A DNA stretch of 63,392 bases, the filler included, from Craspedostauros australis (Eukaryota): NCBI GenBank assembly GCA_030167865.1. It is 13 parts of 13 records of this genome, joined end to end, with 100 filler letters (N's around TTAATTAATTAA, not from the genome) between each part and the next. Parts side by side here need not be neighbours in the genome. Positions count along the whole stretch, not along the records: positions 37,907 to 43,232 come from JALAGF010004903.1; 12 more parts are not named here. The stretch is one strand, 5' to 3'. The position numbers were made by a program, and so were the translations under genes. Positions 1 to 63,392 of this stretch are shown here, piece after piece (position 1 is the stretch's first letter; the number at the start of each line of letters is the position of its first letter). Under the pieces are notes generated by a model. It searched no databases and was not told where the DNA came from. It worked only from the letters and a program-made list of their open reading frames with translations.

Positions 1-87
1 CTGCTGCTGCTACTGCTGTTACGGTACCAAACCTTTCATACCTTTCATACCTTTCAATCGCTCCATCGACATTCCTCCGAACCACAG

Positions 88-1295
88 CACGTCTCTGGAA
101 CGATCGGAGCCTCGGACAACACCGTGGGAGTCGTCGGCGTGGCACCTGGAGCCAATGTCTTCACCGTCCGAGTTTTCAACGACCGTGGAGTCTTCAGCTC
201 GGACCTGATGAAGGCCGCGGCGGAGTGCCAAAACGCTGGTGCGGACATCATCAGCATGAGTCTCGGCGGAGGTGGTTCCAACAGTCGAGAACGTCAATTC
301 TTCGAGAAGCTGTACAGCGAAGGCGTTCTGTCTGTGGCGGCTGCCGGAAACTCTGGATCGCAAGGCAACTCGGTCAACTATCCAGCGGCGTACGACATCG
401 TCGTCAGCGTGGCAGCCGTGGACTCTTCCAAGCGACTGGCCAGCTTCTCAACTCGCAACAGCCGCGTCGATATCGCTGCACCAGGAGTCAACGTCCGCAG
501 CACATGGAATGATGGACGTTATGCCTCGATCAGCGGAACGAGCATGGTAAGTGCGGTACATGCTGCGAGTGATGATTGAAGATGACGAGACGAGACGAGA
601 CGAGACGACAACGACAACGACAATGATGATACTTGAACGCTCGTCTTTCGGCGTGATCTCACTCTCTTGCAAGCATTCAATCGCTGCTCTTTTGGTTCTA
701 CTAAATCGTCTCATGAACACAGGCATGCCCACACGTGAGTGGTGTGGCCGCATTGCTCAAGAGCTACAACAAGGATTTGACCACCCAGGAGCTCTTTGAA
801 GCCATGACGTCCACAGCGGAAGACCGTGGAGCCGCTGGCAAGGACAGTAGCTACGGAGAAGGCATCGTGGATGCGTTGGGCGCCATGAAAGTGGTAGCGG
901 ACAGCACCGACAACGGCAACGGTGGAGGTGATGGCGGCGGTGACGAAACCAGCGGAGACGAGGATAACGGCGGTGGCGATGTCGCCTGCAAGGAGATCCG
1001 CGTGGACATCCAATTGGATCGCTTCCCAGGTGACATCACCCATTCTGTGAGAAACCGTGCCACCGACGCAGTGCTTTGGCTTGAGGATAACTACAGCCAA
1101 TTCCAACGTGACACGCAAACCGTGTGCGTCGATCCCACCTTGTGCTGGCGTTACGAGATGGTGGACAGCTACGGCGATGGTTTGGAGGGCAACAGAGAGC
1201 TCGTGTTGACCTACGATGGAACCGTAGTGTACCGTGGCGGAAACTTCGGCACCGGAGGCGTCCGTGACTTTGGAGAAGGTTGTGGCAGCAACTAG
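88..1295 (+). CDS. Subtilisin-like (S8) serine protease, 3' part; exons 88-546 and 723-1295 (5' exons outside the window)
   Basis: HVSGTIGA follows acceptor CAG (85-87); SMSLGG, AAAGNSG and YPAAY are present. The catalytic Ser motif GTSM|ACPHVSGVAALL is restored by a GTAAGT...CAG intron at 547-722 with a branch-like CTACTAAA. A Gly/Asp linker precedes a C-terminal domain containing DSYGDG. Confidence 0.93.
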
Positions 1296-2470
1296 ATCCA
1301 TGATCGCAGCACGCAGGTCCAGCAAAGTGGTGGTTACAGAGCGCGAGCGCAGCAGATGAATCCAGCTCCTCTCCATTTCTGCCAACGCAATTGAACAACA
1401 ACAGGACAGCTGAGCACAGACGATGTCTCACCATACACGCTGGCTGGAACCGGTGTTAGAACCGACGGAAAGAATATACCACAGCTGACGACGCCATCCT
1501 TACCCGAAGCGATGAAGTTACGCAGAGCATCGACAGACAGAGACGCGATGATGAATGGGCGAAGGGGTAGGTTGCCATGGCGCGCAGTTGCTCAAGACAA
1601 AGAAAAGTATGACGCACCACAAGATAGCAGATATGGCAGAGTAGAGGAGAGGAGAGAAGAGTGCTCTCCATACTCGGCCGTTGCTGTAATGATTATAAGC
1701 AAGATCAATCATACAATATAATATTATACAACAGAAGAATGGTGGAACATGGCGGAAGTAGAGAAACTCGTGGAACAAATGAATCCAGTTTCACGAAAAG
1801 GGCTTGTGGCTGAAGGATCCGCGACACTCCTTGACACTCTTTGACACCAAGTTGACTGTGGCTGGTATCTTCCAAACGTGCGCCTCCTGATTGGGAAACT
1901 GGATCATCGAACAAACAGGAATGATGAGAATTCAGGAAGATGACAACGTGAGGGGAAGATGTGAGCGCGGTCATGGGCCGGCCGGGAGATGGGAGTCCTT
2001 CCGGGAAGCCATCGAATTGCACGCTCTGCTCGTCCTCTTCCCCGACGTATGAGCTTCGATGCGCTGGAGAAGACCACTGATCAGGAAATCACGGCGACAT
2101 GATACTCGAAAGTCGCTGTGTCTACGAAGGTTGCGCGATTGGAATATTGGAGAGTGAGGAAGTAAGTTCATGAATGCGCACGTACAATACTCTTGAACAC
2201 AAGGTGGGGATCGAACACTGCATTCGGGGGCCTGCGACAGTTGCTTAGTTAGAAATGTGCACAACTCCAACTTTATTTGAGTAGCTACAACGGCCTCCTG
2301 CAGCGGACTCTACCTACATTACTCCCGGTTAGGACACTACCTTCGTCCCAACTGTCTTTGATTCGGAACTGTGGTCGCACCATGCTCGTGGACCAACTTG
2401 CGCAAGGTCTTCGTATAATACTTCACAAGAAAGGATCGATTGGATACCAAAACTCCGTGTGCGTCCATGA

Positions 2471-3199
2471 TCAACGCCGGCTCATGGGAAATCGACTGTA
2501 CTGCGTGGGCACATGGATCATGCTCGTGCCCTGGTTCTGTTCGTGATAGCGGGTTCGATCCGTGGGCATCGACCACGCGCGCCTGCAGTATTCGTTGCAA
2601 CGGTGGCTGGAGAAGAAGGAGCTGATGCCCGTGCGACCAAGATCGGTGGGACCGTAGGCGCCCTGCGTTCTGGAGATGATGACGGGATCCGTGAGGACGA
2701 TGCCGTTGGAGTAGGATCCGCCCTGCAGATCGCAGAGCAGGCACTGACCACCGGTGATGTGGTAGGAGAAATGGGACAGCGCCTGCATTGCGCGTCCCCA
2801 GGCGATGCCGGTCTCGTTCCAGCCGCTGTTGGAGTTGAATTTCTCGTAGTTCTCGATGAACGGCTCCACAAGCAGCTTTGCGCCAGCTTCCTCACCGTCT
2901 TTCAACTCCCAAACTCCTGGAGTGTTGGCCATGACCATCTTGTCAATGAAGCTCTTTTCATTCCATTTCTCGATGATGTTGATGGCCTTGTCCACGGTCT
3001 TGATATCCGTGTCGAAGTAGTGCGCCTCATAGACACTGCCGGTCTTGAACTTCTTGGCAACGCACTCTTCTCCAGCGCGTGGGCCACTCGTGTAGTTGCC
3101 CTTGTAGACGTAGCGGAATGCACCCTCGTCGAATATCTGGTGCATGGATACTTTCGCATTGGCCGAGTTATTCTTTCGGGAGGTGTTTCCTGACGGCAT
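2471..3199 (-). CDS. Stand-alone alpha-kinase (eEF2K/MHCK family), 242 aa
   Basis: GAFRYVYKG, CVAKKF, LVEPFIENYEKFNSNSGW, QALSHFSY, LLCDLQG, LTDPVI, YGPTDLG and the C-terminal zinc motif HRCNEYC. ATG at 3199 follows a CA-rich leader. Confidence 0.92.
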   Translation of the reverse strand: MPSGNTSRKNNSANAKVSMHQIFDEGAFRYVYKGNYTSGPRAGEECVAKKFKTGSVYEAHYFDTDIKTVDKAINIIEKWNEKSFIDKMVMANTPGVWELKDGEEAGAKLLVEPFIENYEKFNSNSGWNETGIAWGRAMQALSHFSYHITGGQCLLCDLQGGSYSNGIVLTDPVIISRTQGAYGPTDLGRTGISSFFSSHRCNEYCRRAWSMPTDRTRYHEQNQGTSMIHVPTQYSRFPMSRR

Positions 3200-4081
3200 G
3201 GTTGTTGGTGCGTCCTGCTCTCTGTTTGTGTCTCTGTGTTTGTGTGTTTTGTCTGCGATTCTGAGATGATGAAATTGGAGACTTCCTGTGCGTGCGCCAT
3301 ACAATCACGTACGGATCGAAGCAGCCGCGTGGAGTGAGTGTTCTTGCTTCTGCTCCGATGAGATTGTGGGCATCAGCACGAGTGTCGATGTGCGTGATAC
3401 TTCACATGTTGGATCTTTTCTTCCCTTCGACTGTTGTTGTTTCGTGTTCAGATTTTGTGGAGAACTTCTCATTCTGAATTTCCGACTTGGTCGACCTAAG
3501 CATTTCAAGAGTACTGAGAATGTGTGCTGTACGGCATCCATGACTGCCACGCGTTTCTTGGGACACAGACACAACGATTCTGCAGAACACAATTGCCGTT
3601 GCTGGATGTTTGATACGGACAAATTTTGTTAAGCTGTTGTGGTCGTTCCGTGTCGTTACACCTTGCACTGCGCTAAAACTGCATGCAGGGATGGATCAAG
3701 GCAGTACTTGTGCGAGCGTGGCCATGCTGACATCGATGTGTTCTCATGTGTCGACATTGAAGTTTGGCTTGGGCAACAAGAAGAGGACGCCAAAGCCATT
3801 TCGGCACAGTCGCGTGCTGCACCTGTGAAAACCATCGAGCAAGATGATGCCGCGATGGTCCGCCGCTCTGTGAAGGAACTGCTGGTTGCGGCATCCGCAT
3901 CAGAAGTGAAGCAAACGCAACGCAACCATTCACCATCCGTTGTTGTCGCACAACACAAGGCAATACTTCTGCTCTGCGAGTACTACCTATAAAATGCCAT
4001 ACATACTGCAAAAGGTTGCATTCCATGACATGCACCATTATTTCATATTATAGAATATAATATTACATGCATTAGTTGACG

Positions 4082-6584
4082 ATGGCGTCACCAGCGCTGA
4101 AATCGTCGCGAAGCGCAAGCTTCGTACACAACCTCGAGACGGCCATAATGGAGCTGACGCAGGACGATGGCGATGAAACCCTGCATTCCGCCCATGCTCA
4201 GACCGTTGCCGGCCACGATGGACTTGCCACCATCAGCGATGCACCGACGCATGACAGCAACAGCACGTCCCGTCTGGATTCGCGAGATGTCGACGAGGCC
4301 GACGCAATGGCAGCCGCGTTGTCCGCATCCCTGTCGGCCGTGGAGGTTGATCTCGAGGACGGCTTGCTAGTGGAAGCACCGGCAGATATCGTTCGGCAGC
4401 AAACGGAGCTGCTGGAAGCCATCGAGGCGCGGCCGAGACACGACGGCAGCTCGGTCGCTGGCCAAGCTCTGCGACGGAAGTCCACGGATAGTCTCATCGA
4501 CATTCATGATCAGTGCGAGGATTTGGTCTCCAGCAAGGACAGTGGCGATGAGGAGGCAACGTCGCATGCATCTGCGGAGACGAAGCAGGCGTCCGCGAAG
4601 AAGAAACGGAAAAAGACTAAGACCAAATCAACATCAACAGCATCGTCAGCATCGTCAGCGTCACATGACGAGACTAATGGCATGAGCAATAATGACAAGA
4701 GCAAGAATAAAACCAAGGGCAAAGGCAAAAGTAAGAAGCGAACGGGCAAGGAGGAGAATAACCTGTCTTCGCCGCAAGCAGCATCCAAGGCTTCGCAGAA
4801 AGGTGCATCGGAAATGGAAACCCTGGTCTCTCATTTGGACAACATGGATCATTCTGGCCATGCGCCCAGCGGCGAAGACAAAGACAAAGACAAAGACACC
4901 AGCTTCAAACTGCAGTGCGCCGCGAACAGCGTGCGCAAGGGCTCGCCACGGCCAAGACACACGATCGCCGAGGTCTCAGCTTCCGCGCGACGTAAGAAGG
5001 AGCAGCAGAAGCCAAGAAGGGCCAAGTCGCAACGTCAAGCTCGGCCTAGGCAAAGCTCCGATGCCTCCACGGATCCTCTCCAAACGACTTCGCAGGACAA
5101 CGCGCAGAATGCGGTCGCACCCCGAGGCGCGCCGTCGCAGGTGGGGGCATTCCGGTTAGGACCGCGCACGTCGCAAGCCGAAGACGACAACAGCCAGCTT
5201 GACGAGGAGTTCGACAATCTCATCGACGACGAAGATACCATCTTGCCGCAACAAAATGTTTCGGATTCCATCGTTCAAGAACCAACTCCCACGTTGGATG
5301 CGGTTTCCACCAACGACTTGGTGCAAGCGATTCGGGACGAGATTCTGGGCGCGACAATCGTGCCAGTTGCGGTGCCCGCTTCTCAGGGCTCATCTGCGAG
5401 GCATGGCACTGCCCCCACAGACGATGCCCAAGTGGCTGACTCTGATGACGACGATGATATTGAGAATGTTCGCATCCGAACTGACAAGATGGAACAATCA
5501 ACCAATCGTGGGCGAGAGAGCGCGATCTTGAGTAACGATGTGTGGTTCAAGAGAGTCATCATGATAGTCCTGTTCATCATTGTGCTCATGCTTGTTGGTG
5601 TTGTCGTGGCGCTTGTCGCCGTCTTCGCTGATGGCGGTGGTGGTGGTGGCACCAACAATCCCAATGGTCCCCAAAGGACCGCTGTGCCGAAAGAAGTATC
5701 TCCAACAGCAGCACCAACATCATTCGCCGAGACTTATCTGACTGCTGAGCAGCAAGCGCTGCTTGATTCTCTGCGCAGTGCCGTGGATCCGCCGATGGAT
5801 TCCATTTTGACGATCGATTCACCGCAGTTCCGGGCCTTGGACTACCTCTGCCCAGCTTCGTCTCCACCATCCCCAACCGCCAACTCGAACGTATCCTTCT
5901 GCACGAACCACACGACGAGCCCATCCGTCGTCAGCCAGGCCTACGCGTTGTTGACGTTCTACTTCGGGGCCGTCAACGCCACACAACCGACCTCCTTGCT
6001 GTCCGATCCCATCTGTACATGGCCGGGCGTCGCGTCATGCTCCGAATCGCACGATCCCACCGTCACCGCTTTTGATTATTCCAATTCCAATCTGATTGGC
6101 ACCATCCCCGACGAGATGGCATTGCTGGAACACCTTGAGGTATTCAACGTATCTTCGAATCGCCTCAGCGGGACCCTGCCTGGCCGCTTCGGCAGTGATT
6201 GGGTCAATATGAGTAAGTCCCATGCGGTAGGAGGACAATCCGCACTCGACTCTGCTCTATTCAAACCACGATGCATCGACTCACTCACAATGCCGTGCCA
6301 TGCCATCCGTTTTCTAAACTTCCACCACAGCCATCTTTGATGTGTCGGACAACGATCTCACGGGCATTGTTCCGTCGCAGTTCAGCGATTGGGCCCATGT
6401 CGATGCCATTCACTTGCACAACAACGCGTTGACGGGTTACGTCCCGCCCCCCGTGTGCGTGCACCGCGACAACATGGGATTCGATTTGAGCGCGGATTGT
6501 GCAAACGATGGCGGAACGATTTCGTGTCCATGTTGCAGTGTCTGTTGCGGGACCAATGTAGGGTGCGCCCCGCATCTAGTGTAG
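4082..6584 (+). CDS. Single-pass membrane protein with disordered N-terminus and short C-terminal LRR domain; exons 4082-6212 and 6331-6584
   Basis: TM helix VIMIVLFIIVLMLVGVVVALVAVF; LRR cap SPQFRALDYL...ICTWPGVASC; plant-type LRRs (NLIGTIP, NRLSGTLP, NDLTGIVP, NALTGYVP). A GTAAGT...CAG intron at 6213-6330 joins the two ORFs in frame. Ends in ADC...CPCCSVCC, typical of diatom LRR proteins. Confidence 0.88.
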
Positions 6585-6888
6585 AGTACCGTACAATATA
6601 ATAGATGAGTGGCGCACTTGGCAAGTATTATGCATATTAATAGTATACTGCATAGCAACAACCCATCGTCCTCCACCACAAGTGAATGAACAGCAGAGAG
6701 GAAACAACTTGCCCAATGGCCTGGCGACAGTTCATCGCCACAACAAACATAAACGTGAGGAAGGGCGTCCACAAAAAATGAAGTGTCTACATTAATGTTT
6801 CTTCCATCCTGACAACGAGTAGGATGGAGAAGTGCAAGGGTAGTATCATACCATACGATACCTTTCTATCGCCGTTGATGATGCCCAT

Positions 6889-8865
6889 CTACGTGCACGC
6901 AAGGCAAGTGCTGCCACTGGGGATGTTGAGAGTGGCCGTCAATGGGTAGCACACATTTGTCGCAGGACCATTTGGAGGGGGAACTGGCATCCCAAGTTCG
7001 CCGAAGTGGCACTGGTTGCAACCCTCGCCTTGGGCTGTCGGAATTTGAGTGCACACGCCGTCGCCAAGGGTGATGTCGGCGTTGAAGTAGTATCCGTATC
7101 CCATGTAATGGCACGAGAACGATGTGGTGCAGGTCCCCGCTCCGATTCTGGTGTTGCCCTCGAACTGGTTGTAGTAAGTGTACGTGATAGCAGTACCCAT
7201 CGCGTTGTACATCGTGTAGGTGTAGTGCGAATTGACGTAGGAGCACGAACGGGTGTTTGCGCAGGAGCCCCTGCCGATGTTGACAAACGAATTTCGCTTG
7301 TTGTCCGTGCCCATGTTGCCTCTCATCGGGTTGGCAGTGAGGTAATCGGCAGTTCCGGCTCCCAGTGCCGCGCACGAACTCGTTCCGATGCAAGAAAATG
7401 GTTGGACGATGCTGTATCCGTTGGCCTGTGCTCCGACGGAGTAGCATGAGGTGTCGCCCAGGCAGGAGAATGGGCCGATGATGCCAGTCCTCTCACTACC
7501 GGAGTTGAAGTTGAAGAAGGAACAGGCTCTGTTCTGGTCGGGGTTTTGGCAGCTCGACTGGAACACGATCGTTTGCGGTTCGAGGCTGTTGCAGGAGTTC
7601 ATTCCGATGCAGCTATTGGCGCTGATGCTGGCCACGCCGACCCAGCTGCAGTCGGCGGCACCTCCGGGGCAGCAGGTGTTGCCAGACTGTTGGCAAAAAG
7701 CGATGGCATCTGTGGCAGTACCCGTGAAGACTTCTCCAGTCGCGCTGGCGGCCTCCTGGAACTGGGCGAGGACTCCAGAGTTGTCCTTGATTCTGTCGAA
7801 GAGCGCGACTCCTTCAGTAATGCTGTCCTGGTTGGCAAAAATGCTGAGAAGATCGTTCTCGTTCTCGATGGCGGCGAGTAGGTTCTGGCCGTTGGTGTCT
7901 GATGGCGTTCCCAACTCCGCCAAGAACTGAACAATATTCGGCGCCAGGCCGCTGGTTGGTGCCGAAGTGGGTGCTGATGTAGGTGCCGAAGTGGGTGCTG
8001 ATGTAGGCGCCGACGTAGGGGCAGACGTAGGTGCGCTGGTCGGTGCCGACGTAGGGGCAGAAGTGGGAGCGCTCGTCGGCGCCGAAGTAGGGGCAGACGT
8101 TGGTGCGCTGGTCGGTGCCGCCGTGGGTGAGGTGGGTGCTGACGTTGGCTGCGAAGTCGGTGGGATGGTCCCGGATCGTGTCGGGCCCGCAGTTGGTGCC
8201 GCTGTTGGTGCGGTTGGGGACAATGACGGTGCGCTGGTCGGCGCTGATGTCGGGGTGCTTGTCGGAGCCGATGTCGGGGCGCTGGTTGGAGCCGATGTCG
8301 GTGCGCTGGTCGGTGCTGATGTTGGGGCGCTTGTCGGAGCCGATGTCGGTGCGCTTGTCGGCGCTGATGTCGGTGCGCTGGTCGGCGCTGATGTCGGAGC
8401 GCTTGTCGGAGCCGATGTCGGCATCCTGGTTGGAGCCGAGGTCGGTGCGCTTGTCGGTGTCCTGGTCGGTGTGCTGGTCGGGATGCTGGTCGGTGCCATG
8501 GTGACGTCTCCGTTCTTGGCGCCCTTGTTCATCTTCATGCCGTCCTTGTTCATCTTACCGTCATTACTGTCGCTGGTCATCATGGTGGGTCCTTCCGTGG
8601 TCTTGGCCTTCTTGTCCATCCCCCCGCCCGCACCAGCAGAGCTGTCCATGTCCTCCTTGGTGCGACGGAGCCTCCTGGTGAGTCCGGTGATCTTCTCGAC
8701 CGTCTTCTCCGCGTCGTCTCCGTAGTAAGTCCACGCGAGCTTGTTAGCTCCGACCTTGGCATCGTCTCTGGAGGGTGCATGCATGCCGGCAAGGAGCTTC
8801 TCATCTTCGACGGCGGAGGCGGCAGCGATGTGCGCCAAAACGAGCGAGCTGATGCGATACTTCAT
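6889..8865 (-). CDS. Secreted mucin-like PTSA-repeat protein with Cys-rich C-terminal repeats, 658 aa
   Basis: Signal peptide MKYRISSLVLAHIAAASA, RRLRR site, K/M/G-rich segment, two blocks of (PTSA)n 12-bp repeats (~7950-8500), then repeated I-x3-SC-x4-SC units. The ORF is uninterrupted. Confidence 0.88.
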   Translation of the reverse strand: MKYRISSLVLAHIAAASAVEDEKLLAGMHAPSRDDAKVGANKLAWTYYGDDAEKTVEKITGLTRRLRRTKEDMDSSAGAGGGMDKKAKTTEGPTMMTSDSNDGKMNKDGMKMNKGAKNGDVTMAPTSIPTSTPTRTPTSAPTSAPTRMPTSAPTSAPTSAPTSAPTSAPTSAPTSAPTSAPTSAPTSAPTSAPTSAPTSAPTSTPTSAPTSAPSLSPTAPTAAPTAGPTRSGTIPPTSQPTSAPTSPTAAPTSAPTSAPTSAPTSAPTSAPTSAPTSAPTSAPTSAPTSAPTSAPTSAPTSAPTSGLAPNIVQFLAELGTPSDTNGQNLLAAIENENDLLSIFANQDSITEGVALFDRIKDNSGVLAQFQEAASATGEVFTGTATDAIAFCQQSGNTCCPGGAADCSWVGVASISANSCIGMNSCNSLEPQTIVFQSSCQNPDQNRACSFFNFNSGSERTGIIGPFSCLGDTSCYSVGAQANGYSIVQPFSCIGTSSCAALGAGTADYLTANPMRGNMGTDNKRNSFVNIGRGSCANTRSCSYVNSHYTYTMYNAMGTAITYTYYNQFEGNTRIGAGTCTTSFSCHYMGYGYYFNADITLGDGVCTQIPTAQGEGCNQCHFGELGMPVPPPNGPATNVCYPLTATLNIPSGSTCLACT

Positions 8866-9995
8866 GGTTGATGTGTGTGCGTGGTATCTGAGTTGAGTAT
8901 TGATGGATTAACGTGGAGGGAGGACAGGGGGCTGATATTAGATATTGAAGCGTCTGCATTGTGGCGAGGTGCACGGTGCCATGCGTGTCGCACGAGTGAG
9001 TAGACCGAAGACGCCAGTAGACAAAGGTATAGCGGCGGAATGGCAGGAAAAGATGTGGAAAAGAAGAGAAATGTGAGACGAAATGCCAAGTTTGCTCCGG
9101 CGTTCTCCACTGGATTGGCATTGCGGGAGATCACGCATCGCGGATGTATCACAGATGCATCGCACATCATCCATCGCTCTGGATCTCGTCTCGCGATGAG
9201 TGAAGGAGCTGCCGTGAACGGCTTGCACACAAAAAACGCAGTGGACCAGCGGAGGTGAGGACCGCTTGGGGAATGACTATTCCCAAGTCATCCTGGCACC
9301 ACCCTCTGCATGTTTTTCGCGTTGCGCCGTCCTGCGCCCGGTCTTCGCGTTCTGTTTGATGAAGATACAAGACGACACATGGAATGGACCACGTGCTTGG
9401 CGTTGCTCTCGATCGGATCCATGCCGAAGGCCCATGGGCCCTTTGGTTTGTTGTATTGCCTGCGGTCCATGATCGCATCACTGGCACAGCTCCAGTGCAC
9501 AAGCCGCATCATAGAATTCGCCGCATCCAATCACATGAAAACAACCTTCCGACATACAGTATCATCGTGTATGCATAGTGCTGTGCAAGTGCGTGTGTGG
9601 CGGCTATGCCTGGCGCAGCGCGGTGTGACTCACCGTGATGTTCGTGCTGCTTGCTGTCGCGGGATGGGAGTGGTTGATTGCGTCTGCGTTTGAGCTGGAG
9701 TGGCCTTGAGATTTGTGAGAACGAAAATTGATGTTGGTATGGGACAACGGAGGCACGCAGAGAGTAGGTGCTTCCGCGGTGGTTGTGCTCTGTGGATGTG
9801 GTCGCCGAAGACTGATCGTTTTTGAATCATTCTCCGCTTTCAGCCAACGTTTTCGTTTGCGTCATCATCTGTGCGTCTCGTGTGGCCGCGTGCTACATCG
9901 CAAACAACACCGCTCTGAACACCATCATGGCACCGTCGTGCCGTCGAAGCGCGCTGCAGTGCAGACCAGGGCCTGTTGTGCACAACAACAACACC

Positions 9996-10095
9996 NNNNN
10001 NNNNNNNNNNNNNNNNNNNNNNNNNNNNNNNNNNNNNNNTTAATTAATTAANNNNNNNNNNNNNNNNNNNNNNNNNNNNNNNNNNNNNNNNNNNN
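9996..10095. other. Artificial contig linker N44-TTAATTAATTAA-N44 (one of 12)
   Basis: The same 12-mer, giving stops in all six frames, lies inside N runs at 10040, 15938, 18627, 22373, 29532, 37851, 43277, 49051, 53010, 56897, 59755 and 61808. Confidence 0.98.
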
Positions 10096-10311
10096 CTTGT
10101 CCCGCCCAACGATTCCAGCGCGGTCGAAGTTGAAGGCATAACCATGTTGATGGGCATCGGAGAGTCCGCTGTCGGTGAGGGAGTCTGTGTCTGACATGTT
10201 GGTCGATGGATCGTCGAGACTCTTCGTGCTGCTCGTCCTGTTCTTGTGCAGCATGTTGGACCGGGGTGTGTCCATCGGGGGCACTGTTGTCATCGTTGGG
10301 GTTGACATCAT
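10096..10311 (-). CDS. 5' end of a probable gene truncated by the gap; possibly the lead-in to an AAA/STAND-type ATPase
   Basis: ATG ATG start, S/T/D-rich N-terminus, ends AGIVGRDK, which resembles the hhGRE motif that precedes such P-loop domains. The P-loop itself is not visible. Confidence 0.35.
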
Positions 10312-10700
10312 GAGTATTGAAATTGCAGATTAGGCTTGCTGAGGTCCACTTTGCGGTGCCAGTTCCGGTTTCAGTTGGTGGTCTTTGTGTCTGCCTCTTC
10401 GCGATGTTGTGGACGTACGACTATCCTCGATCTCGTCACGAGTCTGCGCAGCGTTGTCTGAAGTCGTTGCACAAGACAATGACGGGCAATTGGAGGTTTT
10501 GAATCTCGTTGGGACTTATTTCTTTCTCCACTCTCACGTGAAGCGCATTACGCTTCCGCAACCAGACACGCACAATCCTCCTAAAAAGTCCGTCACAACT
10601 GACAAGATCCATCACGAATCATCAATCAAGGAGGCTTTTCCATCAGAGCGTTTGACCCGATCGACTCAACAGGTTAGATGCACGACCCACGTGTGGTACT

Positions 10701-10810
10701 TGCCAGGAATCGGGTGTTTTGAAATACTGGGTTGCCGCACCTCCCAATAGTGCTTGAGATCGAGAGTCATAAAACCAGAAATTACCGCACCTCTCAATCT
10801 GTCCCTTTGT
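10701..10810 (-). mobile_element. Terminus of an LTR related to family B
   Basis: TGCCAGGAATCGGGTG...TTGCCGCACCTCCCAA is the reverse complement of the LTR end at ~49487-49533 and resembles the ends at 13990 and 25341. The inner boundary is not resolved. Confidence 0.6.
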
Positions 10811-11341
10811 GAGACTTTGAAATGTGAGCCGCACTGCACCGTCCGGTACTCTTGTTAGTCGTGGATAAATACGAAGGAAAGACAGCCCATAGAACCCAAT
10901 GACGTTTCCAATCGAGTCCCGCGTAACCCAACTTCGTGCTGAAGCAATAGTTTGAATCTGTATAGACGTTATATTAGCGTTACGCATGTCGGTCTGTTTC
11001 TCTGTCATTGAGCACGGCTGGCGTGTTTCAGGTTGATTCAGAATCTGGCTCCGATTCAGAACGCATTCAGACTTTCAGAACGGATTCAGAACCGAGTCAG
11101 AACTTCAGAACTTCAGAATTTTTCCATTCTGATTCTGAATCGAGAGTGTCTCTCCGAGTGATCTCTGTGGGGGCTTCGTCGCAGACACGCGCACAAGTTT
11201 CTGTCTGTCTGTTGGCTTGTCCGGGCGTATCATGTCCAATCGCATTGTTCGCCCATGGAGACACACAAGTGCTCTACTGAACGTGAACATGAACACAGAG
11301 AGAGTAACAGCCAAAATACTGGGTGCAACATTCACAACATG

Positions 11342-12132
11342 TGTTGGCAAGTTCCGTGATTGGAAGCCTACGATCGTGGAAGATGGTATTGGTTGATAGT
11401 CGTTCGTTTGCTATTTCATTACGTTGGCACTCCGATCCTCTCGGTGTCCGTTCGTTCTCTTGCCCGATGCTCTCGGTGCTTCAATCTGTTTCGTAGATTC
11501 GATCGTCCGACTATGAGTCGGTACGCAAGATGCTCTCTCGCCACTCTTCGTATTCTTTCTCTCTCTCTCAATATCGTGTGCTCGTGCTACACGATACTCC
11601 GTGTTCGATGCGTACTCCGCATTCGACACTTTGTTCGTTCCTACTGGTTCCTACTCTATGAGTACTTACCATTTGAAGTTCACCTTCAGTATCCATGATC
11701 TTCATGGGTCATCGTATCTTCGCCTCCTGCTCTGACTTGGAGACNNNNNNNNNNNNNNNNNNNNNNNNNNNNNNNNNNNNNNNNNNNNNNNNNNNNNNNN
11801 NNNNNNNNNNNNNNNNNNNNNNNNNNNNNNNNNNNNNNNNNNNNNNNNNNNNNNCATCTGAGGTTTAGTTGGGAAGTACCTCGAGATTCTCTTGGTACCA
11901 TTGATGCATGGACGGACGATCTTCTGATTCTCTCAGAAATTGTTATTTGCAAATTTCCTCCAGAAATCTTGCCCCTTTTCGTGTGTTCCATTTCCCCTGT
12001 AATTCTGACGAATCACAGTATACTATCGACACGAGTATAGTTATACCGTCCAAGTGCGTATGAGAGAATAGCGGGTGAACTATGCACATATACACGTACA
12101 TCTCGACATATACTCACATGTACATCTCGACG
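11342..12132 (-). mobile_element. LTR family A (TGTCGAGATG...CTTGCCAACA), near full length with an internal gap
   Basis: 11342 onward is the reverse complement of ~29700-30127. The right end matches 53066-53146 and the reverse complement of 43153-43232. No TSD is recognisable. Confidence 0.8.
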
Positions 12133-13182
12133 CCTGTTCCTCGTCTTTCGTCTTGAGCCTGGGATCGAAGCGCGGTGGGACCTCCTGTCCAGCTTGTTGC
12201 AGTGCTTTCCCTTCTCACCGAAGCACACACTTCCTGTGTTGCTATTTTCGTTGTTGTTGCCAATTCATGGCTGGTAGGTTGCACCCTTACCTGCTCGATC
12301 ATATCACAGTAGGAATCACAGCCAGCGCTCGAACCTGTATCACACAATGCCAATCAGCACCATGTGATCATCTCGATGCCTTCCGTTGCTACTCCTCGCG
12401 TCACAATGGATGTGATGACGACTATGGGCCATGCCCCATCTCTGCGTAGATCTTGATCGTTCTTCATCATATGCTCCCTTCCTGCATGCTGGTGCTCGAT
12501 TGCATGGCACGTGCCATGCACACAGACATTCAGCATCAGCGATCTGTGTTGCTCCTCGCCCATCTCAGCTTCCTTATCTACCGAGTGCTGCCAAGGCAGC
12601 TCCATTCTTGCAGGGATAGGTTGGAAGCTTTCATTGCTTCCTCAATTGCATCTCATTGAGCTCCATCAGCTATCTCGCCCTCATGGCGCAGTCTGCTGAA
12701 TCCGATGCATCCGAGAGCGTGACTTGCTGCATCCGAATCTCTTCTTGCGTGCAGTTCGCTCTCGTGCTCCAACATAGCCTCGAAGGTCTCCGTATGCCTT
12801 CCTCGACTTCATGGTCCCATGACCATGGACAGTTCTTCCAATGCGCGTGTTCCGAGCGCCTCCTTGCTTCCAGCAATGCTTGTAGTGGTTGAAATTGCTT
12901 CAGCTGCAGTCTCCACCCTGCTGGTGGACTCGCGGTGGTGCTCGACTCGATCATCATCATCGTCTTGACATCGTCGTTCATGCGTAGGTTGCCATGCCGA
13001 TCTTGGCGTCCATTGGCAAGGAGCGCCGAGCTCCAGAACCTGTTGTTCTCCTCTCTCTTGACACAGGGGACCATTATTCGCGATGGTCCTGGGTGTAGTT
13101 GATGGTCATGTCGATGATGGTGATGTTGGCTAGTGTTGGTGGTGGTGGAAACGTTGGATTTCAATCATAACGTTTCGAAACG

Positions 13183-13990
13183 TGTTGGAAATCCGGGGTA
13201 ACCCAGTCTCTGGTTAGTAGGAATATCTGATTACCTATTGCTGTTGTTGCATTGTTGGAACTGTGAGAACAAGATCTTCATTTCTTGCATCGTCAAATCC
13301 ATTGCCCATGATACTAGCAGTAGCACCCTGTAGTTGCTCTTGTATTCATCATTGCAAAGCTTGTTCATCATGCACATCTCATCATGCATTCCAGGTGTAT
13401 TTCATCATGTTCATCCATGGTGATTCCCTTCTACACTCCTGCAGTACATGCATGCTGATGTCAAGTTTCACTCTCTTCCGATCCAACATCAATCACCCAT
13501 TCAGTGCACTCTTTCGCATTGTTCACTCACTTTTCTCACATGTTCACCGATGATCACACTTGGGTCAGAACATGATGTTCTGGCACGATCGACTCAATCC
13601 TTCGATGATGTTCCAGTCCGCGCTTTGTTCTCCTTCGGCGGTTCTCTCTCAATCACGTAATCATGTTCTGAGTTCTGAGTGACACAACCATGATAGCGTT
13701 TTCGCATAGATGTTGGGTTCAACTGGTCAACCATCGTGCTTGGAACACTTCGGTGTTCCAGTCTCCCTTTTACATCCAAGGTTCGCCATCTTTGTCCGTC
13801 AGTCATCACGAACACATCATGTCATTCGTCTGTCCGTTGTCCGTCATAATCTTGACACACAGAGGAGGATGGCTCACAATGTCCTTGGGAGTGTGTCCGA
13901 CTTTGGTAGATCGACCAGTCTATTTTTGGTACTATGGGAGGTGCGGTAATCGAGGATATTACGACATAGTTGTACCCTCGATTCCTGACA
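13183..13990 (+). mobile_element. Solo LTR, family B (TGTTGGAAATCCGGGG...GATTCCTGACA)
   Basis: TG...CA ends with short inverted repeats. The start is shared with 24596, 29199 and 19113 (rc). Flanks GAAACG/GAACCA match at 4 of 6 positions. Confidence 0.8.
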
Positions 13991-15780
13991 GAACCAATGC
14001 GCATGTGCTCGTATCTATTCTCCGCACGAGGTAGGGGCAGTCCACCGGAACTATTAGTCCGGAGATGTGGTCCTGTCCTCTCTCTCCCCCTTTGGCGTTC
14101 GCATCCGCCAAGAGTGGAACAACCAAGACCAACGCGCTTATATACAATCGTACAATTTTGTGGAGAATGCCATTGTTGGTCGGAAATAAGCTTCCTGTGC
14201 GAGGACGCACCTGCCACAATTCAGTTCCAGTGCCCTCAGACAGCATCGGCAGTGTTGGAAGCCGTCCCAATCATCACAGCGTTGGACTGGAGACGTGGAT
14301 TTTGTCGTCCACCAAACTGACACTGGACAATACACTCACAAAGTTCCCAGAAGGCTTGCGCACGACGAGTGTCGTGGCAGAAGAGGCGCCAGTCTATATG
14401 AGTTTGTCACGCGAATCCGATCATGGATTTGTGACCTCATTGATAGTTTCATACCGATATTCCGACACGTACGGGACATTCCTGCGCATTGAAAGAGTTT
14501 CTGTTCATTCATCGTGGTAAATATCCTTTTTTATGACATTTCACATATGGCTGTCTGTTTGAACTACTGTGATAGTCTGCGAGTTTGATTCAAACAGACA
14601 GTTGGCGACAGACTTGCAAGCACAAACAGACAATTCAACAACAGATTGCTGTTCTCCGATTCACACGACCAATACAACTCGATGTCGCCATTGATGGATA
14701 CCGATCGCAACGAAGTGAAGGAAAATGCGAACGGCCGGCAGATTCGCAAAGTTGTTGTCGCTCCAACAAGCGAAAAGGGGTAGCTCAGAATCACAAGTCT
14801 GAGCCACCCAGGGTGAGTCGACCCAAAGGTTTGTCATGTGGCCTCATGAAGTCACTTTATGCCCAACCAAGCCAATCATATCATAATCCTTACAGTCTCT
14901 TCATCAAAACTCGCCACATATGTTTGAATAAGGTCGTGTTCTAAATTTATGGACGTGTCAATATGCGTTGTTTCCATCGGGTCCAACACCACAGTATTCC
15001 GCATTATTTCTTGGAAGGTTCTGCGGTGTTCCCCCAATTTATCGTCTGGTGTCCATTCACGCTCTGGAGTCAGAGTTTTTTCTTCCCGTTCGTTCGTTGC
15101 GACGTCTATTTCCGAAGCATAGAAGCGGTACAAACAGCAGCACATTGATGCGTCCATAAAACTTAAAGCACAACCTTGTTCAAAATTGTATGTAGCAATT
15201 TCTAATGAGAATAATATGAGGATGATTAATATATTCTTGGTTTGGATGTGCATAAAGTGATCTTGACAGGCATCACTGCTCCACAAATCTTGGATCGACT
15301 CGCTCGTTGAGAGCTCTTGCACGCGGTATCACCCATCTGACAAATTCACAAGGAAAAGGAGAAGAAGATCGAGGGAGCCTGCGCCATCACAGGGGGACTG
15401 GCACACAATCGAGAACGACAGAAAACAACAACAACACCACAGCAACCATTGCCACCGTCATCAGCGCGATTACGCACAAGGGCAGAAGAAACAACGCCAA
15501 TGACACCAACGACGAAAACGGCAACGGCAGCAGCCGCACCCACCATCGCCATGATCTCGGCAGCTGCGGTCGCTTCATTTGTTTCTCTTGGGACGTTGTG
15601 CGAAAATCCAAACGGCAAAAGTTGACATGCCATCACAACAATCATCCAGTGCGCAAACTCTGAAACTCGATCACCGTCACGTCACAGCACGTCTCGGCCA
15701 GATCGAACCAAACCAATCCGTCAACCACACACATTCACAATCACACACATCAACAACACAATCAACAAGCACCCGTCAGC

Positions 15781-15891
15781 ATGAGAATACACATCATTTC
15801 TGCCGCCGCGGCCGGATTGCTCTGGGCATGCCCGAGCTCCGCATTTCAGATGGCAAGGCCTGTCATCCCGCGTGCCGCAGCTATGCGCAAG
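15781..15891 (+). CDS. First exon of a nucleus-encoded plastid-targeted protein (bipartite presequence), truncated by the gap
   Basis: MRIHIISAAAAGLLWACPSSA-FQMARPVIPRAAAMRK: hydrophobic signal peptide, SSA|F cleavage (ASAFAP type) and a basic transit peptide without acidic residues. GT donor at 15892 and a CA-rich leader upstream. Confidence 0.7.
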
Positions 15892-16049
15892 GTNNNNNNN
15901 NNNNNNNNNNNNNNNNNNNNNNNNNNNNNNNNNNNNNTTAATTAATTAANNNNNNNNNNNNNNNNNNNNNNNNNNNNNNNNNNNNNNNNNNNNAAAGATG
16001 TCAGGAAACGGGCATCAACTCATCAAATGGCAGCTTGTGCCGTCGGCGA

Positions 16050-16170
16050 TATGCCAATGGTTACCAATAATTACCAATAAGTGCCAAAAAAACGGAAATT
16101 AGCCAATAGCCACTAGAGTTATCGCGAGTGCATCAACTGCGATCTGCAGGGGCTTCCGGTAAACTGCCGG
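16050..16170 (+). repeat. Dispersed repeat with TTACCAA motifs; uninterrupted (empty-site) version of the sequence split at 44209/46436
   Basis: AGCCACTAGAGTTATCGCGAGTGCATCAACTGCGA aligns to the reverse complement of 46436-46500 joined to 44160-44209. Confidence 0.75.
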
Positions 16171-16315
16171 ACATGGTGGTCCGGGTGCATTTTAACGGAC
16201 TGACGAACAATGTTAGTCGTGAACGAGATTTTATTAGTCTTGGTTGCCATGTCCTTCAGACATTGTCGTCGCCACTCGCGACTCGTATCTGTACGATGTC
16301 AAAAGATGCCCGAAA

Positions 16316-16446
16316 ATAGGGCACGTTCTCAAACCATGCTCTAAATTAGGGCACCTTTTCAAAACGTGCCTTATATAGGGCATCTTTTCAAAACGTGCCT
16401 TATATAGGGCACCTTTTCAAAACGTGCCCTAAATAGGGCACCTTTT
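16316..16446. repeat. Tandem ~29-bp repeat (~4.5 copies) with internal GGCAC...GTGCC dyad
   Basis: Unit TAGGGCACCTTTTCAAAACGTGCCTTATA. A second ~31-bp duplication (TTCACTAACCAGGTCGTTTT) lies at ~16577-16632. Confidence 0.85.
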
Positions 16447-16678
16447 CTCCCTCATCCACACGTCGCTGTTCGCAGCCGATTGGACGACAGAAAGAGCAAG
16501 AGCAAATCCCGCGCAACAACGCGACGACAGAGGATTATCAAAGTCATGTCACGCCAAGATGACGATAAGTATTGAGCAAATTCACTAACCAGGTCGTTTT
16601 TGAGGCCAAAGTTCACTAACCAGGTCGTTTTGGTGCCTGGCACGATGATTGGATCAATGAAATGGCCGGCGTATCACT

Positions 16679-18160
16679 GGAGGTGGTTGTAAGGGTCATA
16701 ATTTCATAATCTGGGCCTCTCGACCAATCATATCGCTCCATTTAGGGCACAAGATACCTTTCGGCTCCTCGTTGAATTGGGGGTCAACGTCGACATAACG
16801 TCAATCGAAATAATTATGAACTCATTGTCCGCGAATATGAACGCTCCTCGGAGACCGTTCATAATTTCATAATCTCTCTGACGAGTCGTGGTAGTCCAAA
16901 ATTCGTTCTCAACGGCTGCATCGGAGCAAAACTTCGTGCTCACACCAGATTGATCCGATGTGCTCTACTGCAAATTGATTATTCGTGCCCACCCATCGCA
17001 TCGCAACTCTCTGTTGCAGTTCAACTCTTTCTTTACATGCACCTAGTGTAACTCTGTATTTATCATCTGATGAGCTCCGGCGGATCATATCTTCCCCCAC
17101 CATCATGACTTCCACCCTCCAGTATCATCGCTGGCACCAGGCTGCCTTGATTTCTGTCTTCTTTGTCATTCTCAAGCATCTTGCTGCACAGCAGTGCCTC
17201 CTCATGTGTGCTGTGGCGCACTGCATCCTCAACACCATGCCAACAAGTGTGCGGAGGGGTCGGTACCTCAGCTCAAGCATCTTCCATCATCAAGCACTAT
17301 CTTTCAGGTCTTTGATTTGAGAGCATGGCGACTTCATGGAGTTCTACAACTTCATTGGCCTCACCAGGCCATCGTTCGATCGATTGGCATAACTGCTATA
17401 GCCTGGCATTGAAGCGTTGCCTGTCGATCCGTGAGACACGGCGCCACCACGACCATCATATATTCTCTGTTGTAAGTTTGACTACATCGATGTCACTGCC
17501 ATTGCAATGGAGTATCTGGCTTCCAAGTCAGAATTGTAGAACCATTTCTGGTAGGATCTGCCTTCGTTGGAAGGTTGGAAGAGATCTTGGAGGACGTAGG
17601 GAGCAATAGAATGGCAGAGGCTGAAGTTGAGGCAACGGAAGAGCACTCTCGCGAAACAGGGACTATGGATGACAATTGTAACCTGACATACGAAGCAATG
17701 ACTCTTGAGAAGAAAGCAAAGGAAGATGTGGAATACATCAACGATACCCAGAAGCAAAGAAGGTGTGGGTGGGAAGCTACAATGGCCATTTGTATCATCA
17801 AAGCATTAACAATGAGACAATAAGCAAGCAAACGATTGCGCTGAATGCTGCGATGGTTGGGATAGGTACGTGGAGCGTTCAATGAATGAAGGAGTGGACA
17901 CCAGCAGCACAGCCAATGGAGAAAGGAAGACAGAGGGAAGCAGGAAAGCGACGACGCTTGGAGAGTAGTATGGAGATGAACTGCAGATGGCACGGAGCGA
18001 CACATACGTACATACAAGAATATTCATCTGGTATATGGCAGTTGAAAACTGCACTTAGACAAGACACATGTATTTGCGAATGTGTGAAGCAGCAAGAGAT
18101 GTGCGACACTGAAGCTGTGAATGTGTCAACATACGACCCCATTCAGCGAGGTCGAGCATA
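16679..18160 (+). mobile_element. Degenerate PIF/Harbinger-superfamily DNA transposon (left end plus transposase remnant)
   Basis: ACT|GGAGGTGGTTGT...CATAATTTCATAAT matches the left end at 44213. The stop-riddled + frame GDFMEFYNFIGLTRPSFDRL...IDVTAIAMEYL is homologous to 45757-46100. No right TIR was seen. Confidence 0.65.
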
Positions 18161-18472
18161 ATCCTGTCAATGTTGTCCAGTAGGGTTAGATATATTTAGA
18201 TAGCTCTTACAACACTAATACATGGCTTGTCCTCACTGTGGACAAGAATGATGTCATCAATGTTGGTCGATATCAGACTGCGATGGTATCCAACAGAGTG
18301 GGTAGCGATGTTGTGACAGCTTCAGTGTCGTGTTGATTCCTCATGTTGTGGACGATTGGGCTCTGTTGTGCGTTTCCTCCCTTGTACGTGTTGTGTCAAG
18401 TAGCACAGGGTTGTTTTTGGCATCCCTACACATTCACGTCTACATTCACGGCAACAGCAGCAGCAGCTTCGC

Positions 18473-18582
18473 CAGATCGACTGGCGTACATACAAGATGG
18501 CGCGACAATCCAAGATGAACCGTGGGTCCACGCGTTTCATCTCCAAGTGGGCCTCGGGCTTTGTGGGCGTCAACCACAAACT
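18473..18582 (+). mobile_element. 5'-truncated fragment of a non-LTR retrotransposon related to 30128-33840
   Basis: QIDWRTYKMARQSKMNRGSTRFISKWASGFVGVNHK aligns with VDWESYQGSRASKKRQETSKFMTKWSSGFVGVGRK at ~32965-33070. Confidence 0.8.
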
Positions 18583-18682
18583 NNNNNNNNNNNNNNNNNN
18601 NNNNNNNNNNNNNNNNNNNNNNNNNNTTAATTAATTAANNNNNNNNNNNNNNNNNNNNNNNNNNNNNNNNNNNNNNNNNNNN

Positions 18683-19113
18683 GAGAACAAAGCGCGGACT
18701 GGAACAACATCGAAGGACTGGACTGATCGTGCCAGAACTCCATGTTCTGACCAAGTGTGATTGTCGATGAGCATGTGAGAGGAGTGAGTGAACAACACGG
18801 ATGAGTGTACTGAATGAGTGATGGATGTCTGATGAGAAGAGAATGAATCAAGCATCAGCATGCATGCACCTCAGGAGTGTAGACCGATATCTCAGGAGAC
18901 AAGCATGGTGAAATGCACTTGTCATGAGCAATGAAATGGGCATGACAGAGAGAGATTGCAATGATGATTGTGAGGGGCAACTACAGGAGGCCACCAACAG
19001 CATCATGGGCAAACGAGTTGACGATCTGAGAAATGAGTGTGTTGTTCTCACAGTTCTAAAACGGTACAGTTTAATAAGCATTAGACTATATCTATAACCC
19101 CGGATTTCCAACA
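18683..19113 (-). mobile_element. LTR family B, partial, inserted into a Copia protease region
   Basis: Reverse complement of ~13183-13632. Ends CCCCGGATTTCCAACA directly against pol coding sequence. Confidence 0.85.
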
Positions 19114-22100
19114 CACAAAGTCCTTCGTCCAAGTGGGAGACAGCACGAAGCTAGACTCTCCCAAAATGGGATCCATTCGCTTGAAGGTCAAGCAACGAGA
19201 CAATACTGGCCACATCATCCGGCTCGACGATGTGAAGTACACACCGAAAATGGCGGTGAACCTTTTCTCTACGAACAAGGCTCTGTACAACGGATATCAG
19301 CTTGGTAACAACGGCATTCTGATGGACATCATCAACGGATCTGGAACGAAGATCGTGTTCGACCGAGTCTTCCCTACATCCAACGGATTCATCACGGGAG
19401 TGCAGATGCATCCCATCATGCCAACGGACGACAACAAGGCTTGCACAGCCATCATCAAGAATCCATCCAAGGAGATCAGCACAGTGAACTTGCATCGAAT
19501 GCTCGGCCACGCGCCACTCGAGACCATGAAGTGGACGGCCGCTCAGTACGGATGGAAGATCATCGGCGAGATGCCGGTATGTCGCGACTGCGCGGTCGCG
19601 AACGCAAGAGTCAAGAATATTCCGAAGGCAACCATTCCGAGAGCAACTCGCCGTGGCGAACGACTCTTCATTGACATTAGCTACACTAAACACATAAGCT
19701 TCGGAGATAAACGCTACTGGACCCTGATCGTGGACGACTGCACGGATCACTGCTGGAGTTTCTTTCTCAAGAACAAGAGTGACCAACCAGGATACATCCA
19801 ACGATTCGTCCAGACGATCAAATCACAGACTGGTGATCAACAAATCATCTTCCGTGGAGACAACAGCGGAGAGAACAAATCCACGCAGGATACTCTCATC
19901 GATGCAGGACTCAACGTGAAATTCGAATTCACGGCATCGAACACGCCGCAACAGAACAGCAGAGTGGAACGCAAGTTCGCGTATCTCTATACCAAGATCC
20001 GCTCCATGCTCAACGGAGCACAGCTCGACGAAGAGTATAGGCATGGCCTGTGGGCAGCAGCTGCAAGCACTGCCACCGCCATCGCCAACATCACCGTAGC
20101 GAAGAATCAGAAGGAGTCACCACATCAACAATTCTTCGGCAGCGATCCACCATATGCGGATGCACTCCGCACATTCGGAGAGGTAGGTGTTGTGAAGACT
20201 ACCTACGGCGGGATCACCGCCAAACTCAAGAATAGAGGAGAAGAGATGGTGTTTATTGGATATACACACCAACATGCATCAGGGGTCTACAACATGTACA
20301 GACCATCGACCAAGTCGCTAGTCTGCTCTCGCGACATCAAGTGGCTCAACCAATCATACGGACAGTTCCGTGGCTGGGCACCAGCACCGAACATATCCAG
20401 CGAAGTAGGAACGACAGACGCAGACGGCTTCACAATCATTGGACGGAAGGGAGCAATGCCAAAGACGGCAATGCGTCAAGTATCAGAAGCGAAGAGAGTA
20501 TCTTTCGCTGACAGCAACAGGTATCACATCCTATCAGACAGTGACGATGAGGATGATGAGGACGATGAAGTAGTGACCCAACTAATCCATAACGACAAGG
20601 AAGATCGGAGCGAATCCAATCATGAGGATGACGAGATCACACCATCCGGCGACGGAGTCGACGATGACACAGGCGCAACTCCTCCGAACACACCAACGAG
20701 GTCTACACATGACACACCATCCAAACCTCCACCAAGCAAACCAAGTAAGCGTGACACAACTAGAAAGGAGAGAATCTGACGTCATGAAGCACGAGGCAGG
20801 AAGGGAGAAGCTAACCCCAATCCAACTACAGGGAAGAGTATTTCCAGAGCTCTGCGTGAGCTCGCAGACTTCAACGAACGAGGTTAAAAGGAAGAAGGCT
20901 ATGAGAGTAAGTCATCATCCAATGAAGACAGTGACGAATTGAGTGATGAGATAACTGATGAGTCCAACAACGAAACTACAGATGACGAAGAAATCGTAGA
21001 CGAAGATGAAGAGATCGAGATCACTCATCATAGCACAACTGGACTATACGGGATGAACGCAATCATCACCGAGGCACCAGCGATCGACATCGGACTGTCG
21101 ATGCAGGACGAGAACAAAGAACCAGAGAAGCACATCAAACCAACAACATTCGATGGAGCCTTCAATCATCCGGATCCCATCCATCAAAAGGGATATCGAG
21201 CAGCCATCAACAAGGAGTTCGACTCCATGGATACACGAAAGGTGTACAGCAAGATCAAACGAGACGCCATTCCACGTGGCCGCAGATGCTGCAAATGCAA
21301 ATGGGTCTTTAAGTTGAAGCGCGACGGCACACATCGAGCACGGCTCGTTGCATGTGGCTATTCACAAGTTGCAGGAGTAGACTTCCAAGAGCATTACTCA
21401 CCCGTCATCCATGACGTGACCTATCGGGTCATGATGGTGATCATGCTAATCAAGAAGATGGACTGCGCGCTCGTCGATGTCGTAACGGCATTCCTACACG
21501 GAGACCTCGACGAGGAGATCTACATGAACTGTCCCAACGGGATGGATCATCAACCAGACGAAGCCCTGACCCTACACAAGCCAATCTATGGACTTGTACA
21601 AAGCGCCAGGCAATGGTTCAAGATGTTGGTATCGACCCTCAAGAATATCAACTTCGAACAGAGCGCAGCGGACCCGTGCCTGTTCTACAGGAAGACGAAC
21701 GAAGGAAGCATGATCGTGGCCATCTACGTGGACGATTGCTTCTGNNNNNNNNNNNNNNNNNNNNNNNNNNNNNNNCTGAAGGACATCCAAGGCAGCAAGT
21801 TCAAGGTGACAATCGAGCGCGGACTCGGAGACTACCTCAGCTGCAACATCGAACTGAACCACGACAAGACCAGAGCGACATTGCGTCAACCACATCTCAT
21901 CCGACACCTCATTGAAGAGTTCGGAACCAAGGTTGAAAAGATGCAACGCTATGGGACACCGGGAACTCCAGGTCAAATCATTGTACGACCATCCAAAGAC
22001 AACGGACTACAGAAGGTCGGACCAGAAGAACATGCCGAATACCGCCGAGGCGTCGGTATGCTACTCTTCCTCATCAAGCACTCGCGACCAGATATCGCGA

Positions 22101-22328
22101 ACCCTGTGNNNNNNNNNNNNNNNNNNNNNATCGGGCCCACCAAGGCCGCAATGAAGGAGATGTATCGGATCATCAAGTATGTGATCGATACAAAGGACTA
22201 TGGATTGAAGATCAATCCAGCACGTCCAGACGACGACGGCTGGTATATGGAGCTCTTCTGCGATAGCGAATATGCAGGAGACAAGAACACGAGAATCAGC
22301 GTAGGAGGGTTCATCCTATACCTGTGCA
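19114..22328 (+). mobile_element. Ty1/Copia pol (end of protease, integrase, RT, start of RNase H), inactivated
   Basis: LHRMLGH...CRDC, RLFIDI, FRGDNSGE, TPQQNSRVERK; RT CKWVFKLK, ARLVACGYSQ, DVVTAFLHG, IYGLVQSARQW, YVDD; RNase H FCDSEYAGD. The two ORFs share one frame broken by TGA at 20777 and TAA near 20885. Confidence 0.95.
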
Positions 22329-22536
22329 NNNNNNNNNNNNNNNNNNNNNNNNNNNNNNNNNNNNNNNNNNNNTTAATTAATTAANNNNNNNNNNNNNNNN
22401 NNNNNNNNNNNNNNNNNNNNNNNNNNNNGCCCGTCGCATTGATCACATCTGAGCAACAAGCCGTTCCATCACGAAACACACCTGCTCCAGCAAGGTCTTC
22501 ATCCTTCCACGCCTCCTTACGCTCTTCGCCTCACCA

Positions 22537-24483
22537 ATGCGCAACCACAACCACCAAGTCCGGACATCACTATCCACAGCCTCACCGTCTCTCATTCCGC
22601 TCAAGTCGACTCCTGGTGATGCATCCAACCCGACCGTCACCAACCAGGATCTCCTTCGCGCCGCAGAACAGGGAGATGTGGACACCCTCACTGCGTGGAA
22701 GACGGCATTTCCACAAACCTCCATCGACACGATCAAGGATAGCCGCGACAAGACTCCACTCCACCTCGCATGCTCCAACAGCCAACTTGAAACGATCAAA
22801 CAGTTGGTGGAGTCATGTGGAGCGGACGTCAATGCCCAATCCATGAATGGAGAGACTGCGCTACACTATGCATGCGCACAGGGCAACCTCGATGTCGTGG
22901 AATACCTAGCTGGGTCGCATTCTTCAGATGCCAACCTCCAGGACAACTCCGGCAAGGTGGCACTCCACGACGCATGTACCAAGGGACATGTGGCCATCGT
23001 GAAGACTCTGATCGAGTCATATTCTGCAAGCGCTTTCGTGCAAGATAAGAAGGGTGAGAATGCCCTCCATGCTGCGTGTCTTCATGGACACTTGGATGTT
23101 GTGGAGTACCTCGTTGGATCATGTGGAGTGGACATCAATGTGCAAGATGATTTCGGCAATACTGCGATCCACAATGTGTGTCTGAAGGGTCATCTTGCTG
23201 TTTTGAAGTATGTGATGGAGACCCGTACTGTGTCCATCGACGTCCAGAACAATGACGGCGATACCGCGCTTCATGTTGCATACAGAAATGGGCATATGGA
23301 TGTTGCAGAGTACCTGGTGAAGTCGTGCAAGGCAGATGTTCATGTTGAGAATGACGCTGGTGGCACGGCTCTTCAGTCTGCATATTCCAAAGGCCCTCTG
23401 GATGTTGTGAGATGGTTGGTGGAGTCAGGTCAGGTGGACATCAATGCCAAAGACCGGAATGGCAACACTGTCCTTCACTACGCAAGTGCTGGAGGTCATC
23501 TGGATGTGGTGGAGTATTTGGTGGACTTAGACGACCTGATGGTGGATGGCAACGCCAAGAACAACTATGGCAACACTGTCCTTCACTACGCAAGTGCTGG
23601 AGATCATCTGGATGTGGTGGAGTATTTGTCGAAGTCAGACGACCTGACGGTGGATGGCAACGCCAAGAACAACGATGGCAACACTGTCCTTCACTGCGCA
23701 AGTGCTGGAGGTCATCTGGATGTGGTGGAGTACTTGTTGAAGTCAGACGACCTGATGGTGGATAGCAACGCCGAGAACAACAATGGCAACACTGCCCTTC
23801 ACTGCGCAAGTGCTGGGGGTCATTTGGATGTGGTGAAGCATTTGGTGGACTCAGGCGACCTGATGGTGGATGGCAATACCAAGACTAAGGCTGGCAACAC
23901 TGCACTCCATCTTGCAACCGCGCATGGGCATCTGGATGTTGTGAAGTGGCTGGTTGAATCCGTCAAGGCCAATATCAACGCTGAGAACGACAAACACGAG
24001 ACTCCACTCTTCAAGGCATATCGCAACAGCCACTTCGATACTGTCAAGTATCTTATCGCAGCACCCGATGTTGATTTGAACGTCACAGACCAGGAAGGCG
24101 ACACCATCCTCCATCGTGCAAGCGCTGAAGGCAATCTCGACGTTGCGAAGTTGTGGGTCGAACAAGGCAAGGCAGATGTCAACATCAAAACCAACAATCA
24201 TGGCAGCACTGCACTGCACTGTGCGTGCTTCAAAGGTAGATTGGAGGTCGTGAAGTATTTGGTAGAATGTTGCAATGCAGAAATCGACATCCAAAACAGG
24301 GATGGCAGAACTCCACTTTGGCGGGCAAGTTGGAGAGGTAAATTGGAGGTGGTCAAGTACTTGGTGGAATCGTGCAACGCAGACATCAGCATCAAGGATC
24401 ACAGTGGCGACACTGCCCTGGATATTGCGAAAGCAATTGGCCACACTGATATTGTCGACTGCTTGACCCCTCTTGCAAGATGA
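22537..24483 (+). CDS. Ankyrin-repeat protein (~18 repeats), 648 aa
   Basis: Repeated G-x-T-A/P-L-H-x-A...G-H-L-D-V-V-x-Y-L motif. Four near-identical 108-bp units at ~23461-23892. Confidence 0.95.
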   Translation: MRNHNHQVRTSLSTASPSLIPLKSTPGDASNPTVTNQDLLRAAEQGDVDTLTAWKTAFPQTSIDTIKDSRDKTPLHLACSNSQLETIKQLVESCGADVNAQSMNGETALHYACAQGNLDVVEYLAGSHSSDANLQDNSGKVALHDACTKGHVAIVKTLIESYSASAFVQDKKGENALHAACLHGHLDVVEYLVGSCGVDINVQDDFGNTAIHNVCLKGHLAVLKYVMETRTVSIDVQNNDGDTALHVAYRNGHMDVAEYLVKSCKADVHVENDAGGTALQSAYSKGPLDVVRWLVESGQVDINAKDRNGNTVLHYASAGGHLDVVEYLVDLDDLMVDGNAKNNYGNTVLHYASAGDHLDVVEYLSKSDDLTVDGNAKNNDGNTVLHCASAGGHLDVVEYLLKSDDLMVDSNAENNNGNTALHCASAGGHLDVVKHLVDSGDLMVDGNTKTKAGNTALHLATAHGHLDVVKWLVESVKANINAENDKHETPLFKAYRNSHFDTVKYLIAAPDVDLNVTDQEGDTILHRASAEGNLDVAKLWVEQGKADVNIKTNNHGSTALHCACFKGRLEVVKYLVECCNAEIDIQNRDGRTPLWRASWRGKLEVVKYLVESCNADISIKDHSGDTALDIAKAIGHTDIVDCLTPLAR

Positions 24484-24595
24484 GAGCATCGCTGTAAATT
24501 GGACAAGAACCAACCAACCACCCATCAAAGTAGTCTCGCTTGGCAGCTGTCAAGTGCTTCACATCCATCGTTGACATAAATCAGTCGTCACTATT

Positions 24596-25341
24596 TGTTG
24601 GAAATCCGGGGTTATAGTTAGTACTAAATTCTAATCTGCTGTTAGAAACTGTACCGTTTTAGAACTGTGAGCACAATCTCACTTTCTCTTCCGATTTCGT
24701 CTGCATGGCAGGCATCTGTCGCGGTGGCGACACGGGGCATCCTGTTGTCTCTTAGGTGCTTCTCTCTTCATTCATCATGCTCTGTTCTTGCTTCCTTGTC
24801 TCTGCATCGTTGTAGCTGTCTACGCTTGCATGGTACGGATCTGCAGTCTTGAGCTCTTGCCTATCTCATGTTTCCGTCATTGATCTCATGACACCATCAT
24901 CTCATGGTCGATGTCACTTTTGGTGATGTTCCAAACCTGCAGTTGTTCTGATCCTTTCTGATGTTCCAAACCTGCGGATGTTCTTGTCCGCAGGAGGGGC
25001 GCGTGCTGTCCTCTGAAGAAGGTGCGTCACCTGCTCATGGACTTACCGTTCTGATCGACGTCGTCGTCTGCATGGTTGCCATGGTTGGCTTGGTATCGGG
25101 ACTTCCTGATCTGCCATGGGTGTCGTCCTTGCGTTACTGGAGGACAGGCTATCTTCCTCATGGTAGTACAGGTATCAATCGCGTCCGTACCCTTAGTCAT
25201 AGTCATATTGACCTGGCATATAAAGGTGTGACATATAGTCTCAGAACATGTGACGAATAATATTCAAAGCTGTGACGAACAATGTTGGGAGGTGCGGCAA
25301 TCACGGATATTCCGACAAAGTCGTACCCTCAATTCCTAACA
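24596..25341 (+). mobile_element. Solo LTR, family B, 746 bp, with 6-bp TSD ACTATT
   Basis: TGTTGGAAATC...AATTCCTAACA, with ACTATT at 24590-24595 and 25342-25347. Confidence 0.9.
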
Positions 25342-25699
25342 ACTATTCTATTGTTCAGTGGACTACAATTATTGCACTATGCGAGGGTGGTATTCTGTTC
25401 TGTGCTCAACGTCGCTTCATGTTGCAAGGCCATGGTACCTCGGTCCAGCCCATGCGTTGTGATGTGTTGCGATAGGCTGCGTTGTGTTGCGGTGTGTAGT
25501 GCTGTGGCAGGTATATGTATGGCATGCGACTGCGCTTTGCCTCTCATGGAGGCAAGCGGCACCATGGTCTGGGATTCACAATGCTTCTCAAAGATATCTT
25601 TGAGGGCGTCATGCATGTGTGGGTGTGTTGTTGTGTTGATGTAGTCATGTGGCGCACTGTGGTTGCGCCTGAATATCATGTGTAATATCGTACGTTGGC

Positions 25700-27113
25700 A
25701 TGATTCCTTCTGCACATGCATCTCCTCGTCACTCTCGGCGGCACTGTCGTTCTCCTCCTCCTGGTTCAGCTTGTTCATGGCGACAGTCTCCATGCGAAGG
25801 GCAGATTCGAAGACAGCGGCATCATCCTCATTGCTGCAGGCGTTGCCCCCCTCACGCAGAGTCTTCATGTTCGACAGCTTGCGCTGGCGACCGGAAGAGA
25901 AGGTCTCTGGGGCTCGAGGTACTCGCAAAGACGGCGGTGGTTCCAAGGTGCAGGTTGTGGTTGCTCTGATGGTCTGGCTTCATGCTGGCGGCACGCTCCT
26001 CTGGAGTGCCAATGTACACCTCATCGAGCTGAAAGCCAGAGACGACCTTGTGGACGGAAATGAGAACCCAGGATCCGGAGCAGATACCGGTGGCTTCCAA
26101 CAACAGACAGAACTGAAAGAAGATGTAGACGATTGGGTTGGAAAGGAAGGCGATCGGGAAGGCGGATGCGACCAGCTGCCATGTGATGGAGGCGATGATG
26201 GTGGTGATGAGAGCTCCGAGAATTCCTGTGTTGAAGAATTCCTGGGTGCTGTCGGAGACTCCGAAGATGTTCTCGCCAGTTCCGACCTCGAAATCAAGGA
26301 GTGGTGACACGGGCGATGATGAAGAAGCACGTGGTGACGCAGATCTGACGTCCGATCATGAATCCTGGAAGGTTGCGTCCGTCACCGCGGAACAGAAGTG
26401 CGCAGGTCTTGCGGGCCATTGGGTGGTCTCCACGATCCTCCTTTGGAAGCTTGGCGATGGCGAAGAGGGCAATCTGCATATCCTCCAGCATACCCTTGAG
26501 CATACCGACGATGGACATGAAGAGGAAGAAGAGGATGCCGGCGACTCCGTTTGTCACTCCAGCCCACATGGTGGTCTTTCCATCGAAGAGGGCGACCAGG
26601 GTGACGGCCATGGCGCAGCACAGGATGGCGAGGGATGGCGAGGGAGATGAGGATGCAGGTGCAGCAGAAGAGGTTCTGGGCACCGTCGCGTGGTGGTTCC
26701 TTCCACTCGATGTCCTTGCCTGAGGCCCAGACGAAGAACAACTGGACGAGGTAGCACGAGTGAAGAAGTTCAGAGAACTCGATGGCGAGGGCGACATAGA
26801 CAGCAAAGAAGTTGTTGATGTAGTGAAGCATGCGGAGGGAGGCGTTGACTTGGGAGTTGAGCTGTCTGGCCATGGCGGTCATGAGGATCATGGCGGCTCC
26901 GGATCCGAGGAAGATCTGGATGATGATGTGTGGGAGTCCGAAGACCTCGGCATCGGCGAGCGGGGCACCGCTCTGGTTGATGGTGAAGATCATGAGGAGG
27001 ACCATGAGGAGGACCATGAGGAGGACCATGAGGAAGACCATGAGGAAGACCATGAGCTGACGCCCCATGAGGTAGCGGTGGACTGGTGGGAGACCGACGA
27101 GGGCACCCTGTCC
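25700..27113 (-). pseudogene. SIT: Silicon transporter (SIT) pseudogene
   Basis: Across frames: GQGALVGLPPV, RYLMGRQLMV, QLNSQVNAS, MQIALFA, LPGFMIGRQICVT, TTIIASITWQLVASAFP, LEATGICSGSW, DEVYIGTPEER and a coiled-coil tail. It has frameshifts, internal deletions, altered GXQ motifs and no 5' end. Confidence 0.92.
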
Positions 27114-28658
27114 TTGTTGGTGTCAACATCAGCTCATCGTGTTGGATTCCGGAGTCGATCAATGCCTGAATGTCTGAATGGATGAAACGGCGATCATGAG
27201 GACTCCATTGTTTGCCTCGATCGGTTGTTCTTCATCACCTCGTTGATGGAAGAAGGTGGTGCCTGCCAGCACTTCGGTACGGACAGCGGCGCGACGATCA
27301 TGATCGGTGCTGATGTTGGTTGTTGTGCAGATTTGAGAGCTGTTGTGTTGGATGGTGTTGCGATGGGATGTGCTCTCGTTGCTTCACCCTCACTTGATAG
27401 AGGAGGACAGCACCGCGGTTGGTGGATGTGGATCCTTCTCTTCGTCCAACTCACACACTCCAACACCACTTTTTCTGTGAGAACATCACCAACGAGAATC
27501 TCCGACTAGTATGACTATGACCGTCGCAGTTGATGAATGATCTTTCTGGCGCCAAAAGAAACACAAAGAACGTGATGGATCACATTGTTTGACACAGTTG
27601 ATTCCAACTATTCGTTCTGCGTTTTCATTGGTCCAACTTGTGTTCTCTCTTGTCTCACTTCATCACAGTTTCGTTTGTCGAGATGTGCCCAGTCCCACCA
27701 AATGTGTGTATCACGATCATCTTTAGCTTCTTTCGTGGGAACTCCGAATCCAACTCTCGCCGAAAAAAGAGATCTTTGAGAATCAATCCACACAACGAGA
27801 ACAACAACAAGAACGACACCAAGGAGAGGTCAAGTGATGGAGGGAACACCAAGATGGACGATGATCACAATCACAATCACAATCATTGCGAACCATGAGG
27901 TATCCCACGAGAAGCTCAGTCGGCGGCATGCTTCGTTGAGTACCGAAGTTGAGTGGTGCGCGATGGGTTGGACGATCGTGTTCCCAACAACTTTGGCCAG
28001 CGAGCCACCCACGCTTCTGATGATGATGATGGAGGGATGAGGATGACTCCCACTTCCAATTGCCAATACTCCATCACTCATGTTGTGCCGATGCATCGGT
28101 CGTGGTTGAAGAACAGTGAGCACTCCACATGACCCATAACCCATGACAACGAAGAAGGAGGAGCGACAGCCTCCACACTCACATCTCTCACATCCTTCAT
28201 AACAGCACGTCTGCGACTCAATGCACACTCACAGTTATCAGATGCTTCATCATCATCATCACTGCTGCTGCTGCTGCTGCTGACGATCGCATCCCACCCT
28301 TGCGACCAACGATGCCATCACCGTGCTTCAATTTTCCAAAACAAGATGCATTCCGTGGGACCTCCTGTGAGAAACCTATTATACTCCTTCCTACTCGTAC
28401 GAGCACAGCCATGAATGCGCACAGTGGTGGCTATCGCGATACACTCCAACATCATTGCATCATTGCAGTATTGCACCATGAGGCCTGCAACAGGCAACAG
28501 GCAACAGACACCGAGAAGAAGTGCTGCAATCTCCACTCTCTCTCCAACCTCTCATGAAACTGAATCAGCCACAAACTGACACATCCAGCAACTAAAGCAG
28601 CCACTATAACACCCACCTACAACACCAACCTAAGCAGCAACCTAAGCAACACCCAAAC

Positions 28659-29198
28659 ATGAAGCTCATCGCCACCACCACCCTCATCTCCATGATGGCA
28701 TCGGCCTTCACTCCATTCGCTGACGCTGCTGGATACACCTGCGGTGTCCATGCCCACTTCGGTATCGACAGCGAAGTCGATCATGCCCACAAGCCAACCA
28801 TCGAGGAGATCCAACTTCTCTCGTCGCATGTTCATGAAGACCTTCCATGATGTGCACCCAGACCTCTCCTTTGACAAGGTCGATCTCATGGACATCTTCG
28901 AAGAGAAGCGTCTGGTCGCCTCCATGAAGAAGGATGACGCCGCCGGCCTTCATGGAGCGTCCGCTGGTGTCACAACTGCCAACACAGTCAACACAGTCGG
29001 CGCTGTCGATGGTGAAGGCATGAACCGCCTCACTTGGCCTCATCAGCCCATCTTGTGGGACTACAGCTTCGTGGCTGACATCATTTGTCCCTACTGCTTC
29101 TTCGATGATGACGACGATGACGACTTCTACGCTGCAAGTGCATCTTCGGTCGTGAAGTCGCTGGTGCATGGTGGCAACGCAAAGAAGGCCAACATCAA
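28659..29198 (+). pseudogene. Secreted or targeted protein of unknown function, frameshifted and cut by an LTR insertion
   Basis: Signal-like MKLIATTTLISMMASAFTPFADA, frameshift near 28825, then ...ICPYCFFDDDDDDD. A family B LTR starts at 29199 inside the reading frame. Confidence 0.6.
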
Positions 29199-29487
29199 TG
29201 TTGGAAATCCGGGGTTAGTGTTAGTAAGAACTATTTGGTTGTTAGATCGTACTATTCAGAACTGTGAGCTCATTCTCTTCAGCTCCTTTGCCTTTCGTTT
29301 CTCATGTAGCATCTCCTGCAGCAGCATTGCGTCAGACTGTTGTATTCATGCATCTCATCATCATGGATCATCGCTTGCATGCATGCGATCTCATCCGCAG
29401 GCATCCTTGTCATGCATATCGTCGTGCATATCCGAAGGCATTCTTGCCATGCACCTTGTCGTGCATATCCTTATTCTACATTCCCTG
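29199..29487 (+). mobile_element. LTR family B, 5' part
   Basis: TGTTGGAAATCCGGGG...AGAACTGTGAG as at 13183 and 24596. Confidence 0.85.
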
Positions 29488-29587
29488 NNNNNNNNNNNNN
29501 NNNNNNNNNNNNNNNNNNNNNNNNNNNNNNNTTAATTAATTAANNNNNNNNNNNNNNNNNNNNNNNNNNNNNNNNNNNNNNNNNNNN

Positions 29588-29885
29588 CCTCAGATGACGA
29601 TATCATCTGACAGACTACTGCATCACCAATGGAACGTGACATCTGGAGAGCAGAAGGACACCCACTGACGTTGACAGGATGTCAACATGTCACCACGTCA
29701 ACAGCTGTCTCCAAGTCAGAGCAGGAGGCAAAGATCCGATGACCGAAGGGCATCAGCATCATGGATACTGAAGGTGAACTTCAAATGGTAAGTACTCATG
29801 GAGTAGAAGCCAGTACTGAATGAACAGAGTGTCGAACGCGGAGCACGCATTGAACACGGAGTATCGTGTAGCATGAGCACACGAT

Positions 29886-29919
<34 letters not shown>

Positions 29920-30127
29920 CAGAGAGGAGCGAGAGAGGATCTCGCATACCGACTCATAGTCGGAGTCTGAATCTACGAAACAGATTGAAGCGCCAAGAGC
30001 ATTGGGCAAGAGAACGAACGGACACTGAGAGTATCGGAGTGCCAACATAATGAAATAGCAAACAGACGACTATCAACCAACACCATCTTCCACGTTCGTA
30101 GGTTACCGTGAGCGGAACTTGCCAACA
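29588..30127 (+). mobile_element. LTR family A, partial, inserted into a LINE RT; contains (GA)n
   Basis: Ends GGAACTTGCCAACA and is the reverse complement of 11342 onward. LINE coding sequence resumes at 30128. Confidence 0.85.
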
Positions 30128-33100
30128 GACCCAAACCGAACTCACCAACTCGGAGCCGGCTGGTCCTCATTTCAGGAACTACAAGGCGGCGTCCCAAGAC
30201 GAAACCCTGGCTGAAGTCGACATGGCCATCCGAGAGATCCCATACCAAACAGGTATCTCTCTACGGGAATGGCAGCGCATCACAGATGTGGAGATCTTGG
30301 AAAAGGTACAAGTGTTTAGCATCGAAAAAATGTGCACGATCCAATTGATGGACGCACAATTCAACTTCAACAACAAAAGGTTGGGCAGGCAAATGATGGC
30401 CACCGCAGAAGCCACCCGATGGCTTTCGGACTTCCAGTTTGGAAGCAGGAAGAACCGGTCGGCGATCAGTGCCGCCTTGAATAAGCACGTGAGCATTGAC
30501 ATCGGAAGACAGCGCAGAAATCCCATATGGTTTTGCTCCGACGACGCCAAATCTTGCTATGACCGTATCGTTCCAAACTTTGCTGCGGCGGTGATGATAG
30601 CAGCAGGGGCGAACCCAGCAGCAACTCGGTGCATGTTCTGCACCCTCAGAGACGCTCAGAACAGGATCAGCACAGCCTTCGGGGTTTCAGAAAGATCCTA
30701 CGGCAGCGGTCCCAATTGCAGTATGCACAGCATCGGACAAGGTAACGGAGCGGGCCCAGCGATATGGGCAGTGATAAGCTCTGTGACGTTCAAGGCTATG
30801 GAGCTCAGGGGTCACAAACAAACCATCAGCTACCCTGACGCAGGCGGCAGTTTCGATGTCCTGGGGTCCGCATTCGTGGACGATACCGATCTGGTGATGC
30901 TTGGCAACGACGATGGACGAGAAGCCGATAAGTTCGCCAGCATCGTACACGATTGGAGCGGGCTACTAAGGGTGACCGGAGGAGCCATTGTGCCCAACAA
31001 GTCAGCATGGTGGGCGATACGCCCCAAATTCTCGGCAGGTGAATGAAAGTGGTGCGATGACGCGAGCGACGAGGTGATCGTCATCACGGACGGCGATGGA
31101 CGGCAGCAGCCTATCTCGCGCAAGTTCATGGACAGTCCCCTGTTCACGCTGGGAGTGTTTCTGAACTTCGACGGCGACGATGCTCAGCAGGCGCAAGCCC
31201 TGCGGCAGCGGGCGAAAGACTTCGCAGGCAAAATTCGGCGGTCTCAGCTTTTGGCGGCCGATGCGAGGTCAGCTCTCACGCTCAGGTTTATCAAGTCGAT
31301 CGAGTACGTCATGGGCATCACGCAGCTCACGGCTGAGCAATGGCGAAGGATCATGGCGCCCGCCCTGCTAGCCTCCTTACCAAAGATGGGATGCTTAAGG
31401 ACCTTCCCCAGGGACCTGGTGTACGCACCGGTGTCACTTGGAGGGTTTGGTATCCCTAACCCGGTGCATCGACAGCTCAAAAAATAAATCCAAATGGCGT
31501 TCAACGAGGTCCATGGAGACACCTCCACCGGTAGAATGATAGTGTGCTCCATACAGGCACTCAAACAGGAGCTGGGGGTGGGTGGTTCCCTTTTCTCGCG
31601 TCCCTATGACCTGATGCGTCGCTGCGTGACGCTGTGTTGGGTGGCTGAGGTGTGGAGACAGCTCCAAGACTCGGGACTGGGGATCCTCGAAACCACGTGT
31701 AGCCCACGCACTCTCCGTGAAGGGGACAGGTTTCTGATGGACATCTGGATCGCCCAAGGAATCAAAGGTGCACAACTCCACCACATGAACATGTGCAGGC
31801 AGCGATTGGGAGTCGTGCGGCTCTCAGATATCGTGGATGCCGCGGGAGTGTCCATAGCGGTCGACGTGATGAAAGGCCAGCCCGCCCCTGCAGGTGTCAA
31901 ACAGTGGGCCCAGCTACCAACCGCTCTGCCCAGCGGCTGGTGGAAGGAGTGGCGAGGATGGTGCAAAACCCTGTGCTACCGAGGACGGCTCCTCCTCCGC
32001 ACACTCGGTAAGTGGTGTCATGACGATGACTCATGGCGATGGTGGAAGTCAGCTCTGACTGACGAGATCTACGACACAAACCATCAGCCTCCGTTGGTCT
32101 ATCGGCGAACACAACGGCGACGGACAAGAACGTCCAAGTACCAGCTGTGAGGCACTGTATCGGAGCTCCCAGAGTTAAGGCATCGGATATCAATTGCGGT
32201 TGCTGACAATGGTATCAAGTGGGACGGTAGAATCGGACTCACTCAGGACATGGCCGAGCCTACACCTCCCTACGATCCAGTTAAGGACCTCGGTGGAGAC
32301 GCCAATTTCGATCAGATGCTCACGGCAGCAAACGAAGGCACACTGCTCCTCGTCAGCGACGGGTCCTTCAAGGACGCACGCGGGACTTCGAGCTCCATCA
32401 TGTTCGACACCAGCTCACAGCGTCACGTGGCATGCGATACCTTCGTGCCAGGCTCAGCCGTAGTGCACAGCGCCTTTCGCAGTGAACTGGCGGGTATATG
32501 GGCGTCTCTCGAAATGTTGGCCATGATACCTGGGCTGGACGACGACTGCTCAGCCACCATCGCACTTGACGGGTCCCAAGCGCTTCACCAGGCGCAAGAG
32601 GATTACATGCCCCCAGTCGACGTGACTGGAACATCCTGGTGGAGATCCGCCGCCTCAGGCGAGGAATCAAGGCCAGACTGAGGTGGGAATGGGTTCGTGG
32701 ACACCAGGATGATACGGACAAAGAGCTCAATATCCTGGAGAAGCTCAACGTGGAATGTGATAAGAGAGCCAAAGCCTTCTGGCTCATGAGTGTCTCCTGT
32801 TGGCAGGTGCGCCAATGGCGATCGTCGACTAAACGGTGAACGCTGGAGGTCTACGGCAAGCACTACTCCTACGTGGGGCAGAGATGTATAAGGCGCTGCA
32901 ATCGGCGTCGTCTGTTGCCTACTGGACCAACAAACTTGAGTGGTCCATGGCCATGGCAACAACGGTGGACTGGGAATCATATCAAGGATCCCGAGCGTCA
33001 AAGAAAAGGCAGGAGACATCGAAATTCATGACGAAGTGGTCATCCGGATTCGTGGGTGTGGGACGAAAGCTGCGGCAGATGGGGCAACAAGAGAGCTCCC

Positions 33101-33840
33101 GTTGTAAGTTCTGCGACCAGGAGGAGACCACCCATCACGCGCTGCAATGCCAAGAGCACGAGTCGGCGTGGACTGACACGACCGAAGCCCTTCTAAATTG
33201 TATGCGGGAGGTCGGCACAGCCCCTCGGCTGGTGGCAGGCATGCGCACAGGATTGGTGAAGTGGCGACGGCATCAGGCAACCCTGGCATTCAAGGCAATG
33301 TGGGCTGGTACCCCCTCTTCTTGGGGTTTCCTACGCAAATACTGGAGATGCTTGCAGGTCCAATGGATGCAGTCGCATGACTGTCGATTCCCCACGGATG
33401 AAGCCTGGGCAAAAGAGGTGATCTAGTGGGTGTGGAAAGTCCCATGGGAAGTATGGAAAGCGCGCAACAAGAAGGTACATGACAAGGAGCAACACCCGTC
33501 CCTGGCCAACCTCCGCAGACAGGTCCGACGGATGGCAAGTGGGGCAAGTCAGGATATGACAGAGTCAGAACTAGCGCTCCTCCGAGAGGGCCAGCAGATT
33601 GAATACGGAACGGAGTTGCAGATGCGGCAGTGGATGCGTGGTATGGTGGGAGTCCAAACAGAAGTTTCCGTGTGATGGCGAACGATGCAACAAGAGGGTC
33701 ATCTGATGCTCCATTGGTTGGGCCTATCGTAACGGGTATCTGACGGCTCGTTCGAGACCAGGCCCTACGGGGCCGGTGGAGGCAAGGGTAAAGCCTACAG
33801 AGCACATATATATCGTAATCCATGAGTTATTATTATTATT
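30128..33840 (+). mobile_element. Non-LTR retrotransposon 3' half (RT, RNase H, zinc knuckle; Ambal-like), degenerate, with (TTA)n tail
   Basis: RT: DAKSCYDRI, GQGNGAGP, AFVDDTDL, TGGAIVPNKS. RNase H: VSDGSF, RSELAGI, WVRGHQD, LNVECDKRAK. Zinc motif CKFC...HALQC. Stops at 31044, 31485, 32148 and 33424 plus frameshifts. TTATTATTATTATT near 33826-33840. Confidence 0.92.
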
Positions 33841-33849
33841 GTTGGACCT

Positions 33850-34110
33850 ACTGGAGGGTGGAAATTATGTGTTGAACAATTGCAACTTCTGATGTCCATC
33901 CTGCAAGCTTGGTGGACGCTTGTGTGTTGCGATGTGAAGCAGGGAAAAGATTTGGTGCAATGGGAAGTAGTGCAAGCCATCATGTGCGGAAGAACACAAC
34001 AATGTTGATGGGTGCAAGAACAAGCCACCCGAAGGACGGAAAACGTCACGGAAACTCGCAAATCGTTGCACACAAGTCGATCCCGTTTGGCGCTGTTGTT
34101 GTGCGCAATC
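33850..34110 (+). pseudogene. Degenerate PHD-finger-like coding remnant
   Basis: CPSCKLGG followed, after a 1-nt frameshift, by LVCCD, and later WRCCC. Several stops. Confidence 0.35.
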
Positions 34111-34379
34111 GCCGGAAGCGGCAGTCCGAGTGAAGCAGGCGGAGAGCAACGGTACCCGAACATAGAGATATCGAACAACAAATGAAAGCAACAACGGAGC
34201 ATTCAAATTGAAACAATCCTAGTTTACCGCAGCTTACGTGGAACAGCAAAAATAAATAGATATTGTGCGTCAAGACCATGTGCCAAGGCCGGCACGCGAC
34301 AAGCAAGGATCGCCAAAGCCAAAAATCACCGGATATGAAAAAAGTGGAGGCGTTTGGCGCAGCCGGCGTAGTCGTCAAA

Positions 34380-34640
34380 CGACTCCAGAGTCAAATGAGG
34401 TTCAATTTGCATCCACAGTCGTTTGGAAGGTCCCATTTGACTCTGGAGTCGAGCTACGTAGAGTTTGTCTCCACAGACATGAAAACCCTCATTATGGATA
34501 TCCATAATGATTTTGGCCTGGTACTGGCCTACGTAGCTTGCGTCCGGACGCAAATTGGACGCTCAGTTTGCGTCCCCACGCAAATTGGACGCTCAGTTTG
34601 CGTCCCCACGCAAATTGGGCCAATTTGCGTCCGGACGCAA
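34380..34640. repeat. Cluster of inverted repeats, a palindrome and 30-bp direct repeats; probable DNA-transposon terminus
   Basis: 18-bp inverted repeat at 34380-34397/34434-34451; perfect 22-bp palindrome at 34489-34510; TTGCGTCC...ACGCAAATTGG repeats at ~34538-34640. Confidence 0.8.
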
Positions 34641-35159
34641 GCGGCGACTCAACGGACTCGCCCAAATACGCTTTATGAGAAGCCGTTTTTTTTTTAAATC
34701 CTCTTGCACTGGCCAGCTCGACTCACGACATGCCTCATGTCTTAAATTTATAATAATCGTTGCAGTTGTGGGAATTGAACAAACAATGATCATGCGTCGT
34801 GCGTCACCCTCCTTGTCGTGTCGCACCGTTGCTGTGATTTTGCATTTGCTGTCATCGTGGGTTGATGTTTCGCATGCACTCACACACACCTGTTCCGCCA
34901 ATTCCGTTGCTTTCACTGTTGCTCGTGGATACTCGCCAACGAAATCCACAACCTCGTCGTTTCTCCATCGCCACTCCACTGATCTTCCCATCACACACAT
35001 CACTTCCCCATCTTCCTCCACATCAACACATGTTCAACATGCACTTGCAATCTGCCCATCCCACACTTCGACATGCCAACATTGCAATGACACTCGCTTC
35101 TTCTGCTGTTGCAAAACACAATTGAAGCATGTCTTCTTTCCAGTTCTCACAAAAAACAG

Positions 35160-37475
35160 CAGCAGCACACTCGAGCAACTTCCACCCCAGCAACGGACAG
35201 CATCATCAATACAAACAACTCACCAAACCAACAGCACCGTACTCAATCAACTTCCACCCCAGCAACAGACAGCATCATCAATACAAACAACTCACCAAAC
35301 CAACAGCAGCAGCACCGTGCTCGATCAACTTCCACTCCAGCGACGGACAGCATCATCAATGCAAACGACTCACCAAACCAACGGCACCGTGCTCAATCAA
35401 CTTCCACCCCAGTGATGGACAGCATCATCAATGCAAACAACTCACCAAACCAACGGCACCGTACTCGATCAACTTCCACCCCAGCAACGGACAGCATCAT
35501 CAATGCTAACAACTCACCAAACCAACAGCACCATGCTCGATCAACTTCCACCCCAGCAACGGACAGCATCATCAATGCAAACAACTCACCAAACCAACAG
35601 CAGCATGCTCGATCAACTTCCACCCCAGCAACGGACAGCATCATCAATGCGCACAACTTACCAAACCAACAGCAGCATGCTCGATCAACTTCCACTCCGG
35701 TGACAGACAGCATCATCAATGCGAACAAGTCACCAAACCAACGGCAGCAGCACCGTGCTCGATCAACTTCCACTCCAGCAACGGACAGCATCATCAATGC
35801 AAACAACTCACCAAACCAACAGCACCGTGCTCGATCAACTTCCACTCCGGTGACAGACAGCATCATCAATGCAAACAACTCACCAAACCAACAGCACCGT
35901 ACTCAATCAACTTCCACCCCAGTGATGGACAGCATCATCAATGCTAACAACTCACCAAACCAACAGCACCGTGCTCGATCAACTTCCACTCCGGTGACAG
36001 ACAGCATCATCAATGCGCACAACTTACCAAACCAACAGCAGCATGCTCGATCAGCTTCCACTCCGGCGACAGACAGCATCATCAATGCGAACAAGTCACC
36101 AAACCAACGGCAGCAGCACCGTGCTCGATCAACTTCCACTCCAGCAACGGACAGCATCATCAATGCAAACAACTCACCAAACCAACGGCAGCATGCTCGA
36201 TCAACTTCCACTCCGGTGACAGACAGCATCATCAATGCGAACAAGTCACCAAACCAACAGCACCATGCTCGATCAACTTCCACTCCGGTGACAGACAGCA
36301 TCATCAATGCAAACAAGTCACCAAACCAACGGCACCGTGCTCGATCAACTTCCACTCCGGTGACAGACAGCATCATCAATGCTAACAACTCACCAAACCA
36401 ACAGCAGCAGCACCGTGCTCGATCAACTTCCACTCCGGTGGCAGACAGCATCATCAATACAAACAACTCACCAAACCAACAGCATCGTGCTCGATCAACT
36501 TCCACCCCAGCAACGGACAGCATCATCAATACAAACAACTCACCAAACCAACAGCAGCATGCTCGATCAACTTCCACTCCAGCAACGGACAGCATCATCA
36601 ATGCTAACAAGTCACCAAACCAACAGCACCGTGCTCGATCAACTTCCACCCCAGTGACAGACAGCATCATCAATGCGAACAACTCACCAAACCAACGGCA
36701 CCGTGCTCGATCAACTTCCATCCCAGTGATGGACAGCATCATCAATGCGAACAACTCACCAAACCAACGGCACCGTACTCGATCAACTTCCACCCCAGCA
36801 ACGGACAGCATCATCAATGCAAACAACTCACCAAACCAACAGCACCGTGCTCGATCAACTTCCACCCCAGTGACAGACAGCATCATCAATGCGAACAACT
36901 CACCAAACCAACGGCACCGTGCTCAATCAACTTCCACCCCAGTGATGGACAGCATCATCAATGCTAACAAGTCACCAAACCAACGGCACCATACTCGATC
37001 AACTTCCACTCCGGTGACAGACAGCATCATCAATGCGAACAACTCACCAAACCAACAGCACCGTGCTCGATCAACTTCCACCCCAGTGACAGACAGCATC
37101 ATCAATGCGAACAACTCACCAAACCAACGGCACCGTGCTCGATCAACTTCCATCCCAGTGATGGACAGCATCATCAATGCGCACAACTCACCAAACCAAC
37201 GGCACCGTGCTCGATCAACTTCCACTCCGGTGACAGACAGCATCATCAATGCGAACAACTCACCAAACCAACAGCACCGTGCTCGATTAACTTCCATCCC
37301 AGTGACAGACAGCATCATCAATGCAAACAACTCACCAAACCAACAGCAGCAGCAGCATGCTCGATCAACTTCCACTCCGGTGACAGACAGCATCATCAAT
37401 GCGAACAAGTCACCAAACCAACAGCACCGTGCTCGATCAACTTCCACTCCGGTGACAGACAGCATCATCAATGCG
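35160..37475 (+). repeat. 72-bp minisatellite, ~32 copies, open in one + frame (HRARSTSTPVTDSIINANNSPNQQ)n
   Basis: CAGCATCATCAAT recurs every 72 or 78 bp and length variants are CAG triplets. ORF 35109 onward has no stop before the gap. Confidence 0.95.
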
Positions 37476-37906
37476 AGCACCTACGGGCAGGGTGTCAGCA
37501 CTGGCGCATTCAGCATGCANAATGCAACACANGACCCAAATCCACAGCCAGCCACAGNACCTGNNNATGGTGACATCCATCAAGTGTCCCNGAGTCCACC
37601 TCGACATATTTCAGTTGCGCCAAACCAATCCTTGATTGGTGTTGCCACTGGCCTCGGTGTATGCCTCAACAGTGGCAACGACAACACCAGCAACAACAAT
37701 GTTGACCACAACAATGCCAACGCCAACTCCGACAATGATGACAATGGCAATGTTGGCTTCAATATTGACAGCATAAGCAATGGAGATGACAACGGTAATG
37801 GAGATGNNNNNNNNNNNNNNNNNNNNNNNNNNNNNNNNNNNNNNNNNNNNTTAATTAATTAANNNNNNNNNNNNNNNNNNNNNNNNNNNNNNNNNNNNNN
37901 NNNNNN

Positions 37907-38214
37907 CTTTCTCTTCCAATTTCACTTTTCATGGTAGGCATCTGTCGTGGTGGCGACACGGGGCACCCTGTTGTCTCTTAGGTGCTTCTCTCCCTGTTCA
38001 TCATGCTCTGTTCTTGCTTCCTTGTCTTGGCATCATTGTTGCTTGCCTCTGCTTCATCGTAGCTGTCTACGCTCGCATGGTAGGGATCTGCAGTCCTGAG
38101 CGCTTGCCTATCATCTGCTTTCGTTGTTGATCTCATGACACCATCGTTCCAGGATCGATGTCAGCCTTGGTGATGTTCCAAACCTGCGGATGTTCTGATC
38201 CTTTCTGATGTTCC
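37907..38214 (+). mobile_element. LTR family B fragment, target of the family C Copia insertion
   Basis: Matches ~24682-24967 and breaks exactly after CTGATGTTCC. Confidence 0.88.
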
Positions 38215-38741
38215 TAATAGAGCCCAAACGTAATGGCTGTTGTCTTGTTGGCTGTTGATAGCTGTGGGCAGAGGCTTGATTGGCAAGCGGTCCGAACGTG
38301 AGTCTTCTGGATCACAAGTAGTCAATTGAGAATACTGATGATGGGTGAAGAAACGTGCGGGTTATGAGATTAGTGCTATGGTTCTTCCCTGCAGGGAGGA
38401 TCTCCTGTGGTGTCCTGAATGACAATGTGTGTGGGTCGTGTAGCCCAAGTACCGTGGGTCGAGATCCGTTGGCTGAGTTCTTTGAGAGACAATGGGCGAT
38501 GATGCGCGTTGCTGGGGCTCTGTTTCCATGTGTCGGCGTTTTGGCGATGGTGGGTGTCAGAAACTGGGTTATCGGAACCCTACTGGTTCCCTGACACAGG
38601 TTCCGAAGATCTGCTTCAAGGTTCTGGATCTGTCCCCAAACGTGGGGGCCGGTGAAGTAATCATCCGATCTACTGGAATGCTGACGGGTCGGATGATTCG
38701 TAGGCTCTCTCGCTAAGATGGTTACTAGTTTAGCTCTATTA
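38215..38741 (-). mobile_element. 3' LTR (family C, 527 bp) with non-canonical TAATAGAGC...GCTCTATTA termini
   Basis: Perfect 9-bp terminal inverted repeat. Polypurine tract GAGATGAAGGGGAG (38742-38755, - strand) is directly upstream. A second copy ends at 57376. Confidence 0.9.
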
Positions 38742-38839
38742 CTCCCCTTCATCTCACGTCAAAACGTGAGTTGACTGAAAGCAAGAAAGCTAACTGTAGC
38801 GTGGGTTGATCCGCCGCCCAAGATGGCGGCGAGCGGGCT

Positions 38840-40594
38840 TCATTCGGGCTGTTCGTTGTTGTCGTTGTAGCCGCGACCTTGGTGACGGTTGGTGGACATG
38901 TGTTCCAATGCCTCATTCAACAAGGAGGTGATGCTGACCTGTTGGACGTGGTTGATGTGGTCAAGCCCTCCGCGAAAAAGGATATCGGTGAGAGCTTGGA
39001 TGGCCGGAAGTGTCCTGTTGTCGGTTTGGAGGACGGCCTTGATCTGAGCTGTGGGGTTGGGGGACATCTGGAAGATGGATGGTTGCGCCATCGTTGGTTC
39101 TCGGCTGTTGGACATGATGTATCCGGACCGGAGACGTCGGGGTGACGGGTATGCGATCATTGGTCGGGGCTCCGTTTGGGCCTTCTTGTTCGCGTTGCTG
39201 GTCTCCGGTGTGTCAGGGGTCGATGGTAGGGGATGGTTCAAGACGTGGGATTTGCGAGTGTTGATGTTCGCATACTCATTGTTGTTCACAGGTGCCGGGT
39301 ACGCGGTTGCTACCAGCACGTCATCATCGGTTGGTTCCTCTGGTAGTGTAGGAACCTCTGGTTGTTCATCCTGGGTTATGGGAGGCACCGGTACTGCAGC
39401 CTTGGCGGGTTTCTCCGCGGTCGTGGTGGGAGCCCCTTTCGTGTTGATGATCCCACTTGCGGATTTCTTGGCGGACCTGGCCTGTTTGATCATCTTGATT
39501 CCTGACATTCCCGAGGAAACGGTGGATTCCTCGGATTCATCGAAAATCCCCTTTCTCTTGGGGGGTTGGCTCCGGTTGCCGCTGCCTCCAGAGCTGGACC
39601 GTCGCAATGCTTGGTCTCGTTTGACTGATTTGTCTTCTGGTTGGTAGATGGACCCAGAATCATCACTGTCGCCGGGCCCTGGGGTGGACGCGCTATCTAC
39701 CGAATGGTCTGTTGATGGTAGGGGTTTTGGCCGGATCTTGTCGGTGTACCCTTGTCCATCTCGCATGGCAGTCATGATTTTGGATCGCGGTGATGGTTGT
39801 GAGGATCGCCTGACGGGGGGTCTGGGTCGGCTGATTACCGCTCCGCTTGCGATCTCCGCTTCCACGTCAATCACGTCTTTGGGGTCTTGCGGATCCTGAT
39901 CTTCATCCTGGTCTGCCTCTGGATCAGATCCGTGGCGGTTGGCTTCTTCCGCGGTCATCTTCTCATCGAAGTGCCCGTCGGGGATCTCATCCAAGAACCT
40001 GCTATCGGGCGTCTCTCCTTCCTCAAGGCTGGGTTTGGTGTCCTTGAGGACAGGTATGCCGTCGACCATCTCATCGTCACTGGTGGGTGGGTTGGCTTCT
40101 CCTGTGAGTGCATTAGCCTCTCGCATGAGATTGTTGGCGAGAGTGTCGCTTTGCTTTCGGACCTCTTGTGCCTTCTGTGCTCGTGGGAGGATGATTGGGA
40201 TCCGGTTCTTTCTTACTTTGAAGAAGTGGCAGATGGATGGTTTCCGCATGACCGTGCGAAACGTGTCTGGTGGTTTGGCCCATGCGCCGTCCTCTCTGGG
40301 GTAGAAGCATTGACCGTCGGCTATGGCGATGCTGAGGACTTCATTGGCTTGGAGATAGTTGTCCATATATTCGGAGAGGGTGAGGGGAAAGATGGATTGT
40401 TTCTCCGCGTAGGTGACGAGGCCGGTAGGCGCCTTATTGTTCCCCTTTGTGCAGTAGATATGCACTCTGCGGCCACTGAACCCAACGACGACTCCTTGGA
40501 AGGTTCCTTTCTTTCCTGCAGGGTACAGCACTCTGGATCCAGGGACGGGGCATCGGGTACCATCGTAGAACGGGGTGTACTTCAGGAACGTCAT
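38840..40594 (-). CDS. Extra 584-aa ORF between Copia pol and the PPT/3' LTR; function unknown
   Basis: Uninterrupted ORF whose ATG overlaps the pol TGA (ATGA, 40591-40594). Beta-rich N-terminus, long D/S/P/K-rich disordered middle, short helical C-terminus. Confidence 0.8.
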   Translation of the reverse strand: MTFLKYTPFYDGTRCPVPGSRVLYPAGKKGTFQGVVVGFSGRRVHIYCTKGNNKAPTGLVTYAEKQSIFPLTLSEYMDNYLQANEVLSIAIADGQCFYPREDGAWAKPPDTFRTVMRKPSICHFFKVRKNRIPIILPRAQKAQEVRKQSDTLANNLMREANALTGEANPPTSDDEMVDGIPVLKDTKPSLEEGETPDSRFLDEIPDGHFDEKMTAEEANRHGSDPEADQDEDQDPQDPKDVIDVEAEIASGAVISRPRPPVRRSSQPSPRSKIMTAMRDGQGYTDKIRPKPLPSTDHSVDSASTPGPGDSDDSGSIYQPEDKSVKRDQALRRSSSGGSGNRSQPPKRKGIFDESEESTVSSGMSGIKMIKQARSAKKSASGIINTKGAPTTTAEKPAKAAVPVPPITQDEQPEVPTLPEEPTDDDVLVATAYPAPVNNNEYANINTRKSHVLNHPLPSTPDTPETSNANKKAQTEPRPMIAYPSPRRLRSGYIMSNSREPTMAQPSIFQMSPNPTAQIKAVLQTDNRTLPAIQALTDILFRGGLDHINHVQQVSITSLLNEALEHMSTNRHQGRGYNDNNEQPE

Positions 40595-43152
40595 GGTGGC
40601 TGTTCTTGTCTGGTGTGGGATGAGGTTGTATCCAGGGTCTTGATTGTGGCAGCTCCATTTTGAGGGGAAGGGATGTTCACGTCGCGGAACGAGAAAGTGG
40701 GTGCGGTTGTGTTTCGTGCCAGGTCTTCCTGGAGATCAGCAATCAGCATGTCGCACCTGTATGTTTCATGCTCAGGTGTGACGAAAACCCGAGATGCCAG
40801 GCCCGTGTGGAAGGAAGTTTCGCAGGTACCTTCTTCAATAGCCGGCATGGTAGCTCCTGGTGGTGGTTTCCGGAACTTGGTCGATGTGGCGACGTGTGAT
40901 TGGTTGGTTGGCATGATGGGCGCTGTCTCCAGCATGTCTCTTGGATAGTAGAGGACTTCGCTACCGCAAGACGCCGTGGAGGGGTTGATACTTGAGAGCG
41001 TACTGAATTCATCGGTGAGGGCTGATGGTGGTGTGTCACCGCGCCGGATCAGGAATTTGTCGGTTGGCGCACCGGCTGGCTCGTGGTTCTGATTCGTGGC
41101 ACGGTTATCGGTCATGTCGTATACAACACTGGAATTTCGCGTCTGTTGGCGGTTGGACGAGGTTGGTGTACTCATGGTGCGCCTTATGGGCCTGGGTGTT
41201 CTCCTTTGTGCCAATTCGAGGGGGTTCGGTTCTCGTTGGGTTCTGGTTAGCCGAAGGGTTTTTGATGTCGGGCTGTACTTCATGGAGGTCTGTTGGTACC
41301 TTGCCATGTTCACGCTCATAGTGTGTTCTTCCTTCGGTGGTGGTGGTTCTTGCGTCTCCGCGGCCATTATATCGGGATCATCGTCTGCTCTGGTCGTCCT
41401 GCTCTTTGTTATGGCTTGTGATATGGTTTCGTTGTGGTATCCGGACTCATGGATTGAGTTCCGGAATATCGTTCTCGACGTGATGTGGTGGAATGGTGTC
41501 TTGGAAAGAGGTTTGGTTAGTATGTCAGCGATGTTGTCAGCTGACGCGATGTGGGCGAACACGATGATTCCAGCGGCAATGCATTCCCGGATTTGATGAA
41601 AGGCCAAAGAGCAGTGTTTCTTCTTCAGTGTCGAGGAAGGGACCGTGGTGTTGAGTACCACCGCTTTGTTGTCCCCGAGCATGATTGCGGGTCCGTCGAT
41701 GGGGACTCCGAGGTCTCTCAGCATGTAGCGCAGACCTGTGACCGCCTCGGTAGCTATCCTGGCTGCTACCAATTCGGATCCGTAGGTGGATGTTTCCACT
41801 GTGTTCTGTCGCTTGCAGATGGTCTTGACGATGGTATTGTTGATCAATAGTACCATGCCCGTCATGGATTTCCGTGTGACTTGGTCGTGGCCATGGTCGG
41901 CATCCACGTAACATGTGATTTGGATCGGCTTCCCTTTTGGTGTTGGTACTGATACGGGGGTGACTTCTGCGGCGGTAGGGTAGACTTCTCTCCAATGGCT
42001 TGAGAGGGTGGTGTCGATGTTCGTGTGATCCACTGGGTTGGGGTCGCAGAGAATGGCTCCCTTTTCTCGACCTTTAAGGTACCCGACGATGCGTTGGATG
42101 GTCAGAAGATGTCCCTCCCTTGGTGCCATAGCGAACCGTGCCATCGTCGTCATGGCGTATTGGATGTCCAGCCTCCCGAGGGTCACGACCCAATTGAGGC
42201 AGCCCAGAATTGATCGGTAGGTCCTGGCATCTTCGCTGCTCGTGAAATCCGATGTGTCGCTTTCCGGGTGACAAGCCTCTACCTTGGGGGTGGATGCCTT
42301 CGGGATTGTCTTCCCTACTAGCTGCTCTACTCGTTTGATGACGTTTCCAATGTATGTCTGGGCCGAGAGTCCGATGTTGACTCCCCTGTCCTTCCAGTTC
42401 TTGGGGAGGTCGACGATGTTTCCGCCGAGGTAGTACTCTGGGTCACCGCATTGCTTCATGGTGTACCGTTTCTTGAGGTCGTCGATGATTGGGATGGGAT
42501 CCTTGCTGAAAACCAGTACGTCGTCCACGTACGTGGTGATCATCTCGTAGTGGTCGTCGGCTTCTCGGGTGTAGATGTCGTTGTCGGCTTTGGAGGGTAG
42601 GAATCCCATGGTTCGTAGGGTGTCCGCGAAGTGTTCGTGGAACCTCGCGCTTGATGTCCTCAGGCCGTAGAGTCCCTTTTGTATGATGAGGGGTTTGCCT
42701 TCGAGGTCGCCAAACTCAGGTCCTGCCCGGATGTAGCATTTCTCGAGGGTGTCTGCGTATAGGAACGCGTTCCCTACATCGCCGGTGAATGCCCTCAGTC
42801 CGTTGGCTGCTGCGATGGCGAAGGCGATTCGAATGGTGTCTGATGCTACCACCCCTGAGTAGACGTCTTCTGTTGGTGGGGATGTCTTGTTTCCGTTTGC
42901 CACCAGTCTCGCCTTTCGACGTAGGTCGAACTTCACATCGTAAACGATGTGGTATGGGATCTTGGTGTACCCATCGAGTGCTTTGTTCGGTCTTGGTTGT
43001 CTGAAGGTTCCCAACCGTTTGATCTGGTCCAGTTCCTTGTTGATGGCTTCGCTCCAAAGTCCGTTTCCGTTGAGCCTGTCGATAGCCATGGCGTGTTTCA
43101 GGCTGTTGGGTACCAGGGTGCCGAACTTGTACTTGTTTCCTGGGCGGTGGTT
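40591..43152 (-). mobile_element. Ty1/Copia (CoDi-like) RT-RNase H with a long C-terminal extension; 5' part cut by an LTR insertion and the gap
   Basis: KYKFG...AIDRLNGNGLWSEAINKE, YDVKFDLRRKARLVANG, DVGNAFL, LYGLRTS, YVDDVL; RNase H YVDADHGHD, ETSTYGSELVAAR, GDNKAVV, ADILTKPL. The frame is intact. Confidence 0.95.
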
Positions 43153-43232
43153 TGTCGAGATGTACATGTGAGTATATGTCGAGATGTACGTGTATATGTG
43201 CATCGTTCACCCGTTATTCTCTCATACGCACT
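43153..43232 (+). mobile_element. LTR family A terminus inserted into Copia pol
   Basis: TGTCGAGATGTACATGTGAGTATATGTCGAGATGTAC, the reverse complement of 53066-53146 and ~12053-12131. Confidence 0.88.
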
Positions 43233-44212
43233 NNNNNNNNNNNNNNNNNNNNNNNNNNNNNNNNNNNNNNNNNNNNTTAATTAATTAANNNNNNNNNNNN
43301 NNNNNNNNNNNNNNNNNNNNNNNNNNNNNNNNTAATTGACTGGTTGATACAGCCGACCCATACGACTCCAGGGCATCATCCGCAGGAAGAAGACGGGACA
43401 CACAGCGGGAATGCAAGCCATGTGCATCACCCCGCAATGGAGACCCAAACTTAACGGTTATAACGGCCACACTAGGGCCACATCCCTAAGTAAGGACAAT
43501 TCGAACCATGTGCGACAACGGCCATTTGATGGCAATGCGGAGCTCACAAAATGATCGCCCGCGGCGACAAAATCGACACACAAACAAAAACTCAAAAACA
43601 CGGAATGCGCTATCGATGACACCAATTGCAAACCCATCAGAGAAGATGCAATCGGATAGTGAAGCCGGACCAAGACCCGCTTCGAGCAAATGAGAAACGA
43701 AGGAGGTCGAACACGAGGAGATTGAGTTGCCTGCAAGAGAAAGGGGAAAGAGAGAAGAGAAACAACAAGCAGAGAAGCGATGAGACAAGCAACAACCGAA
43801 ACGCGCACAATTTGGAAAAGACGAAAGAATTGTCACACTCCTCGCTTCGGATAACGCTTCCTGCAACGCTTCAAATTTTTTAACCCACCTTCCCGCCCTT
43901 TGGGGATTCCAGCGCTCTCCCTCCAACCAGGATCGAATCGGTCAACACCAACGCAAACAGCCGAGGCAGAGACCAGAGACGAACTTGGCTAGGAGGGATC
44001 GAGCCGGATGATCCAAGGCAAGCTTGGAGGTGCTAGTAACCCTACCACCCAACGCAGACAAGCTATGTGTCTATTGGATTAGCCCTTCATTCTCTTTTCC
44101 TCCTTTTTCCATTCACGGATCATTGCTGACTCACACTACTCGATTGACTCGATCCAAGCTGTTCCCGGAACTACGACCTGCAAGTCGCAGTTGATGCACT
44201 TACGATAACACT

Positions 44213-46432
44213 GGAGGTGGTTGTGTGACTCATAATTTCATAATATCGGCTTCTAAGCCAATCAGATCACTCCATTATGAACACAAGATACCTTCCGAAC
44301 AGGGGGTGACCAGGACCGAAACGAGCGTATAACGTCAATAAAAAATATGAAATCCTGGAGTTGAGTTATGAACGCCCCAAAAAGACCGTTCATCACTCAA
44401 CTCTCACTTTTCGTCGAGATCTCATCTCGTGTCTTCCTCTCAAATCGCTCCTCCAACGGCAATTTGGGAGTTTTTTGTGATTTCCTCCCTCGCATGCGTT
44501 GGCATCAGTTTTCATAACCTCTGTTGTGCATGTATCGTCGTGCAACCCTCTACTTCCTCCCTTGTTTCTACCATCGACATGTGTCATTTGTCCATCTCCT
44601 TTCATGCACGCTGTGCCCTTCTGTCATCTAGCTTGTTCCTAGAATTGTAGTATGATTAGTGTTTCCTTTTATAGTATTGCCATCTGCTTTATCACAATGG
44701 ATTGTTCCTCTTTCCTCCAACGCCGCCACGAGGTAGCCACCTCTACCATCCTCATCATCATCGCTGAGCAACTCATGACACGTGCGACCGCCCACCACTC
44801 TTTCTGATAGAGCACTATCGTAAAATCACAAGGGGAGAGCAAAAGCAAAGTACCATGCCGGGATTCGAACCCGGAACCTCAGTTAGAATTACTGGTGCTC
44901 TACCGTTGAGCTACAGGCGATGCGATTGCTGATCCGAACACAAGTGAAATTTATAGATAGTGGGGGCTACGGGTGTAACGTACTTAGCACTATTCAGTTT
45001 TGTGCTGATACTTTCTCCAGTTGCCCAGCTTCTGTGCACAGCGCTTGTCCACGTCTCCACAGGTGGCATCCCCCCTTCCGGCATCCGTGATTCGCCCACC
45101 AAACATATTCAGCTACAGCAGGAAGCAGTAGGATGGACGGCCATAGTATGGGGCGGATGGGCCTCCCTTTGGCGTGAGCATGCGCCTCCCATGGGCCAGC
45201 AAGCGCACCGATGAGCACCCTGCCTTCTATGTGACTGGCAGGCCAGTGTTACCAATCTACTCTGGCACACAGCCCTGGAGCAATGGCAAGATTGCAACTC
45301 AGCAAAGGCGGATCAGATGGCTGATGACATGATTGCGCTCCTCCAGGAGCAGGCCCTACAGCTCCAAGCACTACCACCTGCGGACGTCCCAGCAGTGCTC
45401 CGAACCCTTTGGGAGCGGCCTCCCCCTTCACATCAAACAGCGGCACTGTCTGACTGGACCCAAGCTATGAGATCAGGCCTCGGAGACGCCGCCCACCGAG
45501 CTCCGAAAGTGCTCGTCAATTGGATGCTCCAGTTGCATCGGCGAAAGGACGCTGACTCCAGCTCGCGATCGGACCACCTGTCTGCAACGGCAGCCAACAG
45601 TCCCACAACATCACCTTGCACACACTAGCCATCACTTGGCTTCACTCTGTTCCCGCAGCGTGCTATCACGTTGAATAAACGAGGTGGAATCAAAGCACCG
45701 TCGGCGCATGACTTAACAGTTATAATCATTGTGATATAAAAATAAATGAGTTAATTATGGCACAGCAGTGTCTTCTCATGTTTGCTGTCGCTGACTACCT
45801 CCACAGCGGCTTGCCTACTGCTTTGCGCAGAGGCCACTACTAGAGCTCGAGATTTCTCTCGTGACACTAGTACCTTCTGGCAAACATTCTCAAACATGGT
45901 GATGCTATGGAGTTCTACAACTTCGTTGGCATCACCAGAGAGTCCTTCATCCAACTCGCCGCCGTCTTGAAGCCATCCATCGAGGCTCTTCCTGTCAATC
46001 AACGATCTGTGACCCTGTGTTGATGTGATCTGGCACGTCGCAGATTCACGCATATTGATGTGACTGCAATTGTTTTGAAGTATCTCCAACGCATCCGCAC
46101 TATGCATATTCACGACGAAGATTAATAATGCATGGAAGATGCAGTGCATAGACTATCAAAAGACACCCTGGTGCATGGGGTACACCAGCAAGTCGGAAGC
46201 ATATGAAGGAACATCCGAAGCAGTTAGGCAAGCATATCAAGACTTGGAGGCTGTACAACCGTAAAGAGCACGATTGCGCAAAAAGAGCAAGATCCAGATC
46301 GAAACGTGGATGGGATACACGACTCACATCGATCCATTGAGTCGATACGGTTAACGGGACTAGGACCGTGACTCGGGATAGGGGCGCGCCAGCCTCGCCA
46401 GTTATGAAATTATGAGTCTCGCAAAAACCTCC
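44213..46432 (+). mobile_element. Complete non-autonomous PIF/Harbinger-superfamily element (2220 bp) with ~32-bp imperfect TIRs and ACT TSD
   Basis: ACT|GGAGGTGGTTGTGTGACTCATAATTTCATAA ... TTATGAAATTATGAGTCTCGCAAAAACCTCC|ACT. Transposase-like remnant GDAMEFYNFVGITRESFIQL at ~45757-46100. Confidence 0.8.
44851..44920 (-). tRNA. tRNA-like sequence (pseudo-tRNA or SINE-like head); anticodon ambiguous (TTC by pairing, TCT by TTCTAA context)
   Basis: A box and D arm TAGCTCAACGGTAGAGC; perfect T arm CCGGG-TTCGAAT-CCCGG; anticodon stem CAGT/ACTG. The acceptor stem pairs at only 4 of 7 positions. Confidence 0.75.
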
Positions 46433-46500
46433 ACTCTAGTGGCTTTTGGCTTGGGTGGAGGCCAATTTTTTGGTAACCATTGGTAACAATTGGTAACTAC

Positions 46501-46832
46501 GAGCTGCACCAAACCATAAACTGTTCACGATAGCCCTAGTTGTGGAGTTTTACTCATGATGAGTCGTGATAAAGTAGACTAAAATAGAGCACACCCAAAA
46601 CCATCCAAACAACTGCTTATGATGTTATATCTCAACAACACACCATTAAAAATTAAAAATTGACAGTGCATTCGGACGCTTGGCTATCGCTTATTCTGAA
46701 TATCGAAGTTAAATTTGTATGGACTTTATTTTTAATGTTGTTTTGGCTTGCTGACTGTCATGTGGTGGATTCCAAAAATTCTCGATGGCACCATGCTGCC
46801 CTCCCTTCAGCACCCATGATCATCATCATCGT
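46501..46832 (+). repeat. Dispersed repeat homologous to 56521-56852 (3' flank of the mariner-type transposase)
   Basis: Shared blocks TCACGATAGC.CTAGTTGTGGAGTTTT, TTATTCTGAATATCGAAGTT and TTTGGCTTGCTGACTGTCATGTGGTGGAT. Confidence 0.85.
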
Positions 46833-48376
46833 CCTGGTATTTGCGCAATCTGCGCACCACACTGGCTCCATATACCCCCCATCTATCTACTCCATGAAGG
46901 ACAGGACGTTCTGGGTGCATCTCATACTCCAAAGTCTCCCTGCACTGAAACGCAGAAATTTAAAAAACGGTTTCGATGCGGATACCGTTCATATTTGGAT
47001 CCGTATCTTGTCAAGATGATCCTTGCAGCTCCTCCACATGCCCCTCATGCGTTCCCACATTCTCTGGCAACACACTGATGTGTTCAGAATGGGTGGGTAG
47101 TTCATACCTCCAAAGGTACACCTCCATGTGATGAGGCCATCATGGAGTTTTTGCGACACCCCAAAAACACCTTTTGTGTGCATCCCACCTTGCAGCCTCT
47201 TGCAGACTCCAGAATATTCTGGCGCTTCATTGACCGACCAATGAGTTGATTTTGAACACATCTTCAATGGGGGGCTTGGAGATCTGGGTGACTTGTCAAT
47301 GGCACCCATCACCACCCAAGCCATGTGATGTGTCTGCTGCCACCCACCAAAAAACTCTTGCCCTCCACTTGTTTCTTGCAGAGGGCACCTTCCAGCCCAC
47401 CCCCGACCCTCAAACTTTGTGGACATCTTCATCGTATCCACCTGGATGCGTCTTGCTCATCCATGGTCGTTGGGATGGCCTGTGTATTCCAGGCAGAGAC
47501 CATATCCAACAAGCAGATTATCCTCCGAATCATGTCATTTGCGCGTGAGCCTGCCACGACCCCAAATCAACCAAGATGGCATCCCCCTCTTGCTCATCTA
47601 CCAAGCTTTACATGGCGGTTCCGCCTATGCGCTCAGATCTTGCACTGAACCGCTGGTTGTTGCAGTGCCGATGATGCCGTTCGACGGTGCTTGAGGAGTT
47701 TTGTTGTGTTTCTCCGTCGTCGTGTTGTTGTGTTGTGTTTGGTGTTCTCAACCAGTTTTTGCTGTTGGGGGCTGTGGAGATTAACCACAATTCTACCGAA
47801 TGTGCCAACCAATGAGAACACTTTTTGAGTCCCGAATTGCACCTCCATTCCACAACACCAAAACTATCGTCACAAAGTGGACAACGGAAACATTGCGCAT
47901 CTGGGACGACCTGCTGTTGATTCTCTGCTGCTTGTAGCCATTGCTTGTACAACAATGTACAATGACTGTGACTCTCCACATGAGAGAGAGTGGATGATAC
48001 AATGCACCTTGTGCCTGTCCTCCAATGTTGCCCATGCCCCTTGTGATGCGCCGCGCCGTGCTGTGTGTCGATGGCGGATGGTGCGGTGCGATGTGTCGTG
48101 TTGCTGCCCTTGTGTTTCTGGTGTGCATTGTGATGCGCCTTTCGAATAGACCGCTTCCTCCATCAACACAGCACACACAATCCTGCAATCACTGTACTCT
48201 TCACCTTGCAAACATGCTGTGCGCTGGTGATTGTGTGAAGGTGGCACCTCACACAGACTCAAATGACAAGATCCGTGACCTGGGCATATGCCATGTTGAG
48301 TTTGCAATGAAGCAGACCACGGACAGCGCTACGATCAAATGCGATGGGCCTTGCCGTTGGAAATATGGGGTTCCCA

Positions 48377-48922
48377 TGTCGAGATATGCATGTGTGCATG
48401 TGCATCGCTCACCCACCATTCTCTCATACTCATGTACGGACGGTACAATACACAGGTGTCGATAGTGAGCTGTGATTTGTCAAAATCACATCACGAAATT
48501 GAACACACGAAAATGAGCAGAGTTTCTGGAAGAAATTTGCAAACACCGATTTCTGAGAGTATCAGGAACATCGTCCGTCCATCCATCAATGGAAACGTAT
48601 GACGTCGAGCGAAGCTCAATGTATTTCCCAACTAAACCTCAGATGACAACATCCTCACCAAGCCATCGCATCATTGATGAAACATGACATCTGGAGGAAC
48701 GTGGAACAGGACAGCTGACATCGACAGGATGTCATCGTGTCACCACGTTGACATCTGTCTCCACATCAGATCAAGAAGGGGAAGATTCGATGACCGAAGA
48801 GCATCGAGATCATGGATACACGAGGTGAAGCTCAAGTGGAAAGCACTTGTGGAGTAGCAGGCCAGTAGAGAACGAACGGAGTGTCAAATGTGGAGTACGC
48901 ATCGAACATGGAGTATCGCGTG
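48377..48922 (+). mobile_element. Diverged LTR family A copy, interrupted at ~48923
   Basis: Starts TGTCGAGAT and aligns with the reverse complement of 11855-12110 and with 29588-29870. Confidence 0.8.
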
Positions 48923-49006
48923 GTATCAGCACAAAATCGAATAGTGCTAATTACGTTACTCCCGTAGCCCCCACTATCTATAAATTTCACTTGTGTTCGG
49001 ATCAGC
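48923..49006 (+). repeat. Second copy of the leader that precedes the tRNA-like sequence
   Basis: Near-identical to the reverse complement of 44928-45011. It runs into the gap just before the tRNA-like part would begin. Confidence 0.9.
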
Positions 49007-49106
49007 NNNNNNNNNNNNNNNNNNNNNNNNNNNNNNNNNNNNNNNNNNNNTTAATTAATTAANNNNNNNNNNNNNNNNNNNNNNNNNNNNNNNNNNNNNN
49101 NNNNNN

Positions 49107-49533
49107 GACTCCGATCGTTTCTGATTGTTTCTTCGCCGATCACTTCACCGGCTTCCTGGATGTTCCTCATACCAGGTTCGTTCACAGGCCATCTCATACT
49201 TCGTGATGTTGGCCTTCCTCCAGTACTCTTATCTCATTGGTTGCGACGTGGGGGCCGTAGTCGCTCGTATCGTGACGTTGGTCACGATTCCAACATCCCC
49301 GCCCCCTGCGACATACACGTGTGATTCGCATTCCTGCATTGGAGTCATGAACGTCAGGCATGGTTCGCATTCGGCACGTGGCGTTCTCCACCGCGGGTTA
49401 CGTGCAGCTCACATTTTTCTGTGTCACAATGATCAAACGTGGGAGTTGCGGTAATGTAGAATATCCCCACGTTCGGCTCCTTACTCTTGGGAGGTGCGGC
49501 AATATGGTGTTTCAGAACACCCGATTCCTGACA
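49107..49533 (+). mobile_element. 3' part of an LTR related to family B
   Basis: GGGAGGTGCGGCAAT...CCCGATTCCTGACA end, as at 13990 and 25341. Confidence 0.65.
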
Positions 49534-51174
49534 TGTATCCTTGTTTGTCGCCACCATGTCTTCTTGAAGTAAAGTGTCCGAACAGCGCGGAGCAGAACAG
49601 AACACGGATAGTCCCAACGAGAACCTCGCCTTCGCCCACTGGAACATGGAACAAAGCTGTTTGCAGGATTGGACATGTGAAGGTGAATGGAGCGTGCGAT
49701 CGAGGTCGTGCGTTACGGCTTCAAGCCAAAACCTGTGTCGTTGTGCTCTGATCGTGCGCTGCGCAATGTCTGGTGGGTGCGTCAGGCGACGACCTTCGGG
49801 AGGCGAACGAAAATGTTTCCCGAGGATTCAGCACACCTCCCAGCACGCATTGTGCAGAGTTTCCGGCTCCTTCCGACCTGCTCCACACTACTCGCTCGTA
49901 CGCTGCATCAATACGACCTCCTCTAGCCGTTAATGTTTGTATGGGTGGGATAGGGATGCTTTGTTGCGTCACGTCTCCATCTTGTGCCAGCCTCGGCGCC
50001 TTCGCGCTCTGGGCTCGTTCGACAGATTCTCTGACAGTTGGCCACACACCTGCAGTTCGTGTCAACTTTCTCTGCTAAAAGATGTGGTTGACATCTTCCC
50101 TATCCCTGCATTGCAGAAACGAACATTGAACACAAGTGAGCTGTAAAGGACATTATGACTCTGGATGAGGTGACGACTATTAAGCTCGCGCTGACGGACA
50201 ACTGGTTGTCTGGAAGATGATCGTGATACGATTGATTTAAGCGGGTGTAGCAGAATGGCATGTCTTTGCTTGTCTTTGACACCGTGGACATCGACTGTGA
50301 CAATGGCCTCACAAAATTGCACAGAGAGAGGAACATGGCGCAGAAAGATGCGACAAAGCGAAAAGCTGGCGGAGTGTCGCGCCACGCCAATCACGACCCC
50401 GACCTGGCTCGATGGTGGCGGTCACTGCGATGGTACGAGTGTGCCGCGCGACGTGCCAATCCTCTCTTCACGTGGGAGATCAACATCAATAAGAGCCCGA
50501 TCAGTGAGTCGACCAATCGTTTGAAATGAAGAGTCTAATCGGATTTCTGGGATTTTTAAACTAAGCACATATTCACAATCCTTGTAGTCTCTTTATGTAC
50601 ATGTCACCTTTTCAGTGCTTAGTAAAGCTTATTTTACGTTTTATGCACCGATCAATGTGTTCATTCTAGTCATGTGGATCCAACCACACAAAACCCGTTG
50701 GTGTTGGCAGAAGGTTCTATCATGTTCTCATGTATTTATCGTGAGGTGGTCAGTCACGGACTTGCTTCCGAAGGTCTCAGTCGTTTGGTACGCGTTAATT
50801 ACACGTTAGCACGTGCCACAGGATTCCACATTCTGCTCGTCACAAAGCACATGACACAAAACACATCACACAAAACACATCATCTCCATCATTTCGCAAA
50901 ATCGCACCACACGTTCGCTCCATTTCACAACTTTCCTCGCCAATGCCATGCACACTCGCCCTTTCGCTCAATGCCCGTTGTCGTCAGAGTAGTAGTAGCA
51001 GTAGTAGTAGCAGTNNNNNNNNNNNNNNNNNNNNNNNNNNNNNNNNNNGTTGTTGTTGTTGTCAACGAATGGTCGACCATTCATCGTTTTCTCTCCTTCC
51101 TCACTTCATCTCAACCAGTGCACACCATCACATCCAACTGGCAAACCACACTACTCTCCACCAACAACTCCACC

Positions 51175-52965
51175 ATGTTTCTCTCTGCTGCTGACAAGGC
51201 CCACCCCAAGGATGCCAACCCCTCCCCCAGTAAGAAGCCACGTTCTGCTCGCCCTGCATCTGCTCACCCTGTGCCTGCTCCTCCTGTCGATTCGAAGGGT
51301 TCCTGTTGCCAACCGCCGATCAACTGTTGCCTGACAAGCTGTCTGCTACGTTGATGAAGCCGAGCACCATCACACGAGTGATTGATGTGAAGCCGATGTC
51401 TGCAGCGGATGGCGGCCTCGTCCCGAACGGTACGCATGCGCACGATCGTGAGGTGCATGTGTTCGTCCACATCATAGACAGCAACGGAGGCGTCTTTGAC
51501 GACTCCCATGTCGAGGTGCGTTCGGAGGGACGAGGTGTTGGCGATGGAACAGTGGTGAGCGTTTTCGTGAACGCGCCACCCCCGCCTGCTGCACCTGACG
51601 TTGCACCACCTGTCGAGCCTACCCTGCCAGCTAGGCTTCCCCGCCAATGCAATACGATTGTTGCTGGCCGCTACGCAGACACCTCCAATGATAGCGACAG
51701 CACGTTCATTGACGAGGAGGAAAAGCAGACGCGCGCCGGCTGGGGCAGGAGGGGCGGCAAGTTTGAGTGTGACCCGACAGAGGAGGGCAGCTGGAGGCGT
51801 GATGCGATCGCTCGTGTGATGGCGGAGCTTGGATCTAACCTAGATTCAAAACTGCTGCAACTCATGCCAAAGAAAGGGTTCGTTCTCACAGGCAGACACG
51901 ATCAGACCATCTGGAGCTACATCAAACAGGTGTGGAGTGTCGCATCGTGTGCACTTTGGAGTGTCCTGCTTCCAGAAGAGGGCGTGCCAACTTGTCAGAT
52001 GGAACAGGTGGTTGCATACGTACGCGGCAATGTGGAACTTCCTCCAACGATGTTGGCATCCAATCTTTACACTGTGGGCTTGCTCGGAGAAACTACGTCA
52101 TCCCGCACAGTTAGAGCTGCTCTGGCCATGTCTGCGCCACATGCACTGTGTACTGCTATCCTGGGTAGGCATGCACAAGGATTGTCGGAGGAACAGAACG
52201 CCCGCATACTTCCCAAACGCGACATCATCACGCAAAGCCAGGCAAGCACCTTGCGTCGCTACTTCGACAAGTTGAGTCACGGCGAAATCGTACCTGCGCG
52301 AGTTCTTCAGTACCGTGTGGGTGCCTGCAATCTCTCTGGTGTGGTGTCCTTCCTCATGACCACGACTACGTACAAGGCAGGGTTGAGCCACACGGTAAAG
52401 TATGGTGGTGTCCAATTTGACAATGTCCCGGTGTTCGATCGTGGAAGCACCACCATCCGAGACTTATTCGGCATGTACTCGTCAACGACTAACAACCCAG
52501 TGGGAAGACCCGCCTTCACCACCATTACTAACCTACTCACACGCAAAAGCAAGATCAAGACAGGCCTCTCTTCCTTTGAGAATTACTTCTGGATGGCGAC
52601 GGAGAAACTGAAACAGGCAATTTCGCGCCTAGTAGAGCTACTCAAGGCTAAGTATGAAGCAGACGGGGAGGAGGAAAACGATGATGCTGTGGATGCCAAT
52701 GACGAAAGCTACCATGACAATGATGATCCCAGTGACGTCATTGCACAGCATGAACGCACAGCCGATTCCCTGTTGCATGCGCTTGGACTGATTGTCGTGT
52801 TCCTCAAATGGGAATTCACCGCCTCCCACATGCAGCTTCAGTGTGACGATCCAATGCACTCGGCCACGTTCGCTCTCACTCCCAACAAGGAGAAGAAGAA
52901 GGGAACAACCACATCAACCAATCAACGCAAACCACGCACCAACAAGCACAAGCGCAAGAAGAACA
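51175..52965 (+). CDS. Large unknown protein, 3'-truncated by the gap; possibly the N-terminal half of a Sola-type transposase
   Basis: More than 550 open codons from 51306, with a likely start at 51175 via a frameshift. Paralog at 62158-63392. Motifs VGRPAF...KTGLSS...FLKWEFTASH...MHSATFALTP. No catalytic residues are visible. Confidence 0.55.
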
Positions 52966-53065
52966 NNNNNNNNNNNNNNNNNNNNNNNNNNNNNNNNNNN
53001 NNNNNNNNNTTAATTAATTAANNNNNNNNNNNNNNNNNNNNNNNNNNNNNNNNNNNNNNNNNNNN

Positions 53066-53146
53066 AAGTGCGTATGAGAGAATAGCGGGTGAACGATGCA
53101 CATATACTCGTACATCTCGACATATACTCACATGTACATCTCGACA
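53066..53146 (-). mobile_element. LTR family A terminus abutting a minisatellite
   Basis: Ends TACATCTCGACA, matching the other family A ends. Confidence 0.88.
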
Positions 53147-53797
53147 ATGGTGCTCGTCGCTGCCGACAAGGCTGTGGTGTCAGCGAATGATGAGCATGTG
53201 GGTGAGGATGATGCTCGTCGTTGTTGCCAAGGCTGTGGCGTCTGCGAATGATGAGCATGTGGGTGAGGATGATGCTTGTCGCTGCCGACATGGCTGTGGC
53301 GTCTGCGAATGATGAGCATGTAGGTGAGGATGATGCTCGTCGTTGTCATTGTCAAGGCTGTGGCGTCTGCGAATGATGAGCATGTGGGTGAGGATGATGC
53401 TCGTCGTTGTCGTTGTCAAGGCTGTGGCGTCTGCGAATGATGAGCATGTGGGTGAGGATGATGCTCGTCGTTGTCGTTGCCAAGGCTGTGGCGTCTGCAA
53501 ATGATGAGCATGTGGGTGAGGATGATGCTCGTCGTTGTCATTGTCAAGGCTGTGGCGTCTGCGAATGATGAGCATGTGGGTGAGGATGATGCCTGTCACT
53601 GTCGTCGTCAAGATTGTGGTCTGCCGATGATGAGGGTGAGGGTGAGGGTGAGGATGATGCTCGTCGTTGTCGTTGTCAAGCTTGTGGCGTCAGCGAATGA
53701 TGAGGATGCAGGTGAAGACGATGCTCGTCGCTGTCGTCAAGGTTGTGGTGTCGGCGGATGATGAGCATGCGAGTGAGGATGCTCGTCGCTGTCGTTG
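53147..53797. repeat. ~58-64-bp minisatellite, ~10 copies, degenerating rightwards
   Basis: Unit GTCAAGGCTGTGGCGTCTGCGAATGATGAGCATGTGGGTGAGGATGATGCTCGTCGTTGTC.TT at 53351, 53415, 53479 and 53543. Confidence 0.92.
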
Positions 53798-55031
53798 TGA
53801 TTATTTGGTTGTTGGCGTCCTTTTCAGCATGCCGTCTTGCTGCTTGGATTTTGTGCTCTCGAGTTACTGTGTGGTTTTGTTTGGGCAGTTTCGATTCGCG
53901 TTGTCATCCTGATTAGTAAATCAGGTACGAAGTCTGTTCTCCCTTCCATTCGCCGGTTTTGGCTGTCATCGATCCGAGGAAATTCTATCGCTGCCAATTT
54001 CTCCTAGTAGCTGTGTGCGTAGCCTAGACAACTAGACGTACCGAAGGATGAAAAATTTCAGCTGATCACCGGAAAAGAACGATAAGTGCATTCATCCTGT
54101 GTCCCCAGGTGGATAGTTATGCAATAATCTTGATGACCATATTCCAGTGTGCAGTTTGTGGTGTTGTGATACAAGGTTGCATCACACACAAGAGGTGAAA
54201 ATGTGGCATGTTAGCCACAAGCCCACGTCTTCGGGCCGACCTCACAATATTCTGGCTGTTGTGGCATCATCCACCATGGCATCACCCACCAAATCGCGAA
54301 AAAAGTATGTGCATCTCCAGGATGAGATGCACAAAGTTAGGATTCGAGCGTAGGCGTCACGAATCGGTGGAGAATGCCTCGTGAATCTGCCGGCTTCGGG
54401 ATAGCCGTGTGGTGCAGTTCAAGAGAGGTGTACTGTTGAAGAGTTATAACTTGTAACGATAAGAAGTAGAGTGCTTTGTAGCTAATCCTTGTCTGTTATT
54501 ATGAGTTAGCTTATTGGTATTAGTAGGGTGAAGAAACGATGCCACACAACTTGGCGAGACCCTGCACTGATGCACTTGATTCAGTGCAACAGAGTAGACA
54601 GTCAATACANNNNNNNNNNNNNNNNNNNNNNNNNNNNNNNNNNNNNNNNNNNNNNNNNNNNNNNNNNNNNNNNNNNNNNNNNNNGGCTGTGGCTGAAGCT
54701 GACACTCGGATTCCATTGCTTGAGTTGAAGCAAGTTGGATACGCATGCTGAGACCACGGTGGTAGTGTGATGGTCTTCAGCAATGAAGGAATCGAGGTAT
54801 GTTTTAGTAAGGAGGATCTGAAGAGCATATAGTTCCCAGGTGGGGTGTGAGTCAGGTCGGTCAGGTTTGAGTCATGACGGATTCGTGAATGGAGGAGAGA
54901 AAGGAGGAGAAAAGATTTGGTGGTCAATCAAGTCGGAAGATTTCGCGCCAAAACAGGAATTTCTCCCATCGGGTTGATACCGTGTTCGGTAGTAGTCTGT
55001 CCCTCATTGAATCTCAACTCACAACAACATT

Positions 55032-56390
55032 ATGTTTGAGCTTCACCTTCATCAAACTGCTGATGCTCCTCGTCTGCCAAGAGGCAAGGGAATGGTGCAA
55101 CAAATTGCAACAAAGTTCAAAGTTGACAAGTCCACTGTGTACAACATCAAAAGACAGTCACAGAAGATTGTCCCAGGCTCTGCTATTCCTGTTGTGGACA
55201 CCACACAGAACAAGAGAAGCAACTGTGGTCGCAAACGTAAACACACTGTGGAAGAAATTCAGCAAAAAGTGCGTGTGTTGCCAGTTGAAGATGTTCAATC
55301 CATTCGCTCTGTTGCAGCGGCAATACAAATCAGCCCAACGTCGCTGATGAGAAGCGAAGCTTTGGAACGTACGAATGTGCGAAACTCGATACGGATGACC
55401 GAGGTACACGAACAGAATCGCCTTGATTTTTGCTTGGACCACCTTTGCGATGATGGGAAATACTCAGGCATGGATAACGTGGTCCATGTGGACGAGAAAT
55501 GGTTCATGACTAACAAAATTGTCAGGACAGTGTGGCAAGCAAAAGGTGACAAGCCTCGAATCGTGTTTGGTGCGACCTCTCCAAACGCATCTCTAAAACT
55601 CATGTATCTTGTGGCGGTTGCCAAACCACAGTATGACGATGAAGGCAACATGGTGTTTGATGGCAAGCTGGGTTGTTGGCCAATTGGGGACGTTGTGCTC
55701 GCGAAACGCAATTCATGCAACAGGGACAAAGGCACTCCTGAATGGAAAAAGAAGAACATCACCCGCGAGGTGTACACAGACATGATATTCACTAAAGTCA
55801 TTCCTGCCATTCTCCGAAAGTTCCCCAACGGAAACTCTCCCGTACGCATTCAACAAGATGGAGCAAAACCGCACCTTTTAGTACCTGACTTCGAAACAAA
55901 ATGGAACAACGAGAAGCACGAATTGATTGCCAAAAATGTCAGTGGTAGTCATTGGGACCACCGTGAAATTGAGCTGTACACGCAACCAGCCAAAAGCCCT
56001 GATCTGAACGTGCTTGATCTTGGCCTGTTCAACTCGATGCAGAGCAGGCAACTGAAGACGAACGCATCTGGCCTCACCGACCTCAACAATCGGATGATGC
56101 AAATGTTCGCCGAGTATCCACCTGAAAATCTCTGCAAAGTGTTCCTCACGTTGCAAAAAGTGATGGACGAGATCATCGTGCACAAAGGGAGCAATGACTA
56201 CAACCTGCCTCACCTGCGAAAAAACAAGCTCATGAATGATGGACCACTGCCACACCGTGTGGAGGCGTCACCACAAGCAAAGAGAGCGAAAAAGGAAAGG
56301 GACGAAAAACGAGCACAAGCAGCAGCAGTGGAGGCAGCACAAGCAGCAGCAGAAGTAGCATCACAAGCATCACAAATTGCAGAGGTGTAA
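55032..56390 (+). mobile_element. Tc1/mariner transposase of the plant/stramenopile mariner type; intact 452-aa ORF
   Basis: HTH IATKFKVDKSTV, CGRKRK, catalytic VHVDEKWF, IQQDGAKPH, QPAKSPDLNVLDLG, and GSNDYNLPH. TIRs were not found. Confidence 0.93.
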
Positions 56391-56952
56391 AAGAAAGAAA
56401 TAGTGACACAGTAAAAGCAAACACTGTAGGGATGCTTGTTGTTGTTGTTGTTGCTGTTGTTGAAGCTGCTGTGTTCACAAGTACTGTTGTGTGGAATGAA
56501 GAGTGATGTGCAAAGCATCTGACCTGCACAGAATGCAAAACAGTGTCACGATAGCACTAGTTGTGGAGTTTTGTGGGTGGTGAGTCGTGATAAATAGACT
56601 AATCTAGAGCACAACCAAAACCATCCAGACGACTGCTCATCATGCTATATCTCATCAACACGTGGTTTAATATTAAAAAAAATAGTGAATTCGGACGCCT
56701 GTCTATCGGTTATTCTGAATATCGAAGTTGCATTTCTATGAACTTTATTTTTAGCATCGCTTTGGCTTGCTGACTGTCATGTGGTGGATGCCAAAAATTC
56801 TTGATTGTGCCCTGCTGCCGTTCGTTCAGCACCCACTATCATCATCATCATCNNNNNNNNNNNNNNNNNNNNNNNNNNNNNNNNNNNNNNNNNNNNTTAA
56901 TTAATTAANNNNNNNNNNNNNNNNNNNNNNNNNNNNNNNNNNNNNNNNNNNN

Positions 56953-57376
56953 GGAGACAGATCCAGAACCTTGAAGCGGATCTTCGGAATTCATGTCAGG
57001 GAACCAATGGGGTTCCGATAACCAAGTTTCTGACACTTACCATCGCCAAAACGCCGACGCACGGAACCAAAGCCACAACAACGAGCATCATCGCCCATTG
57101 TCTCTCACAGAACCCAGACGACGGATCTNNNNNNNNNNNNNNNNNNNNNNNNNNNNNNNNNNNNNNNNNNNNNNNNNNNNNNNNNNNNNNNNNNNNNNNN
57201 NNNNNNNNNNNNNNNNNNNNNNNNNNNNNNNNNNNNNNNNNNNNNNNNNNNNNNNNNNNNNNNNNNNNNNNNNNNNNNNNNNNNNNNNNNNNGTCCGGAT
57301 CGCTTGCCAGTCAAGCCTCTGCCTACAGCTAAAGAACAGCCAACAAGACAACAGCCATTACGTTTGGGCTCTATTA
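56953..57376 (+). mobile_element. LTR family C, second copy (3' part), inserted into a Copia integrase
   Basis: Reverse complement of ~38215-38637. Ends GGGCTCTATTA directly against integrase codons KYWLLV. Confidence 0.88.
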
Positions 57377-59710
57377 GACCAGAAGCCAGTATTTGCCTCG
57401 GCCGAAACTGTACGTCTGAACACTCGATGTGTCCATGAACAGTCGCTCTCCGACTTCCTTTGCTCTTGGCTGTAGAGTCTTCGTCAATCCTCTTTGTCGC
57501 GATTTGCCGATCGCGCAATCCACACAAGCGTTCAGCTTCCCTGTGACATTCCATCCGTATCGTCCCGCAGTGCGAGAGATGGTGTAAGTGTCAACATGGC
57601 CTAACATTTTATGGATTTTGTTGATGTCGATCGGTTTCTTCGTCGACACCCCGACGTTGGCTTGATCGTCGTGTGCAGGAGCGGCTATCATGTTCACGCC
57701 ACTCACAAATCCGCTGTGGGTCGCCATGATGCGATCGAAGCGAATGCGTTGTCCCTTCTTCTCCAAGGACATGATCACACCTCGGTTGCTGATATCGAAA
57801 CCGTTTTCGAGAGCCTTGTTGATGCTCAAGAGGTTGACCCATAACTCGGGCACGTACTTCACCGACTTGAGGAGGATGATTGCGGTATCGCCATTCTTCT
57901 GCATGACCTTCATCCGCTTGTCCCCCACCTTGGTTGCCCTGAGGTATCGACCGCTGCCTACCTTGATGGAATGATTCGCTGTGCGCACGTTGATCATGCC
58001 CTCGTCGTTGTTCGTGAGGTGACAGGAGGCGCCGGAATCTCCTAACCAGGTGTTGGCCTCGTGGCGGTCGGGTGCGATGGTCGACTTGCGCGTATCGACG
58101 TCGTCCAAGTCACCGATCACCATTGCCATTTCGTGGCCGTTGGCATCGCTGTACAGTGTTAACTCGCAGTGGGTGCGATAATCACGGACGCTGTTGATGC
58201 TTGGATGGTGCATCCACATCAGCTGCTCCGATGCGGTGCTGCTCATGGCTCCGATGAGCGCCTGTTGGATTGGCTGGAGGCGAACGCTCTCTAGCATTCC
58301 GTTCATCCGGTATGCATTAACACAGATGTCGAGTGCGCCTCGCACTCCGATTTGGTGCATCAAGTAGTACAGGGAGCGTGGCTCCACCCCCGTCAGTCTG
58401 AGGGTTGCAATGTCATGCACCGCGTCGATGCAGATGAGGGAGAGTTCGGACCGGACGTCGTTTGGTGAAAGGACGTTGCTCAGCGAGCATCGGGCGGTCA
58501 CGAACAACATTCCGCTCGTCTCTTCTAGCACCTCTCTGCGTACCATCCTTTCGCCTTCGTTTCTGGGCACGGCACCTCTTGGCTCGTTGGCGAGCTGGAT
58601 AAAGAAGGGAATGTTCGGGCAGTCCACGCACCATGCGTACAGAGGCCCGCGCTTGAGGCACAACGGACACCATCCGTTGTTCATGTCACGACGCGCTGAT
58701 TCTTCGATCATATCGTCGAGTGCGCTTGGACGGGATGAGAGAGTATAGACCGGTTCGTTGATGGCGCGGTCGATATTATCGTTGTCGACTTCTGTCATTG
58801 CCATCTCCGTTACGTCTGCGTCCTCCTCATCTGTCGTTCCCTCGTGGTACTCTGTGACCACATCGTCGGGGTCCTCGGCTTCTGCGTCGGATGAAAAGAG
58901 TTCGTCTTTGATCATCTCCTCGTCGTTGATAGGGGGCCCGTAGTAACCGTACTCTCGTGGAGAGTGCTTGGCCATATCCTCGGAAGTCCACGCTCTCTCT
59001 GCGTTGGATGTTCCGCTCTCGAAGCTGGCGGCTCCGTCGACGTCGATCGTGACGAACGCCATGTCGTCCATCATCACGTCGTCATCGTGTGTAAACACAC
59101 AATCTTGTGTGGTCACATTTCTGTCTTGGTTCGCGAATTCGGTGATTTTGTTGAGTTTTTCGCTGATCACACTTTCTTCTTCGGTCGCGCCTTCGTTGAT
59201 GAACACACACATCATTTCGTCTGATGCGGTGAGTGCGACGTCGTCAACTCCATCCATCCCGTCGGTAGCGACGTTGGCGGAGTCTGCCTCCTTCATGGCG
59301 GCCCTGAGCTTGAAGCACTGCACAATCTTGTGCCCCTTCTTGCCACAGTAGTTGCATTCCCCGTTGAATTTGGGTTTGCCTCCGCCGTTGCCTTGACCCT
59401 TCGACTTGTTCTTGCCGTTGCCCTTCTTGGCTGCGGAGCGACAGTCCGCCTTCTTGTGGCCGTAGGCGCCACAGTTGCGACAGTTGCCCTTGAAGCTCCC
59501 AATGGCTGCGAGTGCCATCTCCTCCTTACTGTTGTTGCCGCCGCGGTTGGAGTTGCCTCCTTTGATGTTGCGGCCGTCGTAGGTGGCGCTCATGGTCTCG
59601 CGGATGTCTTCGATGGTCATGGTCTTTTCCTTTCCGAGGAATCTGAGTTCTATGATCTTCACATCCATTTCGTACTCTTTGCCAAGGGCGTTGAGCACGA
59701 GCATGTGGTA
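57377..59710 (-). mobile_element. Ty1/Copia gag-protease-integrase start with an extra domain between gag and protease
   Basis: Two CCHC knuckles (CRNCGAYGHKKADC, CNYCGKKGHKIVQC), protease WLGDSGASCH, IHKMLGH...CVDC and GERLFMDTS. Confidence 0.93.
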
Positions 59711-59810
59711 NNNNNNNNNNNNNNNNNNNNNNNNNNNNNNNNNNNNNNNNNNNNTTAATTAATTAANNNNNNNNNNNNNNNNNNNNNNNNNNNNNNNNNN
59801 NNNNNNNNNN

Positions 59811-60798
59811 GCACCTGCAAGACGGTGGAAGTTGGTACAACTCTCCGTGGATGGCGCTCCATCTGCACGCGGACGTCAAGGACGCGCGCAGGGCGTCGAA
59901 ACTCCTTGGAAAAATCTTCAACACCAAAGATGGCGATCGCAAAGGACTCAACTACAGATACGTGCCCAAACCTGGCACATCAGTCATGGGAGCGAAGACG
60001 GCGATGAAGGTGCAAGCCATGATTCGGAAACACCAGAACTACGTGCGTAGGCTGAAATACGAGCAACTCAAAGGAGATTTCGCGTTAGATACCAAGGATC
60101 CGGAAACGGGCACCATCACTCTGCGAGAATTCCTGTCACAACAAACCAGCGAAGGCAATCCGCTCATCCACGATGTCAGCACTACTCACATGGCGGACGG
60201 CAAGGAAGACGCGATTCACATTGTGGCCTTCGAGGAGCGGTTTGCACAGGCGGTCGGTCTGATTCACACCATTGGCATCAGATGTTCGACGGAAATCAAC
60301 GAGTCAACGAACAAATGGTTCTCGGAAGACATCGTAGCGATGAGCAGCACCATGAAGAAGGACGCCAGTGGAGACTATGTGGACGTGGAGACGGAAGAAG
60401 AAATGGACTTCTTATTGGACGAGGGGTTTGGAAATGTCGTCATCGAGGGTCTCAACCTCATGGAGAGCGACAACGCATCCCCCAAACGAAAGAAAGCCAG
60501 ATTGGAGGACGAGAGTTTCAAAACCTTTGGAACAGAGTACGGCAAGTCAGTAGCTTCATCACGATACACCATTCCGGAATCCCAAACAGAACAGGATGAC
60601 ATCGACGCAGAGATCGAAGAGGCCATGAAAATGGCAAGGGAAGCCCAAGAGCTGGCGGCCAGTCGAGTTCGAGTGCAAGAACAATCGAACAAGATCCTCA
60701 ACCAAGAGTCAATCATAGCGGCACTGCGCGCCCAATTGGAGGCGTCCACGGCCACGCCACCTGCCTCAAGCAAGGGTAGGGGCGAGGACCAAGACTAA
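59811..60798 (+). mobile_element. ORF1 (3' part) of a non-LTR retrotransposon
   Basis: Open frame ending in a coiled-coil-like segment ~140 bp upstream of an APE-type ORF2. Confidence 0.7.
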
Positions 60799-60937
60799 CG
60801 CGAGGCTGGGGGCAGGAGAAGCATCGCCAACCACCCCCGCAAGCCCAACGGATGCAAACCCGGAGGAAAGGAGTCAGGAAGGTCTGATCCTCCACGACCG
60901 GCACTGGGGCGACTCACCGCGAACAAAGGGTGGCACT

Positions 60938-61763
60938 ATGATACGAATAGCCGCTCTCAACGTGGGATGCCTTCATGCCGAGTCGAAACATTGGAAGAAT
61001 GACGATGTGTGGCAGTGGGTGAAGCAAATGAAGATCGACGTTGCCTTACTCACGGAGATCGGCATCAACTGGTCGAAACTGGGCAGGGTCGACTCATGGA
61101 AAACAAGAGCAAAGCGACACATGCACTCAGAACGACATGCGCTGGCATACAATGAGAAGGAGAAGCTGGGGAGCACGCGCCAATGGGGAGGGACAGCTTG
61201 CACAATCGTGGGGAACGTAACCGGGCGGTACAAAAGTCTGGAGAATGACCCACGCCGGCTAGGAAGGTGGTCAAGCATAGCAGTCAGAGGATGACAGGAC
61301 TCCACGGTTCGATTCGTGAGCGTGTACGTTCCTGTCAAAGGAGGACAAAGTGCAGGCACAGTGTACAACCAACAGGCATCGTGGCTGGAATCGCAAGGGA
61401 ATGATAGCTCGCCCATCGAACTCCTCATCCACGACCTGGAGGCGGCGCTTCAAGAATGGCGACAAGCAGGCGAAACCATAATAGTTGGCGGCGACGTCAA
61501 CATGCCGGTGATACAATCCCAGGTGGCGACTATGATGCAAAGACAGCACATGCAGGAGTCCATCCTCAGCCGACATCCAAACGCTCCAGGAGTGTCAACC
61601 AGCGTGCGTGCTCGATCTAATCGAGTCATCGACGGGCTGTGGGTGTCAGAGTCGGTGCAGGTGGTGAGATCAGGCTTCAGCGCCTTCGGTCCATGGGACC
61701 ACAGGACTGCATGGATTGAAGTCTCCCAAGAATCCATCTTTGGCACAACCAGCAAGCCCACCA
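60938..61763 (+). mobile_element. LINE ORF2 N-terminal AP-endonuclease domain with one in-frame stop (61292)
   Basis: IRIAALNVG, LLTEIGINW, WGGT, DPRRLGRWS, SVYVP, VGGDVN, IDGLW and DHRTAWIEV. Confidence 0.9.
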
Positions 61764-62157
61764 NNNNNNNNNNNNNNNNNNNNNNNNNNNNNNNNNNNNN
61801 NNNNNNNTTAATTAATTAANNNNNNNNNNNNNNNNNNNNNNNNNNNNNNNNNNNNNNNNNNNNAATCGCAGATGGTTCCACATACATTCTCCAATCACAA
61901 CCACGTATGCACCCATGAGCGACCGTTGAACTGTTGCTGCCGATCTCGACACAAACACATCCCTCATGCTGTTGTGAACAAATAGGCATGTGCTGCTTTG
62001 GCTTGTTGAGTGTTGTTGTCGCTGTCTGCTGCATTCTCCTATCTACAATGTTAGCACAACACTCAGTGCTCCCCAACATCGAGATCATTCAGAATCATCC
62101 GTGCCTTCCCCCACCTGCATCATCCATCAGCCACCAAGCCACCACCGCTATCGCATC

Positions 62158-63392
62158 ATGACCCATCCACGTGAGGATTCAAGCATCGATCCCAATCCAT
62201 CCCAATCAAAGGTGCAACGTCGAACAGCAAATGCTGGCACATCCATCCATCACCAACCACCTCATGGGCACTACGCATCGTACCAATACTCTGCACCTGT
62301 CGGGCCGAACAACCATGGCAGCATCCACAGCCCTCCTCTCCCCATGGTTGCGAATCATCATGTCCCTCCCAATGCACAACCTCCTTCCTTTTGCATCCCC
62401 AGCTACATCAGTACAGGCATGGGTGGTCTACCATACTCGACATTCCACCCCAACAACAGCATAGCAACTCCCACTTCCAACTACATGGGGCCCAACTGTT
62501 TTGGCATTATGCCTTGCAAGCAATGTCTGACCCTGTTCTGCAGTCACTGCAGTAGGCCACCATTTTGCCCAAACTGTGCGTCATCCATCGGCGGAGGTGC
62601 ACGTCACGCAGGTGTGAATGCCTTTGTGCCACAGGCAAATTCGTTCTCCATTGGGACTCGTAGTGATGCTGCTGCGCCCACACGCCCCAAGCGCAAATCA
62701 TCAGCAACCAGACGCAGGACGCCAAATCAACACGCAGGAGATGATGTGCTCGCGCGACGAGATGTCGCTGTGTCTATGGAAGAGTGCGAGTCGGATTGTG
62801 CGAGTACGAACAGTGCCGATGACACCGATGTCGAGTATGTTCCAGAAGCAGAGGATGCTGTAAACAGAAAAGGACTACTTATATCTATCTTCAGATCAGC
62901 AGGCATTGGCATTCGAGCAATTTCGAAATTCCCTGTGCGTGGATTTGGAGGCATCCCACCAAGGGGAGCCAAGCGCCACTGGAGTCTCATCAAACGAATC
63001 TGGAAAGAGCTGTGTAGCGGAACATCCGAACATGCAGTCTTCCCTGGCGCGAAACCATCACCTCAACTTTGGGAAGCCATGACCTTCGTGCGACATCGCA
63101 AACAACTCCCTCCTGTGTTGCTGGAGCAGACTCTCTGTCATTTAGCCTTCTGGGGGAATCGAGACCTGTCACTGACTGCTCGTGCGGTTTTGGCAATGAC
63201 CTGCAACTCTGGACGCTGCACCCGAATCCTGGCCATGCACTACGGTGGCTTGTCGAAAGAGGACAAGGCGAAGGTCATGCCAGGATGTCGAACCATGTCT
63301 CGTACAGCACACAGGCGACTGTCGCGCGCTGGAGGTGCGATCCTTGCTGGAGGCCAGTTCCCACACGCAGACTACAAGTACCGTGTCAAGGA
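62158..63392 (+). CDS. Unlisted long ORF running off the window end; paralog of the 51306 ORF
   Basis: The frame is open from 61930 to the end (first ATG at 62158). WSLIKRIW...FVRHRKQLPPVLL...TARAVLAM...CTRILAMHYGGLSKE...YRV aligns with WSYIKQVW...YVRGNVELPPTML...TVRAALAM...CTAILGRHAQGLSEE...YRV. Confidence 0.75.
   Translation, partial: MTHPREDSSIDPNPSQSKVQRRTANAGTSIHHQPPHGHYASYQYSAPVGPNNHGSIHSPPLPMVANHHVPPNAQPPSFCIPSYISTGMGGLPYSTFHPNNSIATPTSNYMGPNCFGIMPCKQCLTLFCSHCSRPPFCPNCASSIGGGARHAGVNAFVPQANSFSIGTRSDAAAPTRPKRKSSATRRRTPNQHAGDDVLARRDVAVSMEECESDCASTNSADDTDVEYVPEAEDAVNRKGLLISIFRSAGIGIRAISKFPVRGFGGIPPRGAKRHWSLIKRIWKELCSGTSEHAVFPGAKPSPQLWEAMTFVRHRKQLPPVLLEQTLCHLAFWGNRDLSLTARAVLAMTCNSGRCTRILAMHYGGLSKEDKAKVMPGCRTMSRTAHRRLSRAGGAILAGGQFPHADYKYRVK

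Follow-up and report, generated by a model that had tools for sequence, protein, structure and literature searches.

The window analyzed here, a stretch of 63,392 nucleotides from Craspedostauros australis (GenBank assembly GCA_030167865.1), consists of 13 short contigs of a fragmentary assembly that are joined by N spacers. One of these contigs (37907-43232, 5326 nt, JALAGF010004903.1), bounded by N44-TTAATTAATTAA-N44 spacers, contains the 3' half of a single copy of a retrotransposon that, judging by its sequence, is a Ty1/Copia LTR element; gag, PR, INT, the 5' LTR, the PBS and a target-site duplication are absent from the window. In the orientation of the element, which is read on the minus strand, the following features succeed one another:

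43152..43232, minus strand: repeat unit of 80 nt with which the contig opens in element orientation; not Copia sequence, with pol homology starting right after it
41455..43140, minus strand: reverse transcriptase (RT) and RNase H part of a Ty1/Copia pol, identified by Pfam RVT_2 and by relatives
40591..41454, minus strand: C-terminal extension of pol, an open frame of about 290 codons that follows the conserved ...IFR terminus of RNase H, together with the TGA stop
38840..40594, minus strand: ORF2, 584 aa, 64 kDa, pI 6.1, ATG to TGA, the ATG overlapping the pol TGA as ATGA
38742..38755 (38755-38742 as read), minus strand: polypurine tract (PPT) GAGATGAAGGGGAG, directly before the LTR
38215..38741 (38741->38215 as read), minus strand: 3' LTR of 527 nt with a 9-nt TIR, beginning TAATAGAGC and ending GCTCTATTA
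37907..38214, no strand assigned: flanking DNA, a dispersed repeat hosting the insertion, which begins GGAAC, a possible 5-bp target site

The pol frame spans 871 codons from stop to stop (40591..43206, minus strand, closed by the TGA at 40593-40591), and its residues 82-294 match Pfam RVT_2 (PF07727) with an E-value of 6.8e-24. A homology search retrieved 1250 relatives of the RT-RNase H region at E<=0.001, the best 120 of these 1250 being 48-57% identical to the query over 57-71% of its length. RNase H gave no separate Pfam match; the region aligns end to end with the 1250 relatives up to the ...ADILTKPL...IFR motif. At the other end of the element, the PPT and the unusual LTR termini that had been proposed in an earlier note on this DNA were both borne out: the LTR follows the purine tract and has TA...TA rather than TG...CA ends. 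A partial second copy of the LTR, 87-92% identical, is present at 56953-57377 on another contig and diverges right after ...CTCTATTA. The flanking DNA is 81% identical (blastn; 85-90% in two gap-free blocks) to positions 24682-24970 of yet another contig, and this similarity ends at the same base as the LTR, which provides a second support for the LTR 3' end. Because the PPT and the TIR-bounded LTR, the latter starting 98 nt past the ORF2 stop, lie downstream of ORF2, and the end of the LTR is confirmed on two other contigs, ORF2 is internal to the element. The assignment of ORF2 to a Copia element by the earlier note is supported by RVT_2, the PPT and the LTR, with the correction that what the 5326-nt contig holds is only a 3' fragment. 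The 80-nt unit at the opposite end of the contig recurs at 53066-53145, the start of another contig, and at 12052-12131, with different flanks each time; a weaker copy is found at 48376-48432, where the flanks differ again.

Past RNase H, homology between this pol and its relatives is lost some 40 residues after the start of the segment at 41574. The pol frame stays open over 40591-41526, where the other two sense frames contain 13 and 10 stops. The extension matched no Pfam family at E<=10, and the homology search found no relative for pol residues 530-849; in all 12 relatives examined, the protein ends no more than about 80 residues past the RNase H motif. The placement of ORF2 between RNase H and the PPT accordingly stands as regards position but has to be amended, given that pol itself runs about 290 codons beyond RNase H, over a stretch that is absent from the relatives.

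ORF2 is intact over its 584 codons when read on the minus strand from 40594 to 38840, and its overlap with pol is as previously described: the plus strand has tcat at 40591-40594, which is ATGA in the minus-strand reading, so that the ORF2 ATG (40594-40592) and the pol stop overlap out of frame. The ORF2 frame is open for 47 more codons (141 nt) upstream, where the pol frame is open as well, and these codons include no ATG, which makes the overlapping ATG the first one in the frame; the start codon is embedded in the context GCCACC-ATG-A. From stop to stop, the ORF2 frame comprises 631 stop-free codons, compared to a mean of 169 and a maximum of 442 in 1000 dinucleotide-preserving shuffles, and the base frequencies at the third codon position (C 0.42, T 0.12) are similar to those of RT-RNase H (C 0.45, T 0.08). 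Thus, ORF2 is not a chance ORF. It could be argued that the frame is open simply because the sense strand is T-poor (only 15% T) and the copy is young, with no protein being made, and the lack of relatives and the largely low-complexity character of the protein would fit such an explanation. However, the other two sense frames, which have the same composition, contain 16 and 23 stops across ORF2, no shuffle reaches 631 codons, and the three-base periodicity of ORF2 resembles that of RT-RNase H, so we consider it extremely improbable that ORF2 is not a gene.

The same conclusion on coding capacity follows from a codon model trained on RT-RNase H, which favors the ORF2 frame in each of the four quarters of ORF2, most strongly in the first 150 codons, and shows no frame preference on the LTR. 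The junction is also where the coding signal changes frame, from pol to ORF2, the switch falling within about 45 nt of the ATGA. This transition bears on the possibility that the extension and ORF2 are, or once were, a single long pol tail split by a 1-nt indel, either real or a sequencing error, with the ATGA being coincidental. Such a split would be compatible with the fragmentary assembly, with its Ns and short contigs, with the unusual extension that pol already possesses and with the 141 nt before the ATG over which both frames are open. Against it, the pol frame scores about 9 bits above the ORF2 frame in the 135 nt before the ATG and meets two stops within 4 codons after the ATGA, so that any shift must sit almost exactly at the ATGA; furthermore, the ORF2 frame has its first ATG right at the pol stop, and no slippery heptamer of the form X_XXY_YYZ, as expected for a programmed -1 ribosomal frameshift fusing pol to ORF2, was detected in any frame of the 141-nt stretch. 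On balance, a split pol tail appears very unlikely.

The predicted product of ORF2 is not envelope-like because it contains no hydrophobic segment: by the Kyte-Doolittle scale, a crude measure rather than a dedicated predictor, no 19-residue mean exceeds 0.73, and the mean over the first 30 residues is -0.37. The earlier claims that ORF2 has neither a signal peptide nor a transmembrane helix and is not an envelope glycoprotein agree with these values. The N-terminal region of about 135 residues is basic, with mixed beta and alpha character; the middle of the protein consists of a long acidic and then basic Ser/Thr/Pro-rich segment, which is probably disordered and includes a KRK patch at residues 346-348; and a stretch of about 60 residues at the C-terminus is probably helical. 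Much of the protein is of low complexity and looks disordered, and two AlphaFold2 single-sequence models were both of low confidence (pLDDT of 41.7 and 57.3). Searches of the ESM Atlas gave either chance-level similarities or none.

The earlier note had also assigned a small beta-barrel of the KOW/Tudor/SH3 type to the N-terminus of ORF2, and this assignment found no backing: no Pfam or PDB match was obtained at E<=10, the ESM Atlas similarities are at chance level, and the model with a mean pLDDT of 41.7 shows only one hairpin, at residues 32-50. Even the best Atlas score, 0.80, is equalled by shuffled proteins in a third of cases. The corresponding functional proposal, namely, that the N-terminus is a Tudor/SH3-like reader that tethers the element to chromatin as a targeting or anti-silencing factor, can be connected to several leads. 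A relative of the element, P0116, contains a PTM/DIR17-like Tudor domain between integrase and RT (Pfam, E 6.6e-14), so such modules do occur in the group to which the element belongs; BLASTP places ORF2 residues 9-61 on this very domain, albeit at a non-significant E-value of 2.1 and 22% identity; and small barrel families are among the Atlas leads, at scores of 0.77-0.78 that are again at chance level, alongside the predicted hairpin. With no Pfam family at E<=10, all similarity scores at chance and the low pLDDT, a Tudor reader in ORF2 is very doubtful.

Searches for relatives of ORF2 itself returned nothing: no second copy in the 63-kb window (tblastn, blastn), no relative in a word search of 5.8 billion proteins or by HMMER against 1.84 billion representatives, no copy in metagenome contigs, viral contigs or prokaryote-labelled genome contigs, and no Pfam family or PDB sequence match at E<=10. 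Compared pairwise with the pol extension, P0116 and 128 related polyprotein pieces, ORF2 likewise gave nothing significant. As there is no ORF2 relative in any of these searches, the integrity of the ORF is the sole sign of selection. Relatives of pol are more accessible. An alignment-based scan of genome contigs identified 23 pol loci, all in bins labelled bacterial, which were used in the comparisons below; a metagenome contig scan with pol gave only two short matches, of no use for the 3' end, and scans of viral contigs gave no pol relatives. By tblastn, neither ORF2 nor the pol extension was detected in any of 25 loci of relatives. In all 13 distant relatives with a visible pol end, the stop occurs no more than 37 codons past the end of the match, and none of the 13 has an ORF of more than 31 codons starting near the pol stop, which implies that the feature is not ancestral to the wider group. 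Several relatives appeared by eye to carry a chromodomain-like stretch between integrase and RT; in the 10 that were tested, Pfam did not confirm it.

This restricted distribution bears on the possibility that the pol extension and ORF2 are a captured passenger, that is, host or other foreign coding DNA present in this copy or in a small sub-lineage and useless to the element. The absence of both segments from the 12 relative proteins, from the 13 loci with a visible pol end and from the 25 loci searched by tblastn is what such a capture predicts, and LTR elements are reported to have captured additional ORFs (PMC5408684; PMC7264820). On the other side, no host-like homologue was found in any of the searches; the compact ATGA junction with its GCCACC context has the look of an adaptation; and base skew and third-position usage match the element rather than most of the non-Copia ORFs compared. 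Specifically, the AT skew and T3 values are 0.32 and 0.12 for ORF2 and 0.29 and 0.08 for RT-RNase H, and the overall AT skew in two other Copia fragments is 0.25-0.28; the majority of the non-Copia ORFs of the window used for comparison differ (0.08 and 0.26 for an ankyrin ORF), although two reach skews of 0.23 and 0.31. The element-like skew of ORF2 argues against a very recent host capture, and we consider a useless passenger unlikely.

Together with the coding statistics and the location of ORF2 within the element, these comparisons lead us to favor, with a probability of roughly 55%, the view that ORF2 is a genuine protein-coding aORF of this Ty1/Copia element and specifies an element-encoded accessory factor; it is plausibly an orphan accessory ORF. 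Under this scenario, the lineage of the element would have added about 870 codons after RNase H, of which about 290 were fused to pol and 584 became an independent cistron, whose start (GCCACC-AUG) overlaps the pol stop in the AUGA. ORF2 would then specify a soluble 64-kDa protein, presumably made in a lower amount than Gag-Pol, either through reinitiation at the overlapping AUG by ribosomes that have finished pol or from an RNA, subgenomic or spliced, whose first AUG is this one. AG dinucleotides, which a splice acceptor just upstream of the AUG would require, occur at 40610-40598. The protein might serve the element's own cycle as a flexible adaptor, at the particle, cDNA or nuclear steps.

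In TURBS, motif 1 is UGGGA, which is located upstream, within a folded element, and is complementary to 18S rRNA. UGGGA, a motif that may not fit the 18S rRNA of this host, is lacking from the sense strand over the 2 kb that precede the ATGA; the nearest upstream TGGGA on this strand is at 42604-42608, 2 kb away. Folding of the 150 nt around the junction (40565-40714) gave a z-score of +0.72, no better than shuffles, 154 of 200 of which fold just as well. Termination-reinitiation from pol to ORF2, for which the ATGA is the one sequence feature, is therefore neither supported nor excluded. A still bolder version, to which we attach a low probability, is that a protist Copia lineage invented a new cistron whose 64-kDa accessory product, largely disordered, represents a new sequence family and would be translated from the full-length element RNA by AUGA reinitiation after a very long gag-pol ORF and without a calicivirus-type TURBS. 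If true, this would be the first LTR retrotransposon with a stop-start coupling of pol to an accessory gene, and it would add to the examples of retrovirus-like accessory gene gain.

Env-like 3' ORFs are known in plant Sireviruses (Ty1/Copia) and in the Athila/Tat elements (Ty3/Gypsy). More generally, additional ORFs (aORFs) in sense orientation that lie between pol and the 3' LTR form a recognized class in LTR retrotransposons (PMC7264820). ORF2 resembles this class in being located after pol and before the PPT and 3' LTR, in its sense orientation, and in its dissimilarity to gag or pol. Unlike the env-like ORFs of Sirevirus and Athila, ORF2 has no transmembrane or signal segment, and it begins on the pol stop whereas the aORFs begin after a spacer; moreover, Sirevirus and Athila are found in plants, whereas the relatives of the present element come from environmental and MAG-bin contigs. 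In bdelloid rotifers, LTR retrotransposons carry additional ORFs beyond gag and pol, shared or captured (PMC5408684); the host group is a different one, and ORF2 is similar to nothing in the libraries searched. With regard to the junction, stop-start termination-reinitiation (AUGA or UAAUG) is described for caliciviruses, for influenza B TURBS and for the non-LTR retrotransposon SART1 (PMC10275272), and pol-ORF2 shares with these an overlapping, out-of-frame stop and start that ends a long ORF. The calicivirus and influenza B TURBS have an upstream element, whereas pol-ORF2 has no UGGGA within 2 kb and no stable structure; the SART1 type needs a downstream structure, a region of which the pol-ORF2 fold covered at most 30 nt, and couples ORF1 to ORF2 of a non-LTR element rather than pol to an accessory ORF.

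The way from simple LTR retrotransposons to complex, retrovirus-like ones is marked by extra genes. To our knowledge, almost all described LTR retrotransposons with extra genes are from plants and animals, and an orphan, non-envelope ORF that is stop-start coupled to pol in a Copia element from a microbial eukaryote would extend this range and provide a compact system in which to test reinitiation downstream of a very long ORF. Being derived from one truncated copy in a fragmentary assembly, the ORF2 finding has the value of a lead.

A word search of the open-access literature, not an exhaustive one, found no report of an aORF in CoDi-like or other diatom Copia elements. Judged from published descriptions, the present element may be compared with the CoDi lineage of diatom Copia elements, a comparison that can be taken only as a lead. 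CoDi elements occur in diatoms and ocean samples, 3 of the 26 families have LTR ends other than TG/CA, as does the present element, and full lengths are 5.2-8.1 kb, with a search for extra ORFs mentioned, in the excerpted text, only upstream of the polyprotein (PMC2806351). The present element would be longer, at about 4.9 kb from the RT start to the LTR end alone. The integrases of CoDi-A are described as having an extra chromatin-reader module (PMC2774666), which may be compared with the Tudor domain of P0116, and, as with CoDi in the ocean samples (PMC2806351), the RT-RNase H relatives of the ORF2-bearing element are numerous in metagenome assemblies.

The frame that the earlier note singled out, here called ORF2, runs on the minus strand for 584 codons from an ATG at 40594 to a TGA at 38842-38840, and its start indeed overlaps the stop of the preceding frame: the pol TGA lies at 40593-40591, and the tetranucleotide ATGA is common to the pol end and the ORF2 start. 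The frame ahead of it (43206 to 40591) is a Copia reverse transcriptase (Pfam RVT_2, E = 6.8e-24). Ahead of the ATG, 47 further codons of the ORF2 frame are stop-free and include no ATG, and the six bases directly 5' of the start, GCCACC, agree with the vertebrate Kozak consensus, which may not be the preferred context of the host. The 63-kb window is split by 12 spacers into 13 short, unrelated contigs and is not a single stretch of chromosome; features apparently crossing spacers, such as ORFs running through them, are artefacts. Because the ORF2 contig comprises 5.3 kb between spacers, statements on the Copia element of ORF2 are confined to those 5.3 kb.

Spacers, the ORF2 contig and Copia-related features
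9996-10095, 15894-15993, 18583-18682, 22329-22428, 29488-29587, 37807-37906: first six N44-TTAATTAATTAA-N44 spacers
43233-43332, 49007-49106, 52966-53065, 56853-56952, 59711-59810, 61764-61863: last six spacers
37907-43232: contig bearing ORF2, 5326 nt
38755-38742, minus strand: purine run GAGATGAAGGGGAG, 98 nt past the ORF2 stop
38741-38215, minus strand: LTR-like unit of 527 nt adjoining the purine run, starting TAATAGAGC and ending GCTCTATTA
43152-43232 (minus strand), 53066-53145, 12052-12131: 80-nt unit, three copies 97-98% identical; weaker copy at 48376-48432
19085-22328: Copia piece with integrase and RT, on another contig
57374-59710: Copia piece with gag-protease, on another contig

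The two ends of the 527-nt unit form a perfect 9-nt inverted terminal repeat, and the purine run with this unit gives the picture expected of a PPT and 3' LTR, so that ORF2 lies between pol and the PPT, as had been proposed. The far end of the LTR is set by two independent comparisons: a partial second copy (56953-57377 of a different contig; 87-92% identity) aligns as far as ...CTCTATTA and diverges after it, and the DNA past 38215 belongs to a different dispersed repeat, a copy of which (24682-24970) loses similarity at the exact LTR-end base; the evidence for the LTR start consists of the inverted repeat and the PPT. The TA termini noted earlier are thus real and unusual, with TA...TA in place of TG...CA; the part of PMC2806351 on CoDi families (Ty1/Copia elements of diatoms) reports that TG/CA ends are absent in 3 of 26. 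Lying the opposite way round, the partial second LTR adjoins the end of the gag-protease ORF of a different Copia element (57374-59710, with zf-CCHC and Pol_BBD matches), an arrangement suggestive of a nested insertion; its contig begins within this LTR, and the ORF2 region of the sister copy is therefore lost. The RT of the piece at 19085-22328 is only 26% identical to that of the ORF2-linked element.

The ORF2 element has no 5' LTR, PBS, gag, protease or integrase, and its contig breaks off at 43232 with an 80-nt repeat, found as well at the start of the contig at 53066 and, with different flanks, at 12052; hence this copy is truncated or interrupted. The order RNase H, ORF, PPT within one Copia element stands, but pol overruns RNase H by about 290 residues and only the 3' part of the element is present. 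The 80-nt unit forms the exact start of two contigs and is internal in a third, its flanks are unrelated, and it cuts the Copia element just before the RT; it could be the end of an abundant repeat that breaks the assembly, or a library or assembly artefact.

Several lines of evidence bear on the coding status of ORF2. T is scarce on the sense strand (A 0.29, C 0.32, G 0.23, T 0.15), yet the remaining two sense frames contain 16 and 23 stops; the open frame spans 631 codons, against at most 442 in 1000 dinucleotide-preserving shuffles. Third-position C and T frequencies are 0.42 and 0.12 in ORF2 and 0.45 and 0.08 in the RT-RNase H region (RT-RH). In a codon model trained on RT-RH alone, the ORF2 frame scores best of the three sense frames in all four quarters, most clearly in codons 1-150, and no frame is favoured in the LTR downstream. 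In sliding windows of 45 codons, the coding signal leaves the pol frame at the ATGA and continues in the ORF2 frame: in the preceding 135 nt the pol frame scores -1 and the ORF2 frame -10 bits, and past it the ORF2 frame scores +9 to +15 bits and the pol frame immediately hits two stops. Given this switch, a distant frameshift is an unlikely source of the two-frame layout; no X_XXY_YYZ slippery heptamer occurs within the overlap of the two frames. Two stop-free stretches lie antisense to ORF2 on the plus strand (39803-40663, 286 codons; 39048-39647, 199 codons); the antisense frame scores almost as high as the sense frame, which RNY symmetry would lead one to expect, and both stretches were treated as shadows of ORF2.

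The strand asymmetry and third-position usage of ORF2 agree with those of the element: AT skew is 0.32 in ORF2 (T3 0.12) and 0.29 in RT-RH (T3 0.08), and 0.25-0.28 overall in the other Copia fragments of the window. Most of the eight non-Copia ORFs compared are less skewed (0.08 with T3 0.26 for an ankyrin-repeat ORF, -0.12 to 0.19 for five others); two are skewed like the element (c10, 0.23; c12, 0.31). This composition points to ORF2 having long resided in the element or arisen within it; the evidence is modest, because the compared ORFs are only putative host genes.

The ORF2 product has a mass of 64 kDa and a pI of 6.1.

Composition along the ORF2 product
Residues 1-135: basic, net +10; composition ordinary
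Residues 171-250: strongly acidic, net -22
Residues 251-400: basic; Ser/Thr/Pro make up one-third; KRK at 346-348
Residues 500-570: composition ordinary

The highest Kyte-Doolittle 19-residue mean is 0.73, so the product is not an envelope-type membrane protein, in keeping with the earlier note. The KOW/Tudor/SH3-like N-terminus suggested there found no support: ORF2 matched nothing in Pfam, PDB sequences or the Atlas, and no relatives emerged from a word search of 5.8 billion proteins, from HMMER against 1.84 billion representatives or among 128 related polyprotein pieces. AlphaFold2 without an alignment predicted a hairpin (32-50), more strands and two helices for residues 1-160 (mean pLDDT 41.7) and three helices for residues 480-584 (pLDDT 57.3), both models being too weak to base fold searches on. 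Between its integrase and RT, P0116, a protein relative of pol, carries a PTM/DIR17-like Tudor domain (residues 521-565; PF21743, E = 6.6e-14); ORF2 residues 9-61 align on it non-significantly (BLASTP E = 2.1). The part of PMC2774666 on CoDi-A elements reports a chromodomain at this place, so that a chromatin-reader module occupies the same position in both, Tudor in P0116 and chromodomain in CoDi-A.

Among 8000 candidates scored, RT-RH has 1250 relatives at E <= 0.001, the best 120 being 48-57% identical over 57-71% of the 849-residue query. All 12 relatives read end within about 80 residues of the conserved ...LTKPL...LFR motif; pol here runs on for some 290 residues more. This tail is stop-free in its own frame, against 13 and 10 stops in the two remaining sense frames across 40591-41526, and its coding signal is less strong than ORF2's. 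Pfam contains no family that matches it at E <= 10, and a search restricted to pol residues 530-849 yielded no relatives. Scanning a prokaryote genome collection with the RT-RH alignment (A3) gave 23 loci, all in bacteria-labelled bins, and two metagenome loci brought the set to 25. The 23 (L003-L025) encode eukaryote-type Copia RT-RNase H (35-59% identity) in MAG bins with labels such as Sphingobacteriaceae, Moorena and Gloeobacterales, most likely through eukaryotic contamination. In tblastn, none of the 25 loci matched ORF2 (best E = 2.9), and they matched the pol tail only over its first ~40 residues, the RNase H end. The pol end was inspected at 15 loci, two of which leave their contig; in all 13 usable ones the pol stop lies no more than 37 codons from the match end, and none has an ORF of more than 31 codons starting between -30 and +60 nt around the stop. 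In the long locus L007, with a polyprotein of 2325 codons, a 43-nt repeat about 100 nt past the pol stop recurs in the 5' region, as would be expected of an LTR directly after pol. These loci show the extra coding stretch not to be an ancestral trait of the wider group; with RT identity to the ORF2 element of only 35-60%, they bear on that group and not on sister copies of its family.

The ATGA is the sole positive sign of stop-start coupling. UGGGA, the motif through which an upstream element would pair with 18S rRNA, is absent from the sense strand over 2 kb upstream of it, and the fold of 150 nt spanning the junction is no better than shuffles. As described in a section of PMC10275272, translation in caliciviruses and influenza B can resume after a long ORF only with an upstream structured element pairing with 18S rRNA, and termination-reinitiation in the SART1 retrotransposon requires downstream structure. 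Alternatively, ORF2 could be expressed from a spliced or subgenomic RNA with its well-placed AUG first, a route that a portion of PMC7264820 reports for some plant env-like additional ORFs (aORFs).

ORF2 belongs to a known kind, the sense aORFs that LTR retrotransposons carry between pol and their 3' LTR; it has no known protein family, is joined to pol by an overlap and is not env-like. Its host element resembles diatom CoDi-like Copia by literature description only; word searches of the open-access literature found no description of such an aORF in CoDi-like or diatom Copia. The observation of ORF2 is sound, and its interpretation as an accessory protein, from one truncated copy without relatives, is reasonable but unproven; we put at about one in eight the chance that it founds a new family and is a true accessory gene expressed by reinitiation.

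Two other repeat-rich frames were seen in the window. Ankyrin repeats (Pfam Ank_2, E = 1.4e-169) make up nearly all of the frame at 22453-24483 (676 codons), which begins at a contig edge and so is probably a partial gene; its placement 'after' the Copia piece at 19-22 kb is a spacer artefact, the two being on separate contigs. At 35013-37500, a unit of 72-78 nt is repeated in tandem about 31 times, giving an open frame of 815 codons that encodes DSIINANNSPNQQHRARSTSTPAT-like repeats of 24 residues; the opposite strand contains long open frames too.
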